Assembly: GCA_013820915.1 (NCBI GenBank) | Contig: JACDHR010000001.1 | Location: 8,641-72,640 of the forward strand | DNA length: 64,000 nt | Direction of reading: 5' to 3' | Origin: Gemmatimonadota bacterium | GTDB lineage: Bacteria > Gemmatimonadota > Gemmatimonadetes > Longimicrobiales > Longimicrobiaceae | Shown here: positions 1-64,000 of the stretch, piece after piece | How positions within the stretch are numbered: the stretch's first letter is position 1 | Layout of the letters: each line of letters starts with the position of its first letter | Position numbers and translations under genes: made by a program | The notes under the pieces: model-generated | Seen by the model: the letters and a program-made list of their open reading frames with translations, nothing else | What the model was told of the DNA's origin: nothing | Databases searched by the model: none

Positions 1-531
1 CCCCTCGATTCGGGCTGGAGGAGGGAGATCGTGGACCGCCGCTCCGCTGGCGCGGACGATCACGGGGACGTGGTCGTCACTCCGAATGGTGAAGTGCTCG
101 CCGTCTGGAAGACCAGCCACAAGGGGTCGTCCGATCCGATCCTACGGTATGCGCGCCGGACTGCGAACGGGACGTGGGTGGATCTCGCCGTGGTGCGAAC
201 GCGCTACGGCTCCTCCTCGAGCAACGAGTTCACGCGCCCGCGCATCCAGTACGACCGGGACACCGACCACGTGTACGTGGTCGCGACCACACTGGACACG
301 CGGGAAGTGCACGTCATGCGTAGCACGCGCCTGAACCCCGACTTCGGCGCGTACAATGCCCCGGCGGTGGGCAAGGCATGGCCGGCACCCTACGTGGTGC
401 TGGACACGGGGGGACAGCCGATGCTCAACCCGGCAACGTCCGCCACCATGGTCGATGGACAGTCCGGCTACTTCTTCGCCGTCGTGGGACAGGACGACAA
501 CCGGGTCTGGGGCCTCCACCTATCCCGCTGA
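1..531 (+). CDS. 3' part of a gene for a beta-propeller-like (BNR/Asp-box-like) protein; the 5' end lies off-window
   Basis: Frame 1 has no stop from nt 1, so the listed ORF 31..531 continues leftward. There is one Asp-box-like motif (TANGTW). No firm family assignment is possible by eye. Confidence 0.4.
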   Translation, partial: PLDSGWRREIVDRRSAGADDHGDVVVTPNGEVLAVWKTSHKGSSDPILRYARRTANGTWVDLAVVRTRYGSSSSNEFTRPRIQYDRDTDHVYVVATTLDTREVHVMRSTRLNPDFGAYNAPAVGKAWPAPYVVLDTGGQPMLNPATSATMVDGQSGYFFAVVGQDDNRVWGLHLSR

Positions 532-615
532 CCGGTGGCGCGTGTACAGCGGGATAAGCTGTGCCTGCACGCGGTATTGAGGGATGGACTTCGCTTCAGC
601 AGACTTCGAGCACGA

Positions 616-1782
616 ATGAATGATATGCATACCACCCGCGGGGCGGATGACAGGATCCTCCACCGGCAGTTCCGCTGGCTGTTTCTCCTCTCACTCACCA
701 CCGCACTGTTCGGTTGTGGCGCTCACGACGCATCGGGAGACACGGCGGACCGCCAGCCGCACCGCACGGGTGCGGGAACGGAGGAGCCACTGCTCCCCGC
801 CATCGTCACGGAGCGGGTGCCGGGGGACGGCGACGATCCGGCGATCTGGATCCACCCCGAAGATCCGGCGCAGAGCCTGGTCCTCGGGACGGACAAGGGG
901 CGCCGCAACGGCGGCGTGTACGTGTTCGGGCTGGACGGCCGGATAGACCGGACCCGCACGGTGACCGGGCTGCGGCGCCCCAACAACGTGGACGTAGGGT
1001 ACGGCTTCCGTGTCGGCGGCCGGGGGGTGGACATCGCGGTGGCTACCGAACGGAACTCAACCTCGCTGCGGGTCTTCGCGCTGCCCGACATGCGGCCCGT
1101 CGATGGAGGGGGCATTCCCGTGTTCGACGGCGACACCGAGCGCGAGCCGATGGGAATCGCACTTTACCGGCGGCCCCGCGATGGGGCGATGTTCGCAATC
1201 GTGGCGGGGAAGCAGGGACCCACCGAGGGATATCTCTGGCAGTACCGCCTGGAAGACGACGGCGCCGGCCGCGTTCGCGGCGTGAAGGTGAGGGAGTTCG
1301 GGACGTTCAGCGGGCGGCAGGAGATTGAGGCCATCGCGGTCGACCAAGCGCTAGGCTACGTCTACTATTCCGATGAGCAGTTCGGAATCCGGAAGTACCA
1401 CGCGGATCCCAAAGCGGGCGATCGGCAGCTCGCCCAGTTCGGGACCGACCACTTCGCCCGGGATCACGAAGGGATCGCGCTCTACACCAGTGAGGACGGA
1501 ACCGGTTACATCCTGGTTTCAGACCAGCAGGCAGGGCGGCTGCAGGTCTTCCCCCGTGAGGGTGTTTCGGGGAGGCCGCACCACCACCCGCTGCTCGCCT
1601 CCATCCCGGTTTCCGCGCTCGAAACGGACGGCGTCGCGGTCGTCTCGGCTGGTTTGGGTACTGGGTTCCCCCGCGGCATGGTGGTGATGATGTCCGCCGA
1701 CCGCACCTTCCACTTTTACCGCTGGGAAGACGTGGAAGCCCGGATCCCCCCCGGGGCCCGGGAGTCTCCCTCGCACCCGTGA
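616..1782 (+). CDS. beta-propeller phytase (3-phytase) family lipoprotein
   Basis: ORF 535..1782. The ATG at 616 precedes a hydrophobic segment ending in the lipobox-like LFGC. DDPAIWIHPEDP, LVLGTDK, GGVYVFGLDG and EGIALY are typical of PF02333-type phytases. Confidence 0.8.
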   Translation: MNDMHTTRGADDRILHRQFRWLFLLSLTTALFGCGAHDASGDTADRQPHRTGAGTEEPLLPAIVTERVPGDGDDPAIWIHPEDPAQSLVLGTDKGRRNGGVYVFGLDGRIDRTRTVTGLRRPNNVDVGYGFRVGGRGVDIAVATERNSTSLRVFALPDMRPVDGGGIPVFDGDTEREPMGIALYRRPRDGAMFAIVAGKQGPTEGYLWQYRLEDDGAGRVRGVKVREFGTFSGRQEIEAIAVDQALGYVYYSDEQFGIRKYHADPKAGDRQLAQFGTDHFARDHEGIALYTSEDGTGYILVSDQQAGRLQVFPREGVSGRPHHHPLLASIPVSALETDGVAVVSAGLGTGFPRGMVVMMSADRTFHFYRWEDVEARIPPGARESPSHP

Positions 1783-1792
1783 TTCGATCCTC

Positions 1793-1825
1793 GGGAATGC
1801 CTCTCCCAGTGGGAGAGGCATTCCC
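1793..1825 (+). terminator. perfect GC-rich hairpin after the phytase gene (16-bp arms, 1-nt centre)
   Basis: gggaatgcctctccca-g-tgggagaggcattccc read directly, starting 11 nt after the stop. There is no U-tract, so an intrinsic-terminator role is not certain. Confidence 0.45.
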
Positions 1826-1930
1826 CACCCCATCCGAGTCCGGCCCCAGTAGATAAAAGAGTTCTCTCCCGCTTACCCATGGACGTCCCTATGCCGAACG
1901 CCTTGCAGACTACGCCCGTCGTCGTTTCCC

Positions 1931-4390
1931 ATGCTTGACACACGCCCCGGCCTCGCCATCGAAGTAAAGCGGCTGCCCGAGCCGGGCGGTTCCCGAGCTT
2001 CCGGCCCCCGGGCGCCAGCGTCCGCCCGCTCCCGCGTAGGCGAGTGGCTGCAGGACCGCGCGGCCGCAACGGCCGGCGCCCTGCTCGGAGCCGGCAAACT
2101 CCTGCCCCTCGACGCCGTGATCGGCAGGGACCTCCGCGTGATCGAGATCGATGCCGATTCCGACGCACTCGGAGAGGGTCTTCTTGCCGCTGGGTGGCGA
2201 CGGTACCTGCGGCTCCGTCGCGGGTCGTCGGGTAACGCGGCAGGTGACGAGTCGAGGCGCCGAACGGCGCCGTACCGCTCGGCGAAGCAGATTCAAGCCA
2301 ACAACGCCGAAGTGCTCATCCTTTCCGGAAGTTCCGCACGGCACTTGCCGACCTTTTCGCTGTACCGGCACGTCCGCTACGTTCTCTGGGCTCCCGACCG
2401 TTCTCGCGCGGGCGTCGCGGCCCTGGCGGGCCTGACAAGGCACGCAGCCAGAGGCCGCATCCAGGTGCTTGGCCGCGTTCCGCTCCCGGCGGGGGACGGG
2501 AGGACCCGGTCGTACCTGATCGGGCGGATCCGGGAAGAAAAACAGGGCACCCGCGCCCGGCGCTACCTTTCCCGCGTAATCGGGACCGAAGAGTTTTTTG
2601 ACCGACTGAACCGGAACGACATCCGGTACGCAATTCTCCGGTGGTTCGACTCACTTCCGGCAGTGGGGGAAGGCGAGGACATCGATCTGCTGGTCGCGGA
2701 CGAGCAGATTGATCGCGTGCTCGGCATCCTCGACGCGGAGCCCGGCACCATACCGCTCGACGTCTACAGTGCGTCCGGCCTGCCGGGCACGGATTCGCGC
2801 TCCATGGCCTACTATCCGCCAGCTCTCGCGAATCAGATCCTGGACTGGGCGGTGCTGCACAAGGGGCGCTTCCGGGCGCCGTCGCCGGAGCACCATTTTC
2901 TCAGCCTCGCCTACCATGCCGTGTACCACAAGGGAGAACGATCGGGGCTTCCACGCAACCGTAGCGACCGTACACCCGCCGGGGGCGGCGAGCACGACTA
3001 TGCAGCCGTTCTCGGCGGCCTGGCGCGCGAGCTCGGCATTGCCGCGGAGATTACCCTGGAAGGGCTGGACCGCTGCCTGGCCGAGCGTGGATGGCGGCCA
3101 CCACTCGACACCCTCGATCGCTTGGCGAAGCGAAGCCAGTGGTTGAAATCCCACCTCAGGGCCGCTCGGGACGAGGCGGCGCTTCACCTAGAGCAGTTCC
3201 CGGGGTTGCGCCACGACGGGTTCACTGTGTTCTTTCTGCGCGACAAGGTGGTCCACTACGGCCTGGTCCAGCTCGTTCTGGATGCGCTCGGAGAAAGGTT
3301 CTTCATCCTTCATACGGAGGTGCTGGACGGCACCGCGAAGGAGCGGGTGCGGCAAACGGTGCGGGGCGGAAACTGGAACCGGGGGCCGTGGCCCGCCTCC
3401 GGCGGAGATCCCGCGATTATGGTCGTAGCGCTCGACCTGATGCCAACTGCCGCATCCGCCGCGCTACGTGAGCTCCACCCGACACTGACCAACGCCCGCC
3501 TTCAGGAAAAAGGGTGGCTCCGGGATCGGCTGAACACACGGGTGCCCGCGCAAGAGCACTGCAACATGATCCACTCGAGCGACAGCGGACCCGAGGCGGC
3601 GTACTACCTCGCCACCGCAGCTCCCGAACTGCTCACACAGATCAACGACAGGGTTGATGCGGCAGTCAGGGGGTTTGCGACCTCCTTTCCAGTGATCCGG
3701 GATCTGACCGGGGGCGGCGACCACACGAAGCTGGAACTCATCGACTTCCATGGCCAGTTCGCCGTCAAGAAGACGTTCCGTCCGGGAGCGGAGCCGTTCT
3801 TCGAGCGCGAGCATCGGGCGATGTCCACCTTCAGCTCGCTCCGATCCGAGGTTCCTCCGGTGCTGGAAGTGGGGGAGAACTTCTACATCCGCCCCTATTA
3901 CGAGCACGCCCGAAGGATGCACCGTGGGCTTTTGGGCCTGCTTCCGCTCGCGAAGGTGCGGCAGGCGATGGTGGCGCTCCGCTCCCTGTACGAGGACGGG
4001 GTATCGCTGGTCGATTTCCGGCCGGACGACCTGCTCGTCGACGCGGAGGGAGGAGTGAAGATCATCCGGTACGAATATTTCCATGTATACCGCACCCGGC
4101 CTCCCCGCTTCGAAGCGAGCTATGATCTGGCGGGATGTCCGACCGATTTCGAGGGCGCCCGCCCGACGGGTGGGGTGCAGGGCTACGACGCGCTCTGGCG
4201 TGATGCAGTCGGGCTCGACCTACCCAGCCTGTTGTACGATTCCCCTCTGCTTCAGCACCTGAAACGGACGCGGTTCTGCATCGCCCGTATTCCGCGGACG
4301 GCAGAGTCGAGGCTCCGCGGAACCGCCGCCAGGGGGCGGGCGCAGGTTCGCAGGGTACGTGCAGCCGTGCGGCGGTGGCGTAGTAGCTGA
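1931..4390 (+). CDS. large multidomain protein with a C-terminal protein-kinase-like (Kdo/RIO/APH-type) domain; start uncertain
   Basis: 819-aa ORF. The C-terminal part has FAVKKTFRP (beta3-Lys-like) and DFRPDDLLVD (catalytic-loop-like). The central part has IRYAILRWFDSLP...GEDIDLLVAD (nucleotidyltransferase-like flavour). The first ~150 aa are Arg/Ala-rich low complexity and may not be coding. Confidence 0.55.
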   Translation: MLDTRPGLAIEVKRLPEPGGSRASGPRAPASARSRVGEWLQDRAAATAGALLGAGKLLPLDAVIGRDLRVIEIDADSDALGEGLLAAGWRRYLRLRRGSSGNAAGDESRRRTAPYRSAKQIQANNAEVLILSGSSARHLPTFSLYRHVRYVLWAPDRSRAGVAALAGLTRHAARGRIQVLGRVPLPAGDGRTRSYLIGRIREEKQGTRARRYLSRVIGTEEFFDRLNRNDIRYAILRWFDSLPAVGEGEDIDLLVADEQIDRVLGILDAEPGTIPLDVYSASGLPGTDSRSMAYYPPALANQILDWAVLHKGRFRAPSPEHHFLSLAYHAVYHKGERSGLPRNRSDRTPAGGGEHDYAAVLGGLARELGIAAEITLEGLDRCLAERGWRPPLDTLDRLAKRSQWLKSHLRAARDEAALHLEQFPGLRHDGFTVFFLRDKVVHYGLVQLVLDALGERFFILHTEVLDGTAKERVRQTVRGGNWNRGPWPASGGDPAIMVVALDLMPTAASAALRELHPTLTNARLQEKGWLRDRLNTRVPAQEHCNMIHSSDSGPEAAYYLATAAPELLTQINDRVDAAVRGFATSFPVIRDLTGGGDHTKLELIDFHGQFAVKKTFRPGAEPFFEREHRAMSTFSSLRSEVPPVLEVGENFYIRPYYEHARRMHRGLLGLLPLAKVRQAMVALRSLYEDGVSLVDFRPDDLLVDAEGGVKIIRYEYFHVYRTRPPRFEASYDLAGCPTDFEGARPTGGVQGYDALWRDAVGLDLPSLLYDSPLLQHLKRTRFCIARIPRTAESRLRGTAARGRAQVRRVRAAVRRWRSS

Positions 4391-4424
4391 AGAGGACGCC
4401 GCCGCGCTGATGGACGGACGCACG

Positions 4425-4458
4425 CAGGCCGGCTCCGCATTGTCGCGGAGCCGGCCTG
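4425..4458 (+). terminator. perfect 14-bp stem / 6-nt loop hairpin downstream of the 819-aa gene
   Basis: caggccggctccgc-attgtc-gcggagccggcctg, 35 nt after the stop at 4390. Confidence 0.6.
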
Positions 4459-4804
4459 TATGCTGTACCTGCCACGCTTTCCCGCACCAGCGTGCGCACC
4501 CTGAGAACGCTGGTGCCGCTCACCTCGGCGATGTCGGCGCTCCTCTACCGCTCACTCGCCAGGTAGAGTACCTGGAAGTGCGTGCGCTCGACCGGATCCC
4601 GGGCGCTCTGGTAGCGCTGCTTCAGTCCGGCGGAGCTGAGATGATCGGCAACATGAAGATGCTGGCCCGTCCCTACCTCCTGGCGTGAAACTCGCACTCC
4701 TCACCTCCTCCCCACTTCATGATAACCGTTCAGCCGTATTTCGTATCAGCCCTGATTTTCTTCTGGAGAGTCTGTCTACTTCAGGCGATGCCGAGGAAAC
4801 ACGA

Positions 4805-4832
4805 AGCCCGCCCGAAGAATCTCGAGCGGGCT
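4805..4832 (-). terminator. hairpin downstream of the GH18 gene
   Basis: On the minus strand: agcccgctcga-gattct-tcgggcgggct (11-bp arms, 1 mismatch), followed by tcgtgtttcc. It lies ~70 nt past the stop at 4904. Confidence 0.45.
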
Positions 4833-4903
4833 GATGAGGTCTAGGACCTTCAGCGAATAAGTCGTGTGCTCTACGCCCTTGGGGAATAATTCGAGCGGCC
4901 TTT

Positions 4904-6943
4904 CTACAGCGCCTCTTTGATGGCTTGCAGCAGGGGGTTGCGCGAGCCTGCGGGGCGAGTCGGGAAGTACCCTCCGTTGATCTCCCAGATGATCAGCCCT
5001 CCGATGCGCTCCGTGGCCGCATACCTGACCTTGTGAGCGACGCTTTCCTCGTTCTCGTACGAGAGGAACCGGTCCTCACTCGAGCCCGGATTGTCGAACG
5101 ACAGATAGGGCACCTTCGCCACGTCGTCCCACCCGTACCTGCTCGGATCGTAGTGCCTCTCCATGATCCGGTAGTACTTGACCTCGCCGCTCGACATCGT
5201 CGGCGCCGTCGTCCAGCTCTGGCGCGGCCGCGTCGCTCCTCCGGTGGAAGTGCCGTCACCGCCCGTCCACAGCTTCCCGTAGAAGGCGATCCCGATCCCC
5301 AGCTTGCTGCGATCCACACCCGCGGCTACGAACTGCTTCACCAGCTGATCGGCCGAGGGCACGGTCTTGTTGGTGTTGGGGAACTTGTAGCCTCCATCGT
5401 ACAGCGGGCTGTTGTGCCAGGTGACCCAGCCCGGCCACGGCCCCGACATGTCGTACGTCATCAGGTTGATCATGTCCAGATGCGGCTGCAGATCACGGAA
5501 CAGCGGCGCATAGATGTGCGACTGCAGCACGGCCGCCGTCAGCAGCGGTCGGGGCGAGATCTTGTTCAACTCGGCCGACAGCTCCTCGATGAAGACGCGG
5601 AACTGCGGAAAATCCGACTCCCGCATCGACTCCCAGTCGATGTCCAAACCATCATATCCGTGCAGCCTCATCCGGCCCACAATGTTCTCGATGAACGTAG
5701 CCCGGTTGACGTCGCTGGTAGCTCCGAGAAACTGCGTGCGTGTGCCTGCGCTCCCTACGGTCAACAGCACCTTCACTCCAGCAGCGTGTGCCCTGCTGAT
5801 GAGGTCCCGTGTATTTGCCGAACTCAGCACGTGCGTCTGGGTGTCGATGCTGCCGTCCTCCCGAGGCAACACCGAGAAGTGGGCGATGTGCGTCAACGCG
5901 CTCCAGTCGATCTCGGAGGCCGGCATCCGGCTCTGCACCCAACCCGGATAATAGCCCATCCGCCAGATCTGGGGAGAGGGGGACGGAGGAGGGGCGGTAC
6001 CGCCGGAGACGACCTGAATTGCCGCCGTGGCCGAGACAGAGCCGGCCGCCGCCGTGATCGTGGCGGCGCCAACCCCCACTCCTCTTACCACCCCACCCCC
6101 GCTGACTGCCGCCACCGCGGAGTCCGACGCGATCCAAGTGAAGCTGACCCCCTCCACCACCACCCCGTTCGCATCCGTTGCGGTGGCGGTCAGACGCACG
6201 CTGTCCCCAACTGCCAGCGTCGCGGTGGACGGGCTGACCGACACCGCCGCCACTTCCTGGTGCACATGCAGCGTCGCGGTGTCCGCGGCGCTGCCGGAGG
6301 TCGCCATAATCAGCGCTACGCCGATCGCCTTGGAAATCACATTCCCCGTCCCATCAACGGTTGCAACGGAAGCATCGAGGGTGGACCAGGTGATACTGGG
6401 GTTCGTAATCACGTTGCCCTGCTCGTCCAGCACAGTGGCCGTGACCTGGATCTGGCTGCCGAGGGCATTCAGCGTAGCCTCATCCGGAGTGACGGTGATC
6501 TTCGCTGCCTTGCTACGCTTGCCGCCACCCTTCACCCTGGCGAAGGAGACGCTGCTGGTGTGGCCGGCGGACGCGGTTACGGAAGCAGTTCCTTCCTTCT
6601 TCGCCAGGACCAGCCCCGCCCGCGTAACGGTTACGACATCCGGATCCGAGCTGGTCCAGGTCACCTGATATCGCGGCCTCAGAGTGCCGGACGACGGCGG
6701 CGCCAGCGGCTTGCCGGCCGCGCCAATGAGGGTGGCCTGAAGTTGGAACGAGTCACCATCGTCAAGATCCATGTTCGCAGCGCTGAGCCGGATCTCCGCG
6801 ATTCCGAGATCGTCGAACTCAGGAGCGGTGCTGCCTGCGTCACAGGCGGGGAGCGCGAGGATCAGGGCAAGTACAACAATCACGCGGACAGACAAGCTAC
6901 TGCCGAAATTACCTCCCTCCCTGCCAGGAAACAAGTTTTTCAT
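4904..6943 (-). CDS. glycoside hydrolase family 18 (chitinase-like) lipoprotein with N-terminal bacterial Ig-like (Big_2) repeats
   Basis: GH18 catalytic motif DGLDIDWE. About three Big_2-like repeats (VTVTP...VTATV.D..GN...W.S.D..VATV). Signal peptide with lipobox LPAC. Confidence 0.88.
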   Translation of the reverse strand: MKNLFPGREGGNFGSSLSVRVIVVLALILALPACDAGSTAPEFDDLGIAEIRLSAANMDLDDGDSFQLQATLIGAAGKPLAPPSSGTLRPRYQVTWTSSDPDVVTVTRAGLVLAKKEGTASVTASAGHTSSVSFARVKGGGKRSKAAKITVTPDEATLNALGSQIQVTATVLDEQGNVITNPSITWSTLDASVATVDGTGNVISKAIGVALIMATSGSAADTATLHVHQEVAAVSVSPSTATLAVGDSVRLTATATDANGVVVEGVSFTWIASDSAVAAVSGGGVVRGVGVGAATITAAAGSVSATAAIQVVSGGTAPPPSPSPQIWRMGYYPGWVQSRMPASEIDWSALTHIAHFSVLPREDGSIDTQTHVLSSANTRDLISRAHAAGVKVLLTVGSAGTRTQFLGATSDVNRATFIENIVGRMRLHGYDGLDIDWESMRESDFPQFRVFIEELSAELNKISPRPLLTAAVLQSHIYAPLFRDLQPHLDMINLMTYDMSGPWPGWVTWHNSPLYDGGYKFPNTNKTVPSADQLVKQFVAAGVDRSKLGIGIAFYGKLWTGGDGTSTGGATRPRQSWTTAPTMSSGEVKYYRIMERHYDPSRYGWDDVAKVPYLSFDNPGSSEDRFLSYENEESVAHKVRYAATERIGGLIIWEINGGYFPTRPAGSRNPLLQAIKEAL

Positions 6944-7309
6944 CGGTGTACCCTCTCTTCGGTGGCTCGACTGGCATAGCGGAAAAAATCCCGCTGAAGC
7001 CTCGTAGCTTTGCGTCGCCGGCTTTCACCGGGTTTGCCGTTGTCGGAGTCGCCCGGCAGTCGCCGCGGCGGGAAATGGGAAAAGCCGCTCTAACCCGATC
7101 TCGAGATCGGATTGCTGGCGGCTCGGCGGGCGTGGCAGGCTGTGCCGGCGGTAGCCCCGTGGCTCTGCGTCCCCACCTTTCGGAGGGTTTGCTCTGAGCA
7201 GCGTTGATGGACGGCTGCGGGCCTGTGAGGGCCGGCAGCTTTACCTATCGGCAGAAGCTGTGGAGAACTTTAGCGGAGCGCTGCTCTCGCCCCGTTCAGG
7301 AGCAGGGAG

Positions 7310-7744
7310 TCAGTAGCCAGGAGTATCGAAGTCCGCCAGACGGAGAATGCGCCCGTACGCGTAAGCTTTACGAAAATATCGCTCATCAGCCGTGACCAGG
7401 TTCGCCTCCGCGACGTGGAGAGCGACTGCGTGGTAGAGCGTATCGAACAGGTGATGGTTCAAGTCGGTCGCGAGGTCAACGGCGGTCTTGTATACAGCTT
7501 GGTCATCGACGATTCGACACCCCATCGCATGCAGCAGGCTCACTTTCTGCCGGGCCGTGGCTGGACTCAGCCGCGCGACCACGGCCGCCGCTTCCGCCAG
7601 CCAATGAGCAGGCTGATACAACCGTGCCCGACCGGACCTGACCTCCGCCAGCAGCCGGAACGCCTGCTCGATGTCCGGCTCAGCTTCCTGCTGTGGCACC
7701 AGCCACTTGACCACCACACTCGCATCCGCGACGATCAGCGTCAC
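7310..7744 (-). CDS. vapC: PIN-domain toxin, VapC family (copy 1)
   Basis: 144 aa. N-terminal IVADASVV (PIN acidic residue), a C-terminal acidic TADER motif. GTGA start/stop overlap with the upstream antitoxin gene. Paralog at 52828..53259. Confidence 0.85.
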   Translation of the reverse strand: MTLIVADASVVVKWLVPQQEAEPDIEQAFRLLAEVRSGRARLYQPAHWLAEAAAVVARLSPATARQKVSLLHAMGCRIVDDQAVYKTAVDLATDLNHHLFDTLYHAVALHVAEANLVTADERYFRKAYAYGRILRLADFDTPGY

Positions 7745-7974
7745 TGCCGCAGCTCGTCACGTACGGCACGGATCTCTTCCGCAGGTACCGGACGGGTTTC
7801 TGCCCGCAGCTCCAGAAGTCGGTCGATCGCCTCGGTTCGCCGCGCCGCCTCCTCCTTCTCCTCCACCGCCCGCATCATCAGCTCGGCGACGATCGCGCTC
7901 TTGTTTCGGCCTGCAAAGGCCCGGTTGAAGGCCTGCTTCACATCGTCCGGCACACTGAAGTTCATCGTAGCCAT
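7741..7974 (-). CDS. vapB: ribbon-helix-helix antitoxin, VapB-like (copy 1)
   Basis: 77 aa. N-terminal MATMNFSVPDDVKQAF...NKSAIVAELM is typical of an RHH strand-helix-helix. 4-nt overlap with vapC. Paralog at 53256..53489. Confidence 0.8.
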   Translation of the reverse strand: MATMNFSVPDDVKQAFNRAFAGRNKSAIVAELMMRAVEEKEEAARRTEAIDRLLELRAETRPVPAEEIRAVRDELRQ

Positions 7975-7987
7975 GGCTCTCCCTGCT

Positions 7988-8030
7988 TGTTGAAATTTTC
8001 AACATTACTGCCATACTCGGGGCACGTCAA
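7988..8030 (-). promoter_or_regulatory. vapBC-1 sigma70-like promoter with overlapping palindromic operator
   Basis: Minus strand reads TTGACG-N17-TAATGT (plus-strand coordinates 8025..8030 and 8002..8007). This runs into the palindrome TGTTGAA-att-TTCAACA (7988..8004), then RBS GGGAGAG and the start at 7974. The same design is seen at copy 2. Confidence 0.6.
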
Positions 8031-8434
8031 CCGTACTCCCCAGGCCCGTAGGGCATGATTGGCTCGGCAATGCATCGCCCGGGGAACGCTCGGCAGCAGG
8101 GGGAGACTCCAGGCCTGCCCGATCGATCCGGGCTCTCGGCGTGGAGCACCCGTACGAGCTGCTAGCCATTCCTCCAGCAGCATGCTCGCTGAGCAGCCTG
8201 CTGCACACCTTGCATACGGCGGTACCCCTGCTCCTCGTGACATCTCGGCCTCCGATGCGGTGTGGCCTCCCGCCCCCCTTCCCTTCCCATCCATCCTCCG
8301 CTGAGCCATATTCATAGGCGAATCCCCGCTTCTTCCGCGGATACCGCCTTTGCGTGTCACACGGCCCGACCCGGCTGATGCCGCATGCAGACAAGCGCTT
8401 CCGGCCCATTCACTTACGGAGCAATCAGCCGTCG

Positions 8435-11400
8435 ATGTCGTTTTGCCATCTGCACTGCCACTCGGAGTACTCGCTGCTCGACGGCGCGAATCGCATCGGC
8501 GACCTGATCACGCGCGCCAAGGAGTTCGAGCAGCCGGCGCTCGCGCTCACCGATCACGGCTGCATGTTCGGCGCGTGGACGTTCCAGGAGCAGGCGAAGA
8601 AGGCGGGGATCAAGCCGATCATCGGGATGGAGGCGTACGTCGCGCCCAACTCCCGGCACGATCGCGGCAAGGTAAAGGGAGAGAAGGGCTACTACCATTT
8701 GGTGCTGCTCGCCCGCGACCTGCAGGGCTACAAGAATCTCACCAAGCTGACCTCGATCGGGTACACGCAGGGCTTCTACTCCAAGCCGCGCATCGACCGC
8801 GAGGTGCTGGCCGCGCACTCCGAGGGGCTGATCGTCACCAGCGCCTGCCTGGCGGGCGAGGTCGCGCAGCACCTTATGGAGGACCGCTGGGAGAAGGCGA
8901 AGGAGGCCGCCGAGTGGTACGCCAACACTTTCGACGGCCGCTACTATCTGGAGGTTCAGGGGCACGACTCGCCGGGTCAGGACCGGCTGAACCAGCAGAT
9001 CTTTCGGCTCTCCGAGGAGGTGGGGCTTCCGATCGTCGCGACCAACGACACGCACTTCCTCAAGTCGCACGACCACGAAGCGCACGACGTCCTCCTCTGC
9101 ATCGGGCTCGGCAAAGACTTCACCGACCCGAACCGGATGAAGTACGACCGGGAGCTGTACTTCAAGAACCACGAGGAGATGCGCGAGCGCTTCCCGAACC
9201 GGCCGGACGTGTTGGAGAACACGCTGCGCATCGCCGACGAGGTCGATCTCTCTTTCGCCAAGAAGTACTACGTTCCGGAGTTCCCACGGCCGGAGGGCGT
9301 CACGGCCAGCGAAGCGGAGCTGTTGGAGCAATGGGTTTGGGAAGGCGCGAAGGAGCGGTACGGGAGGGAGTCGGAAGCAAGAAGTGAGAAATCAGGAGAC
9401 AGAAGTCAGGAGTCGGAAGCGGGGCCGGAGCGGGAAGCTTCACGGGATCTCCTTCCGGCGGAGGTGGTCGAGCGGATCGAGTACGAGCTGAGCGTGATCA
9501 ACGACCCGAAGCTGGGGTACGCGGGGTACTTCCTGATCACCGCGGATTTCATCCGCTGGGCGCGAGAGCACGGCATCCCCGTGGGCCCCGGTCGCGGCTC
9601 GGCCGCGGGCTCTATCGTGGCGTTCTGCACCGGGATCACGGACATATGCCCGCTGAAGTTCGACCTGCTCTTCGAGCGCTTCCTGAACCCGGAGCGCGTG
9701 TCGATGCCGGATATCGACGTGGACTTCTGCTTCGAGCGCCGCGGCGAGGTGATCGAGTACGTGCGGCAGAAGTACGGGCGCGACGCGGTGGGGCAGATCA
9801 TCACCTTCGGGACGATGAAGTCGCGCGCCGTGGTCAAGGACGTCGGCCGCACGCTCGGCTTCCTTCCCGCCGAGACGGACCGGCTCGCGAAGCTGATCCC
9901 CAACGGCCCCGCCTACTCGCTCTCCGTGGAGGAGGCGATCGAGAAGATCCCCGAGGTTAGGGAGCTGTACGAGAAGGAGGACCGCTACCGCCGGCTGCTG
10001 GACTACTCGAAGACGCTCGAAGGGCTCTCGCGCCACTCCAGCGTGCACGCCGCCGGTGTCGTGATCGCGCCGGGGCCGCTGGACGAGTACGTGCCGATCT
10101 GCACCCAGAACACGAAGGGCTCGGGCGGCGGAGACAACGAATCGATCATCGTCACCCAGTACGACATGACCTGCCTGGAGAAGGCGGGCATGCTGAAGAT
10201 GGACTTCCTGGGGCTGAAGACGCTGACGGTGATTCACGGCGCGGTCGAGACGATCCGGCGTCGGCACGGCACACTCCGCCACCCGGATACGGGCGACGAG
10301 TTCGCCCGCGCCGAGGACATCCCCCTGGACGACGCGCCGGTGTACGCGATGCTCTCCCGCGGCGGCACGGCCGGCGTGTTCCAGTTCGAATCCGCGCTGG
10401 CGACCGAGAAGCTGCGCGCCATGAAGGCAGACCGCTTCGACGACCTGATCGCGACCAACGCACTGATCCGCCCGGGGCCGCTGGACATGGGGATGGACCA
10501 GGTCTACATCCGCCGCAAGCTGGGGCAGGAGCCGGTCCGCTACGCGCACCCTGAGCTGAAGGAGACGCTGGAGCCGACGTACGGGGTGATCGTCTACCAG
10601 GAGCAGGTGATGCGGATCGCGCAGATCCTGGCCGGCCTCTCGCTGGCCGAGGCTGACGTACTCCGCAAAGCGGTCGGGAAAAAGGACGCGAAGCTGATCG
10701 CGGCGGAGCTGGGCAAGTTCGTGAGCAAGGCGGTCGAGAAGGGCCACGACCGCAGGGTCATCCAGGACCTGGCGGACCAGATCGAGGCGTTCGGCAGGTA
10801 CGGTTTCAACAAGTCACATTCCGCTGCCTACGGGCTGCTCTCGTATCAGACGGCGTGGCTCAAGTGCCACTATCCGGCGGAGTTCATGGCCGCATTGATG
10901 TCTACCGTGGTGGACAAGACGGATGATGTGGTGGCATACATCGCCTCGTGCCGCGATATGGGCAGATCCCTGCCGCGCGTGGGCCGTGACGGGATCCAGG
11001 TGTTGCCGCCGCACGTAAACGAGTCCAACCTGAACTTCACGGTGGTGGGCGAGGGCGTGGGGCAGATCCGCTTCGGGCTCGGCGCGATCCGCGGCGTCGG
11101 AGAGGGCGCGGTGCGCTCGATCCTGGCGGCGCGCGAGGCGGAGGGCCCCTTTACCTCGATGTTCGACCTGCTGACGCGCATCGACCTGCGTCTTTGCAAC
11201 AAGCGGGTGCTGGAAGCGCTGATCTGCGCCGGCGCGCTGGACGGCTTCGCGCCCGAGGGTCGCGCGCAGTTGATGGCCACGCTGGAGGTGACCTTCGCCA
11301 CCGCCCAGGATGCGCAACGGGAGCGGGAAAGCTCACAGGAGAACCTCTTCGATTCCCTGCTGGGCGACGACGGCACCGGCAGCGTGCTCATCCAGGCGCC

Positions 11401-12109
11401 CGCGCTTCCGCAGGTCGACAGGTGGAGCGAGGGCGACCGGCTGGCACGCGAAAAGGAGATCCTGGGCTTCTTCATCTCCGGCCACCCTCTGGACAAATTC
11501 CGCGAAGACGTTACCCTTTTTGATCGGGTGAACAGCGCGAACCTGCGGGAGCACCGCGATCAGAAAGTCGAGCTGGCCTGTGTGGTCACCGCGGCGGCGC
11601 GGCAGATCTCGAAGCGCGACGGCGCGGAGTGGGGCCGCATCACGGTGGAGGACTTCCACGGCACGGCCACGGTGCTCGCCTTCGGCGATGTGTGGACGAA
11701 GTTCAAGGACGTGCTGCAGACGGATACGCCCGTCCTTATTCGCGGCGGCGTCTCCGGCAGGGAGCGCGACGAGGAAGATCCTCCTATCTTCCTCGATGCG
11801 GCCGTTTCCCTGGCCGACCTCCGCGAGAACGGCGAGGTCACGGTCTGCGTGGAGCTGGGCGGCGGCGATCTCGACGCGGACGGGCTGCGGCGGGCGAAGC
11901 TGGTGCTCGGCCAGCACCCCGGCCCCGCCCCGCTGGTCGTGGTCTGGAGCAGGGCCGGCAACGGCTCGGGTAACGGGGAGCGCAGCGGCGGCGGTGGAGA
12001 GCCCCCGCGCTTCCGCTCCCGCTCGCTCCGGATCGCGCCGCGCGAGGAGCTGCTCCGCCAGCTCCGCGAGATGCTGGGCGAGGAGAAGGTACGGCTGGTG
12101 CGGGTATGA
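8435..12109 (+). CDS. dnaE: DNA polymerase III alpha subunit
   Basis: PHP-domain start MSFCHLHCHSEYSLLDGA at ATG 8435. GPGRGSAAGS and PDIDVDF polymerase motifs. The upstream part of ORF 8354.. is judged a non-coding extension. Confidence 0.95.
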   Translation: MSFCHLHCHSEYSLLDGANRIGDLITRAKEFEQPALALTDHGCMFGAWTFQEQAKKAGIKPIIGMEAYVAPNSRHDRGKVKGEKGYYHLVLLARDLQGYKNLTKLTSIGYTQGFYSKPRIDREVLAAHSEGLIVTSACLAGEVAQHLMEDRWEKAKEAAEWYANTFDGRYYLEVQGHDSPGQDRLNQQIFRLSEEVGLPIVATNDTHFLKSHDHEAHDVLLCIGLGKDFTDPNRMKYDRELYFKNHEEMRERFPNRPDVLENTLRIADEVDLSFAKKYYVPEFPRPEGVTASEAELLEQWVWEGAKERYGRESEARSEKSGDRSQESEAGPEREASRDLLPAEVVERIEYELSVINDPKLGYAGYFLITADFIRWAREHGIPVGPGRGSAAGSIVAFCTGITDICPLKFDLLFERFLNPERVSMPDIDVDFCFERRGEVIEYVRQKYGRDAVGQIITFGTMKSRAVVKDVGRTLGFLPAETDRLAKLIPNGPAYSLSVEEAIEKIPEVRELYEKEDRYRRLLDYSKTLEGLSRHSSVHAAGVVIAPGPLDEYVPICTQNTKGSGGGDNESIIVTQYDMTCLEKAGMLKMDFLGLKTLTVIHGAVETIRRRHGTLRHPDTGDEFARAEDIPLDDAPVYAMLSRGGTAGVFQFESALATEKLRAMKADRFDDLIATNALIRPGPLDMGMDQVYIRRKLGQEPVRYAHPELKETLEPTYGVIVYQEQVMRIAQILAGLSLAEADVLRKAVGKKDAKLIAAELGKFVSKAVEKGHDRRVIQDLADQIEAFGRYGFNKSHSAAYGLLSYQTAWLKCHYPAEFMAALMSTVVDKTDDVVAYIASCRDMGRSLPRVGRDGIQVLPPHVNESNLNFTVVGEGVGQIRFGLGAIRGVGEGAVRSILAAREAEGPFTSMFDLLTRIDLRLCNKRVLEALICAGALDGFAPEGRAQLMATLEVTFATAQDAQRERESSQENLFDSLLGDDGTGSVLIQAPALPQVDRWSEGDRLAREKEILGFFISGHPLDKFREDVTLFDRVNSANLREHRDQKVELACVVTAAARQISKRDGAEWGRITVEDFHGTATVLAFGDVWTKFKDVLQTDTPVLIRGGVSGRERDEEDPPIFLDAAVSLADLRENGEVTVCVELGGGDLDADGLRRAKLVLGQHPGPAPLVVVWSRAGNGSGNGERSGGGGEPPRFRSRSLRIAPREELLRQLREMLGEEKVRLVRV

Positions 12110-12138
12110 GCAACCCCATCTTAACGAATTGAGGCCGA

Positions 12139-13104
12139 GTGGCGAATGTAGCGCATCTGGATTTCGAGAAAGCGATTGTCGAGGTCGAGGAGCAGATCGG
12201 GCGGCTCCAGAAGCTCGCCCGCGAGCGAGGGCTCGACGTATCCAACGAACTCGGCTCGCTGCAGCGGAAGCTCGTTTCGCTGAAGCGCGATATATACCGG
12301 AACCTCACGCCGATCGAGCGCGTTCAGGTCGCGCGTCATCCGCGACGCCCTTACACGCTCGACTACATCGAGCGCGTCTTCACCGACTTCGTGGAGCTTC
12401 ACGGCGACCGCGCCTATCGCGACGACCGCTCGATCGTGGGAGGGTGGGCGCGCCTCGAGGGCGACACCATCATGGTCATCGGCCACCAGAAGGGCCGCGA
12501 CATGAAGGAGAACCTCTTACGCAACTTCGGGATGCCGCACCCCGAAGGGTATCGGAAGGCATTGCGGCTGATGAAGCTGGCGGAGAAGTTCGGCCGCCCG
12601 CTCGTAACGCTGATCGATACCCCGGGTGCGTACCCGGGCCTCGGCGCGGAGGAGCGCGGCCAGGCGGAGGCCATCGCACGCAACCTGCGTGAGATGGCGG
12701 CGCTCACCACGCCCACGGTGGCAGTCGTCATCGGCGAGGGTGGGTCCGGTGGCGCGCTCGCGCTCGGGGTGGCGGACCGGGTGCTGATGTTGGAGAACAG
12801 CATCTACTCCGTGATCTCGCCGGAAGGGTGCGCGGCGATTCTGTGGAAGTCCGCCTCGGAGCGGGACCAGGCGGCCACGGCGCTAAAGATCACCGCGGAG
12901 GATCTGTACCGGCTGGAGGTGATCGACGAAATCATCCCCGAGCCCGCCGGCGGCGCGCACTCCGATCCGGACCGCACCGCCGAATCGCTGCGCTGGGCCC
13001 TGGTCCGCCACATCGGCGATCTCTGCACCAAACCGGTGGATGAGCTACGGCAGACACGATGGGACAAGTTCATGAAGATGGGGGAGTGGCGCTCGGCGAG
13101 CTGA
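12139..13104 (+). CDS. accA: acetyl-CoA carboxylase carboxyltransferase alpha subunit
   Basis: GTG start. Full-length similarity pattern to AccA ([39 protein letters not shown]). Confidence 0.95.
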
Positions 13105-13172
13105 GCGCCACACCGGACTCACAACCAGACTCCGTCCGCGCCCGCCGCGGGTCGGGGCAGTAGGAATATATT

Positions 13173-14213
13173 ATGGAGATGGCTCTTCCAGTTCTGCAGT
13201 CTCTCGCGCCATCGGGTGCGGAGCACCTGATAGAGGTTGCCTTCAAGGGGAACCGCCGCGGGTTTTACAACTCGGCCGACGACGGGCTCCGCGAAGGCGA
13301 TCACGTGCTGGTGGAAGCGGAGCGGGGCGAGGACCTCGGCCGCGTCCGCTCTCGCGGCGGCGTAGCCATCAGCAAGTGCTCGGCGACGGGAGCGAGCTCC
13401 ACCTATCGCGTTCTGCGCCGCGCGGAGCCAGAGGAAGTCCGTCAGGCGATCGTGCTGCGGTCCGACGAGGAGCGCGTCCGCCGGCAGACTCGCGAGCTAG
13501 TGGAACAGCACCGGCTCAAGATGAAGATCTCCGAGGCCGAGTGGCAGTGGGATCGCAACAAGCTGACCATCTACTTCACGGCGGAGCGCCGCGTGGACTT
13601 CCGCGAGCTGGTGCGCGCGTTGGCCCGCAGCTTCCGCACCCGGATCGAGCTGAAGCAGATCGGGGTCCGCGACGAAGCCGCGTTGCTCGGCGGCGTGGGT
13701 CGGTGCGGGCGCCAGCTCTGCTGCGCGACCTGGCTGCGTGAGATACAGCCGATCTCACTCCAGCTCGCCAAGGACCAGAACCTCTCGCTCAACCCATCGC
13801 AGATCTCCGGCACCTGCGGCCGCCTGATGTGCTGCCTGACCTACGAGCACGACGCCTATCTTCAGGCTCGCAAGCGCTTCCCGCGCGAGGGGAAGGTCCT
13901 GCGCACCAGCCGCGGCCAGGAGAAGGTGATCGGCATCGACATCTGGAGAGAGTCCCTCACGCTGGTCGACGAGGCTCGCCAGCGGCGCGTCGTCCTGCTC
14001 TCCGAGTTAAAAGCCGAGATCGCAACGAGGCCGGCGGCGATGCGGGAGCGGCCGGACGGACTTGAGCAGCGCGTCTCGACGGCGGACGCGACAGCGACGG
14101 CGGAGGCTGCCGCGGAGCCGGATGGCGCGCCGCCGGTCAAGAGCAGCAGCCGCGGTGGCCGTCGCCCCCGACGGGGCCGGCCGCGGCGCGGAGGCGGGGA
14201 CAAGGGTGAGTAA
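13173..14213 (+). CDS. PSP1 C-terminal domain protein (YaaT/RicT-like) with Arg-rich tail
   Basis: FKGNRRGFY...GDHVLVEAERGEDLGRV and the cysteine-rich GRCGRQLCC...GTCGRLMCCL are typical of PSP1/RicT proteins. Confidence 0.85.
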   Translation: MEMALPVLQSLAPSGAEHLIEVAFKGNRRGFYNSADDGLREGDHVLVEAERGEDLGRVRSRGGVAISKCSATGASSTYRVLRRAEPEEVRQAIVLRSDEERVRRQTRELVEQHRLKMKISEAEWQWDRNKLTIYFTAERRVDFRELVRALARSFRTRIELKQIGVRDEAALLGGVGRCGRQLCCATWLREIQPISLQLAKDQNLSLNPSQISGTCGRLMCCLTYEHDAYLQARKRFPREGKVLRTSRGQEKVIGIDIWRESLTLVDEARQRRVVLLSELKAEIATRPAAMRERPDGLEQRVSTADATATAEAAAEPDGAPPVKSSSRGGRRPRRGRPRRGGGDKGE

Positions 14214-15726
14214 CTCCCGCTTCTACATCACGACGGCGATCGACTACGCGAACGGGCCGCCCCACCTCGGGCACGCGCTCGAGAAGATCGGTGCGGACGC
14301 GATCGCCCGCTACCGCCGGCTGCGTGGGGACGAAGTCCACTTCGTGATCGGGATGGACGAGCACGGGCAGAAGGTCGCGCAAACCGCTGCCGCCCACGGA
14401 GTCTCCCCGCAGGAGTGGACGGACGGCATCGCGGAGCAGTTCCGCGTCACCTGGAGCGCGCTCTCCATCTCCAACGACGACTTCATCCGCACCACGGAGC
14501 CACGTCACCGCGCGGCCGTCGAGGAGATGATCCGGCGGATGGAGGCGCGCGGAGATCTGTACCGCGGCACCTACGCGGGCTTCTACTGCATCGGCTGCGA
14601 AGCGTACAAGACGGAGGACGAGCTGGAGGACGGCCGCTGCCCCGTTCACCCGACCCGCGAGATCGAGTGGATGGAGGAGGAGGACTGGTTCTTCCGCCTC
14701 TCCGCGTACCGCGACAGGCTGCTCGCGCTGCTCGAGGAGCGCCCCTCGTTTGTGGAGCCGGAGGTCCGGCGCAACGAGGTGCGGCGGATGGTCGAAGATA
14801 TCGTGGACATCTCGGTGTCCCGCTCGCGGCTCTCGTGGGGGATTCCCTGGCCGAGCGATCCAGAGCACTCCGTCTACGTCTGGATCGACGCGCTCACCAA
14901 CTACCTCTCCGCGACCGGGTTCCCGGGCACCGGCTACAAGGATCTCTGGCCGGCGGACCTGCACGTGATCGGCAAGGACATCGTCCGCTTTCACTGCGTC
15001 TACTGGCCTGCGATGCTGATGTCCGCGGATCTGGAGCTGCCGCGCCAGGTCTGGGCGCATGGCTTCATGACCATGAGCGGAGGGAAGCTCTCCAAGTCCA
15101 GCGGCGTCTCCTTCACCGTTCCCGAAGCGATCGAGCGGCACGGCGAGGACGCGCTTCGCTACTATCTTCTGCGCGAGATCCCGTGGAACGGAGACGGCAA
15201 CTTCTCGTGGGACCGCTTCGACGAGCGCTACACCTCGGATCTGGCGAACGACCTCGGCAACCTGGCCAACCGTACCCTCTCCATGCTGGGCAGGTATCGG
15301 GGCGGTGTCGTTCCGGCGGCTGCGCTCACGGAACTGGACGAACGTGCCGATACTCTGATCGAGCGCTATACGGAGCGCATGGAGGCGTGCCTGCTCCATG
15401 AAGGAGCCGCCGCCGCGTTCGCGCTGGTCTCGGAGGCGAACGGGTTCGTAGAGGCGCGCGCGCCATGGAAGCTCGCGAAGGATCCCGAGCGGAGCGCGGA
15501 GCTGGATTCGACGCTCGCCTCGCTGGTCCGCGTCCTGGCGATCGCGGCTGCCCTGCTCTCCCCGTTCATGCCGGGCAAGATGGCGGATCTCTGGGGAAGA
15601 CTGGGTACCGGATCGACGGGATTCCCCCGTCTCGATGAGCTTACCGCGGTCGACCCAACGGGGTGGCAGGCGGCGCCGGGAGAGGTGCTTTTCCCCCGCC
15701 CGGAGTTGCTGGCCGCACGGGGATAA
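14206..15726 (+). CDS. metG: methionine--tRNA ligase (short form)
   Basis: In-frame GTG at 14206 gives VSNSRFYITTAIDYANGPPHLGH (HIGH-type motif) and later KLSKS (KMSKS-type motif). The N-terminal part of ORF 14062.. overlaps the PSP1 gene and is Arg-rich junk. Confidence 0.93.
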   Translation: MSNSRFYITTAIDYANGPPHLGHALEKIGADAIARYRRLRGDEVHFVIGMDEHGQKVAQTAAAHGVSPQEWTDGIAEQFRVTWSALSISNDDFIRTTEPRHRAAVEEMIRRMEARGDLYRGTYAGFYCIGCEAYKTEDELEDGRCPVHPTREIEWMEEEDWFFRLSAYRDRLLALLEERPSFVEPEVRRNEVRRMVEDIVDISVSRSRLSWGIPWPSDPEHSVYVWIDALTNYLSATGFPGTGYKDLWPADLHVIGKDIVRFHCVYWPAMLMSADLELPRQVWAHGFMTMSGGKLSKSSGVSFTVPEAIERHGEDALRYYLLREIPWNGDGNFSWDRFDERYTSDLANDLGNLANRTLSMLGRYRGGVVPAAALTELDERADTLIERYTERMEACLLHEGAAAAFALVSEANGFVEARAPWKLAKDPERSAELDSTLASLVRVLAIAAALLSPFMPGKMADLWGRLGTGSTGFPRLDELTAVDPTGWQAAPGEVLFPRPELLAARG

Positions 15727-15878
15727 CCAGCAGATCTTCTTGACATCAAACGATGTAGCCATTATCGTTCGCGCTTTCCCTGACCAGAATAGACGCGGTC
15801 GGGCGCGTTCGCGCGCCCCCGTTACCTCTTCCATTCGTGACGCGATTCTCGCGCCGAACCACTCCCGAGCAAAAGCCT

Positions 15879-16814
15879 ATGGCACGGTTCCAGTGGACGT
15901 TAATGCTCGTTCCGCATGGCAACGAGCGGGTACGATCGGTTCAGGTTTCCAACAAGAGTTTCCGGGTTGCCCTCTCGCTGTTCCTCATCGTGGTCCTGCT
16001 CTTCGGCTCGTTCTCCATCAACGGTCTCGTCAAGCAGAGCCATCACCTCCGCGCAGAGCGTCTGGAGCGGGAGAACCTTCTGCTCGCGGCCGAGGTGGAC
16101 CACATCCGCGACAAAATGGCCACGCTCCACGAATCGCTGGACTCTCTCGCGGTACGCGACGAGAAGTACCGCGTGATCGCCGGCCTTCCCACGATCGACC
16201 CGGACGTGCAGCGCGTGGGCATCGGAGGCCCCGGCACCCAGACGCTAGCGAACGGACCTCTCCACGAGACGAATGCTCTGATCGGTGAGAAGGTGTTCGC
16301 TGCCACCTACGACCTCGCCACGCTGACGCGCCGGGCCAACCTTCTCCGCAGCAGCATGGGCGAAGCGATCACGACGCTGGAGGCGAACACCGAGCGCCTG
16401 GCGGCCACTCCTTCCATCGCACCCTCAAGCGGCCATCTCTCCAGCCTCTTCAGCAGAAACCGCCGTCACCCCGTGCTCAAGATCACCCGGCCCCACGAGG
16501 GGATCGACATCGCGGCACCTGTCGGCGAGCCGATCCTGGCGCCGGCGAAGGGCAAGGTTCGTTTCGCCGGGTGGAAGTCCGGCGGCTACGGCAACACGGT
16601 GGAGATCGACCATGGCTACGGCTACGTAACCCGTTTCGCGCACGCCTCGCGAGTGCTGGTGCGCATGGGGCAGACCGTGGAGCGCGGCCAGTCGATCGCC
16701 GAGGTCGGCGCCACGGGCCTGGTCAGCGGCCCGCACCTCCATTACGAAGTGGAGTTCAACGGCAAGGCTGTCGACCCGCTCAACTTCATCCTCACGGACG
16801 CAGTACCGGATTAA
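15879..16814 (+). CDS. M23 family metallopeptidase (murein endopeptidase-like)
   Basis: HEGIDIAAPVG...GYGNTVEIDHG...GPHLHYEV motifs. N-terminal TM segment and coiled coil. The start could also be 15837. Confidence 0.85.
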   Translation: MARFQWTLMLVPHGNERVRSVQVSNKSFRVALSLFLIVVLLFGSFSINGLVKQSHHLRAERLERENLLLAAEVDHIRDKMATLHESLDSLAVRDEKYRVIAGLPTIDPDVQRVGIGGPGTQTLANGPLHETNALIGEKVFAATYDLATLTRRANLLRSSMGEAITTLEANTERLAATPSIAPSSGHLSSLFSRNRRHPVLKITRPHEGIDIAAPVGEPILAPAKGKVRFAGWKSGGYGNTVEIDHGYGYVTRFAHASRVLVRMGQTVERGQSIAEVGATGLVSGPHLHYEVEFNGKAVDPLNFILTDAVPD

Positions 16815-16820
16815 ACAGCC

Positions 16821-17037
16821 AGTACGAAAGTACGGGGAACTACAAGTACGGGAGTACGGGGACAACCAGTACGAGAGTACGGGCGGGCTGCGCCCACGGT
16901 ACCAAAGTGCGGGCGTAGCGAACATCCTCGTACCCTCGTACCCTCGTACCCTCGTACCCTCGTACCCTCGTACCCTCGTACCCTCGTACCCTCGTACCCT
17001 CGTACCCTCGTACTTCCGTACTCTCGGACTTTCGTAC
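16821..17037. repeat. opposed arrays of a GTAC-core octamer filling the intergenic spacer
   Basis: Right array: 11 perfect tandem CCTCGTAC units (16926..17013) plus 3 degenerate units to 17037. Left array (16821..16883): ~6 units of AGTACGRR, the reverse-complement orientation. A ~40-nt spacer lies between them. Confidence 0.9.
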
Positions 17038-17041
17038 TTAA

Positions 17042-18256
17042 ATGATGTTCGTGTTTGCCTTTCTGGCGGGGCTCGTCGCCGCCGATACCACGGATCATGC
17101 CGGAAGCGGTCTCGCGGTGAGCCCGGAAGGAGTCGCTCCGGCGTCGGTCGTGGTGCACCACCAGCCGGCGATCCCGATCGTAGCGCTGCGCATGTCGCTG
17201 CTGGTCAGCGACCCGCCCGGCTTCGCGGGCGCGGGTCACCTGATTCAGCATCTGGTGTACCCGCGGCTGCGAGAGCAGGTGAGGCGCGTCGGCGGGCAGG
17301 CGCAGATCCAGCGCAGCTCGGATGCGCTGGTCTATACCGTGATCGGGCCCGCGGCCGAGCTGGAGTACCTGTCGGACGCGCTGCGCTCGGTGCTCAGCCC
17401 GCCTATTGCTACCATGGGCGAAATGGTGGTCGCGATGCGTGCGCTGGAGGAGGAGCGCCTCGCCGAGTGGGAGACGGCGGCCAGCCACATCCGCGCGGAG
17501 ATGCGATCCCGCCTCTTCCCGCAGGATCTCCCCGCCCCCGGTACTGCGGCCTCGGCCGCACGTCTGGAGGCGCGGCTGCTGCGGCCGATCTGGGCGGAGA
17601 TCTACCAGCCGCAGCGGGTGTCGGTGATCGCGGTGGGAGATGTGCGTCTCGACGAGGTACGCCGCGTATTCGCCGAGTTGCCGCCTCCGCCGAGGGAGCG
17701 CTTGGGTGAGAGCTATACCGACACCGTACCCGTAGCGCGGCTCGCACCGGCTGAGGCTACGCGTGGCTGGATGGGGCTCGGGTACTCGGCCGCGAGGATG
17801 GACCCTGTAGCGCTCACGGTGACAGCCCGGCTCCTCAGCGATGACCTCCGTAGCCGACTCCCCACCGCGGGGGTGGAGGTAGAGCACTGGTGGACACACC
17901 ACGGCCAGGCGCTCGCGGTGGTAGTCGCCGCCCCGGAGGCATCTATCCCCCTCGCGCGACGCACGCTGGGCACCGCCCTGACGGCGCTGCGGCAGGAACT
18001 CACGGAGGGCCAGGTGCGGGCGGCTGCCACCGCCGTGCGGCGGGAGATGCTGTTCTACGCGCGTACGCCCGACCGTATGGCCGAGGTCGTGGGCCGCTTC
18101 ACCGACCGCGACGGAGATCCGGATGCAGCGCAGCAGTTCTTTACCGATCTCGAAGTCGTGCGCCTCGCGGACGTACAGCAGGTGATCGACCGTCTCGCCG
18201 AGCGGACCCCGGTTCGGGTGGATATCGCTCCCCAGGCACTGGATAGGCGGCCGTGA
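17042..18256 (+). CDS. M16 (pitrilysin/insulinase) family protein with HxxQH in place of HxxEH
   Basis: GAGHLIQHLVY sits at the position of the zinc motif. Overall M16 two-domain length. GTGA overlap with the next M16 gene. No obvious RBS. Confidence 0.72.
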   Translation: MMFVFAFLAGLVAADTTDHAGSGLAVSPEGVAPASVVVHHQPAIPIVALRMSLLVSDPPGFAGAGHLIQHLVYPRLREQVRRVGGQAQIQRSSDALVYTVIGPAAELEYLSDALRSVLSPPIATMGEMVVAMRALEEERLAEWETAASHIRAEMRSRLFPQDLPAPGTAASAARLEARLLRPIWAEIYQPQRVSVIAVGDVRLDEVRRVFAELPPPPRERLGESYTDTVPVARLAPAEATRGWMGLGYSAARMDPVALTVTARLLSDDLRSRLPTAGVEVEHWWTHHGQALAVVVAAPEASIPLARRTLGTALTALRQELTEGQVRAAATAVRREMLFYARTPDRMAEVVGRFTDRDGDPDAAQQFFTDLEVVRLADVQQVIDRLAERTPVRVDIAPQALDRRP

Positions 18257-19485
18257 GAGGGAAAGTGTCGGGAAGCTATCGCACCCTCGTTCTGCTCCTC
18301 GCCGCGGGCGCGCTCCTGTTCGCGGGAGCGGCGGCGGCCGCCGCGCAGGATAGGCTCTCCGTACTCGCCGAGGCGGGCACCCCCATGGTGGCGATGGAGG
18401 TCCTGCTCGCGACCGGCCCCGCGCACGAGGACACGGCGCAGGCGGGGGTCTCGTACCTCGCGGCGCGTTCGATCGTAGACCCAATCCGCAACGCGCTGGA
18501 CGCGATGGGAGCTTCGGTGGGCGTACAGGTGCACAAGGACGCGGTGGCGTTCTCGCTGCTGGCGGCGCCGGATGCGTGGCAGGAAGCATCCCGCGCGTTG
18601 CTGGTCGCGCTCTTCCGCGACCCGGTGGAGAACGCCGCGGTGGAGCGCGAGCGGCGCGCGATCCGCACCGAGCTGGAGGGCCGCACCGCGAACCCGGCCG
18701 ACGCTCTCGCGCGCACGGTGGACGAGGCGTTCTGGGGGCCGCGGCACCCATGGGGCCGCTCTCCGGTCGGCACTCTCCAGACGGTGCAGCGCCTTACGCT
18801 GGCCGAGGTGGATGCCTTCCTCCGCGAGCACTTCACGCCGAGCCGCACCTACATCGTGGTGGTCGGCCCCGTAGCGGCGGGCGAGGTGGCAGACCACCTC
18901 CTCCCGTTCCTGGGCGACGCACCGGCCGCGCGGCCGGTGATCGCGCCCGCGGCTCCTCTCGAGTCCCCGGTGCTGCGGGACTACAACTCGATCACGACGT
19001 GGATCTCCGCCAGCTACCCCATCCCCGACGGCGCCGATGTGGAAGCGCTCCGACTTCTCACGCACCTTGTCACCGAGGCGATCTCGTTCGGTCCGCGACG
19101 TCCTTCGGTATACGACGCACGCGGCGATCTCTTCATGCGCGCCGGAGGCGGCGGCGAGGTCCGCTTCCAACTCGTCGTTCCCCCACGTGAGGCCGAGGAC
19201 TGGGCGCGGCGGATCCAGGAGGCGGTCGCCCAACTGGCGATCCGGCCGCTCGCGGAGGGCGAATTCGAGGAGAGCAGCCGCAGCTATCGGGGCACTCGTC
19301 TTCTGGAGTTGAACTCCCCGGAAGCGCGCGCCCGCGAGCTGGCTCGCCGGCTCTACCTGAACCAGCCGCTCACGAAGGTCACGGAGTTCGAGGAGATGAG
19401 CCGCACCCGGCTGCATGCAGCGGCCCGCTCTCTGCACAGCCCGGTCGTGGTGATCCTGGGACCGGCCATCACACGCGGCGAATAG
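18253..19485 (+). CDS. M16 family protein, non-catalytic type (no HxxEH)
   Basis: GTG start overlapping the previous stop. M16-like layout with signal peptide. GVSYLAARS sits at the motif position. Confidence 0.72.
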   Translation: MRGKVSGSYRTLVLLLAAGALLFAGAAAAAAQDRLSVLAEAGTPMVAMEVLLATGPAHEDTAQAGVSYLAARSIVDPIRNALDAMGASVGVQVHKDAVAFSLLAAPDAWQEASRALLVALFRDPVENAAVERERRAIRTELEGRTANPADALARTVDEAFWGPRHPWGRSPVGTLQTVQRLTLAEVDAFLREHFTPSRTYIVVVGPVAAGEVADHLLPFLGDAPAARPVIAPAAPLESPVLRDYNSITTWISASYPIPDGADVEALRLLTHLVTEAISFGPRRPSVYDARGDLFMRAGGGGEVRFQLVVPPREAEDWARRIQEAVAQLAIRPLAEGEFEESSRSYRGTRLLELNSPEARARELARRLYLNQPLTKVTEFEEMSRTRLHAAARSLHSPVVVILGPAITRGE

Positions 19486-19504
19486 CGAACAAGGGGGTGG
19501 GCTG

Positions 19505-19759
19505 ATGGGCTGGATGCTGCTGTACTACACGCTCGAAGTCTTCAAGTGGCTGATCATCGTGCGGGCGGTGATGTCGTGGTTCGTGCCGCCCCACTCGCGC
19601 AACCCACTGGTCGAGCTGATGCGGCGGATCACCGACCCGATCCTGCGCCCCGTCGCCGGTGTGCTCCCGAACATGGGCGGAGTGGATCTCTCGCCGATCG
19701 TGGCCTTCTTCGCGATCATTCTGCTGCAGAGATTGATCGTCCGCATGATGATTTACTAG
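19505..19759 (+). CDS. yggT: YggT family membrane protein
   Basis: 84 aa with two TM segments. IIVRAVMSWF...PILRPV...P..GGVDLSPIV pattern. Confidence 0.85.
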   Translation: MGWMLLYYTLEVFKWLIIVRAVMSWFVPPHSRNPLVELMRRITDPILRPVAGVLPNMGGVDLSPIVAFFAIILLQRLIVRMMIY

Positions 19760-19775
19760 CCGCCGTCTACCGGGT

Positions 19776-20369
19776 CTACCGGGGGCGGCTGAAATCCACC
19801 TGCGGGGGCTGCTCCACGCCTGGAGGCGGCTGAAACGGCTCCTTACGGCCCGCACCGACCACGCGCGCGGTTACTGCCTGGGGGAACTGGCGGATGTAGG
19901 TATTGTGCTGACGCACGGCCTCGTTGTAGTCACGACGTGCCACGCTGATCCGGTTCTCGCTCTCGGCGAGCTGGTCCTGCAGCGCCTGGAAGTTTTGGGT
20001 CGCGCGGAGGTCGGGGTAGCGCTCCACGGCGATGTTGAGGTAGGTGCCGATCTGCCGACCGAGTTGCGCGTCGGCAACCGACATCTGCTCCACGTCGCCG
20101 CGCTCCACCGCCTCGGCCACCTGCTGTTGTGCCTGCTGCACCCCGGCGCGCGCCTGGGCCACATCGGTGAATGTCCCGCGCTCGAACTCCGCCGCACCCT
20201 GCACGGTCGCGACGATGTTGGGGATGAGTTGATTCCGGTTCGTCAGCTCGACGGCGATGTTGGACTGAAGCTCCTCGGTCCGCTCGTCAAGCGCCTGGAT
20301 GCGGTTGTACCCGCACCCGGGCAACGTCACGCCGACCAGCAGGACCAGCGCAAAGCGTCCTCTCCGCAT
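19776..20369 (-). CDS. lemA: LemA family lipoprotein
   Basis: ATG at 20369 gives MRRGRFALVLLVGVTLPGC (lipobox). LemA motifs NRNQLIPNIV and RYPDLRATQNF...ENRISVARRDYNEAV are present. Confidence 0.9.
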   Translation of the reverse strand: MRRGRFALVLLVGVTLPGCGYNRIQALDERTEELQSNIAVELTNRNQLIPNIVATVQGAAEFERGTFTDVAQARAGVQQAQQQVAEAVERGDVEQMSVADAQLGRQIGTYLNIAVERYPDLRATQNFQALQDQLAESENRISVARRDYNEAVRQHNTYIRQFPQAVTARVVGAGRKEPFQPPPGVEQPPQVDFSRPR

Positions 20370-20430
20370 TGATTGCCTCCTACAGGAATGAAAAAGCAGG
20401 ATACCGGGAAGATAACGCTGCACGTATAGA

Positions 20431-21240
20431 CTACGATACCTCACCGCTCCGGGGCGCGGCCGGGGCAGAGGAGCGGACATCCCGCACGTCGCCGACTCGG
20501 GGAGCTCGATTCCCGAGCCCATCCACCCACTCCACCGTCTGTGCCACCGCCCGCAGATAGCCGGTCACCACCGGATCCGCCGGTGCCGGCTCGAACGCCG
20601 TACCCGCCTTGCGCACCCGCAGGATCTCGAGCAGTGGCGCGGGATCGAAACCGGCCCGAACCGCAACCGCGCGGACCACTTCGCTCGCGTCGGGGGGCAC
20701 TGCATCGCCGACGAGACGCAGTGCGGTACGGAAAAGCACAAGGAAGGTGGAGATCGAGCGCCGCAGCAGCTCACCCAACTCGCCCGGCTCCTCGGCGGCG
20801 AGCAGGAAGTGCTCGCGTAGCTGGATGAGCTTTCCCTTCAACTCACGCTCGCACTGCAGCCGAAGGTGCTCACGGTCGATCACCAGCTCGGCGAACGGAT
20901 CGGCACCGTAGAGCACGCGGTGCGCTTCCTGGATATCGCTGTACTCGATCGGGAAGATATCGAGGGAGCGGCTAAGCTCCTCCTCCGACAGGAGCAGCGG
21001 CGGTGGGTTCCCCTCGCTCACCCAGCGGCGGGCGAGCGCCGAGCCGCGGCGGATGAGCATCGGGTCCGCACTGCGCAGCAGGACGAGCAAGTTCAAGTCA
21101 GACACTCCCTCGTGGAACTGGTCGCGCGCCGCGGAGCCGTACAGCACCACGCAGATCACCTCCTCACCGTACGCCGCGATAAGGTCGCCCGTCAATACTT
21201 CCGCCCGCTGAATCTCCTGCCCCATCGGTCTTCTCCGCAT
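20431..21240 (-). CDS. nucleotidyltransferase-domain protein with helical C-terminal domain
   Basis: ATG at 21240, 5 nt after the TPM stop. The pol-beta-type NTase motif is LYGSAARDQFHEGVSDLNLLV. The upstream part of ORF 20431..21525 is an alternative frame of the TPM Gly-rich tail. Confidence 0.65.
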   Translation of the reverse strand: MRRRPMGQEIQRAEVLTGDLIAAYGEEVICVVLYGSAARDQFHEGVSDLNLLVLLRSADPMLIRRGSALARRWVSEGNPPPLLLSEEELSRSLDIFPIEYSDIQEAHRVLYGADPFAELVIDREHLRLQCERELKGKLIQLREHFLLAAEEPGELGELLRRSISTFLVLFRTALRLVGDAVPPDASEVVRAVAVRAGFDPAPLLEILRVRKAGTAFEPAPADPVVTGYLRAVAQTVEWVDGLGNRAPRVGDVRDVRSSAPAAPRSGEVS

Positions 21241-21244
21241 CTGG

Positions 21245-22195
21245 TTACCAGCCTCCTCCGGCGCCGCCGCCGCCGAAACCACCGCCGCCACCGAACCCGC
21301 CAAAACCTCCGCCCCCGAACCCGCCAAAACCTCCGCCCCCGCCACCGCCACCAAACCCGCCGCGGCCCCATCCGCCGCCGATCGGGAACGGGACGACCGC
21401 GAGTCCGCCCCTGCGCCGCCGCCCGCCGCGCCCTCCTCGCCCGCCGCCCCCACCGCGCCCGCCACCGCGGCGCGAGAACAGGATAATGAGCAGCAGAACG
21501 AGGAGCAGGACGAAGAAGGATCCACCCCGGCGTTCCCCGCCGGGCGCTCCCCGCTCGGGCAGCGCGGGGAGCTCGCCGGTCAGCTCGAATCCGAACCGCG
21601 TCGCGTACTCCCGCGCGAGCCCCGCCGTGGCCGCGAGGATCCCCTCTCCGAACCTGCGCTGCTGAAAGGCAGGCACCATCAGATCGCGGCCGATTCGTCC
21701 GGCTTCCGCCGCCGTGACGAACGTATTCGTTCCGAGTCCCGTCTCGATCCGCCACTGCCGGTCCTGAACCGATACCAGGATCACCGCTCCCGTATTTCGA
21801 GCGGGATCTCCCGGCTCGCCCGCGCGCCCGATCCGCCACTCTCTCCCGATCTGACGCGCCACCTCGCTTGCCGGCCGCCCCTCCAGCGAGGGCAGCGTGA
21901 CCACAACGATCTCACCGCCGGATTTGGTGCGCACCTCGTCGATGATCCGCTCGATCTGGCGCTCCTGCTCGGGAGAGATCACATTGGCGAAGTCATTCAC
22001 GTAGCCTGTCGGCTGCGGCAGGCGGAGCTGTGCGGCAGCGGGCACGGCCGCGAGCAGCAGCACCAGGAAGACGGTCAGGACAGGCCGCGGAACCGCGCTC
22101 CAGCGGTCGAACCCGGGCGGCAGGTCTTGATCTACCGGTATATTGCGTGTACGTTGCAGCAAAGCCCACCTGGTTGATTGACCTGTCGAATTCAA
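21245..22195 (-). CDS. TPM-domain (YgcG-like) membrane protein with Gly-rich C-terminal tail
   Basis: YVNDFANVIS...IVVVTLPSL...AVILVSVQDRQWRIETG TPM pattern, then a TM segment and a GGFGG-rich tail. The exact start is uncertain. Confidence 0.85.
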   Translation of the reverse strand: MNSTGQSTRWALLQRTRNIPVDQDLPPGFDRWSAVPRPVLTVFLVLLLAAVPAAAQLRLPQPTGYVNDFANVISPEQERQIERIIDEVRTKSGGEIVVVTLPSLEGRPASEVARQIGREWRIGRAGEPGDPARNTGAVILVSVQDRQWRIETGLGTNTFVTAAEAGRIGRDLMVPAFQQRRFGEGILAATAGLAREYATRFGFELTGELPALPERGAPGGERRGGSFFVLLLVLLLIILFSRRGGGRGGGGGRGGRGGRRRRGGLAVVPFPIGGGWGRGGFGGGGGGGGFGGFGGGGFGGFGGGGGFGGGGAGGGW

Positions 22196-22214
22196 CCCGA
22201 ACCCTGAGTTGCCG

Positions 22215-22991
22215 ATGAAGCGTCCGTTCGTAATACTCGCCGTGCTTCTGCCGCTTGCTGCAGCCGCGTGCGGCCGAGAGCCCCAGGTAGTGGTGGAAGC
22301 CGCAACGACTCACCCCGAGACCGGAGCGCGTCAGGCGCTCGCCGATCTGCCGGTCCGCCTCCTCCCCTACGACCGCGACGCGATCTTCGATTCGCTCGAA
22401 GCTGCGTTCGCCGAGCCGGAGCCAGCCCTCCCACCCGAGCTGCTGGAACAGCAACGCCAGATCCAGACCGCCGAAACGGAGTGGCGCACCGCGGAGGAGC
22501 GCTGGGGCGAGGTCCGTGACTCGCTGCGCGTGCTTGCCGGGCAACTGCAGCAGATGGGTCAGGCCGGGCAGCGCGCCACGCCGCAGTACGTGCAGGCGTT
22601 CCGCAACTACGAGCGCCTCGAAAGCGAAGTATCACAGGTGCAGGGGCGTTCGCAGAATGCGTTCCAGCGCTACGATCAGCTTCAGCGCACCTTCCTCACG
22701 CAGGCGGACTCCATCCGCGTCGTCCGTGAGCAGTGGGGTGAACGCGCCTTCGCCGACTTCGACCGAGTCGTCGATGCGCGGCTGCAGCAGGCCGGCCGCG
22801 AAGAGTATGCCGATACCACCGGCGGCGCAGGGGTCGCGACGTTCCGCGCTCCGACCGGCCGTTGGTGGGTGTACGCGCGCTATCGGCTGCCATTCGAGGA
22901 GCTGTATTGGAACGTCCCTCTGGAGGTGACCGGCGACAGCGTCGGCGTTGTGCTGACTCGCGAGAACGCACAGGTCCGGCCGGCGATGTAA
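22215..22991 (+). CDS. hypothetical lipoprotein (coiled-coil N-terminal half)
   Basis: MKRPFVILAVLLPLAAAAC lipobox. High GC3 coding pattern. No recognisable family. Confidence 0.6.
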   Translation: MKRPFVILAVLLPLAAAACGREPQVVVEAATTHPETGARQALADLPVRLLPYDRDAIFDSLEAAFAEPEPALPPELLEQQRQIQTAETEWRTAEERWGEVRDSLRVLAGQLQQMGQAGQRATPQYVQAFRNYERLESEVSQVQGRSQNAFQRYDQLQRTFLTQADSIRVVREQWGERAFADFDRVVDARLQQAGREEYADTTGGAGVATFRAPTGRWWVYARYRLPFEELYWNVPLEVTGDSVGVVLTRENAQVRPAM

Positions 22992-23035
22992 AGGAAAAGC
23001 GGCACGATGTCGGCAAATGTAACAGGGCGCTGCTC

Positions 23036-23065
23036 CCCCGCGGGGGAGCAGCGCCTTCTCCATCC
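23036..23065. terminator. bidirectional perfect hairpin between convergent genes
   Basis: ggcgctgctccccc-gc-gggggagcagcgcc (14-bp arms), between the stop at 22991 (+) and the tamB stop at 23138 (-). Confidence 0.65.
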
Positions 23066-23137
23066 AACCGCTCCCGGCAGCGGGGATCGATTTACGCCGA
23101 GCCCGGGCGGGACGAGCGGGCCGATCAAGCGGGGCGA

Positions 23138-26100
23138 TCATCGGTCCGGCTCCCGCTCTGGCGGCACGGCCGGCGCGGGAGCGGATGAAGGCTGAGCCTC
23201 CTCGGTCGCGAGGGGCACTCGCGGCTCCGCGGGGGTGAATCCGTACTCCCACCGGCGGCGCAGATCCAGCGAGAACTGACGGGTCAGATTCGTGCCGAGC
23301 GGCTGAAGGAGCAGGTCGCGGCGCAGGGGCTCCCAGGCGCCGCGCACACTCCACTGGGGGTCGATCTGCCACTCCAGGCTCGCGCCCCAGGTATCTCCGA
23401 GGTCACCGCCGAAGAGCCGCCCCACCCCCCACTCGACCGTCCAGAACACCTCGGGCGCGATCTGCCAGCCGACCTCGATCGTGGTGGCGCCCAGCGCGGT
23501 AGGTCCGAATCCCGTCGGGGTGGGACGCCCGCGCACGCGCACGTAATCGAATGGCAGACCCGCCTGCTGGATCAACTGCTCCACCTGGGTCGCAACCACC
23601 CCGCCGGCCAGCTCCTGCAGGATAAGCTGCTGCGCCAGCCCGCCGCCGACCTCGCCGAGCGCGAAGGTCGGACGCCCGAAGATCAGGTAGCTCAGGAGCT
23701 CCGACTCGGGGAGCGGCGGCTGTGTGTCGCTCGTCAGCTGGATACGCGGGAACTGTACGCTCCCGGTAATCTGGACCAGGATATTGAGCGTTGGGCTACC
23801 CCCCGCACCCGCGCTGGCAGTCCGGATCCGGTGCTGTGCGAGGATGTCGAGCGAAGGGTTCAGATCCGGGGTCCCGAAGAATTCGATGCGGCCGCTCACA
23901 ACGTCGAACTCCCGAACCAGGGGGCCGATCGATAGCGTGTAGCTCCCGCGACGCGCCAGCAGGTCGCCGAACACCTGCCACTCCACGGGCGAGAGCCGGG
24001 AGACGACGAGTTCCCCGCCTAGCTGGACCCGGGCCTCGGGAGATACGGCCCACACCCCGTCGCCGATCGTGATTTCGAGACCGGAGATCCGGATCTGCTC
24101 CACCAGGGTGGGCTCCAACGCCTCGGCGGGGAGCGCGCCCTCACCGATCTCGCCGACATCCACATCCGTGATCTCGAAGACGTCGCGGTCCTCGATTGCC
24201 GGGAGCGTGATGGTCCCGCTGGAGAGTTCCACGCGGCCGCTGAGCACGGGCGTCGGGAAGCGCCCCGTCAGAGTCACGGGTCCCGAAATCGCGATCGAAG
24301 CAACGTTTGCACGGTCGATCGCACGGAACTGGTTGAAGCTGGCGCTCAGGTCCAGCTGCGGCCGGGTCCGGTCGTCGACCTGAATGACGCCGCTGAGCGC
24401 CACGCCGCCTCCACTGCGGGCGGTCAGAGACTCCACCTGGATGCTCTGCCCCTGCATCGCGACGCGCGCATCGATCTCCTCGTAGCGCACGCCTAGCTCG
24501 GTGAGGGTGATCCCCCCTCCGGCCACCGTCGCCCAACCTTGCAGATCCGGCGTGCCCAGGGGGCCGCCAACCGTCAACTCGCCGGCCACCACGCCCGTAC
24601 CCTGGACGGCGCCGGGAATGGCCGCGGCGAGCAGCCCGAAAGGGATCGAATCCGCGACCACGCGCGCCGATACCGGCTGCGCGTCGAGCAGCTCGATCTG
24701 CGGCAACAGGTTTTCGAAGGCAAGCTGCATCGGGATCGTGGCCTGCGCGTTGCCGACTTGCACGCCATTCTGCCAGAGCGCCGCGTCCGCTGTCGCGCCG
24801 CCATCCGCATAGCGTGCGCTCACCGCAAGCGCCTCGACATCGATGTCGCGGAAGCGCAGATTCGCGATCCGTGCGTCGAGGAACAGCTCGGGCGCGGCGG
24901 AAGGACCTTCGAGCGACGCCTCCAGCGTGAGAACGCCCTCGATCTGAGGCGCATTCGGCACCAACTGGCGCAGCTCGCCGACATCGACATTGGTAGCACG
25001 GACCCGGAAGTCGAGCGCGCCCGTGGGCGGAAGACGGCCGTCCATCTCGATCCATCCTTCCTCGACTACCGCACCTGCGCGTTGAGCTTGGCGCTCCGTA
25101 CCCGTGAAGGTCCGGCGCAGCACCAGACTGTCTACCTCTACCCCGGCGATCTCGCCCCACCGAACGCCGGTGGGCGCCTGAAGCTGCCAGAGGCTCCCGT
25201 TCAGACGCAGCGCGAGTGCCTGCAGGGCGAGGCCCTGAGGCACCTGCTCCTCCATCTCCAGCGTACCCGAGAGCGTGAGGTCGGTGGTACGATCCCGCCG
25301 CGCAAGCAGACCGACTGAGACGGCTTCCGGCGTGCCGACCGCCTGGACCCGGATCGCCTGCAGCGCCTCCCTGCCCGCCAGAAGTGCGTTTTCGGCGTCG
25401 ACGGTCGCCTCGCCACTCCACCCCTCCGGTGTAAGGCTGGCGTCCACGTCGAGCGCGAGAGAAGCGGCACGCCACCCATCCAGGCGCAGGTTCCGGCCGC
25501 GGGCCGAGGCGTTGATGATCGGGTTCTCCAGCGTGCCCGCCACCGTGCCCGTCGCGTTGATGGCGCCGGTAAGCTGCGGCTCCACCCGCTGCATCGCCAC
25601 CAGCACCGGGGTGAGCGCCGCGAGGTTCGGCGATACGAGCGAGAAGCGGAGCGGCTCCGCCGCGGGACTCGTGATCCCCCATGCGCCAGCGGCCACCAGG
25701 CGTGTACCGGCCAGCGCCAGCGCCAGCGTGTCCAGGCGCAGGACCCCGGCATCCACAGCCATCTGCGCCGTCGCCGCCTGCAGTCGCATACCGCCCACTG
25801 TGGAGGCAGAGGCGTCGAAACTCAGCCGCCCGGTCATCGACTCGGGATCGGTGCCCGCGCCCTCGACCGCAACGACGGCGTTCAGGTTCGTGCGTGGCAT
25901 CTGCTCCAGCCCCGGGACCAGCCCCAGGTCGAGCCCCCCGATGGTACCAGAAAAGGCGTAGGTGGGAACGTCCAGGGGCGAAACCCAACCTTCCACGTCC
26001 AGCGCGGCGCGCTCGCCGCGCAGGCCCACATCGAAGAGATAAGGCTGCCGCCCGCCTCCGCTGAGGCGGATGTCACCCGTGAGCGGGGACGCGAAGAGCC

Positions 26101-28093
26101 CGGTGCGGCCGATCAGCGTACCCACTCGGAACTCGGTAACCTGACCCGCCACATCGAGCACCGGAGGGCCGTCGGGAAGACGCACGCGCCCGGCGAGCGC
26201 GAACCGCCCCTCTGCCTGGGTGAAGTCCACGTCGAAACGCAGATCTTCCGTGGTCCCTTCCAGAAGGAACGGACCGGATATGGGGCCGGCGAAGGGGAGA
26301 TCCTGGCGCAGCAGGCGCGCGGGGAGCAGTGCTTGCAACTGCCCGGCAACGCGGAAGCTGAGCGGCTCGCCGAAGACGAAGGAGCCGGATGTCTCGAAGC
26401 CGCCCGGCTCACCACGCAAATTCGTGCTGAACTGCATGCCCTCCGCGGTGCCGGAGAGCTGTACCTGCCCGGCAAGGGAGGTCCGCCGGAACGGGAATGC
26501 GGGGGCGATCTCAGCCACGGTCGCGAGCGCGAGCGGCTGGACGATCGCATCCACCTCGTAGCGAAGCTCCGGCTCCAGAGTCACCGCGCCTGAGAGAGCG
26601 GCGAGCCGCGTGGCCGGCGCGGTGCCGACCTCGTAGGCGAGATCGCCGTCGTCGATGCGGATGCTGCGCGGCGTGCCACTCAGCAGCACGCTGCCGACGA
26701 CCATGCCACGCAGCCGCTCCTCCTGCTCGGGCAGGAGCGGGCGGAGAGCGGCAAGGTGGAGCGGGCGCACGCTCACGCGCAGACCGTCCAGCCGTACCCC
26801 CTCGTCCTCCACGAAGGCGAGGGCGCCCTCCGCCGCCAGCGTGGAGATCGGCACATCCGGAAGGCCGCGCGGAGTCACGGTGGCGACCAGGTCCACCGCC
26901 AGCGGGCCCTCCAGCCCTTCCACCTCCGCGATCGTCGCTACCCGGCCGCGCACCTGCCCCTCGAAGGGTACCTGCTCGCCCAGCCCGAAGGCATCCAGCA
27001 GCGCCAGGTCGAGCGGGTCGAGCAGCAGCTCTGTGTCCATGAAGGTCGGCGGCTGATCTCCGCCCACGACCACCGTGACGCGGCCCGCCGCGCGAGACCC
27101 CGGCGCCACGATCTCCGCATCGCGCACCGCGTACGTCGTACGACCATCCGGTCTGGTCGCGATGTCCAGCGCAAGTGTTGCCGCCCCTTCCGGCGGGACG
27201 AGCGCCGAGAACCAGCGCAGATCGCGGAAGTCCACGGGTGTGGCCGCGATCTGCGCGTCGATCTGCATCGTTTCGCCCACCGTGCGGATCTGCCCCGACC
27301 CGCCCAGTTCAGAGTGATCGGTGCGGAGCGTCTGCAGCGCGAAGCGGAAGCCGTCGGGCGCCTCCGCCATAGCGCCGCGCAGCTGCGCGACCCGCACATC
27401 GGGGTCGGTCAGCCGGGCGTCGAGATCCGCGACCTCCACCCGCCACCCCGCCTGACCGCCGACGCGCACCTCGGGGAGCCGGGCGTTGAGCGCCTGCACC
27501 GTGCGAATCCGGTAGGGGATGCCTGCGACCTGCGCGAGACGGAACTCCGCGGGTGCGGTGGCCTCCCCCTCCTCTGAAGGCGTCCACGGCGTGGCGAGCG
27601 ACACACGGCCACCCGTCACGCGTACGCCGGCAAAGACCAGCGCCCGCCCCTCGACCTCCTCAGCCGGCACGATATCCTCTCCCGCCGCGGTGGCGCGTGT
27701 GATGCGCGCGATGTTCCACTCGCCGGCCGGGGACTGCACAAGCCGCATGGAGGGGTCGCGCAGCTCCACGTCGGTGAAGACGATGGGGCCGTCCCCTCCC
27801 AGCGCACGCGGGTCCAGCCGGAAGTGGGCGAGTGGAGCGCCGATCACCGTATCGCCGGCCTCGTCGAGGAGCGCGACGGCTCGCGCCGTGATGCGGACCC
27901 GCCCTTCCGAGATCGACTCCAGCTGGAACGCCGTGGGCGGGAGATTCAGCGCCTGCTGAAACGCGATCCGGAGCGCGCCCTCGCGCGCTGCCTGGGTGTA
28001 GAACCAGAAAGCGAGCCCGACGAAGAGCAGGCCGAAGAAGAGCCCGGCCACGATCGCTCCGATTCTGCGCCGCCGGACGCGCCACCCGGACAT
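23138..28093 (-). CDS. tamB: translocation and assembly module protein TamB (AsmA-like, DUF490-type C-terminus)
   Basis: 1651 aa. N-terminal TM anchor (IVAGLFFGLLFVGLAFWFY) and a long beta-rich body. The start overlaps the tamA stop by 1 nt (TGATG on the minus strand). Confidence 0.85.
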   Translation of the reverse strand: MSGWRVRRRRIGAIVAGLFFGLLFVGLAFWFYTQAAREGALRIAFQQALNLPPTAFQLESISEGRVRITARAVALLDEAGDTVIGAPLAHFRLDPRALGGDGPIVFTDVELRDPSMRLVQSPAGEWNIARITRATAAGEDIVPAEEVEGRALVFAGVRVTGGRVSLATPWTPSEEGEATAPAEFRLAQVAGIPYRIRTVQALNARLPEVRVGGQAGWRVEVADLDARLTDPDVRVAQLRGAMAEAPDGFRFALQTLRTDHSELGGSGQIRTVGETMQIDAQIAATPVDFRDLRWFSALVPPEGAATLALDIATRPDGRTTYAVRDAEIVAPGSRAAGRVTVVVGGDQPPTFMDTELLLDPLDLALLDAFGLGEQVPFEGQVRGRVATIAEVEGLEGPLAVDLVATVTPRGLPDVPISTLAAEGALAFVEDEGVRLDGLRVSVRPLHLAALRPLLPEQEERLRGMVVGSVLLSGTPRSIRIDDGDLAYEVGTAPATRLAALSGAVTLEPELRYEVDAIVQPLALATVAEIAPAFPFRRTSLAGQVQLSGTAEGMQFSTNLRGEPGGFETSGSFVFGEPLSFRVAGQLQALLPARLLRQDLPFAGPISGPFLLEGTTEDLRFDVDFTQAEGRFALAGRVRLPDGPPVLDVAGQVTEFRVGTLIGRTGLFASPLTGDIRLSGGGRQPYLFDVGLRGERAALDVEGWVSPLDVPTYAFSGTIGGLDLGLVPGLEQMPRTNLNAVVAVEGAGTDPESMTGRLSFDASASTVGGMRLQAATAQMAVDAGVLRLDTLALALAGTRLVAAGAWGITSPAAEPLRFSLVSPNLAALTPVLVAMQRVEPQLTGAINATGTVAGTLENPIINASARGRNLRLDGWRAASLALDVDASLTPEGWSGEATVDAENALLAGREALQAIRVQAVGTPEAVSVGLLARRDRTTDLTLSGTLEMEEQVPQGLALQALALRLNGSLWQLQAPTGVRWGEIAGVEVDSLVLRRTFTGTERQAQRAGAVVEEGWIEMDGRLPPTGALDFRVRATNVDVGELRQLVPNAPQIEGVLTLEASLEGPSAAPELFLDARIANLRFRDIDVEALAVSARYADGGATADAALWQNGVQVGNAQATIPMQLAFENLLPQIELLDAQPVSARVVADSIPFGLLAAAIPGAVQGTGVVAGELTVGGPLGTPDLQGWATVAGGGITLTELGVRYEEIDARVAMQGQSIQVESLTARSGGGVALSGVIQVDDRTRPQLDLSASFNQFRAIDRANVASIAISGPVTLTGRFPTPVLSGRVELSSGTITLPAIEDRDVFEITDVDVGEIGEGALPAEALEPTLVEQIRISGLEITIGDGVWAVSPEARVQLGGELVVSRLSPVEWQVFGDLLARRGSYTLSIGPLVREFDVVSGRIEFFGTPDLNPSLDILAQHRIRTASAGAGGSPTLNILVQITGSVQFPRIQLTSDTQPPLPESELLSYLIFGRPTFALGEVGGGLAQQLILQELAGGVVATQVEQLIQQAGLPFDYVRVRGRPTPTGFGPTALGATTIEVGWQIAPEVFWTVEWGVGRLFGGDLGDTWGASLEWQIDPQWSVRGAWEPLRRDLLLQPLGTNLTRQFSLDLRRRWEYGFTPAEPRVPLATEEAQPSSAPAPAVPPEREPDR

Positions 28094-30267
28094 CAGAACG
28101 CCTGCCCCACCGCGAAGTGGATCTGGAACCGGTTCCAGAAGCCGCCACGCTCCGGTTGGAAGAGGCCAGGCTGAAGGATGAGGTTCCCCGTACCAGGGTC
28201 GATGACGTAGAGCCGCCCCGCCTCTCGCCCGTACGGGTTGTATGCGGCATCTACGCGGATCGGCCCCACGGGGGTGATGAAGCGGAGCCCGAGCCCGGGC
28301 GTGAAGCGGATCGGGGCCGTCACGTCCGCTTCCGGCGCCCAGACCTGCCCGGCGTCGACGAAATAGCCCAGCCGCATAAATTGCGATAACACGGGCGAAG
28401 GGCCGCGAAGCTCTACGCTCCCCACACCGAGTTGCGTGCCGCCGGTGGCGGACGCGGCGGGCCCCTGCGGGAATTCCGCCGTCGGTTGGCGGTTCACGTA
28501 GACGATCGGCCCGAGTGCATTGCGGGGGAAGCCGCGCACGGTGTTCGGCCCACCGGCGTAGAAGCGGCGCTCGGGCGGGATGAACTCCGCGCGCGGATCG
28601 AGAGTGCCGCGCAGGAAGGTGCCCCCGTACAGACGGCCCGCCAACACCCAGCCGGGGCTCACCACCCGGGAGGTCGTCGCCTCACCCGACAGCCTCAGGT
28701 AGTCGTCATCGGAGCCCAGCAGCGGGGACGCCCAGCCTACACCTCCGCGCAGCGCGAAGCCGCCAACCACGAACCCGTCCGTAACGGTGCGGTCATGAAC
28801 GGTGTTGAACGTGAGCGCGTTGGACCAGCGCGGCCGCTGCAGAAACCGCTGGAGCTCCGGTTCGCAGATATCGACGGCGAGACACAGGTTCGCCGGATTC
28901 GCCCTCGTGACCCCCCACTCTACGTCCGCCGTGGTGGTCAGCAGCGTATACCGGCCCAGATCGCGCGAGACGGCCACCTGGCCGCCCACGGCCTGCCGCA
29001 TGAAAGCACCGAGCTCCGAGAGCCGCTGCGCACGCACTCCCACCCCCAACTGGTTCTCCGTACCGAAGATGCGCGGCTGCTGGAAGTCGGCACCCACCTG
29101 ATAGTTGATCGTGTCGCTGAACTCGTCCTCCTGAAGCGCCGTGCAGAGGCCGTTTTCCATCCCCCACGCCGCGGGCCAGCCCACGCCGACACGGGAGATG
29201 GAGCCGGAGACCTCCAGCCGGCGGGCACCCCCGATGAAGTTCCGATTGGTCCACCGTGTTCCGGTCCGCAGGCAGTCTACCGTACCGTATCCGACATTCG
29301 CATCCACCAGGTACTGAGGCGCCTCGACCACGCGAACCAGCACCGTCCCACGCGTGCTGTCCTGCGGGATGAGCTGGAGCGTATCCGGCGCGATCTCAAC
29401 GGTGGCGAAGTTGACCATCCCCAGCCCGTACAGGTTGCGCTGGCTGCGGTTCAGGTCGGTGATGCGCAGGATATCGTCCTCCCGGAACGTCAACTGCCGC
29501 CGCACAGTTCCGGGGCCCAGCCGGTTCGCGCCGGCCACCACCACGGAATCTACACGGACCAGCGGCCCGGGGATGGCGACGTACTGCACCTCGGCGAAGT
29601 CCGCGACGGTATCGATCCCGTAATTGCGCAGCACCTCGGCGTACGCATAGCCGCGCCGCAGCAGCTGCGCGCGGATCGTGTCTGCCGAGGCAAGAAACGC
29701 TGACCGGCGGAAGGGCTCGTCCGCACGCAGGGGGATCTGCCGGAGCAGATCCTCGGGCGGGATGATCTCTTCCGTTCCGTCGATGACCAACTCGCGCAGA
29801 ATGACGCGATCGCCGGGCACGATGGCGAAGCGCACCTCCACCCGATCCCGGTCCATCGGATCGATCGTGGGAACCACGCGCGTACCGTAGAACCCGTGAT
29901 CGCGGTGGTAAAGCTGAATCCGGGCAACGTCGCGCGTCAGCTCGGTCAGGTCGAGCCGGTACTCGTTGCGTCCGATCCCGGTACCGGGGATGCAGAAGGG
30001 AAGAAAGAGGAGCTGGCAGCGGGTGGGCCGGGTCACAGTCACCGCGCGCAGCGAGTCTTCCGGGATCTGCAGATCGCCCGCGAAGCGTACCGCACCCACC
30101 TCGCGACCGGCGTAGTCGGCGGCTCGAGCTGACTGAGCCATCGCCACGCCGGCCGTTCCGCACGCACCCGCGACAACCGCCACGCAGAAAAGCGCGGCGG
30201 TGAGAATCCTATGTAAAAACGGGTGGCGTGAATCTGGCAGCGTATCCGTCATCAAGAGCGGAAGCAC
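28093..30267 (-). CDS. tamA: Omp85/BamA-family outer-membrane protein, TamA-like
   Basis: POTRA-like N-terminal repeats. The C-terminal beta-barrel ends in an aromatic residue (...FAVGQAF). Lies immediately upstream of tamB. Confidence 0.85.
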   Translation of the reverse strand: MLPLLMTDTLPDSRHPFLHRILTAALFCVAVVAGACGTAGVAMAQSARAADYAGREVGAVRFAGDLQIPEDSLRAVTVTRPTRCQLLFLPFCIPGTGIGRNEYRLDLTELTRDVARIQLYHRDHGFYGTRVVPTIDPMDRDRVEVRFAIVPGDRVILRELVIDGTEEIIPPEDLLRQIPLRADEPFRRSAFLASADTIRAQLLRRGYAYAEVLRNYGIDTVADFAEVQYVAIPGPLVRVDSVVVAGANRLGPGTVRRQLTFREDDILRITDLNRSQRNLYGLGMVNFATVEIAPDTLQLIPQDSTRGTVLVRVVEAPQYLVDANVGYGTVDCLRTGTRWTNRNFIGGARRLEVSGSISRVGVGWPAAWGMENGLCTALQEDEFSDTINYQVGADFQQPRIFGTENQLGVGVRAQRLSELGAFMRQAVGGQVAVSRDLGRYTLLTTTADVEWGVTRANPANLCLAVDICEPELQRFLQRPRWSNALTFNTVHDRTVTDGFVVGGFALRGGVGWASPLLGSDDDYLRLSGEATTSRVVSPGWVLAGRLYGGTFLRGTLDPRAEFIPPERRFYAGGPNTVRGFPRNALGPIVYVNRQPTAEFPQGPAASATGGTQLGVGSVELRGPSPVLSQFMRLGYFVDAGQVWAPEADVTAPIRFTPGLGLRFITPVGPIRVDAAYNPYGREAGRLYVIDPGTGNLILQPGLFQPERGGFWNRFQIHFAVGQAF

Positions 30268-30658
30268 GATAGTGGCGCGTGGCGCGGGAGGTCTCCCTCC
30301 ACGCTCCGCGGGAGCGGGTAATCTACACAGGGCGCGCGGAGGGTCAAATTACGCGCGACACTGCGATTATCCTACCATCAAAACAGGTTTCCACGCGTAC
30401 CCTGAAGAAGGAAACTTTGTTCATCCATCCACCTCTCCGAGTCGGGCGCGCGCACTGTCGCGCGCACTGTTCCGGGACACCGTGGTCCGCATCCTGCCCG
30501 CGGAAGAAGGGAAGGCGGCTGCCGGCGGTGGATTCCGGCGCGCGGCGTGGCGTGGTAGCGGCGAGCCGGGTTTGCGGTTAGAATGTGCTCGCTTTTTCTC
30601 GTACGATGACCTGCCGGGCGCATGGACGTGCGCCCGAGCTTGACGCTGACAATATCCC

Positions 30659-33475
30659 ATGGCTGACCTTCGCACATTTCACGGCCCAAACGCCGGGTTC
30701 GTTCTGGAGCTCTACGAGCGTTTCCTGGAGAACCCCGAGTCCGTCGAGGCCAGTTGGCGCGCGTTCTTCGAGAACACGCCGCCGGCATTTCCGGACGATG
30801 CCGCGGACGGTCCGCTTCCCGCAATGGGCGCCCGGCTCGCTGCGGGAGTGGACATCCAGCACGTGCTCGGCGGGCGCGAGCTGGCGCGCACGATCCGCAG
30901 CCGAGGCCATACCGCCGCACGACTAAACCCGCTCGGCGACGTCACGGAGCCGGACCCGGCGCTGAAGCCCGAAGCCCACGGCATCACCGAATCGGAGCTG
31001 CATGCGCTTCCCCCGCAGGTGGTGCGAGGGCCGGCCGCCGCGGACGGCGTGAGCAACGCTGCGGATGCGATTGCGCGGCTGCGCGACATCTATTCCGGCA
31101 CCGTCGGCTACGAGTTCAGCCATATCCCGAGTGCCGAGGAGCGTGCCTGGCTCCGCGAGGCGGTGGAATCCCGGCAGTTCAGCGCGCCGCTGGATGGTGA
31201 GCGGGAGCGGGCGCTCCTCCAACGGCTTTCGCAGGTGGAAGGATTCGAGAAGTACCTCCACCGCGCCTTCTTCGGTCAGAAGCGCTTCTCCATCGAGGGG
31301 ACCGACATGATGGTTCCCATCATGGACGAGATCGCAGCGTGTGCGGCAGATACCGGCGCGGGCGACATGATCATCGGGATGGCGCACCGCGGTCGGCTCA
31401 ACGTGCTCGCGCACGTCCTGGAGAAGCCGTACGAGAAGATCATCGTGGGCTTTCAGGGCGCCGTGAAATCGCCCGCGGCGGAGGGCACGAACTCGGATGT
31501 CCCCTCCGGCGACGTGAAATACCACATGGGGTGGCGTACGACACGGCGGTTCGGCGAGCGTGAGATCGCGCTCACGCTCTCGCCGAACCCCAGCCATCTC
31601 GAGTTCGTCAACCCGGTGGTCATCGGGATGACGCGTGCCGCGCAGGACTCCACCGATACGGCGGGCCCGCCCGCGGTAGACTACCGTAGCGCGATCGCGG
31701 TTCTGGTGCATGGCGATGCCGCCTTCCCGGGCCAGGGTGTAGTGGCGGAGACCCTCAATATGTCGGGCCTGCCGGGCTATACGATCGGCGGGACGATCCA
31801 CCTCATCGCCAACAACCAGGTCGGCTTCACCACCAGTCCGGAGCAGGGCCGCTCGACGCGCTACTCCAGCGATCTCGCCAAAGGCTTCGAGGTCCCGGTC
31901 GTGCACGTCAACGCCGACGACGCGGAAGCCTGCCTGGGCGTGGCCCGGATGGCGCACGCCTACCGCGAGCAGTTCCAAAAGGACTTCGTGGTCGACCTGG
32001 TCGGCTACCGCCGCTGGGGGCACAACGAGGGAGACGAGCCGCTCTTCACCCAGCCGCGTATGTACGGCGCCATCCGCGAGCACCCCACGGCGCGCGAGCG
32101 GCTGGCCGCGCGGCTCGTGGAGAACGGGGTGATCACGCGGGAAGACGCCGACGCGATGCTGCAGGCGACGCTCGACCGGATGGCGGAAGTGCAGGCCTCG
32201 TTATCGGGGAGCTCCCCGCCGTCCCCGGTTCAGCTGCCCGCGCGTCCGCAGCACGCCGCGGGCGAAGCCGACACCGCGGTGGACGCCGAGCGGCTGCGCG
32301 AGTTGAACGAAGCCCTGCTGCAGCGGCCCGAGGGCTTCACGCCCAACCCGCGGCTCGAGAAGTTGCTGGAGCGGCGCCGCGGCGCGCTCGGGCCCGGGGG
32401 CGGCATCGACTGGGGCCACGCCGAGTCCCTCGCCTTCGCCTCGTTGCTCAGCGACGGCGTCCCCGTGCGGATGACGGGGCAGGACGTAGAGCGTGGCACG
32501 TTCAGCCATCGCCACCTCGTTCTCCACGACGCGGAGACCGGCGAGACGTTCAACGTGCTGGCGAACCTGCCCTCCGCGCGGGCCTCTATCGAAGTCGTCA
32601 ATTCGCCGCTTTCCGAGATGGCGATCGTGGGATTCGAATACGGCTACAGCGTATACGACCCACAGGCGCTGGTGCTCTGGGAAGCGCAGTTCGGTGACTT
32701 CATCAATGGCGCGCAGGTACTGATCGACCAGTACCTGTCCGCGTCGTACCAGAAGTGGGGGCAGACCTCCGGCCTGGTTCTCCTGCTCCCCCACGGGTAC
32801 GAGGGGCAGGGGCCGGAGCACTCCAGCGCGCGGCTGGAGCGCTTCCTCCAATTGGCGGCGGAGAACAACATGCGCGTGGCCAACTGCACCACCTCGGCGC
32901 AGTACTTCCACCTGCTCCGCCGCCAGGCCGCACTGCTGGAGAACGATGCTCGCCCGCTGGTGGTGATGAGCCCGAAGTCGCTGTTGCGCCACCCGCTCGC
33001 CGCGTCGCATATCGGGCAGCTCTCCGCGGGCAGGTTCCAGCCCGTCCTCGGCGACGAGAACGCCGAGAACCGCGCCGACGCGATCACGCGTCTGCTCCTG
33101 TGCAGCGGAAAGGTTTATGTGGACCTGGTCGCCAGCGATGCACGCGAGGAGACAGAGAACGTCGCGCTCGGGCGCGTGGAGGAGCTGTACCCGCTTCCCG
33201 AGGAGGAGTTGAAGGCGCTGGTCGCCTCCTTCCCCGCCCTGCGGGAGATCGTCTGGGTGCAGGAGGAGCCGCGGAACATGGGTGCATGGAGCTACATGGA
33301 GCCGCGCCTGGCTCGCCTCGTGCCCGACGGCGTGGAGCTTCGCTACGAAGGCCGGCCCGAGCGCGCCAGCCCCGCCGAGGGTACGGCCGAGCGCCACAAG
33401 ATGGAGCAGGACCGCATCGTGACCGCCGCCTGGACGGGCGCCGCGGCTACGGCACAGAAGCGCAAGCGGGCGTAA
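30659..33475 (+). CDS. sucA: 2-oxoglutarate dehydrogenase E1 component
   Basis: 938 aa. Conserved E1o blocks (GMAHRGRLNVLA, HGDAAFPGQGVV, GYRRWGHNEGDEP, LLLPHGYEGQGPEHSS). Confidence 0.95.
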   Translation: MADLRTFHGPNAGFVLELYERFLENPESVEASWRAFFENTPPAFPDDAADGPLPAMGARLAAGVDIQHVLGGRELARTIRSRGHTAARLNPLGDVTEPDPALKPEAHGITESELHALPPQVVRGPAAADGVSNAADAIARLRDIYSGTVGYEFSHIPSAEERAWLREAVESRQFSAPLDGERERALLQRLSQVEGFEKYLHRAFFGQKRFSIEGTDMMVPIMDEIAACAADTGAGDMIIGMAHRGRLNVLAHVLEKPYEKIIVGFQGAVKSPAAEGTNSDVPSGDVKYHMGWRTTRRFGEREIALTLSPNPSHLEFVNPVVIGMTRAAQDSTDTAGPPAVDYRSAIAVLVHGDAAFPGQGVVAETLNMSGLPGYTIGGTIHLIANNQVGFTTSPEQGRSTRYSSDLAKGFEVPVVHVNADDAEACLGVARMAHAYREQFQKDFVVDLVGYRRWGHNEGDEPLFTQPRMYGAIREHPTARERLAARLVENGVITREDADAMLQATLDRMAEVQASLSGSSPPSPVQLPARPQHAAGEADTAVDAERLRELNEALLQRPEGFTPNPRLEKLLERRRGALGPGGGIDWGHAESLAFASLLSDGVPVRMTGQDVERGTFSHRHLVLHDAETGETFNVLANLPSARASIEVVNSPLSEMAIVGFEYGYSVYDPQALVLWEAQFGDFINGAQVLIDQYLSASYQKWGQTSGLVLLLPHGYEGQGPEHSSARLERFLQLAAENNMRVANCTTSAQYFHLLRRQAALLENDARPLVVMSPKSLLRHPLAASHIGQLSAGRFQPVLGDENAENRADAITRLLLCSGKVYVDLVASDAREETENVALGRVEELYPLPEEELKALVASFPALREIVWVQEEPRNMGAWSYMEPRLARLVPDGVELRYEGRPERASPAEGTAERHKMEQDRIVTAAWTGAAATAQKRKRA

Positions 33476-33528
33476 CGGCCTTTTATCATACAACCAATTA
33501 CATCATACAACAGGGGAGCGAAGCGTAT

Positions 33529-34854
33529 ATGCCGGTCGAGATCCGAGTCCCACCGCTGGGTGAATCCGTCGTCGAGGCCACCGTGGGGCGGTGGACCAAG
33601 AAGGAAGGAGAGGCCGTCTCTCGCGACGAGGTGCTGGTCGAGCTTGAAACCGACAAGATCACCGTCGAGGTCGCGGCCCAGAAGGACGGAGTGCTCGGCC
33701 GTATCGAGAAGCAGGAGGGCGATACCGTAGGCGTAGACGAGCTGCTCGGCATGCTCGAGGCCGCCGACGGTGCGACCCCGGAGGACGAGGCGGGGCAGAC
33801 CGCGAGCGTCCGATACGAGGAGAAGGAGGAAGCCGCCGCCGGCGCTACCGCTGACACGCAGACCGGAGACGCGCAAACGTCGCCGGCCGTGCGCGCGCTG
33901 GCCGCCGAGCACGGGATCGATCTCGGCGATATCCGCGGTTCCGGCCCCAACGGGCGGATCATCAAGGAGGATGTGCTCAGGGCCAGGGAAGACGGAAGAG
34001 GGAACCGGAGCGGCGTAGCCGCGGATGCCACTGAGCCGCAGGCGAAGAAGAGGGAAGAGGGAACAGCCCGGACGGCTTCCGCTTCCAAGGCCGCCGCCCC
34101 ACCACCGGCGCCGCGCTCTGCCCCTCCCGCACCGGCTCCAACCGCGTCATCCAACGGACGCCAGACGCGGGAGCGGATGTCGCGCCGTCGGAAGACCATC
34201 GCGCGGCGGCTGGTCGAGGCGCAGCAGACCACCGCGAGCCTGACCACCTTCAACGAGGTCGATCTGTCCCGCGTGATGGAGATCCGCAAGCGCCGGCAGG
34301 ACGCGTTCGTGAAGAAGCACGGCATCAAGCTGGGCTTCATGTCCTTCTTCGCCAAGGCCGTGATCGGCGCGCTCCGGCAGTTCCCCCGCCTGAACGCCGA
34401 GATCCAGGGCGACGAAATCGTGCTCAAGCAGCACTACGACATCGGCATCGCCGTTGGAGCGGAGGAGGGACTCGTCGTTCCGGTTGTGCGCGACGCGGAC
34501 CGCCTCAGCTTCGCCGAGATGGAGCGCTCCATCTCCGAGCTCGGCACCCGCGCGCGCGACGGCAAGCTCACGCTCCAGGACCTGCAGGGCGGCACCTTCA
34601 CCATCACCAACGGCGGCATCTTCGGCTCGATGCTGTCCACGCCGATCCTGAACCCGCCGCAGGTGGGCATCCTCGGCATGCACAACATCGTGGAGCGTGC
34701 CGTGGTGATCGACGGCGAGATCGCGATCCGCCCGATCATGTACGTCGCGCTGACCTACGACCACCGCATTGTCGACGGCAGCGAGGCGGTTCGCTTCCTC
34801 GTGGCGATCAAGGGGATGCTGGAAGACCCGGAAACCATGTTGTTGGAGGGGTAA
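33529..34854 (+). CDS. sucB: dihydrolipoyllysine-residue succinyltransferase (E2o)
   Basis: ATG at 33529 gives a lipoyl domain (MPVEIRVPPLGESV...ETDKITVEV), a PSBD (SPAVRALAAEHGIDL) and a catalytic DHRIVDG. Upstream ORF 32755.. is an off-frame extension through sucA. Confidence 0.95.
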   Translation: MPVEIRVPPLGESVVEATVGRWTKKEGEAVSRDEVLVELETDKITVEVAAQKDGVLGRIEKQEGDTVGVDELLGMLEAADGATPEDEAGQTASVRYEEKEEAAAGATADTQTGDAQTSPAVRALAAEHGIDLGDIRGSGPNGRIIKEDVLRAREDGRGNRSGVAADATEPQAKKREEGTARTASASKAAAPPPAPRSAPPAPAPTASSNGRQTRERMSRRRKTIARRLVEAQQTTASLTTFNEVDLSRVMEIRKRRQDAFVKKHGIKLGFMSFFAKAVIGALRQFPRLNAEIQGDEIVLKQHYDIGIAVGAEEGLVVPVVRDADRLSFAEMERSISELGTRARDGKLTLQDLQGGTFTITNGGIFGSMLSTPILNPPQVGILGMHNIVERAVVIDGEIAIRPIMYVALTYDHRIVDGSEAVRFLVAIKGMLEDPETMLLEG

Positions 34855-34858
34855 GATT

Positions 34859-35062
34859 ATGATGACGACGGTGCAGGGGGTGGTCCGTGATGGGAAGATC
34901 ACGATCGTCGAGAACGTCGAGATGCCTGAAGGTGCACACGTCCTGGTCACGCTTCTACCTGACGACGACCGGATGTTTTGGACTCAAGTGACGGAGCAGG
35001 CGTTCGCCAAGATTTGGGACAACCCGGAAGATGACGCGCATGGCGAACTTCTCGAGGAATGA
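34859..35062 (+). CDS. small antitoxin-like protein (DUF104-like N-terminus)
   Basis: 67 aa beginning MMTTVQGVVRDGKITIVENVEMPEGAHVLVTL. Starts 5 nt after the sucB stop and overlaps the downstream MazF-like gene. Confidence 0.55.
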   Translation: MMTTVQGVVRDGKITIVENVEMPEGAHVLVTLLPDDDRMFWTQVTEQAFAKIWDNPEDDAHGELLEE

Positions 35063-35369
35063 CGTCGTCTCGGTTCGGTACCCATTCTCGGATCTGTCGC
35101 GTGCCAAGGTGCGGCCAGTGGTGGTGGTGAGCACGCGACATGCTTCCTCGGATCTCTTTGTCGTCCCTCTCACCAGCAAACTCACTCCTCTGCTGGCGGG
35201 CGAGTTCGTTGTTGCTGACCACATGGCAGCGGGTCTACGAATGCCTAGCGCCGTGAAGCGCGGAATCGGAACGCTCGAATCCTCGTTGATGATCAAGCGC
35301 CTGGGCCAGCTTGCACCCTCGGACGCCCAGCAGCTGAACGACTCTCTCCGCCTCTGGCTCGGACGCTGA
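35040..35369 (+). CDS. PemK/MazF family endoribonuclease toxin
   Basis: RNDVVSVRYPFSDLSRAKVRPVVVVS...LFVVPLTS...SAVKRG.GTLESSLMIKRLGQL matches the PemK/MazF layout. Ends 5 nt before lpdA. Confidence 0.8.
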   Translation: MANFSRNDVVSVRYPFSDLSRAKVRPVVVVSTRHASSDLFVVPLTSKLTPLLAGEFVVADHMAAGLRMPSAVKRGIGTLESSLMIKRLGQLAPSDAQQLNDSLRLWLGR

Positions 35370-35373
35370 AAAC

Positions 35374-36765
35374 ATGGCTGATACGGATACCTTTGATCTG
35401 GTAGTTCTCGGCGGCGGCCCCGGCGGCTACGTCGCGGCGATCCGCGCCGCACAGCTCGGGATGAAGGTCGCGTGCGTGGAGAAGGAGAGCGCGCTCGGCG
35501 GCACCTGCCTGCGCGTGGGCTGCATCCCCTCGAAAGCGCTGCTCGATTCCTCGGAGCTGTTCGACCAGATCCAGCATAAGGCGGAGTCGCACGGCATCGG
35601 CGTCAAGGGTCTGTCGATCGACATCGGCGCCATGCTCAAACGCAAGGACGGCGTGGTCACCGGTCTGACGAAGGGGGTCGAGGGGCTCTTTAAGAAGAAC
35701 AGGATCGTCTGGGTGCGCGGCTTCGGCCGGCTCGCGGCCGCGGACCGGGTGGAGGTGGAGGGCGAGGACGGCAAGCAGACGCTGGAGGCGAAGCACATCC
35801 TGCTCGCGACCGGCTCGGTACCCCTGGAGCTGCCGTTTCTGAAGTACGACCACGAGCGGATCATCGACTCCACCGGCGCGCTCTCGATCCCCGAGGTGCC
35901 CGAGCATCTCGTGGTCGTCGGCGGCGGGGTGATCGGCCTGGAGCTGGGCAGCGTGTGGCTGCGACTCGGTGCCAAGGTCACGGTGCTGGAGATGGCACCT
36001 ACAATCCTGCCGGGGATGGACGCGGAGATTGTCAAGCAGGCCGACCGCATCTTCCGCAAACAGGGATTCGACATCCGCACCGGCACACGGGTGACCGGCG
36101 CGGAGCGGAAGGGCGACAAGGCCACCGTAACGATCGAGGGTGCCGACCCACTCGAAGCGGACTACGTGCTGGTTTCCGTCGGGCGCCGCGCGTATACTGA
36201 GGGGATGGGCTTTGAGGAGGCGGGTATCCGGATGGAGCGTGGCGTGATCCAGGTGGACGAGCGCTACCACACCGGAGTCGGCAACGTCTACGCGTTCGGC
36301 GACGCGATCGGCGGGCGGATGCTCGCGCACAAGGCGGAGGAGGAGGGCGTCGCCGCGGTCGAGACCATCGCCGGCAAGCCTGGCCACGTAAACTACGCCG
36401 CCGTCGCCAACGTCGTCTACACCTGGCCGGAGATCGCGTCTGTCGGGATGACGGAGGAGGAGGCGAAGGCGAACGGCCGCGAGTTCAAGGTCGGTAAGTT
36501 CCCCTTCATGGCGAACGGCCGCGCCAAAGCGATGGGCGACACCGACGGGATGGTGAAGATCATCGCGGACGCGAAGACGGATCGCATGCTGGGCGCGCAT
36601 ATCCTGGGGCCGCGCGCCTCGGACCTGATTGCGGAGCTGGCGCTGGCGATCGAGTTCCAGGCCAGTGCGGAGGACATCGCGCGCAGCGTCCACGCGCACC
36701 CGACGCTGCCGGAGGCCGTCAAGGAGGCCGCGCTCGGGGTGGATGGAAGGATGATCCACCTGTGA
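35374..36765 (+). CDS. lpdA: dihydrolipoyl dehydrogenase (E3)
   Basis: GGGPGGYVAAIRAAQLG, redox-active GGTCLRVGCIPSK and C-terminal HAHPTLPE motifs. Confidence 0.95.
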   Translation: MADTDTFDLVVLGGGPGGYVAAIRAAQLGMKVACVEKESALGGTCLRVGCIPSKALLDSSELFDQIQHKAESHGIGVKGLSIDIGAMLKRKDGVVTGLTKGVEGLFKKNRIVWVRGFGRLAAADRVEVEGEDGKQTLEAKHILLATGSVPLELPFLKYDHERIIDSTGALSIPEVPEHLVVVGGGVIGLELGSVWLRLGAKVTVLEMAPTILPGMDAEIVKQADRIFRKQGFDIRTGTRVTGAERKGDKATVTIEGADPLEADYVLVSVGRRAYTEGMGFEEAGIRMERGVIQVDERYHTGVGNVYAFGDAIGGRMLAHKAEEEGVAAVETIAGKPGHVNYAAVANVVYTWPEIASVGMTEEEAKANGREFKVGKFPFMANGRAKAMGDTDGMVKIIADAKTDRMLGAHILGPRASDLIAELALAIEFQASAEDIARSVHAHPTLPEAVKEAALGVDGRMIHL

Positions 36766-36977
36766 GCGAGGAGATTACGCGCATCGAGCTGCCGCACCCG
36801 CTGCAGGTGGAGGTGTACCGGCGGATGAGCTCCGCCGAGCGCCTCGCGGCGGGGTTCCGGTCCACGGAGTTCGTTCGCGGCATGCTTCGAGCGCGCTTCA
36901 CGGGATTGCACCCCGCGTGGAGTGCGGAGCAGGTCGAGGCGACCGTAGCCCGGAGGATGCTTGGAAAGCCAGAGTGA
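36762..36977 (+). CDS. small hypothetical protein, translationally coupled to lpdA
   Basis: GTG start in a GTGA overlap with the lpdA stop. 71 aa. Overlaps the following NTase gene by 17 nt. No family recognised. Confidence 0.4.
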   Translation: MSEEITRIELPHPLQVEVYRRMSSAERLAAGFRSTEFVRGMLRARFTGLHPAWSAEQVEATVARRMLGKPE

Positions 36978-37527
36978 TCTTCTCCGGTATCTGATCGACG
37001 CGTTCGAGCAGCTCGCCATCCCATATGCAATCGTCGGGTCCATCGGATCCATGGCATACGGTGAGCCGCGTTCGACACGGGATATCGACCTGGTCGTGGA
37101 GCTGAAGCCGAAGGACGTACCGCGATTACGGCTGAGTTTCCCCGCACCTGACTTCTACCTCGACGAAGCCCACGCTCGCTCGGTGGTCCGGACCGGCGGA
37201 CTGTTCAATATCATCCACCCCGCGTCCGGGTTCAAGCTCGACATCTACGTTCCCGCCGACGAAATCGAGGAGCGTCAGGTGAAGCGCGCCCGCATTCTTC
37301 CGGCACTGCCGGACCGGAGCGCACGCTTCTCTCCACCGGAAGAGCTGATCCTGAAGAAGCTGCAATTCTGCGCCATGGGCGGCTCCGACAAGCACCTGCG
37401 CGACATCGCCGCGATGCTGCAGATCTCGCCCGAGCAGATCGACCATGCGTACGTCACGCGCGAAGCGGCACGCCTGGGGCTGGGCGAGCTGTGGGAGGCG
37501 GTGGTGCGGCGGGTGGAGGAATCCTGA
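36961..37527 (+). CDS. nucleotidyltransferase-fold protein (AbiEii/DUF6036-like)
   Basis: NTase motif VGSIGSMAYGEPRSTRDIDLVV. C-terminal KKLQF...GSDKHLRDIAAML resembles AbiEii-type toxins. Confidence 0.6.
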   Translation: MESQSDLLRYLIDAFEQLAIPYAIVGSIGSMAYGEPRSTRDIDLVVELKPKDVPRLRLSFPAPDFYLDEAHARSVVRTGGLFNIIHPASGFKLDIYVPADEIEERQVKRARILPALPDRSARFSPPEELILKKLQFCAMGGSDKHLRDIAAMLQISPEQIDHAYVTREAARLGLGELWEAVVRRVEES

Positions 37528-37530
37528 GTC

Positions 37531-40422
37531 TTACGGGGAGCCGCTACGGTCAGTAGCATCCAGCAACAATCGATAGCGCGACGCTTGTTCAGCATTGCCA
37601 AGCTTAGTGTAGAGGTCCACGAGGCCCTCCAGCGTTGCCTTCCCGGCTTCTCGCATCTGCGCCGTCATCTCCGCTTTTTGCAGCGTTTCATGCACCGCGA
37701 GCAGGTGTTCTTCCGCCTCGGCCGTACGGTCGAGGCGGGTCAGGGAATGAGCCAGATTGGAGCGGGCTCTCAACGTCCAGGCGTGATCCGCGCCAAGCGA
37801 CGCTTCGTAGATGCCGACCTGCCGCCGGCTCCACGACTCCGCGGCGCCAGGCTGGCCGCTCGCACGGAAAAATCCCGCGAGGGTGCCGATTGAATGACCG
37901 ATGCGCCAATGATTCTCCGGAAAATGCGCCCGGTGCAACTCGACCTCTTGGAGGAGCAACGCCTCCGCCTCCGCAAGCTTTCCCTGCAGCTCCAGCACGC
38001 TCGCCAGGTTCCCCGCAACTACCTGTCCGGATCGGTGGGCAGGGCCGAGTCCCTGCCGGGTCCCGATCAGCGACTCGCGATAGAGGCGTTCCGCCTCCGG
38101 ATACTCCTCCTTCATCCGCAACAGATAGGCCAGGTCGTTCCGCACGCCCGCTAGATCTGTCGCGGTCGCATCCGGAACGACGGACGCAGCTGTCAGCAGC
38201 TCCCGGTAGAGGCGCTCAGCGTCGTCCCAGCGGTCGAGAGAGCGAAGCACCCGGGCGAGAGTGGCCTTTGCCCTCCACACCCTGATGTGGTTTTCGGGAA
38301 CGCGGGCGCGGTACACCTCGAGCGCTTCCCGAAGCGTAGACTCGGCCCGTTCCGTATTGCCGTTCTCACGATGCGCCGCGGCCAGCTCCGTCAGCACGCC
38401 CGCAAGCACCAGCGGATCTCCCGTCTGCTGCTGCCGGAGGATACTAACGGCCTCTTCCAGATGAACTTCTGCTTCGCGGAAGCCACGCCGCCCCAGGTAA
38501 ATCCTTCCGAGCCGTGCGAGATTGGCCGCGACGATCGCGTGGTCAGAGCCGTGGAGACGGCGGCTCGTAGCGATCACCCCGCCGAGCAGGTCCCGCGCCT
38601 CATCGCGCATCCCCAGATCGTTCTGCACCTCGCCAATTGTCCAGAGCAGCTCAACGGCGATCTCCGGCTGATCCGCGAGCTCCGCACGCACGCGCTCAGC
38701 CCCACGGACCAGCAGTGTACGCGCCGATACCGTATCCCCACGTGCCTCGCTTCCCGGCTGCGCCGCGCGGAACAAGCTCGCTAGAAACGTCGTCGCCTGC
38801 TCCGCTCTTCCAGTCTGAATGAGGGCATCCCGAAGTGCGGTCTCAGCGCGGTTCCGCTCTGCCTCGGTCCCGGCCCGCGCGCTCTCGGCGGATTGCTGAG
38901 CGTCCCGCGCACGTCCGGCTTCTAACTCGGCACGCTCGAACTCCGAGCGAGCACGATTGCGCTCACCCTCGGCAACGGCTTGCGCCGCTTCGGCTCGGGA
39001 GCGTTCTGATTCCGCCCCGTCCCGCTCGCTCTCCGCTCGCGCCCGCTCCTGCCGTGCGACATTGCGCTCGGCCTCGAGACGATCGGCATGCGCCTGCAGC
39101 GTGCCCGTGTATGCACCCGCAGACAGGAGCACCACAAGTCCGGCTGCGACCACCCCCGGCCTTCGCCCCACGAATTTTTGGGCCCGGTATAGCCGGGTGT
39201 CCGGGCGTGCGGCCACCGGCCGGCCGCTCAGGTACCGCTCGACGTCGTCCGCGAGCGCGCCCGCGGAAGCGTAGCGCCGCTCCGGCTCCTTTTGCACCGC
39301 CCTGAGGAGGATGGTGTCCAGGTCGCCCCGGAGCCGGGCACGAAGCCGTCGCGCATCGGTACGTCGCAGGCGGGCGAGTTCTTCCGGCGCGACCTCACCA
39401 CGCGCCTCAGCCCCCGGCTCACGGACCAGCGCCACGCTGGAGGGCATCGGCTCCTGCTCGCGGAACGCCCGCTCGATTTCGGCCGGCGCACGCCCGCGCA
39501 GCCGGTACGGCCGCCGTCCGGCGAGCAGCCGGTAGAGCAGCATGCCGAGCTGGTACGCGTCGCTCGCCGTGGTCACCGGCTCGCCACGCACCTGCTCGGG
39601 ACTGGCGTACTCCGGCGTCATCAGCCGCAACCCGGGCCGTGTGTGCGGGCTGCGGTCCGGGCCGAGCGAGTCGTCGAGCAGCTTGGCGATCCCGAAGTCG
39701 AGCAGCTTCGGCGTGCCGTCCTCGGTCACCAGGATGTTCGAGGGCTTGATGTCGCGGTGGACGATCAGGTTGAGGTGCGCGTGCTGCACGGCGCGCGCGA
39801 CCTGCATGAAGAGCCGCAGACGCTCCTCGATCGTGCAGCGGCGCGCATCGCAGTACTCGGTGATCGGCCACCCCTCGACCAGCTCCATGACGAGGTAAGG
39901 ACGGCCCTCCCCAGTGGCGCCGCCGTCGAAGAGACGTGCGATGTGGGGGTGGTTCAGCGAGGCGAGGATCTGCCGCTCGGCGCGGAAGCGCGCCAGGATG
40001 TCGTCCGTATCCAGCCCGCGACGCAGCAGCTTGATGGCAACCCGCTGCTCGAACTCGCCGTCCACCCGCTCGGCCAGGTACACCGTGCCGCTGCCGCCGC
40101 GGCCGAGCTCCCGCACCAGCCGGTACGAGCCGATCCGGCCCCCCTCCGGCAGCACACCCTCGCCGCCCTCATCAGCCTCGGCCTCGATCACCGCGGCGAG
40201 GTCGCCGAGCGTTGGGCCGAAGGGCGTCTGGCCACCCGACTCGAGGAACCCGTCCGCCGCCTCGCTCGCCGTCAGCAGCGACTCGACGGCGGAGCGCAGC
40301 TCCGGATCACCCTCGCAGCAGGCGGCGAGATAGCCCGTCCGCTCTGCCGCGGGTACATCCAGCAGCGCGCAGAAAACGGCGTCGACCTCACTCCAGCGGT
40401 TCAGCAGGGGGCTACGCTCCAC
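37531..40422 (-). CDS. Ser/Thr protein kinase with TM segment, coiled coil and C-terminal TPR repeats (module 1)
   Basis: GTG at 40422 is preceded by GGAAGGAG. Kinase motifs GRGGSGTVY, VAIKLL, HRDIKPSNIL and DFGIAK. A long TPR-like C-terminal region. Confidence 0.9.
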   Translation of the reverse strand: MERSPLLNRWSEVDAVFCALLDVPAAERTGYLAACCEGDPELRSAVESLLTASEAADGFLESGGQTPFGPTLGDLAAVIEAEADEGGEGVLPEGGRIGSYRLVRELGRGGSGTVYLAERVDGEFEQRVAIKLLRRGLDTDDILARFRAERQILASLNHPHIARLFDGGATGEGRPYLVMELVEGWPITEYCDARRCTIEERLRLFMQVARAVQHAHLNLIVHRDIKPSNILVTEDGTPKLLDFGIAKLLDDSLGPDRSPHTRPGLRLMTPEYASPEQVRGEPVTTASDAYQLGMLLYRLLAGRRPYRLRGRAPAEIERAFREQEPMPSSVALVREPGAEARGEVAPEELARLRRTDARRLRARLRGDLDTILLRAVQKEPERRYASAGALADDVERYLSGRPVAARPDTRLYRAQKFVGRRPGVVAAGLVVLLSAGAYTGTLQAHADRLEAERNVARQERARAESERDGAESERSRAEAAQAVAEGERNRARSEFERAELEAGRARDAQQSAESARAGTEAERNRAETALRDALIQTGRAEQATTFLASLFRAAQPGSEARGDTVSARTLLVRGAERVRAELADQPEIAVELLWTIGEVQNDLGMRDEARDLLGGVIATSRRLHGSDHAIVAANLARLGRIYLGRRGFREAEVHLEEAVSILRQQQTGDPLVLAGVLTELAAAHRENGNTERAESTLREALEVYRARVPENHIRVWRAKATLARVLRSLDRWDDAERLYRELLTAASVVPDATATDLAGVRNDLAYLLRMKEEYPEAERLYRESLIGTRQGLGPAHRSGQVVAGNLASVLELQGKLAEAEALLLQEVELHRAHFPENHWRIGHSIGTLAGFFRASGQPGAAESWSRRQVGIYEASLGADHAWTLRARSNLAHSLTRLDRTAEAEEHLLAVHETLQKAEMTAQMREAGKATLEGLVDLYTKLGNAEQASRYRLLLDATDRSGSP

Positions 40423-40439
40423 GGTCGGCTCCTTCCCGT

Positions 40440-41051
40440 TCAGGTCCTGGCGGCGTCGGGGTGCAGCAAGTGGTAGAGGTACGTCTTCGCCCGCACCCAG
40501 TCGCGTTCCACGGTGCGCGTGGATAAGTCGAGCGCGGCCGCCGTCTCCGCCGCGGTCATCCCGCCGAAGAAGCGGCACTCCACGACCTTCTCCAGCCGCG
40601 GATCATGCTCGGCGAGCCGGCTTAGCGCTTCGTTCAGCGCCAGCAGCTCGGTCGTCTGCTCCTCCCTCGCACCCATCCCCGTGTGCAGCGTCACGTGGGC
40701 TCCCTCGCCACCCCGCTTCCCCGCGGCGCGCCGGCGCGCGTAATCGACCAGGATGCGGCGCATCGCCGTAGAAGCGATGGCGAAAAACTGCGCCCGATTC
40801 CGCCATTCCTCTCCCTGGCGCGGCGAGAGCTTGACGTACGCTTCGTGGACGAGTGCGGTGGTGTTCAGCGTGTGGTCGTCCCGCTCGTTGCGCAGATGGT
40901 TTCGCGCGATCTGGTGCAGGTCGCGGTAGATCAGCGAGAAAAGCTCGTCGAACGCGCCCGCCTCACCGTCCGCGTGCGCCGCAAGCAGCCGCTCGAGTTG
41001 CGCGGGGTTGTCGTGATGTGCTGCAAAGCCGTCTCCGCGGTGAACCGGCAT
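40440..41051 (-). CDS. ECF-type sigma-70 family factor, kinase-associated type (module 1)
   Basis: ATG at 41051. Region 2 (LVHEAYVKL) and region 4 (ECRFFGGMTAAETAAALDLSTRTVERDW). Stops 17 nt before the kinase start. Confidence 0.9.
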   Translation of the reverse strand: MPVHRGDGFAAHHDNPAQLERLLAAHADGEAGAFDELFSLIYRDLHQIARNHLRNERDDHTLNTTALVHEAYVKLSPRQGEEWRNRAQFFAIASTAMRRILVDYARRRAAGKRGGEGAHVTLHTGMGAREEQTTELLALNEALSRLAEHDPRLEKVVECRFFGGMTAAETAAALDLSTRTVERDWVRAKTYLYHLLHPDAART

Positions 41052-41581
41052 GGGCAGGCAGAATGGTCGGGACTGTGAGGTGGCAGGGCGGGCTTCGCCG
41101 CCGCCCGCATCCAGCGGAACGCTGCCGGGGATGAGGTACGGCACGCACGGTGGCGGGATTCGCCAAGGTTTTGCGTCTTACCTTAGTACGTGGGTGCGCA
41201 TCTGACCGCCACCGGGTAGCATCTAAATTTAACTCCGATGTGTCCGGCCCCGCAAGCACAAGGCGGCCGCCGGGGGAAGTTTATGGCTTCGGGCGCTGGC
41301 GGTGCGCGGTCAGTCGGCATCTCACACCGGGCGCTCGCGGGCCGCCGATGAATGTCCGTGACGGGCAACCGCGCAAAAAAACGCCTTACAGCGTGGATGG
41401 ATGATGCGGGTTGCCGCGGCGACGTTGATTCCGTGCACCACCCCAATGTTCCCTCCGAAAGGGCACCCCGGCCGCGAGGCCGGTCCGCAACGTCACGGGT
41501 CTCGAATGAGATGGCCGGGCTGCCGAAGAGAGTTTCCGCCGGCACTGGTGCCGGCAATACCCCTACTCAAGGAGGCAAATC

Positions 41582-43300
41582 ATGACACGCTCGTGCCCGC
41601 GCCGTTCTCCCCCTGGCCCTTGGCGGAGATCCTGGTCGGCATTGCTGCTGGCTCCGCTACTCGCCGGACTGCTGGTCAGCTGCGCCGACAAACCAACGGA
41701 GCCGATAAATCCGGCGGACACCCCCTCCGCTCACGGCGACGGTCACCACAGCCACGGCCGGTACTCGCACATCACCTGGGTACCGCGGCCGGACATCGGC
41801 AGTTTCGCCGTGGAGTTCACCTATCAGGCCGCGTTCCGTCGGGGCTACAGCACGTGCTATACATGGACGGGGAGTTCGTTCGCAACCACCCCATGCACGG
41901 GCCCGAACGGCCGCGCGGGTACGGGTGACATCATCCTGGAAACGATCGCCCCCCTAGGCTCGCCACTGCGCTTTGGCGACGGCCAGGAGACCGGCCGGCT
42001 CCACTTCCTGGTGACCTCGATGAACCCGTCGCCGGTCGCGGCGCAGGACTGGATCTTCGTCGTCGCGCTCGACCCGAACACCGGCACGCCGAACATCATC
42101 CACTCGTATTCCACCAACGGACCGTTCGTGGCGAACAACTACGATTGCTGCCGCATCAGCGGGTTGCGCAACGTCGGAGACACATACGGCGTCCAAACGA
42201 TCGTGACCCCGGGCACCGGCAACCGGTCGCCCGTCTCGAACCTGCCGCCGATCCGCAACGTGGTGCGCGGCGGCGTGCAGACCTGGGGCGTGCCCGCCAA
42301 TGACGCCGACGGCGATCCGCTCCGCTGGTCGCTGACAAGCGTGGCGGCAACCGGACTCTTTGGCGCTCAGCCAGCCCTGATGAGCATCGACCCGGGTACC
42401 GGCGTGGTAAGCTGGAATACGGACGGAAGAGACCTGGGACTGTACTGGTCGAACATCACGATCGAGGAGCTGAACCCGGACGGGAGTGTCAAGGGTTTCG
42501 TTGGGGTAGACTACCTGATCAACCTGGTGGAGACCACTCCCGGCAACACCCCGCCTCTTTTCACTTCACCCACGTTCTGCAGTGGATCGGTTTCCACGAC
42601 CGTGAACCAGCCACTCAGCTTCACCGTGGCCGCTTCGGATCCGGACGCGGGTGACGTGGTTACGCTGGTCGGCTCGGGGATTCCCGCCGGCGCAACCTTC
42701 TCGCCGGGGCCGGCCGCGAACCCGGCGAGCACGCAGTTCAGTTGGACGCCTCCAACCACCGGGCCGCGCCTCGTTACGTTTACCGCCACGGATCCGGCGG
42801 GAGCGCAGACGCTGTGCCCCATCACCATCCAGGTGCGGGAGCCGGATCCCGACCCGGATACGCTGACGGTCAACGTCCGGATCAACCCGGCCACCATCAA
42901 TCTCGCCACCAAGCGCGACGAGGGCCTGCTGCTCGTCTCCATTCTCAGCACGGGTGATTTCGACGCGGGTAGCGTGAACGCCGCCGGACTGACGCTGGGG
43001 GACGGGCAGGGTAACGACCTCCCCATCAGCACCGACGCGAACGGACGGACGCTCTCGATGATGCGCGACGTGAACGGTGACGGCCGCCCGGACCTGGTGG
43101 TCGGCTTCTGCGTCTGCGCGCTGGTGGACGCGGACGCGCTCGGCTTGGCAACCACGGAGTTGGTACTGCTCGGCAGCCTGAGGGACGGCAAGCGGATCCG
43201 CGGCACTGCAACGGTGCGGGTGATCGATGAAGCGCCGGTGCCGGGCTCGACCGCCGCCCTAGTGCCTATGCGGATGAACGACTTCTGGAAGCTGCGGTGA
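41582..43300 (+). CDS. exported lipoprotein with putative Ig/cadherin-like domains and a C-terminal FG-GAP/dockerin-like segment
   Basis: RBS AAGGAGG. Lipobox LLVSC. DADGDPLRWSL...IDPGTGVVSW and ASDPDAGDVVTL...FSWTP motifs. DVNGDGRPDLVVGF near the C-terminus. Confidence 0.7.
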   Translation: MTRSCPRRSPPGPWRRSWSALLLAPLLAGLLVSCADKPTEPINPADTPSAHGDGHHSHGRYSHITWVPRPDIGSFAVEFTYQAAFRRGYSTCYTWTGSSFATTPCTGPNGRAGTGDIILETIAPLGSPLRFGDGQETGRLHFLVTSMNPSPVAAQDWIFVVALDPNTGTPNIIHSYSTNGPFVANNYDCCRISGLRNVGDTYGVQTIVTPGTGNRSPVSNLPPIRNVVRGGVQTWGVPANDADGDPLRWSLTSVAATGLFGAQPALMSIDPGTGVVSWNTDGRDLGLYWSNITIEELNPDGSVKGFVGVDYLINLVETTPGNTPPLFTSPTFCSGSVSTTVNQPLSFTVAASDPDAGDVVTLVGSGIPAGATFSPGPAANPASTQFSWTPPTTGPRLVTFTATDPAGAQTLCPITIQVREPDPDPDTLTVNVRINPATINLATKRDEGLLLVSILSTGDFDAGSVNAAGLTLGDGQGNDLPISTDANGRTLSMMRDVNGDGRPDLVVGFCVCALVDADALGLATTELVLLGSLRDGKRIRGTATVRVIDEAPVPGSTAALVPMRMNDFWKLR

Positions 43301-43370
43301 GTTAGACCGGCTGCTTCGCACGCACCATCCTTCAACCCGTCTCCTTCCCAGGAGGCGGCGCCGGGGGCGG

Positions 43371-43409
43371 GGTCCGGAAGATACGGACTTCGCCCCCGGA
43401 TGGTTTTGG
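43371..43409 (+). terminator. hairpin plus T-run after the Ig-like lipoprotein gene
   Basis: ccgggggcg-gg-gtccg-gaagata-cggac-tt-cgcccccgg, followed by atggtttt. Confidence 0.6.
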
Positions 43410-43500
43410 GTAGAACCCTGTCCGCGGCGCGGCCACGCGGCATGTGCCTGCGCCGCTTTCAGATCCCCCGCGGCACGGAGCGCCCCGGCCACGCTCGCCA

Positions 43501-46116
43501 TCACCGAGCCATATGCATTTCCAGCTCAGCCCGATAGCGGTCCGCGTCTCCCGTTCTGCCCCACGCGTCGTATAGCTCCACGAGCGCTTCAAGCACGAAC
43601 TGTGTTCCCGGAGGACCGCCCGCGGAACGGGCGCGGCGATCGATGCCGAGCAGCACACGTTCGGCATCGCCAAACCTTCCGTGCAGGAACATCGAAGTGG
43701 CCAGGTGCGAGCTAGTTTTCAGTATGCGAATGTCCTCCGGACCCAGTTGCATCGTCCGGAACCGCTCGAGTGACTCGACGAGTAACGGCTCGGCCTCGGC
43801 ACCTCTGCCGAGAGTGTTCAAGATTCCGCCGAGGTGGGAAAGCGGGTAGGCTTTGGACGAGGAGTTCGGGTCCACCTGGTCGTAGAGAGCGATGGTTTCA
43901 CGGAAGATCGGCTCCGCGAGGTCCAGTTCGCCACGGTCCCGGTGGACGGCGGCGAGGTTGCTGAGCATTCCAAGGGCCTGCGGGTGTCGCTTCTGGACGA
44001 GTTTGTCCATGATCTCGACGGCGCGGCGCAGTAGCCGGACGCTCTCCTCCGAGTCGTCCGGTTCGACTGCGAGCGCGAGGTCGCTCAGGCTCCCCGCCAC
44101 CTCGATGCTCTCCTCGCCGAGCAGTGCTATGCGCAGCTCGAGCGCCTCGCGCATACGGTCCGGTCCACTCTCGCCGTCGAGCAACAAGGGATTGGCTTCG
44201 GAGCCATACGCAGAGATGACGAGCACGTGCGCCAGGTTCTCGCGCACATCGTCCGTCGATTCGCGGAAGATCCGGATAGCGCGCCGGTACATCGCCCTCA
44301 CCTCTTCGTTCGGAACGACGCCGCGGAAGCTGAGGGAATGGCCATAGTCTGTCAGGATTCGCCCGACGACCTGGTGGGATGGACCCGCGTGGCGTTCGGC
44401 CAGCGTGAGCGCTTCGCGATACAGGGAGTCGCTGCGCGCGGGATCGCTCCGTTGGAGCAGGAATGCGATCGCTCTCAGGTCGTCCGCATGGTCGGCGGCG
44501 TGCTCCGTTGCGACCAGGCGGCGCGCGGATACAGCATCCGTGTACAGCGCGAGCGCGCGCTCGTTCACCCCGTACTCCTGGTACACTCTCGCGATAGCCG
44601 AGAGCAGCGACGCCCTGACCGGCGGCTGCTCCACGAGGCGGACCTCGAGCCGACGAGCGGCTTCATCGAGCAACTCACGGGCGGTCACCATCCCGCCCTT
44701 GGTGACGTTGGGGCCCGAAAACGTGAAAACCTCCCGCATGAAGCCGGCGACCTGGCGAGCCTTTTCCGCCTCGACCCGCGCGCGGTCGCGCTCCCGCTCC
44801 AACGCCTGCGCGTGTAGTTGCAGGGTAGCCGAGTAGCCGATTCCGGCCAGAGAGATCAGCATCCCCGCCGCCACCGTGCCCGGGCGCCGTCTGATCAGCT
44901 TTTTCGCGCGGTAGCCCCACGTAGCGGGTCGGGCGGCAACCGGCCGGCGATCGAGGTGCCGCTCCACATCCTCGGCCAGATCCGCCGCGGACGCGTAGCG
45001 CTGTTCCGGCTCGCTCCGCAGGGCCTTGGCGACGATGGTATCGATGTCGCCGGAGAGCCGCGCGCGTAAGCGGCGGGGGTCGGTCCCGCGGCGGGTTGCG
45101 ATCACCGCCACGATGTCGCCGCCGGGCCCCGCCTCTCCCGCCTCTCCCCTCCGTCGAAGCGCCTGACTGGGGCGCTCCGGATCCTGCTCGCGGACCGCCG
45201 TCTCGAACGCCTGCGGGGAGCGGCTCTCGATCCGGTACGGCCGCCGTCCGCTCACCAACTCATAGAGCAGCAGCCCGAGCTGGTACACGTCCACGGCGGT
45301 GGTGATCGGGTCGCCGCGCACCTGCTCGGGGCTCGCGTAGGCCGGCGTCATCGGGCGGAGGCCGGTCCGCGTCAGCGGCGTGTCGCGGAGCGCCGGATCG
45401 GCGTGCAGCAGCTTGGCGATGCCGAAGTCCAGGAGCTTGGGCGTTCCGTCGCCGGTCACCAGGATGTTGGACGGCTTGATGTCGCGATGGACGATCAGTT
45501 TGCGGTGAGCGTGCTGGACCGCGCGGCAGACGGTAGCGAACAGGCGGAGACGCTCGCCGATACCGAGACGCCGCGAGTCGCAGTATTCTGTGATGGGCTC
45601 ACCCTCGACGAGTTCCATGATGAGGTACGGCCGGCCGTCGTCAGTCGCTCCGCCGTCGTAGAGGCGTGCGATGTTCGGATGGCTGAGCGACGCGAGGATT
45701 CGCCGCTCCGCGCGGAAACGCTCGAGCACATCCGCCGTGTCCAGCCCGCGACGCAGGATCTTGACGGCCAGCCGCTGCTCGAAGTCTCCACCTACGCGCT
45801 CCGCCGCGTACACGGTGCCGGTGCCGCCGCGTCCGATCGGTGCGAGGAGCCGATAGGCGCCGACTCGCCTGCCGACGTCCTCCGCGTCGCAATCGAGTTC
45901 ATCAGCGAGGGTGACGAGGAGGGCGGGGTCTTCGAGGAAATCCGGAGCGGTCTCGACTGAAGCCACCAACTCGGACGCGAGCCGAAGAAGATCCTCATCG
46001 CCGCCGCACGCCTCCCGCAAAAAGGCAGCGCGGGCGCTCGGTGCGCGGTCCAGCGCGGCGTCGAAAAGCGCGTTGACCTCGCGCCACCGATCCAGCACCA
46101 CCTTTCCCGTGGTCAT
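43501..46116 (-). CDS. Ser/Thr protein kinase with TM segment and C-terminal TPR repeats (module 2)
   Basis: ATG at 46116 (MTTGKVVLDRWREV...). GRGGTGTVY, LAVKIL, HRDIKPSNIL and DFGIAK motifs. Paralog of 37531..40422. Confidence 0.9.
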   Translation of the reverse strand: MTTGKVVLDRWREVNALFDAALDRAPSARAAFLREACGGDEDLLRLASELVASVETAPDFLEDPALLVTLADELDCDAEDVGRRVGAYRLLAPIGRGGTGTVYAAERVGGDFEQRLAVKILRRGLDTADVLERFRAERRILASLSHPNIARLYDGGATDDGRPYLIMELVEGEPITEYCDSRRLGIGERLRLFATVCRAVQHAHRKLIVHRDIKPSNILVTGDGTPKLLDFGIAKLLHADPALRDTPLTRTGLRPMTPAYASPEQVRGDPITTAVDVYQLGLLLYELVSGRRPYRIESRSPQAFETAVREQDPERPSQALRRRGEAGEAGPGGDIVAVIATRRGTDPRRLRARLSGDIDTIVAKALRSEPEQRYASAADLAEDVERHLDRRPVAARPATWGYRAKKLIRRRPGTVAAGMLISLAGIGYSATLQLHAQALERERDRARVEAEKARQVAGFMREVFTFSGPNVTKGGMVTARELLDEAARRLEVRLVEQPPVRASLLSAIARVYQEYGVNERALALYTDAVSARRLVATEHAADHADDLRAIAFLLQRSDPARSDSLYREALTLAERHAGPSHQVVGRILTDYGHSLSFRGVVPNEEVRAMYRRAIRIFRESTDDVRENLAHVLVISAYGSEANPLLLDGESGPDRMREALELRIALLGEESIEVAGSLSDLALAVEPDDSEESVRLLRRAVEIMDKLVQKRHPQALGMLSNLAAVHRDRGELDLAEPIFRETIALYDQVDPNSSSKAYPLSHLGGILNTLGRGAEAEPLLVESLERFRTMQLGPEDIRILKTSSHLATSMFLHGRFGDAERVLLGIDRRARSAGGPPGTQFVLEALVELYDAWGRTGDADRYRAELEMHMAR

Positions 46117-46181
46117 GCGCACAGCCTCGCGAAGCGTTGGTTGCGGGGGCCGGTCGAAGGGCGATCCCTCCGAGTGTACGG

Positions 46182-46766
46182 CTAATCCGCCTGAGGGCCG
46201 TCCCGCAGCAGGTGGTAGAGATACGCCTTGGCGCGCGTCCAGTCTCGCTCCACCGTACTGGACGAGACACCCAGCACTTCCGCCGTTTCCCCGGTACTCA
46301 GCCCGCCGAAGAAGCGGCACTCCACCACCCGCTCCAGGCGCGGATCGTGGCTGGCGAGCTGCGAAAGCGCCTCGTCGAGTTCGATCAGATCGACCGACTG
46401 CTGCTCGGACGCGACCGACCCGGGTTGCAGCGTCACGTGGATCACTTCGCCACCGCGCTTCCGGGTGCCACGTCCGCGGGCATGGTCGATCAGCACGTGG
46501 CGCATCGCCTTGGATACGAAGGCGCGAAACCGCACCGGTTCCCTCCATTCGATCTCCGGACGCTCCGAAAGTTTCAAATAGGCTTCGTGCACGAGCGCGG
46601 TGGTGACGAGCGTGTGGCCGGCTCGCTCACGCCGAAGATGCCGCCGCGCGATCTCGCGCAGCTCGTCGTAGAAAAGCGCGAAGAGCCGGTCGAACTCACC
46701 CGGGCTCAGGTCCGGGGAGGCCGCGGCCGCTGCACGCTCACCCGCGTTGTTCGGCACCACGGACAT
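46182..46766 (-). CDS. ECF-type sigma-70 family factor, kinase-associated type (module 2)
   Basis: ATG at 46766. LVHEAYLKL and ECRFFGGLSTGETAEVLGVSSSTVERDW. Paralog of 40440..41051. Confidence 0.9.
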   Translation of the reverse strand: MSVVPNNAGERAAAAASPDLSPGEFDRLFALFYDELREIARRHLRRERAGHTLVTTALVHEAYLKLSERPEIEWREPVRFRAFVSKAMRHVLIDHARGRGTRKRGGEVIHVTLQPGSVASEQQSVDLIELDEALSQLASHDPRLERVVECRFFGGLSTGETAEVLGVSSSTVERDWTRAKAYLYHLLRDGPQAD

Positions 46767-47050
46767 ACGGAGACTCCATCGAGAACGGTGGGGGGGGAGA
46801 CGCCGCGAGGCCGCGGCTGTCGAGGTGTGGGTGGTGATGGGATCGCCACGGTTTTCCCGCCTTCCAAATCGGAACCCACGCTCCGGCGGTTCCAGCGGCG
46901 TGACCCGCATTTCAGTCAAAATAATGCTACACTCTCGGGATCGCCAGAAACCGCGAATCCACTCGCATGACGGTCGCGAGCCGGAATTCCCGCCTTGTAG
47001 AATAAGTGTCGGTACGCAGCCCCCGTTTCCGTAACCGCAGGAGGATCGAG

Positions 47051-48328
47051 ATGATTTTCCAACGTCATTTAGCAGTGGTCGCAGTGGTGCTTTGTACCCT
47101 CTTCGCCCTGCCGGAAGGCGCCGATGCGCAGGTCGGCAAACGACTCCGCGAGCGCGCCAAGGAAAAGGTAGAGCAGCGCATCGAGAAGCGCGCCGATCAG
47201 GCGATGGAGAAGGCGCTGGACGGGACCGAGAACGCGATCACCTGCGTGGTCACCGACGCCGCCTGCATCGAAAAGGCGGGCAGGGAGGGACGGCAGGTGG
47301 TGGTCACCGATGCGGGGGGCAACGCGGTTGCCGGGGGCGCGAGCCCCGCGCCGGCAGCCGGCCAGCGAGCGGGTGAGGGCGCCTGGGCCAACTTCGATTT
47401 CGTGACCGGCGACCGCGCGCTCTTCGCGGAAGACTTCAGCCGGGACCGCGTGGGCAACTTCCCCCAGCGGCTGGAGCTGCGCGGCGGCAATATGGAGATC
47501 GTCGAGTGGCAGGGCAGGCGCTACCTGCGCAGCACGGCGGAGGGCTCCTTCGACGTGATCCTGCCGGAGGTGCTGCCGGAGCGCTTCACCGTCGAGTTCG
47601 ATCTTTTCGATCCCTCGTTCTGGCCCACCTTCGTATACGGGGTCGACTCACAACGTAAGCCGGAAGAGCACACTCGCGCTTTTTTCGCCTTTAATAAAGA
47701 GTCCGGCCTGGTGACCGGCAACCTCACCGTAAACCCCGCGGCCGGAAAATCCGCCGCCGAGATCGTTCCCCGCGAGAAGATGATGCGCGTCAGCATCATG
47801 GCCGACGGCAGATACATGAAAGTGTTCCTGGACGAGAACCGGATCTCCAACCTGCCATCCGCGGACTTTCCACGCAGCAACCGCATCCGCTTCGACCTGC
47901 CGTCGGGGACTTCGGCGGAAAAGCCGTTGTTGATCGGCAACCTCCGCATCGCCGCCGGTGGGACCTCGCTCTACGACGCGCTGCAGGCCGACGGGCGGGT
48001 GTCCACGCAGGGAATCCTGTTCGACACCGGCAGCGACCGGATCCGCCCGGAAAGCACGCCCACGCTGAAGGAGATTACCGGCATGCTCAAGGAGCACGGC
48101 TCGCTCCGGCTGATGATCGAGGGCCACACCGACAACGTCGGCCAGGCCGCGTCGAACCAGGCGCTCTCGGAGAAGCGTGCCGCCGCCGTCAGGGCGCACC
48201 TGGTCGGCCAGGGGATCGATGCCGCGCGGCTGCAAGCGGCAGGCAAGGGGCAGAGCGAGCCCGCCGGCTCCAACGATACGCCGGAAGGGCGCCAGAACAA
48301 CCGCCGCGTCGTGCTGGTGCGGCAGTGA
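47051..48328 (+). CDS. OmpA-family (peptidoglycan-binding C-terminal domain) exported protein
   Basis: RBS AGGAGGA and a signal peptide. C-terminal ILFDTGSDRIRPES...IEGHTDNVG...NQALSEKRA...NRRVVLV OmpA_C motif set. Confidence 0.85.
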   Translation: MIFQRHLAVVAVVLCTLFALPEGADAQVGKRLRERAKEKVEQRIEKRADQAMEKALDGTENAITCVVTDAACIEKAGREGRQVVVTDAGGNAVAGGASPAPAAGQRAGEGAWANFDFVTGDRALFAEDFSRDRVGNFPQRLELRGGNMEIVEWQGRRYLRSTAEGSFDVILPEVLPERFTVEFDLFDPSFWPTFVYGVDSQRKPEEHTRAFFAFNKESGLVTGNLTVNPAAGKSAAEIVPREKMMRVSIMADGRYMKVFLDENRISNLPSADFPRSNRIRFDLPSGTSAEKPLLIGNLRIAAGGTSLYDALQADGRVSTQGILFDTGSDRIRPESTPTLKEITGMLKEHGSLRLMIEGHTDNVGQAASNQALSEKRAAAVRAHLVGQGIDAARLQAAGKGQSEPAGSNDTPEGRQNNRRVVLVRQ

Positions 48329-48375
48329 GGCCGCACCAGCGTTTTTCGTCCATTCTCCGAACCCGGAAATCACCC

Positions 48376-49128
48376 ATGGACACACGTTGCGTCACCCTCG
48401 GCTCACTGCTCGCCGCGGCAGTTCTCGTCTCCCCCCCGTTTGTCGTGGAGGTCGTGGCACAGCAGGACCTGCGGCTCAGCGCCGCCGAAGGGAGCGTCGC
48501 CGCCCTGTCCGTGCCCCTCGATATCCGCCAGACGGAGAGCTGGAAGCGCAGCGGCGGCGAGGTTCAGTGGGACGTGCTCCTCCAGCCGACGGGCGTCGTC
48601 TCCAACCAGGGCCGCACCGCGGCAACGCTGATCCTCTACGCCGTGTCGGCCGCGGACCGTACCTCGCCGAAGCTGACCGGTCTGCGGGCGGAGAGCGGGC
48701 GCTACTCGCTGGGGTTCGCGAGCTCGGCGGAGTTGCGCGGCTGGAGCGGCCCGAAATACTGCAAGTCGACCCACTGCTGGCTGCCGATCGGCACCGCGGA
48801 TACGCCGGTGCTGATAGAGATGAAACTCCGGCCCGGCGAGCGGCTGGACGTCGGCACGGCTCGGCTCCGGAACCAGGCTGCGATCGGCGCCCTCATGGCG
48901 GCCGGCCCGGTGCACCTCGGGATCCTCGCCATGGCGGATCCGCTCGCCGACGGCACGGTTTCCCCGCTTCGCGTTGGTTTCGCGCTGTTCGACATGCCGT
49001 TGCGGCCCGAGGCATTTCCGGGCGACCACTTCTTTCCCGGCGACCACTTCTTTCCCGGCGACCACTTCTTTCCCGGCGACCACTTCTTTCCTGGCGACCA
49101 CTTCTCCTCACTCGTCTTGTCCCGATGA
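48376..49128 (+). CDS. exported hypothetical protein ending in five tandem FPGDHF repeats
   Basis: ATG at 48376 and a signal peptide (LLAAAVLVSPPFVV). The C-terminus is ...EAFPGDHFFPGDHFFPGDHFFPGDHFFPGDHFSSLVLSR. No family recognised. Confidence 0.6.
   Translation: MDTRCVTLGSLLAAAVLVSPPFVVEVVAQQDLRLSAAEGSVAALSVPLDIRQTESWKRSGGEVQWDVLLQPTGVVSNQGRTAATLILYAVSAADRTSPKLTGLRAESGRYSLGFASSAELRGWSGPKYCKSTHCWLPIGTADTPVLIEMKLRPGERLDVGTARLRNQAAIGALMAAGPVHLGILAMADPLADGTVSPLRVGFALFDMPLRPEAFPGDHFFPGDHFFPGDHFFPGDHFFPGDHFSSLVLSR
49025..49114 (+). repeat. 5 x 18-bp near-perfect tandem repeat (TTTCCCGGCGACCACTTC) encoding FPGDHF
   Basis: Units at 49025, 49043, 49061, 49079 and 49097. Units 2-4 are identical; units 1 and 5 each differ at one base. 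Confidence 0.95.
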
Positions 49129-49549
49129 AAACCACTACGACACTGCTCCTGATCCCTCGGGTCGCGTTGCTCACCGCGTGTGATTCCGAGGACAGCGACG
49201 ACCGGAGCGCGGAAAGAGACGCGCGCTGATTCGATCGATTGCCGGTACACCGCGCAGGGCGTGATCACCAGAGACGGGAAAAGCGCGGTCATCAACGTCG
49301 GAGAGTATGAGCAAGGCGGCGCGATGAAGCCGGGCAACACCGGCTCCATCTCGTACATGATCGGCGGTCGATGACACGTAAGGCTTGTTGGCGCATCCGG
49401 CACGCGCCATCGCAGGACTCAATGGTTCACCCGATCCCAAGGAGGTCCGAATGTAGAGGTGATGCGAAAACCAACGGATACACCGCCGGATCCGGTTGCG
49501 GACAACCACCGCCGACCACGACCCATCTATGCGAAAGGATGATGCACCG

Positions 49550-50023
49550 ATGAGCACGAAGAACGAACACGCCGAGCAGCAACCAGCCCAACGCAGCACA
49601 CCCGCCGGCATACCGGACCAGCCCGTAGACCGCCGGAAGTTCCTCGGCAAGAGCGCGGCCCTGGCGGCCGCGGCAACCGTCGGCGGTGCGGCAACCCTTT
49701 CGGCAAGCCCAATTCGGGCCGCGGAGTTTGCTGCCGGTGGGCGCTCCACCCCCGGTACGATGCACGTCACCTTCGAGTTCCAGTCCAGGGGCTCCTGCGA
49801 CGCCTCGCAGCTTGAAAAGCAGATCCAGGGCAACAGCCGAATTCTCGGCCGGATCGTAAACGAGCGCGCGTGCGCTGGCGATTTCGGCGAATGGCTTCGC
49901 GACGCCAGCGACGATGATGAGGTTTCTCTCCAGCGCGTCGGTTTCAACAGCGTTCCGCTCACGGGTGACCCGCGTTTACCAACTCGACCCCCCCGCAGCC
50001 CAACGACGGGGACCCCGGCCTAG
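49550..50023 (+). CDS. small Tat-signal (twin-arginine) exported protein, unknown function
   Basis: RBS AAAGGA then ATG at 49550. DRRKFLGKSAALAAAATVGGA is a canonical RR motif plus h-region. The mature part (~100 aa) has two Cys, an acidic patch and a Pro-rich tail. Confidence 0.65.
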   Translation: MSTKNEHAEQQPAQRSTPAGIPDQPVDRRKFLGKSAALAAAATVGGAATLSASPIRAAEFAAGGRSTPGTMHVTFEFQSRGSCDASQLEKQIQGNSRILGRIVNERACAGDFGEWLRDASDDDEVSLQRVGFNSVPLTGDPRLPTRPPRSPTTGTPA

Positions 50024-50151
50024 GCGATCGAGCAGCGCCGCCCGCATGCATGACGACGGGCGGATACGGGGGTGCTGGAGCCGGCTCCCGTATTCGCTCG
50101 CGACAGCCTGAACAGTTAGACACCACGTACCAGAACCAGGGACGGCAGCAC

Positions 50152-51321
50152 ATGGTCCATTCCGTGATTCTCAAATCGATCCGCGCGTGCAACCTGCGCT
50201 GCACCTACTGCTACTACATCAACGAGGACACCCCCGAATACGGGCTCACGATGTCCGACGCGTGTCTCGAGCGGGTCTACGCCTCCTATGCGGAGTACCT
50301 CCACGACAACGGTGCGCGAGGCTCTCTGGTGTGGCACGGCGGAGAACCGCTGATGCTGGGCCGGCCCCGGCTCCAGCGGCTCCTCGACCTGCAGCGCCGC
50401 TTCTTCGCGCCCGGCTCGATCGAGAACCATCTGCAAACCAACGGGCTCCTGATCACGGACGAGTGGATCGACTTCTTCAAGAGGAACGACGTCAAGGTGG
50501 GCCTCAGCCTGGACGGAACCAAGGAGGTGCACGACCGGTTCCGCGTGACCAAGGGAGGTAAGGGCAGCTATGATCTGGTCATACGTGCCATTGAGCGGTT
50601 GCGCGGACACGGGATCGAGGTCGGCGTGCTGACCGTGATGGGAAGCACACCGGATGGACGGAGGGAGTTGATGCACCTGCGTGACGAACTCCGCATACGC
50701 GGAGCCGATTTCCTCTTCCCCATCAGCAGCCACGCGCTCGCGCGGCGCTCACCACTCGATCAGAAGATCCTTTCGGAGTTCCTGCTTTCCGCCTTCCAGA
50801 CCTGGACCGAGGCCGACGATTCTTTATTCACGGTCCGCCTGTTCCGAGCGTTGATCAAGAACGCGATGGGTATGCCGCACAATTACTTCGCGAGCGGAGC
50901 GGCGAGTCTCGGTGCCGCGGTCATCGTTGAAACCGACGGGAAGGTCTGCATGGACACGGATTTCAGCGAGATCGACCGCTACGACCTCGGCAGTGAATAC
51001 CGGTTCGACTTCAGCGTGATGGACGAGGACTTCACGTTCGCGAAGGTGGACCGGGCGCTGCACGCCCGGATCGAGGAAAGACAGCTCGACCGGATCCCCG
51101 CCGACTGCCAGAGTTGCCGGATGCGCTCTGTCTGCCGAGGCGCGCACCCAGCGTCCCGGTATGATGACCGGGACCACTCCTTCGATCACCGCAGCGTTTA
51201 CTGCGAAGCGATGTACGACATCTCCGACGCCGTGGTCGAGTACCTGGTGCGGAGTGGCCACGGAGAGGACCTGGCCGACGCGGATCTACAACACGACCTG
51301 CGAACCGCGGTGCCGGCTTGA
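50152..51321 (+). CDS. radical SAM enzyme with C-terminal SPASM-like Cys cluster (peptide/protein maturase type)
   Basis: CNLRCTYC (CX3CX2C, 50188..50211), GGEPL, LQTNGLL, VETDGKVC. C-terminal CQSCRMRSVCRGAH...YC. ATG at 50152. Confidence 0.85.
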   Translation: MVHSVILKSIRACNLRCTYCYYINEDTPEYGLTMSDACLERVYASYAEYLHDNGARGSLVWHGGEPLMLGRPRLQRLLDLQRRFFAPGSIENHLQTNGLLITDEWIDFFKRNDVKVGLSLDGTKEVHDRFRVTKGGKGSYDLVIRAIERLRGHGIEVGVLTVMGSTPDGRRELMHLRDELRIRGADFLFPISSHALARRSPLDQKILSEFLLSAFQTWTEADDSLFTVRLFRALIKNAMGMPHNYFASGAASLGAAVIVETDGKVCMDTDFSEIDRYDLGSEYRFDFSVMDEDFTFAKVDRALHARIEERQLDRIPADCQSCRMRSVCRGAHPASRYDDRDHSFDHRSVYCEAMYDISDAVVEYLVRSGHGEDLADADLQHDLRTAVPA

Positions 51322-51522
51322 TATCGCTGACGGGACAGCGGCGCCTCGGCGGATCCCTGGTCGAACGCCTTTCGCGGGGAGTGTCTTCGAGCGCTGGCGA
51401 CCAGACCTTCGCCAGGCGAACCGCCCCGAAGCCGAGGCGGTGGCCCGCAGGATCGCCGCTGCTCTCTGATGTTCATGCCGGCACGCAAGCCCAAAGAACG
51501 ATTGAACCCGAAAGGCACGCCC

Positions 51523-52074
51523 ATGATGACATGCATGATCCGGATGATCGTGATCTGCGCCGCGCTCGCGGCGTGTGGCGGTGACCGCGGCAACGATTCC
51601 GGCAACCCGGGAGCGGCGGCCGCGAACGGCGTGGAGCGGACCGTCGGCTCGGAGGCTTCGGAGGCTTCCTCGTTCCATGCCACGGTGAGCGGTGCCATCG
51701 ACCGAACGCTGGAAGGAAATGGCGCGCTCGCTGGCTCCAAATACGGCCGCTACCACATCAACATGGCGTCGCGGGAGCGGCAGGGAGGGCAGCCCGTCGT
51801 GGTGATCGCCTTCGGCCGCACCGACACGAACACGCCTGCTCTCGGCACCTACGCGCTGGGGAGCGGCGACGGCTTTCGCGGAACCGTGGAGGTCTATGGC
51901 GATCCGCAGCGGGAGTTCCAGATCACCTCCGGCGAGCTCGAGATCACCGGCGCCGACGGCGACGTGCTCACGGGCCGCTTCTTCTTTTCCGCGAGCGAGA
52001 GGACCGAGGAGTACAGCAGCCAGCCCGCGGAGATCCGGGCCGAGGGAACGTTCCGTACGCGGCCGGCCGAGTGA
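51523..52074 (+). CDS. hypothetical lipoprotein
   Basis: Several ATGs at 51523-51544, then IVICAALAAC (lipobox). No family recognised. Confidence 0.55.
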   Translation: MMTCMIRMIVICAALAACGGDRGNDSGNPGAAAANGVERTVGSEASEASSFHATVSGAIDRTLEGNGALAGSKYGRYHINMASRERQGGQPVVVIAFGRTDTNTPALGTYALGSGDGFRGTVEVYGDPQREFQITSGELEITGADGDVLTGRFFFSASERTEEYSSQPAEIRAEGTFRTRPAE

Positions 52075-52149
52075 GACGCCCCGACCGGATTGCCAGCGAC
52101 CCCCGCGAACGCCGCGGCGCGGCGGCCATTCATCCCCTGGAGACGTAAA

Positions 52150-52800
52150 ATGAAACGCACCCTCATGATCCTCGCCACACTGCTGGCCGAACTGAGCGCC
52201 AGCTGCGGCGATAGCCCGGCGGGGCCCAGTGATGGGCCACCCGAAAGGGGCGGGGAACGGTTTGACATGGGGAGCGGCGGCGGCACCTTCAAACTCTTTG
52301 AAGGCAAACAAACTCGTTGAAGGCAAAGTCGAGTTCGCGATCCCCGCCGGCGCACTCCCCGGGGGAACCACCATTTCCGTCCGACAGCTAGAGGGCGCGG
52401 AACTCCCGAGCAGCCCTGCTCCGCTACCCGGTACTGCGTTCCGCTTCGAGCCGGCCGGCCTGGTATTCGCCGAGCCGGTCACCCTCACCCTTCAGTTCGA
52501 TCCCGCGCAGCTCCCCACGGAGCGCAGCCCGACTGGTCGCCCGATGGTACGCGGATCGCGTTCTCCATCGCCTCCGGAAGCGGGTGGAGGATCCAGGTGC
52601 TCACGTTGGCGACGGGCGCGGTCACGACGGTACTCAGCGACGGTGCGGTGAACTGGTATCCCGCGTGGTCGCCCGACGGTGCGTGGATCATGCACTCGAA
52701 GAACGCGACGGGCAGCAGCAGCCCGGCCGGCTCCGAGATCTGGGCGATCCGCGCCGATGGCACAGGGGCGATCCTCGTAAAGGCGGCAGCCCGGTTCTGA
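52150..52800 (+). pseudogene. disrupted lipoprotein gene (lipobox N-terminus + beta-sandwich-like segment + PD40/TolB-like WSPDG repeats) split over three frames
   Basis: Frame 1: MKRTLMILATLLAELSASC... stops at 52320. Frame 2 continues ...LVEGKVEFAIPAGALPGGTTISV.... Frame 1 resumes with DWSPDGTRIAF...YPAWSPDGAWI to 52800. A 19-bp tandem duplication (52291..52328) explains the first shift. Confidence 0.6.
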
Positions 52801-52827
52801 ACCGGGACGGCGGCCTTCGAAGCGGCT

Positions 52828-53259
52828 CTACATCGTTGCGGCATCGAAATCCGCCAGGCGGGTAATCTGCCCCCGCGCGTGCGCTTTCCGATAGTAGCGG
52901 TCGTCCGCCGTGACGAGCGTGGCGTCAGCCAGACTGAGCGCGACGGCGTAATAAAGCGTGTCGAAGAGGTGATGGTTCAAGCTGATCGACAGCTCGCAGG
53001 CGGTCGTGTACACTTCTGAACTCTGCGTGACGATTATCCCGAGCTCGTGCAGATCGCGAATGTCCTCCGCTGCCGTCGCAGGGCTGAGCCGGGCAACGAC
53101 CGCCGCCACCTCCGCGAGCCAATGCGGCGGCTGAATCAATTGTAGTCGCCCATTCCGGAACCCTTCCCACAAGTGAACCGCCCTCGCTGCTTGCTCCTCT
53201 CCGCGTTGCGGGAGAAGCCATTTGATCACGACGCTCGAATCCGCAACGACTACGGTCAC
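52828..53259 (-). CDS. vapC: PIN-domain toxin, VapC family (copy 2)
   Basis: 143 aa, collinear with copy 1 (VVADSSVV..KWL, HWLAEVAAVVARLSPATA, LNHHLFDTLYYAVAL, LVTADDRYYRKA). GTGA overlap with vapB-2. Confidence 0.85.
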   Translation of the reverse strand: MTVVVADSSVVIKWLLPQRGEEQAARAVHLWEGFRNGRLQLIQPPHWLAEVAAVVARLSPATAAEDIRDLHELGIIVTQSSEVYTTACELSISLNHHLFDTLYYAVALSLADATLVTADDRYYRKAHARGQITRLADFDAATM

Positions 53260-53489
53260 GCGCGCAGTTCGTCACGAACAGCCTGGATCTGTTCGCTCGT
53301 TACGGTCGGGCGCGCATCCCTTCGGGCCAGCAATCGGTCGATCGCCGCGTTCCGCTCTCGAATTTGGTCCTGTTCCTGGACCGTCCGAGCCATCAACCCG
53401 GCGATGATCGCGCTCTTGTTCCGGCCGGCGAACACTTCGTTGAAGGCCTGCTTCACCTCGTCGGGTACGCTGTAGTTCACGGTAGCCAT
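53256..53489 (-). CDS. vapB: ribbon-helix-helix antitoxin, VapB-like (copy 2)
   Basis: 77 aa, collinear with copy 1 (MATVNYSVPDEVKQAFNEVFAGRNKSAII). Confidence 0.8.
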   Translation of the reverse strand: MATVNYSVPDEVKQAFNEVFAGRNKSAIIAGLMARTVQEQDQIRERNAAIDRLLARRDARPTVTSEQIQAVRDELRA

Positions 53490-53502
53490 CCCATCCTCCC
53501 TT

Positions 53503-53547
53503 TGTTGAAACCTTCAACAAGATAGGCGAGTGCGGTACGAGTGTTAA
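53503..53547 (-). promoter_or_regulatory. vapBC-2 sigma70-like promoter with palindromic operator
   Basis: Minus strand reads TTAACA-N17-TATCTT (plus-strand coordinates 53542..53547 and 53519..53524). This abuts TGTTGAA-ggt-TTCAACA (53503..53519), then RBS AGGGAGGA and the start at 53489. Confidence 0.6.
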
Positions 53548-53702
53548 ACCTTGACGAACCCGATTCCGTGCTCGTGGTGCTATCGCTCCAGCCGCTGCGA
53601 GCGCCAAAGAAACAAACATTCCGTGCGCACGCGCGAAGCGGCGCGCCTCCACCCGTGTCGCCGGGTAGGGCCGTCGCTATAAACCTGCGTACGCTTCCAC
53701 GA

Positions 53703-55124
53703 TCAGCGCCCCGGGATCCCCGGCTCCGTCATCTCCCGCACGTTCAGCACCTCGTCCAACTGCTGGTCCGAGAGCAGCCCGCGCCGCTTGACCACGTCGC
53801 GCACGGACTCGAAGTTCCCGGCCGATTCCTTGGCGACGCTGGACGCCTCGTCGTAGCCGATATACGCGTTCAGCGCGGTGGCGATCGCCGGGTTCTTTTC
53901 CAACAGTTCGCGGCAGCGCTCACGGTTCACGCCGATCCCCTCGACGGCGTTGGCGCGGAACGCGTCGCACCCCTTCGCCAGGATCTCCACGGACTCCAGG
54001 AAGTTGTGCGCCATTACCGGCATCATCACGTTCAACTCGAAGTTGCCGTGCTGCCCGCCGACGGTCACGGCGACGTGGTTTCCCATCACGTGCGCGCACA
54101 CCATCATAAGCGCCTCGCTCATCACCGGGTTGACCTTGCCCGGCATGATCGAGCTTCCGGGCTGGATCGCGGGCAGCGTGATCTCCGCGAGGCCCGAGGT
54201 GGGGCCGCTCGCGAGCCAGCGGATGTCGTTGGCGATCTTGAGCAGCGCCACGGCCAGCGTATTCAGCGCGCCGGACGCGAAGACGTAGGCGTCCTTGGCA
54301 GACTGCGCCTCGAAGTGGTTGTCTGCTTCGCGGAACTCCAGCCCCGTGGCCTGCGAGATGCGAGCGATCGCCTTCTCCGGGAACTCCGGCAGCCGGTTGG
54401 TGCCGGTGCCCACCGCGGTGCCGCCGAGCGCCAGCTCGGCCAGCTCCCCGGAGGCGGCGTGGAGACGGCGGATGCCGTTGTCGAGCTGCGCCGCGAACCC
54501 GCCGAACTCCTGCCCGAGCCGCACCGGCGTCGCGTCCATCAGGTGCGTGCGGCCGCTCTTGACCACGTCGTCGAACTCCGCCGCCTTCGCCCGCAGCGCA
54601 TCGCGCAGCCGTTCCAGCGACGGGATCAGATCCTCGTGGATCGCGACGCGCGCCGCGACGTGCATGGCGGTGGGGATCACGTCGTTGGAGCTCTGCCCCA
54701 TGTTGACGTGGTCGTTGGGGTGCACGCCCTTCGAGCCGGACTCGCCGCCGAGGATCTGCGCGGCGCGCGTAGCGATCACCTCGTTGGCGTTCATGTTCGA
54801 CGAGGTGCCGCTCCCCGTCTGGAAGATGTCGAGCACGAACTGGTCGTCGAATCTGCCGTCGACGACCTCGCCCGCGGCCTGCACAACCGCGGTGCCGATT
54901 CGCTCATTGAGCTGGTCCAGCTCCATGTTCGCTTCGGCGGCGGCCCGCTTGATAATGCCCAGCGCGGCGATGAAGCGCCGGCCGAAGCGCAGGTCGCTGA
55001 TGGGGAAGTTCTCGACCGCGCGCTGCGTCTGGGCGCCGTACAGCGCGTCGGCGGGCACACGCATCTCGCCCAGCGAGTCGCGCTCGGTGCGGAACTTCGA
55101 CGATCCGGATGATGAAGTCGACAT
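53703..55124 (-). CDS. fumC: class II fumarate hydratase
   Basis: GAQTQRAVENF, TGSGTSSNMNANEVIA, and signature GSSIMPGKVNP. 473 aa. Confidence 0.92.
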   Translation of the reverse strand: MSTSSSGSSKFRTERDSLGEMRVPADALYGAQTQRAVENFPISDLRFGRRFIAALGIIKRAAAEANMELDQLNERIGTAVVQAAGEVVDGRFDDQFVLDIFQTGSGTSSNMNANEVIATRAAQILGGESGSKGVHPNDHVNMGQSSNDVIPTAMHVAARVAIHEDLIPSLERLRDALRAKAAEFDDVVKSGRTHLMDATPVRLGQEFGGFAAQLDNGIRRLHAASGELAELALGGTAVGTGTNRLPEFPEKAIARISQATGLEFREADNHFEAQSAKDAYVFASGALNTLAVALLKIANDIRWLASGPTSGLAEITLPAIQPGSSIMPGKVNPVMSEALMMVCAHVMGNHVAVTVGGQHGNFELNVMMPVMAHNFLESVEILAKGCDAFRANAVEGIGVNRERCRELLEKNPAIATALNAYIGYDEASSVAKESAGNFESVRDVVKRRGLLSDQQLDEVLNVREMTEPGIPGR

Positions 55125-55231
55125 TACAATGGGATCAGGACAATGGGATCAGGTGGATGAACTCTGAACGCGCGCCAAGATGGGGCGGCGGCGGGCGATC
55201 CGCAAACTTGCGGCGGGCACCCGTAACTGCC

Positions 55232-55822
55232 CTACTCGCCCGGAACGCCCTCTTCGTCGCGGTCGGCGATGCCCGATTCCTCGGCCGCCTTCAGCGCCGA
55301 GAGCGCGTCCAGCTCGTCCTGCGCGATGTCTGCCAGTTCCAGCGCTTCCGCCGCCGCTTCGGCGCCCGCGCCGAACAGGAAGACAGCGATCCCGGACTGG
55401 CGGAGGTGCTCCGCGACATCGATCCGGTCCTCGAAGGCACAGACAACCTCGTACTCCTCGCAGAGGCGGTCGACCTCCTCGACCTTGAACTCACCCGCAG
55501 CCCGGAACTCGCCGTCCGGGCGCATGAGGAGGCGGTCGTAGTCGGTGAGCCCGTTCGCCTTCAGCCATTGCTCCGTCTTTGGACGCGTGTACTCCGGGCG
55601 CCCGGTGAGGAATATCGTGCGGATTCCGGCGAGACGCAGCGCGCGCAGGATCTCCATCGAGGCCGCGATCGGAGCGTCCTCGTCGATCGCGTCGAAGTAG
55701 GACTTCCAATCCCTCTTCCTTCCCTGCTCGACCTCCACGAAGTGGGCCCTGGCATGGTCGTTCGAGAGGGTGCCGTCCAGGTCCCAGATCACGGCTTTCG
55801 GCTTTGATTGTCGGTCAGGCAT
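55232..55822 (-). CDS. HAD-superfamily phosphatase-like protein with acidic C-terminal tail
   Basis: Motif I is VIWDLDGTL. FLTGRPE is also present. The PNK-3'-phosphatase-like HAD layout is an inference. Confidence 0.7.
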   Translation of the reverse strand: MPDRQSKPKAVIWDLDGTLSNDHARAHFVEVEQGRKRDWKSYFDAIDEDAPIAASMEILRALRLAGIRTIFLTGRPEYTRPKTEQWLKANGLTDYDRLLMRPDGEFRAAGEFKVEEVDRLCEEYEVVCAFEDRIDVAEHLRQSGIAVFLFGAGAEAAAEALELADIAQDELDALSALKAAEESGIADRDEEGVPGE

Positions 55823-55833
55823 AGGGTAACAAA

Positions 55834-55868
55834 GTTATCGGTTATCAGTTATCAGTTTTCGGCTATCG
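55834..55868. repeat. five tandem heptamers GTTATCR directly upstream of the HAD gene start
   Basis: gttatcg gttatca gttatca gttttcg gctatcg, read directly. Begins 12 nt from the start codon at 55822. Confidence 0.75.
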
Positions 55869-55888
55869 GTCCGGAACGTATGTACGTC

Positions 55889-56028
55889 ATTCCCGCGAAC
55901 TCGGGAATCCAGAGCGGGGGGATAGCTCCTCGCGGCACCCTCACCCCCGGCTCGTAAGCTCGCCACCCCCTCTTCCACGAGGGGAGAGGGGGAGCCGCAG
56001 CGAGGTACGAGCCAGGCGGGGGTGAGGG
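55889..56028. repeat. REP/MITE-like palindromic elements
   Basis: ATTCCCG-cgaact-CGGGAAT (55889..55908). A ~91-bp imperfect palindrome (55938..56028) has arms ccctcacccccggctcgta... / ...tacgagccaggcgggggtgaggg. Off-frame translation gives the IPEFAGMT-type peptide often seen for such repeats. Confidence 0.55.
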
Positions 56029-56116
56029 CCACGTGATCCCGCAGGACACTGGATTCCCTCTTCTTCGCCTGCGGCTCAGTGGCCTCCGCGGCTACGCCGC
56101 TCCGGTTCCCTCTTCT

Positions 56117-56860
56117 CTATTTCTTGGGCGGTTGGCTGGGGCGCACCTCGATTCGAGAGGGCAGCGCCCGCGAGTGCATGGATAGCAGGTCCATCACCAG
56201 CTTCGCGATGTCCTCGGGTTGGATCATCCAGGCCGTCTCCCGCTGCTCGCTGTGCGAGCCGCCGGGCCCGGAGAAATCGGTGTTCACGCTGCCCGGCATG
56301 ATATAGTTCACGCGGATGCCGTCGTGACGCACGTCCATCATCAGCGCTTCGGAGAAGCCGACCAGGCCGAACTTCGAGGCGTTGTACGCCGCGCCGCCCG
56401 CGAACGCGTTCTTACCTGCCAGCGACGCGATGTTGATAATCCATGCGTCGCCGCTTTCCCGGAGGTGCGGGATCGCCGCGTGACAGCAGTAGAAGACACC
56501 GCTCAGATTGGTCTCGATCACCTGGTCCCACTTCTCGACGCTCAGCTCCTCGACAGACCCGAACGCGCCCACGCCCGCGTTGTTGATGAGGATGTCGAGG
56601 CTGCCGAGCTCGCGAACCGTTTCCTCAACCAGGCGCTGCACGTCCTCCGCTCGGCGCACGTCGCACGGGATCCCGACCACCCGTCCTCCCCCCTGCTCCG
56701 CAAGCTCGCGCGCGGCCACCTGAACCTCGTCCGCGCTCCGCGCCGAGATCGCGACATTCGCCCCAGCCGCAGTCAGCGCCCGCGCGATGCCGTACCCGAT
56801 CCCCTTACTTCCTCCCGTGACGATCGCCGTCTTCCCGCGTATCTGCTCGCTCATGTCCAT
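56117..56860 (-). CDS. short-chain dehydrogenase/reductase (SDR) family oxidoreductase
   Basis: TGGSKGIGYGIA (TGxxxGxG), NNAG and YNASK catalytic motifs. 247 aa. Confidence 0.9.
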   Translation of the reverse strand: MDMSEQIRGKTAIVTGGSKGIGYGIARALTAAGANVAISARSADEVQVAARELAEQGGGRVVGIPCDVRRAEDVQRLVEETVRELGSLDILINNAGVGAFGSVEELSVEKWDQVIETNLSGVFYCCHAAIPHLRESGDAWIINIASLAGKNAFAGGAAYNASKFGLVGFSEALMMDVRHDGIRVNYIMPGSVNTDFSGPGGSHSEQRETAWMIQPEDIAKLVMDLLSMHSRALPSRIEVRPSQPPKK

Positions 56861-57060
56861 TCCGTGTGTATGTGAGAATGTCGCGAGAAAATAGCTGCAG
56901 CCAGCGTGCCAGGCCGGAGAAAGCGTCGTGGCATGCTGGCTGCATGGCGTCTTCTACAATTCGTCATCGGCAGCTCGCGGCGGTGCAGTTCGCGCATCGT
57001 GACTCCGGCCCCCGCGGCCAGGCGCCGAGCCTCCGCTCATCTTTACAGCCCAGCCGCGCT

Positions 57061-57783
57061 ATGTGGAATCGGGAGCACCACCGCTGGTACAGCCCCTCGC
57101 TGGGGCGCGACATGGAACTCCTGCTCTTCGGCCACGCGGGAGCGCGTTGCGTGGTGTTCCCCACCTCCCAAGGCCGCTTCTTCGAGTGGGAGGATCAGGG
57201 AATGATCCAGGCGCTCGGCGCGCACCTGCAAGAGGGGTGGCTCCAGATCGTCTGTGTAGACAGTGTGGACGCCGAGAGCTGGTATGCGAGGTGGAAGCAC
57301 CCGGCAGACCGTGCCCGGCGGCAGGGCGATTACGAACGCTACGTCCTGGACGAGGTTCTCCCCTTCTCCGCGAACCGCAGCGCGAGCCCTTTCGTGATTA
57401 CCACGGGTGCCAGCTTCGGCGCGTATCATGCGGTGGACATGGCGTTCCGGCACCCCGACCGTTTCGGACGCGTGATCGGCCTGAGCGGCCTGTACGACAT
57501 CAAGGAGATGACCTCCGGGTACTCGGATGGCGAGGTCTGGGCGCATGATCCATCGCAGTACGTGTCGCAGATCAGCGATTCCCACTGGGTCGACGCGATG
57601 CGGAGGCTGGACATCATTCTGGCGACCGGCCGGGGCGACTCCTTCGTCGGCAACAACGAGTATCTCAGCCGCGCCCTCTGGGCGCGCGGGATCGGAAACG
57701 GGCTGCGCCTCTGGGACGGATGGGCGCACGACTGGCCCTGGTGGCGTGAGATGATCGTGAAGTACATCGGCGGCCACGACTGA
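57061..57783 (+). CDS. alpha/beta-hydrolase 'esterase family' protein (PF00756-like)
   Basis: ATG at 57061 (MWNREHHRWYSPSLGRDMELLLFG). GASFGAYHA nucleophile-elbow-like motif. The upstream part of ORF 56866.. is unlikely to be coding. Confidence 0.75.
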   Translation: MWNREHHRWYSPSLGRDMELLLFGHAGARCVVFPTSQGRFFEWEDQGMIQALGAHLQEGWLQIVCVDSVDAESWYARWKHPADRARRQGDYERYVLDEVLPFSANRSASPFVITTGASFGAYHAVDMAFRHPDRFGRVIGLSGLYDIKEMTSGYSDGEVWAHDPSQYVSQISDSHWVDAMRRLDIILATGRGDSFVGNNEYLSRALWARGIGNGLRLWDGWAHDWPWWREMIVKYIGGHD

Positions 57784-57839
57784 TCGCGGCCGGCGAGCCG
57801 GCAGCCTCCACTTCCTCTTCCCCGCACCTACACGGAACT

Positions 57840-58796
57840 ATGGCGACGAAAATCGGATTGATCGTCGGGCGTGAGTGGTCGTTTCCCCCCGCATTCATCG
57901 AAGAAGTCAACCGGCGTGACGAGGGGGTAACGGCGGAATTCGTGACGCTGGACGCTCCAAGGATGGACGAGCCGTGCGAGTACGCCGTGATCATCGACCG
58001 CATCTCGCACGAGGTCCCCTTCTACCGCACGTATCTCAAGCACGCGGTGGTCCAGGGGTGTACGGTGGTCAACAACCCGTTCATGTGGACGGCCGACGAC
58101 AAGTTCTTCGGCGCCTCGCTCATCACGCAGCTCGGGGTCGCGAGCCCGAAAACGGTCGTGCTGCCCCACAAGGAGTACGTACCGGGGATCAAGCACGACG
58201 AGAGTCTCCGCAACCTCCGCTATCCGCTGGATTGGCAGGGGGTGATCGATTACATCGGCATGCCCTGCATCCTCAAGGACGCCCATGGTGGCGGGTGGAG
58301 AGATGTTTACGTGTGCCGCTCGCCGGAGGAGCTCATCCAGAACTACAACGAGTCGGGCATGCTCACGATGATCGTGCAGGAGTTCATCGAGTGGGACGAA
58401 TTCGTACGCTGCATGTGTCTCGGCCAGGACGAGATCCTGCCGATGAAGTACGACCCGCGGGAGCGCCGCTATCACGTGGAGCACGAGCATCTGAGCGCCG
58501 AGATCGGCCACCGCGTGGTGGAGGATGCGCGCACGATCGTCCGTGCGCTCGGCTATGACATGAACTCGATCGAGTTCGCGATCCGGGACGGTGTGCCCTA
58601 CGCGATCGACTTCATGAACCCGGCACCCGACATGGACGTCAACTCGCTCACGCCCCACTATTTCGAGTGGGTGGTGACGCATATGGCGGACATGGCGATC
58701 CGGCTCGCGAAGGAACCACGGCCGCAGAACCGCGAACTGCGCTGGGACACGTTGATCACGGGGCGACGGCAGGATATCGCCGCCCAATCCACCTGA
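57840..58796 (+). CDS. ATP-grasp domain ligase
   Basis: Pre-ATP-grasp layout. PCILKDAHGGGWRDV (Lys/Gly-rich loop), MIVQEFIE, and NSIEFAIRDGVPYAIDFMN (Mg/ATP-binding end). Confidence 0.85.
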   Translation: MATKIGLIVGREWSFPPAFIEEVNRRDEGVTAEFVTLDAPRMDEPCEYAVIIDRISHEVPFYRTYLKHAVVQGCTVVNNPFMWTADDKFFGASLITQLGVASPKTVVLPHKEYVPGIKHDESLRNLRYPLDWQGVIDYIGMPCILKDAHGGGWRDVYVCRSPEELIQNYNESGMLTMIVQEFIEWDEFVRCMCLGQDEILPMKYDPRERRYHVEHEHLSAEIGHRVVEDARTIVRALGYDMNSIEFAIRDGVPYAIDFMNPAPDMDVNSLTPHYFEWVVTHMADMAIRLAKEPRPQNRELRWDTLITGRRQDIAAQST

Positions 58797-58808
58797 ACCG
58801 CGACCCTC

Positions 58809-60161
58809 ATGGCGCTGCACGAAGCGATCGACACCTACCACGAGCTTCTCGGCGACGACATCGCCGGGGAATCGCAGCGGCAGCTGGATGCGCAGCTCCG
58901 CCGGAAAGGCCTCTTCTTCGGTGATCGGCCGCTCTGCACCGTACTGCGGCCGCGGTTCCTCACCCCGGAGCAGTACCGGTTCCTCCAGGCCCGAATCGCG
59001 CTGCTGCTGGGCTCCTTCGACCGCGTCTACCGGGCCGCGATCGCCGACGCGGGCTTCCGCGCCCAGTTCCGCCTCTTCGACTGGGAGGAGGAGCTGGTGC
59101 AGCAGGACCACGGCTTCCGCGACGCCAGCCCCGTGTCGCGCCTGGATGCGTTCTTTGTATCGGAGAAGGGCGGGCTGAAGTTCACCGAGTACAACGCGGA
59201 GACACCGGCCGGCGCGGCCTACGGAGATCTCCTCTCCGAGGTCTTCCTCGGCCTCCCAGTGATGCGCGAGTTCCTGCGCCGCTTTCAGGCGCGCCCGCTT
59301 CCCGCGCGGCACATGGTGCTGCACGCGCTGACCACCGCGTACCGCGAGTGGTCGGGCAGGAGCGAGGCGCCACGCATCGGCATCCTGGACTGGAGCGAGG
59401 TCCCCACCTACAGCGAGTTCCTGGTCACGGTGGACTACTTCCGCTCGCAGGGGATCGAGTGCATCATCGCCGACCCGCGCGAGGTGGAGTACCGCGATGG
59501 GAAGCTGATGGCGGGCGACTTCCACATCACGCTGGTCTACAAGCGGGTGCTGATCTCGGAACTGGTAGAGCGCGAGGGCCTCACCCACCCGATCGTGCGT
59601 GCGGTACGCGACGGCGCGGTGTGCATGGTGAACCCGTTCCGCTGCAAGATCCTGCACAAGAAAGCCAGCCTCGCCGTGCTCAGCGACGAGCGCAACGCGC
59701 ACCTCTTCAGCCAGCGGGAGCACGAGACGATCGCGATGCACATCCCGTGGACGCGGGTTGTGGAGGAACGGAAGACGCAGTACCGCGACGAGACGATTGA
59801 CCTCCTTGACTGGACACTGCGGAACCGCGAGCACCTGGTCCTCAAGCCCAACGACGAGTACGGCGGAACCGGGATCGTGCTGGGCTGGGAGGTGGACGAC
59901 GCGCAGTGGGAGCAGGCACTTCACCGGGCAGGCGAAGAGGCGTACATCGTCCAGGAGCGGATCACGATCCCGCGCGAGGCGTTCCCGAGCATGGTCGATG
60001 GAGAGATGCAGCTTCACGACCGGATCCTCGACACCGCGCCCTTCTGCTTCCACGGCACGTTCATGGAAGGGTGCATGACCCGCCTCTCGACGGAGGCGCT
60101 GGTCAACGTAACGGCCGGTGGCGGATCCAGCGTTCCGACATTTATCATAGAGAAACGGTAG
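58809..60161 (+). CDS. circularly permuted ATP-grasp type 2 protein
   Basis: RLDAFFVSEKGGLKFTEYNAETPAG...LVLKPNDEYGGTGIVLG...YIVQERI pattern. Order of elements is consistent with CP_ATPgrasp_2 (from memory of the family, not searched). Confidence 0.72.
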   Translation: MALHEAIDTYHELLGDDIAGESQRQLDAQLRRKGLFFGDRPLCTVLRPRFLTPEQYRFLQARIALLLGSFDRVYRAAIADAGFRAQFRLFDWEEELVQQDHGFRDASPVSRLDAFFVSEKGGLKFTEYNAETPAGAAYGDLLSEVFLGLPVMREFLRRFQARPLPARHMVLHALTTAYREWSGRSEAPRIGILDWSEVPTYSEFLVTVDYFRSQGIECIIADPREVEYRDGKLMAGDFHITLVYKRVLISELVEREGLTHPIVRAVRDGAVCMVNPFRCKILHKKASLAVLSDERNAHLFSQREHETIAMHIPWTRVVEERKTQYRDETIDLLDWTLRNREHLVLKPNDEYGGTGIVLGWEVDDAQWEQALHRAGEEAYIVQERITIPREAFPSMVDGEMQLHDRILDTAPFCFHGTFMEGCMTRLSTEALVNVTAGGGSSVPTFIIEKR

Positions 60162-60248
60162 CTTTCCGCGGATCGGCGCCCGGAGGGCCGGCGCTCTGCC
60201 ATGGCGGAACGGCAGCCGCACCACTCGCGACAAAGGAAAGGCTTTTTC

Positions 60249-61376
60249 ATGAAAGCGCCTTCACTGACCATCGGCGTCGAGGAAGAGTACCAGATCATCG
60301 ATCCTGAAACGCGGGAGTTGCGCTCGTATATCACCGAGATCCTGAACGACGACACGCTCATCCTGGGCGAGGTGAAGCCCGAGCTTCACCAGTCGATCGT
60401 GGAGATCGGCACCCGTGTCTGCGAGACGCCCGCGGACGCCTGCGCCGAGCTTCGCCGGCTCCGCGGAATGGTGATGGGCCTCGCCGCGCGAAAAGGGCTC
60501 AAAGTCGTCGCGGCGGGAACTCATCCGTTCTCCTCCTGGCTGACGCAGGAGATCACTCCGCTCGAGCGCTACCTCGGTGTGAAGCAGGACATGCAGGACC
60601 TGGCGCAGCAGCTCCTGATCTTCGGAACGCACGTGCACATCGGGATCGAGGATCGCGAGTTCCTGATCGACGCGATGAACGTCTCGCGCTACTTCCTTCC
60701 GCATCTGCTCTGCCTTACCTCCAGCTCGCCGTTCTGGATGGGACGCAACACAGGGCTCAAGTCGTATCGGAGCGTCATCTTCCGGAACTTCCCGCGGACC
60801 GGGATACCACGGATCATGCGCTCCTGGGGAGATTTTCAGTACCTACAGGACACACTCGTCCGCACCCGCTCCATCCCGGACGGCTCCAAGATCTACTGGG
60901 ACGTACGGCCGCACCACCTCTATCCGACCCTGGAATTCCGGTTCCTCGACGTGTGCACCCGCGTCGAGGAGGCGGTGTGCATTGCGGCGATCCTGCAGGC
61001 GCTGATCGCCAAGCTCTGGAAGATGCGCCGCGACAATGTCACCTTCCGCGTCTACCCTGCCGATCTCATCGAGGAAAACAAGTGGCGCTCGGTGCGCTAC
61101 GGGCTGGACGGCAACCTGATCGACTTCGGGAAACTGCAGGATTTCCCCGCGCGCGAGCTGATCCGTGAAATGCTGGAATGGTTCATCGGCGATGTGGTCG
61201 ACGAACTCGGCAGCCGTACCGAAGTGGAGTATGCCTTCAAGATCCTGGAGCAGGGCTCGAGCGCCGATCGCCAGCTCGCCGTGTTCGAGGAGACCAACGA
61301 TCTGAAGTCGGTGGTCGATCACCTCATCCGCGAGACGGAGGAGGGGGTGGTCTCGAAGTCGGAGGCCGCCGCGTGA
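60249..61376 (+). CDS. carboxylate-amine ligase, GCS2 / YbdK family
   Basis: RBS AAAGGAAAGG then ATG at 60249. [43 protein letters not shown] and WDVRPH...TLEFRFLD motifs. Confidence 0.88.
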
Positions 61377-61457
61377 AGCGGGGCATGTGAGCGCGGGCAT
61401 CTAGGCAGAATGGCCGGAATCCGCTAGATTACCACGCCGTAACCATTTACACTACGT

Positions 61458-61473
61458 GCTCCCCTCGGGGAGC
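61458..61473 (+). terminator. short hairpin plus T-rich tail between the GCS2 and C26 genes (possible attenuator or terminator)
   Basis: gctcccc-tc-ggggagc followed by cgtttctta. The stem is short, so function is uncertain. Confidence 0.35.
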
Positions 61474-61496
61474 CGTTTCTTATCTCGGACTTTATC

Positions 61497-62273
61497 ATGC
61501 AACGACCTACAATCGGGGTTCCGACACAGACCTTGCAGGCAATCGACGGGATCCCCGCCGGGCTTCCGCACTCCTGGGTGATGAATCACCGCTACTTCAC
61601 CGCGCTCGTCGCTTCGGGCGCGGTGCCGTGGATGATCCCGCTGATGGACAGCGAGACGGATACGCTGCGCGCGATCTACGATCGGTTGGACGGCCTCTTC
61701 ATCGCCGGCGGCGTGGACCTGGACCCTTCGAGCTACGGCGAGGAGCAGCACCCCCTCTGCGGGCGCACGGACCTCTCGCGCGACCGGGTCGAGCTGATGA
61801 TGACGAAGTGGGCGCTGGAGGACAAGAAGCCGGTCTTCGGCGTGTGCCGCGGGATGCAGGTGATCAACGTGGCCGCGGGCGGGACTCTGTACCAGGACTG
61901 CACGGAGCTGTATGCCGGCTCCATCAAGCACGACTACTTCCCAACGGCCGGGTTCGCGCGCGACCACCTGGCGCACGAGGTTCGGCTCGCGGACGAATCA
62001 CGGCTCCGCCAGATCTTCGGGTCGCCGGTCATCCGGGTGAACAGCATGCACCATCAGGGGATCCGCACGCTCGGCGAGGGTCTGATGTCGAGCGCGTATG
62101 CGGAAGACGAGTTGATCGAGGCGCTCGAGGGTACGACGGACCACTTCCTCGTGGGCGTGCAATGGCACCCCGAGATGCTCGTCGACGGAGACGCCGGTAC
62201 ACGCCGGCTCTTCGATTCGTTCATCGAGGACGCCCGCGAGTGGAGGGAGAGCCACGCCGTGGTCGGCGTGTAG
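61497..62273 (+). CDS. class I glutamine amidotransferase-like / peptidase C26 (gamma-glutamyl hydrolase, PuuD-like)
   Basis: GVCRGMQVINVAAGG (nucleophile Cys) and the HHQG / QWHPE triad region. Confidence 0.88.
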   Translation: MQRPTIGVPTQTLQAIDGIPAGLPHSWVMNHRYFTALVASGAVPWMIPLMDSETDTLRAIYDRLDGLFIAGGVDLDPSSYGEEQHPLCGRTDLSRDRVELMMTKWALEDKKPVFGVCRGMQVINVAAGGTLYQDCTELYAGSIKHDYFPTAGFARDHLAHEVRLADESRLRQIFGSPVIRVNSMHHQGIRTLGEGLMSSAYAEDELIEALEGTTDHFLVGVQWHPEMLVDGDAGTRRLFDSFIEDAREWRESHAVVGV

Positions 62274-62296
62274 CCCCCGTTGAGCCCGCAGAGGTG

Positions 62297-62331
62297 AGCG
62301 GGGGTACGGAACCGGGTTCCGTACCCCCGCT
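62297..62331. terminator. bidirectional perfect hairpin (17-bp arms) between convergent genes
   Basis: agcgggggtacggaacc-g-ggttccgtacccccgct, between the stops at 62273 (+) and 62335 (-). Confidence 0.7.
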
Positions 62332-62334
62332 GGC

Positions 62335-63195
62335 TCATGGTGCGACCGGCGCGCCGCCGTCGGGCGGACTGCCGAGCAGCAGCTTCAGCTCTTTGCGCAG
62401 TCGCCGAGCCCATGCCCTTTCTTCGTGTCGACCGCCTACCTCCACCACGTAGAAGAAGTCCCTTCCGCTCTGATAGTCCTTTGCGATCAGCAGCTCCCGG
62501 AGCCGCCGCACGTCTGTCAGTTCTTCCGCGCCCTCCTGCGTTCCCACATCCAGATAGATCTTCCCCGAGACGAAGGGCGCCTGCTCTACGTAGCCGAAGA
62601 TCGCGCGCTTGGCGAACCAGAGCGCGGGGCTCATCACGCCCGTGAAGCCGAATACGTCCGGATGGCGGAAGAAGGCGTACAGGCTGATCAGCCCGCCCAT
62701 CGATGACCCGGCGATCCCGGTGTGCTCGCGTGCGGGGTTGGTGCGGAAATCCCTGTCTACCGCCGGTTTCAGCGTGTTGACGATAAAGTAGAGGTACGCG
62801 TCGCCCTTCCCGCCGCCGTGCTTCGGATCGGCGAACGGGCTGTACTCGTCGCACCGTTCTTCCTCCATGTTGGGGATACCGACCACGATCGCCTCTAAGC
62901 CGTCCTGGCTGACGTCCTCCATGACCTCGTCCACCGCCCACTCGTCGGCGAAGCTGGTTGCCTTGTCGAACAGGTTCTGCCCGTCGTGCATGTAGATCAC
63001 GGGGTACCGCCGGTCGCCCGCGTCGTACGAGGGAGGGAGGTAGACCAGGATATCGCGGTGGTTCTCGAGCTCGGGGCTCCAGAACTGGTCCATCACCTTG
63101 ATCGTGCCCACCACGCTGTGCTCGCGCCCGTCCTCCACCGGATAATCCATCCAGCTCGGCACTACCAAGTCACTCTCTGTTCGGCTCTCACTCAT
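62335..63195 (-). CDS. alpha/beta-hydrolase esterase family protein (esterase D / IroE-like)
   Basis: YPVIYMHDGQNLFD and GSSMGG nucleophile elbow. 286 aa. Confidence 0.8.
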   Translation of the reverse strand: MSESRTESDLVVPSWMDYPVEDGREHSVVGTIKVMDQFWSPELENHRDILVYLPPSYDAGDRRYPVIYMHDGQNLFDKATSFADEWAVDEVMEDVSQDGLEAIVVGIPNMEEERCDEYSPFADPKHGGGKGDAYLYFIVNTLKPAVDRDFRTNPAREHTGIAGSSMGGLISLYAFFRHPDVFGFTGVMSPALWFAKRAIFGYVEQAPFVSGKIYLDVGTQEGAEELTDVRRLRELLIAKDYQSGRDFFYVVEVGGRHEERAWARRLRKELKLLLGSPPDGGAPVAP

Positions 63196-63282
63196 CGTTC
63201 GTGCTCATGATGTTGTGCTGCCTTTCCTCGTCCGCATCATGCGGCTTCGCTCTGAAGTTTGGTAGATCCGGAGGCCGCACGG

Positions 63283-63939
63283 CTACCAGCCCTGCTCGCC
63301 GATCAGCGGAACGAAGGTTACGGGGCCGAGCGACTCACGATGCCAGCGCTGCCCGTCGCGCGTGAAGCGGAACAGCTCCTGCCGCTCGCGGGAGCCGACC
63401 GGGATCACCAGCCGGCCGTGCTCCGGATGAAGCTGGTCCCGCAGATCGTCGGGGACCACGGGGCCGCCCGCCGTTACGATGATGCCGTCGAAGGGTGCGG
63501 TCTCCGGCCAGCCGAGTGTTCCATCGCCCACGCGGAAGCGGGTGCCACCGTAACCGAGCGCGCCGAGCTGTGTACGCGCCTCGCATGAGAGCTCCGGGTG
63601 CCGCTCGATGGTGAACACCTCGCCCGCCGGACCGACGACCTCCGCGAGTACGGCCGTCTGATACCCGCTCCCCGTGCCGATCTCCAGCACACGGTCGCCG
63701 GAGCGGAGCCGCAGTGCCTCCGTCATCAGGGCCACGATATACGGCTGCGAGATCGTCTGCCCGTTGGCGATCGGGAGCGCGCCATCCGCCCATGCCAGGT
63801 GGCGGCGCTCCGCGGGAACGAAGCGGTGGCGCGGCACGGCGGCCATGGCCGCCAGCGTCCGCGGGTCGCGGACGCCCCGGCTCTCGATCTGGAGGCGCAC
63901 CATCTCCTCCGCGGCACTCTGCTCCTCGTGCGGGTTCAT
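63283..63939 (-). CDS. pcm: protein-L-isoaspartate O-methyltransferase
   Basis: TISQPYIVA and VLEIGTGSGYQTAVLA (SAM-binding motif I). 218 aa. Confidence 0.92.
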   Translation of the reverse strand: MNPHEEQSAAEEMVRLQIESRGVRDPRTLAAMAAVPRHRFVPAERRHLAWADGALPIANGQTISQPYIVALMTEALRLRSGDRVLEIGTGSGYQTAVLAEVVGPAGEVFTIERHPELSCEARTQLGALGYGGTRFRVGDGTLGWPETAPFDGIIVTAGGPVVPDDLRDQLHPEHGRLVIPVGSRERQELFRFTRDGQRWHRESLGPVTFVPLIGEQGW

Positions 63940-64000
63940 GCTCAGACCTCGTGGGTGTGGGCACGCATGATGCCCTACTATTGCGGGAAGTGGAGCGGAG

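Follow-up and report, generated by a model that had tools for sequence, protein, structure and literature searches.

The window, a stretch of 64,000 nucleotides from a contig of a soil Gemmatimonadota bacterium, contains a gene cluster in which three predicted ATP-dependent carboxylate–amine ligases and three predicted hydrolases are co-inherited and, as read from their sequences, have intact catalytic motifs. With a probability of roughly 0.55, we interpret the cluster as a ‘make-and-break’ pathway that would build and recycle a small peptide-like metabolite in the cytoplasm, independently of the ribosome. The best reading of the metabolite class is a γ-glutamyl-type oligopeptide or pseudopeptide that would be synthesized stepwise and turned over. 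The conserved core is composed of an esterase-family protein (Est1), a classical ATP-grasp (AG) and a circularly permuted ATP-grasp (CPAG), and is smaller than the six-gene unit proposed in the initial annotation. The remaining genes, encoding a YbdK-type GCS2 ligase, a C26 amidohydrolase and a second esterase (Est2), are accessory and lineage-restricted, being near-universal only in Gemmatimonadota.

Five of the genes lie on the forward strand: Est1 (57061–57783), AG (57840–58796), CPAG (58809–60161), GCS2 (60249–61376, alternative start 60201) and C26 (61497–62273). Est2 (62335–63195) is encoded on the reverse strand. The six products contain 240, 318, 450, 375, 258 and 286 residues in the order Est1 to Est2, and the same six were obtained when genes were called independently on a second contig of this organism. 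The gene positions agree with those first reported, as do the intergenic gaps of 56, 12, 87 and 120 nt between the forward-strand genes, where the 87-nt CPAG–GCS2 gap holds only with the GCS2 start at 60249. CPAG begins 12 nt past the AG stop codon, a spacing that suggests translational coupling. The N-termini of the cluster proteins show no visible signal peptide. An SDR gene (56117–56860, reverse strand) is divergent from the cluster as initially described, but it is not co-conserved with the cluster in the related loci compared and does not qualify as a member.

The 120-nt gap between GCS2 and C26 contains a short GC hairpin with a T-rich tail after it (61458–61473, forward strand), identified in a consensus scan that found two sites versus 3.2 expected in shuffled sequences. 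Folded as a whole, the gap is unexceptional (z = −0.85), and the hairpin is a weakly indicated, possible internal terminator or attenuator. A GC-rich, perfect 16-bp stem, read from the sequence with no strand assigned (62297–62331), sits between the convergent stop codons of C26 and Est2. The segment containing this stem (62274–62336) folds with −39.9 kcal/mol (z = −4.8), and none of 200 shuffles was equally stable. This hairpin is likely a bidirectional terminator marking the operon end. The two esterases originally described as bracketing the set are both present, but Est2 is on the opposite strand, past the strong hairpin, and its placement differs by genome: upstream on the same strand, divergent, or downstream and convergent.

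The cluster is also found elsewhere, with gene content and order shared by 83 related loci from five phyla (the set comprising Gemmatimonadota, Chloroflexota, Planctomycetota, Rhodothermia and Acidobacteriota). The flanking genes are unrelated, so the adjacency goes beyond chance. AG adjoins CPAG in all 68 testable loci, and Est1 adjoins this pair in 54 of 60. GCS2 is present after CPAG at 36/37 loci from Gemmatimonadota, 8/27 from Chloroflexota and 3/5 from Planctomycetota; the corresponding counts for C26 are 31/32, 0/24 and 0/4, and those for Est2 are 15/17 in Gemmatimonadota and 1/18 in Chloroflexota. The patchy distribution of GCS2 and C26 indicates that the γ-glutamyl part is not the heart of the system, and their absence from many loci means that a γ-glutamyl scheme cannot be general. 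Additional L-amino-acid-ligase-like ATP-grasps occur at 11 loci, often in tandem, and a β-propeller S9 peptidase resembling Dpp5 lies 3′ of GCS2 at four (L009, L014, L030 and L080). Distant CPAG paralogues on plasmids adjoin GCS2-family, AMP-binding and MATE-efflux genes, and one distant paralogue is fused to an AMP-binding domain. There are no Rfam or defence-system matches at the cluster.

Neither Pfam nor NCBIfam has a family specific to AG. Its matches to RimK, Ddl and LysX models are all sub-threshold (PF08443, 18.5 bits versus a cut-off of 21; TIGR00768, 41 versus 143; TIGR02144, 19 versus 276), and 120 homologues among the matches listed, 75–85% identical to AG, all lack a precomputed Pfam domain. 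The AlphaFold model is of moderate confidence (pLDDT 78), and its best folds are RimK, including the complex with RpsF, D-Ala–D-Ala ligase and ArgX/LysX, with TM-scores of about 0.6. The motifs LKDAxGGGW, QE and AIDFMNPAPD are invariant. The predicted ATP-grasp assignments of both AG and CPAG, weak by HMM, are confirmed through structure prediction and fold search.

RimK and ArgX/LysX act on protein C-termini, which raises the possibility that the cluster is a protein-tagging system comparable to S6 glutamylation or the carrier chemistry of LysW. AG and CPAG would then attach amino acids to one particular protein, whose gene lies outside the cluster, at its C-terminus or on a side chain, and Est1, C26 and Est2 would take them off again. 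The extreme conservation of AG between phyla (62–85% identity) would be expected if a conserved macromolecule were recognized, and a 2009 amidoligase survey reportedly listed peptide tagging among the possible roles of systems of this kind. We nevertheless consider tagging unlikely. The TIGR00768 and TIGR02144 scores fall far under their cut-offs, no conserved small ORF or carrier-like gene is found inside the cluster or up to 600 nt away from it at 84 loci, and characterized CPAG relatives and PuuD all use small molecules. The accessory S9 peptidases also argue against it: they resemble dipeptidyl peptidases such as Dpp5, and Dpp5-type substrates are oligopeptides rather than folded proteins. 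The initial annotation had allowed either a small peptide or a protein C-terminal tag; both are predictions, and the evidence favours the small molecule.

CPAG was first assigned to CP_ATPgrasp_2 (PF14403); its score of 25.1 bits is under the gathering score of 32, and only the C-terminal part aligns (model positions 223–373). Among 83 diverse CPAG relatives, 66 match PF14403 (best E = 3e-17), 28 match CP_ATPgrasp_1 and 13 match GSP_synth. The low score and the weakly matching relatives place CPAG in a peripheral clade of PF14403 rather than with its prototype. The structure model (pLDDT 96.7) gives human, soybean and potato (homo)glutathione synthetases as top Foldseek matches (E = 4e-19, TMq 0.69), with further matches to 3n6x, Cp1B, GspS, YjfC/YgiC and trypanothione synthetase. 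Profile comparison with PDB sequences recovers 3n6x (5e-14), Cp1B (2e-11) and GspS (5e-6). All of these relatives, whether recovered by fold or by profile, are ligases of small molecules. R111/D113, E127/N129, K346 and G352–G353 are invariant, and CPAG is a predicted ligase of the glutathione-synthetase/glutathionylspermidine-synthetase type.

These structural matches, headed by the glutathione and homoglutathione synthetases of eukaryotes with GspS and trypanothione synthetase after them, support a sub-case of the small-metabolite pathway in which the product is a glutathione-like or glutathionylspermidine-like low-molecular-weight thiol. GCS2 would then be the γ-Glu-Cys ligase and CPAG or AG the glutathione-synthetase step, with the remaining ligase attaching an amine such as a polyamine and the hydrolases forming a degradative branch. 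The YbdK/GCS2 superfamily does include genuine γ-Glu-Cys ligases, and PF00756, which matches both esterases, also includes S-formylglutathione hydrolase. This sub-case appears improbable, since GCS2 is below the cut-off of every NCBIfam model named ‘glutamate–cysteine ligase’ (best 338 bits versus 409), AG and CPAG do not match the GshB, GSH_synth or GSP_synth models, Est2 scores 20 bits against FghA (cut-off 282), and GCS2 is missing at 19/27 Chloroflexota and 2/5 Planctomycetota loci. A further point against a thiol is that Gemmatimonadetes are predicted to make bacillithiol (PMC6282198). Domain searches for reassignment to glutathione, glutathionylspermidine, cyanophycin or RimK/S6 pathways, the known routes named in the initial annotation, missed all curated cut-offs.

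GCS2 matches PF04107 (179 bits) and exceeds the NF010039 cut-off (505 bits versus 371), and it matches the YbdK structures 1r8g/1tt4 (E = 1e-40). It is predicted to be a YbdK-type carboxylate–amine ligase with a glutamine-synthetase-like fold, acting as a γ-glutamyl-X ligase. C26 matches PF07722 (198 bits); its closest solved relatives are Lin1909 (1e-34), the γ-Glu-GABA hydrolase PuuD (3e-25) and 7d4r (6e-23), and Cys117, His224 and Glu226 are invariant in 37 orthologues. It is a predicted class-I glutamine-amidotransferase-like cysteine hydrolase that would cleave γ-glutamyl amides. The relationship to PuuD, together with the glutamine-synthetase-like fold that GCS2 has in common with PuuA-type γ-glutamyl-amine ligases, is consistent with catabolic or detoxifying γ-glutamylation following Puu/Spu logic, where GCS2 modifies an amine, C26 later frees the glutamate and the other genes process the intermediate. 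Such a route is very unlikely: two more ATP-consuming ligases would be senseless in it, most Chloroflexota have the Est1–AG–CPAG core without GCS2 and C26, and no oxidase or aldehyde dehydrogenase is conserved, the SDR noted above being the sole oxidoreductase nearby.

Est1 matches PF00756 (45.4 bits versus a cut-off of 22), and its GxSxG nucleophile Ser118 (GASFG) and His223 (HDWP) are kept in 61 orthologues. Sequence search yields no significant solved-structure relative. Est1 is predicted to be a divergent ‘putative esterase’ α/β-hydrolase acting on the product as an amidase, peptidase or esterase. Est2 (PF00756, 128 bits) is closest to CE1 feruloyl esterases, the bacillibactin esterase BES and IroE-like siderophore esterases among solved structures, with Ser165 (GSSMG) and His257 conserved. 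A weak match of Est1 to a PHA-depolymerase-type esterase (E = 0.003) would suit a cyanophycin-like or polyglutamate-like storage or protective polymer, built non-ribosomally by the two ATP-grasps and depolymerized by the hydrolases, whose number fits that role; RimK-like folds are also able to polymerize glutamate. We give this reading very little credence. AG and CPAG match no cyanophycin synthetase model, the extra ATP-grasps reach 32–42 bits against cut-offs of 850 (TIGR02068.2) and 877 (NF010623.0), the cluster has no cyanophycinase (S51) or Pgs-type gene, and characterized CPAG relatives add one residue or amine per reaction.

In the small-metabolite pathway, AG (Ddl/RimK/LysX-like fold) and CPAG would work in succession. 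One of them would form a dipeptide-like acid by an acyl-phosphate route, and the other would join the carboxylate of this acid to a further amine, either an amino acid or a polyamine; the second step is proposed because every characterized CPAG relative couples a carboxylate to an amine. Est1 may cleave the product or an intermediate and would thereby be functionally equivalent to the amidase domain that glutathionylspermidine synthetase carries. In the Gemmatimonadota extension, GCS2 would add or supply a γ-glutamyl unit and the PuuD-like C26 would take it off, whether to turn the product over or because the unit is a transient handle following the EgtA/EgtC logic of ergothioneine synthesis, with Est2 as a further hydrolytic step. 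The extra ATP-grasps or S9 oligopeptidases of other lineages suggest a product family that varies in length or decoration. We count in favour of this pathway the gene content and intact motifs, co-conservation with its tiered architecture, small-molecule relatives of CPAG, PuuD-like C26, extra ATP-grasps, S9 peptidases, plasmid paralogues and operon-end hairpin, together with the lack of a conserved small ORF and of visible signal peptides. Against it stand the moderate AG model with its protein-modifying nearest folds; the 62–86% identity of AG and GCS2 between phyla, which is unusual for secondary metabolism and could instead reflect a macromolecular substrate; the three hydrolases, which are many for one small product; and the lack of a conserved transporter or regulator hinting at physiology.

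Several known systems resemble parts of the cluster. The pathway from glutathione to glutathionylspermidine or trypanothione (GshA, GshB or eukaryotic GSS, and GspS/TryS with its amidase domain) likewise combines a glutamine-synthetase-fold ligase, an ATP-grasp, a circularly permuted ATP-grasp and a ligation-reversing hydrolase, and eukaryotic GSS and GspS are the nearest fold matches of CPAG. However, no curated GshA, GshB, GSS or GSP_synth threshold is reached, α/β-hydrolases and C26 stand in place of a CHAP amidase, and GCS2 is dispensable in many lineages. Escherichia coli YgiC/YjfC, which are peptide–spermidine ligases, and the fungal epoxysuccinate–amino-acid ligase Cp1B of the E-64 pathway join the carboxylate of a small acid or of a peptide to an amine (PMC12568646). 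They belong to the same circularly permuted ATP-grasp clade as CPAG but are only 14–16% identical to it and have a different genomic context. RimK and the LysX/ArgX–LysW carrier systems provide the closest folds to AG, but the scores of AG against these families are far under the cut-offs, and no gene for S6, a LysW-like protein or any other small partner is linked to the cluster. The Puu/Spu (PuuA/PuuD) and EgtA/EgtC systems also pair a glutamine-synthetase-fold γ-glutamyl ligase, EgtA being a GCS2-family enzyme, with an amidotransferase-like γ-glutamyl hydrolase; unlike them, our cluster lacks oxidative or sulfur-transfer enzymes, and its GCS2/C26 pair is accessory to a two-ATP-grasp core.

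The remaining precedent is the PF14403 neighbourhood, which the comparative-genomic amidoligase survey of Iyer, Abhiman, Burroughs and Aravind (Mol Biosyst, 2009) is said to have predicted to make small peptides. It reportedly combines a circularly permuted ATP-grasp with a GCS2-like ligase, one or more α/β-hydrolases and a glutamine-amidotransferase-like amidohydrolase. We know of no experimental product of this neighbourhood, and, as the initial annotation held, we found no experimental work on such a cluster in the literature searched. The present cluster has the same combination of enzymes, but its invariable partner is the classical ATP-grasp AG, which lacks a Pfam model, its amidohydrolase is a C26 enzyme of the class I fold, and no M20 peptidase is conserved in it. 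The cluster is a solid ‘known unknown’ rather than a new kind of system.

The gene cluster at 57061–63195 lies in a Gemmatimonadota metagenome-assembled genome and is composed of six genes. On the forward strand are a PF00756 esterase (Est1; 57061–57783, 240 aa), a classical ATP-grasp (AG; 57840–58796, 318 aa), a circularly permuted ATP-grasp (CPAG; 58809–60161, 450 aa), a YbdK-type carboxylate–amine ligase (GCS2; 60249–61376, 375 aa) and a class-I glutamine-amidotransferase-like hydrolase (C26; 61497–62273, 258 aa); a second PF00756 esterase (Est2; 62335–63195, 286 aa) follows on the reverse strand. The window ORF listing gives the same set as genes called independently on another contig of this organism, and CPAG matches the NCBI entry 'Gemmatimonadetes bacterium H0X65_00270' at 100% identity. 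The gaps of 56, 12, 87 and 120 nt reported in the initial annotation recur in the ORF listing. Not spelled out there is the orientation of Est2, which is convergent rather than co-directional.

A perfect 16-bp GC-rich stem, read from the sequence between C26 and Est2 (62297–62331), looks like a bidirectional terminator; the segment containing it (62274–62336) folds at −39.9 kcal/mol, with z = −4.8 relative to shuffled sequences. Inside the 120-nt GCS2–C26 gap, a GC hairpin with a T-rich tail (GCTCCCCTCGGGGAGC; 61458–61473, + strand) is a possible internal terminator or attenuator that would set the accessory C26 apart from the ligases. The scan returned no more terminator-type sites than chance would give, and folding of the GCS2–C26 gap is unremarkable. 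A σ70 promoter scan, uninformative for this phylum, returned no promoter. No compositional anomaly was seen at the cluster, and no signal peptide is evident in the N-termini of its proteins. A leader RNA or riboswitch in or ahead of the cluster was rejected, the only Rfam hit being a chance miRNA match (E 0.78).

The remainder of the window consists of ordinary chromosomal genes, and a search of it for gshA/gshB, polyamine or transporter genes that could serve the pathway found only housekeeping genes. Two Ser/Thr protein kinase–TPR paralogues of 1015 aa each (37531–40578 and 43501–46548, both −) lie 3 kb apart, share 39% identity along their full length and 52% in the kinase half, and flank a 572-aa Ig-domain protein. 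A PIN-domain (VapC-like) toxin gene (52828–53259, −) overlaps by 4 nt an upstream 77-aa ORF (53256–53489, −) that has no Pfam match and is presumably the antitoxin. Genes for a TamB-like protein of 1651 aa and an Omp85/POTRA (TamA-like) protein are adjacent, with a 1-nt overlap (23138–30267, −). Several ORFs have gene-like GC3 and no Pfam family at E ≤ 1e-5: 1931–4390 (+, 819 aa), an overlapping pair of 404 and 410 aa at 17042–19485 (+), 20431–21525 (−, 364 aa) and 22209–22991 (+, 260 aa).

Homologues of both ATP-grasps are abundant, with more than 7,000 protein clusters at 90% identity for CPAG and at least 8,000 for AG. Searched exhaustively, 1.84 billion representatives yielded 631 CPAG relatives at E ≤ 1e-30, and a scan that took a single genome for each GTDB species confirmed at least 591 loci; at least 591 species-level genomes carry the operon. 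When the window proteins were mapped by tblastn onto 83 loci (80 from the species scan and 3 metagenome contigs), the same gene order was found between unrelated flanks, which bears out the claim that the amidoligase cluster is a real unit. The divergent neighbouring SDR gene and the downstream PCMT gene were not co-conserved with the cluster across the mapped loci.

Presence counts, restricted to loci whose sequence extends far enough on the side in question, define the extent of this unit. Over all phyla together, AG lies directly upstream of CPAG in 68 of 68 loci, and Est1 is present in 54 of 60 loci. GCS2 occurs in 36/37 Gemmatimonadota, 8/27 Chloroflexota and 3/5 Planctomycetota loci, C26 in 31/32, 0/24 and 0/4, respectively, and Est2 in 15/17 Gemmatimonadota and 1/18 Chloroflexota loci. 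The position of Est2 also varies, being upstream co-directional, divergent or downstream convergent. On these counts the evolutionary unit is a three-gene core, Est1–AG–CPAG, with GCS2 as a frequent extension and C26 and Est2 as an extension specific to Gemmatimonadota/Rhodothermia. The six-gene unit of the initial annotation is thus general in its first three genes and lineage-dependent in the others.

Identities between phyla range from 62 to 86%. In a neighbour-joining tree of CPAG, constructed without support values, a Rhodothermia locus and a group from Ktedonobacteraceae, Chloroflexia and Acidobacteriota fall inside the Longimicrobiales-type Gemmatimonadota clade, and the other Chloroflexota cluster with Planctomycetota. 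The tree and the high cross-phylum identity together suggest inter-phylum transfer of the operon and strong purifying selection. Plasmid carriage of the operon was considered and rejected, as plasmids yielded only CPAG paralogues at about 25% identity, located in exporter-linked clusters. On the Bacillus thuringiensis plasmid NZ_CP017574.1 (L085; 14561–19838), the gene for an AMP-binding protein comes first, then a tandem pair annotated 'glutathionylspermidine synthase family' and then a MATE pump, and the set adjoins a cyclodipeptide synthase/P450 pair. In the Selenomonas case (plasmid NC_017076.1, L086; 18634–22976), a GCS-family ligase and a MATE pump precede the paralogue in that order. 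One representative (P0366, 990 aa) is an AMP-binding–CPAG fusion. Two other apparent fusions, P0332 (AG–CPAG) and P0298 (CPAG–GCS2), contain long out-of-frame Arg/Ala-rich stretches and were discarded as frameshift or assembly artefacts.

Some lineages add further enzymes to the core. An extra ATP-grasp of ~406 aa, resembling L-amino-acid ligases and the N-terminal domain of PRK02186 and sub-threshold for ATP-grasp_4, is encoded in 11 loci, as tandem pairs in L026, L032, L039, L045 and L052 and as single copies in L010, L022, L027, L028, L029 and L054. In two GCS2-less Chloroflexota loci it lies directly 3' of CPAG. A β-propeller S9 Dpp5-like peptidase of about 680 aa directly follows GCS2 in four loci, from two Chloroflexia MAGs, one Ktedonobacteraceae and one Acidobacteriota (L009:13316–14617, L014:12553–14604, L030:4449–6482 and L080:13546–14403), in the position occupied by C26 in Gemmatimonadota, and may be its functional replacement. 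We also observed a DegV-family gene divergently upstream of Est1 in the Chloroflexota loci L034, L035, L038, L048, L049 and L056, and farther out, in L034, L048 and L049, a gene for a peptide chain release factor (PCRF/RF-1 domains); the arrangement probably reflects synteny within the lineage, not a functional tie.

Of the families proposed in the initial annotation, PF04107, PF07722 and PF00756 were confirmed by HMM, but PF14403 (CP_ATPgrasp_2) and the ATP-grasp models for AG remained sub-threshold. CPAG scores 25.1 bits against PF14403 (E 1.1e-5; gathering threshold 32 bits), in an alignment confined to model positions 223–373 in the C-terminal part and graded 'faint' in the precomputed domain table. 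PF14403 is matched by 66 of 83 diverse CPAG relatives (E ≤ 1e-3; best 3e-17), and relatives 30–60% identical to CPAG also match it weakly, some of them matching CP_ATPgrasp_1 or GSP_synth as well. Because the window protein is sub-threshold and the matches of its relatives are weak, the profile scores place the CPAG clade at the periphery of the PF14403 family.

With HMM evidence weak for both ATP-grasps, their fold assignment was settled by structure prediction, and with GCS2 identified by HMM all three of the ligase folds originally proposed are accounted for. The AlphaFold model of CPAG (pLDDT 96.7) has the circularly permuted ATP-grasp fold of the glutathione synthetase (GSS)/glutathionylspermidine synthetase (GspS) type, and Foldseek matches it with probability 1.0 to GSS, 3n6x, GspS and YgiC/YjfC. 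The best PDB folds are human, soybean and potato (homo)glutathione synthetases (E about 1e-19 to 1e-17, TMq about 0.66–0.70), a likeness at the fold level only (TMq 0.69, 14–15% identity). These are followed by 3n6x, Cp1B (a ligase of the E-64 pathway), Escherichia coli glutathionylspermidine synthetase, YjfC/YgiC and trypanothione synthetase. Searched singly against PDB sequences, CPAG and Est1 yielded nothing of use, and informative matches came only from the profile and fold comparisons; a profile of the 83 diverse CPAG relatives matched 3n6x (5e-14), Cp1B (2e-11) and GspS (5e-6, limited to the N-terminal half). GSH-S/GSH_synth models were not among the Pfam and NCBIfam matches of AG or CPAG at E ≤ 0.01, GSP_synth (PF03738) does not match the window CPAG and matches 13 of the 83 relatives weakly, and the CHAP amidase domain fused in GspS/TryS is absent.

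AG falls below threshold for RimK, Ddl and LysX in Pfam and NCBIfam, including the RimK-family α-L-glutamate ligase models (TIGR00768, 41.1 versus 143.4; PF08443, 18.5 versus 21), and none of the 120 AG homologues listed carries a precomputed Pfam domain. Its model (pLDDT 78, from an alignment of little depth) is similar to RimK, D-Ala-D-Ala ligases and ArgX/LysX, with a TM of about 0.6, which makes AG a generic classical ATP-grasp lacking a specific family home. Many AG orthologues from Longimicrobium and relatives (P0164, P0197, P0224, P0236) carry a Gly/Ser/Asp/Thr-rich, apparently disordered C-terminal tail of 100–200 aa; the window AG does not. CphA models, which combine ATP-grasp and Mur-ligase-like domains, were not among the AG or CPAG matches, and a Mur-ligase domain is absent from the cluster. 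A cyanophycin- or polyglutamate-like polymer as the product finds no support from any family.

GCS2 (PF04107, 179 bits), whose closest relative by sequence is YbdK, passes NF010039 'carboxylate-amine ligase' (505 versus 371) and the YbdK family model TIGR02050 (263 versus 176). It fails every glutamate–cysteine ligase model: NF010043 (338 versus 409), NF010042 (242 versus 427), NF010044 (227 versus 437) and TIGR02048 (60 versus 249). C26 belongs to peptidase family C26 (PF07722, 197.7 bits versus a cut-off of 20.5) and has an invariant Cys117–His224–Glu226 triad. Its nearest relatives by sequence are Lin1909, the γ-Glu-GABA hydrolase PuuD and the 'probable glutamine amidotransferase' 7d4r, but at 110 versus 266 for the PuuD equivalog NF008471 it is not PuuD itself. 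The same resemblance could be taken to indicate Puu-like catabolism, for which the oxidative enzymes are missing. The nearest sequences to Est2 (PF00756, 128 bits) are feruloyl esterases of CE1, together with siderophore esterases (bacillibactin and IroE-type); Est1 (PF00756, 45 bits) has no significant match among PDB sequences.

Orthologue alignments of 31–83 sequences each retain the catalytic motifs: LKDAxGGGW, QE and AIDFMNPAPD in AG; R111/D113, E127/N129, K346 and G352–G353 in CPAG; EEEY, HxH and SSPFW...SYR in GCS2; Ser118 and His223 in Est1; and Ser165 and His257 in Est2. All six proteins are therefore likely to be active enzymes. The pathways to which the initial annotation had allowed that these genes might be reassigned, those of glutathione, glutathionylspermidine, cyanophycin and RimK, do not claim them, as the curated models were missed.

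Three intact ATP-dependent carboxylate–amine ligases and up to three intact hydrolases are inherited together, the two ATP-grasps inseparably and at a spacing of only 12 nt. We put at roughly 55% the reading that the cluster assembles a small peptide-like molecule stepwise and degrades or trims the same molecule. The product would be built via acyl-phosphate intermediates, AG and CPAG would carry out two consecutive ligations, and Est1 would reverse or edit one of them in parallel to the amidase domain of GspS. In Gemmatimonadota, GCS2 would supply a γ-glutamyl unit that C26 takes off again, for turnover or as a transient handle of the kind for which EgtA/EgtC chemistry is a precedent.

This reading draws mainly on the fact that each characterised member of the CPAG clade couples a small acid or peptide, through its carboxylate, with an amine. 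Glutathione and homoglutathione synthetases join γ-Glu-Cys to Gly or β-Ala, and GspS/TryS join glutathione to spermidine. YgiC/YjfC ligate a peptide to spermidine, and Cp1B ligates epoxysuccinate to an amino acid (PMC12568646). Further support comes from PuuD, a hydrolase of small γ-glutamyl amides among the nearest solved relatives of C26, from lineage additions that are single-step ligases and an oligopeptidase, from the plasmid paralogues of Bacillus and Selenomonas that adjoin AMP-binding, GCS2-family and MATE genes, and from the AMP-binding–CPAG fusion.

The alternative that the ligases tag protein C-termini would fit AG, which is extraordinarily conserved and has a RimK/LysX-like fold. 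This alternative is unlikely, since the cluster has no linked substrate gene and the relatives of CPAG and C26 act on small molecules. Small-ORF clustering over 84 loci found, within the cluster or ≤600 nt away, only antisense shadows of neighbouring genes, and the small precursor or tag ORF beside the ligases that marks graspetide-type RiPP and Pup-like clusters is missing. No conserved transporter or regulator was found with the cluster. A role in defence was also rejected, all six proteins matching zero PADLOC families.

Within the small-molecule reading, the joint presence of GCS2, a glutathione-synthetase-like fold and a GspS-like clade would suit a new low-molecular-weight thiol. This special case seems improbable: the curated GshA/GshB thresholds are all missed, GCS2 is not found in most Chloroflexota loci, and bacillithiol synthesis has been predicted for Gemmatimonadetes (PMC6282198). 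More broadly, and speculatively, the core, with GCS2 and C26 where present, could make a new cytoplasmic cofactor-like metabolite, for example a glutathione- or glutathionylspermidine-like thiol or a peptide–polyamine conjugate, that would be common to soil Gemmatimonadota, Chloroflexota and Planctomycetota, would have spread by operon transfer and would fill a gap in lineages such as Planctomycetes that have no known redox buffer.

The operon is genuine, widespread and highly conserved; its general nature had already been predicted computationally and was essentially re-found by the initial annotation. Iyer, Abhiman, Burroughs and Aravind, in their 2009 survey of amidoligases, reportedly predicted that such clusters make small peptides, and full-text literature searches found no experimental paper on PF14403-type clusters. 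The present analysis adds the minimal core, the ATP-grasp partner that is obligate and has no Pfam family, the arrangement of the accessory genes in tiers, a structural position for CPAG beside glutathione synthetase, an argument against any precursor or tag gene linked to the cluster, and signs of inter-phylum transfer. Three ATP-spending ligases under such purifying selection imply a physiologically important product, and the hosts are poorly studied bacteria that dominate soils. The three-gene minimal unit and the kinship of CPAG with glutathione synthetase and peptide–polyamine ligases make the biochemistry more tractable; nothing is overturned, and the cluster is less a surprise than a promising place to look for a metabolite.

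The description closest to this cluster is that of the Pfam PF14403 entry and the 2009 survey, in which this type of circularly permuted ATP-grasp is reportedly linked to a GAT-like amidohydrolase, a GCS2-like ligase and two peptidases, one an α/β-hydrolase and one of the M20 family. Of these partners, the GCS2-like ligase, α/β-hydrolase and GAT-like amidohydrolase are present in Gemmatimonadota; across phyla only the α/β-hydrolase is general. By analogy, the system would work like the glutathione- and glutathionylspermidine-type ligases while lying, by the tests run, outside those families.
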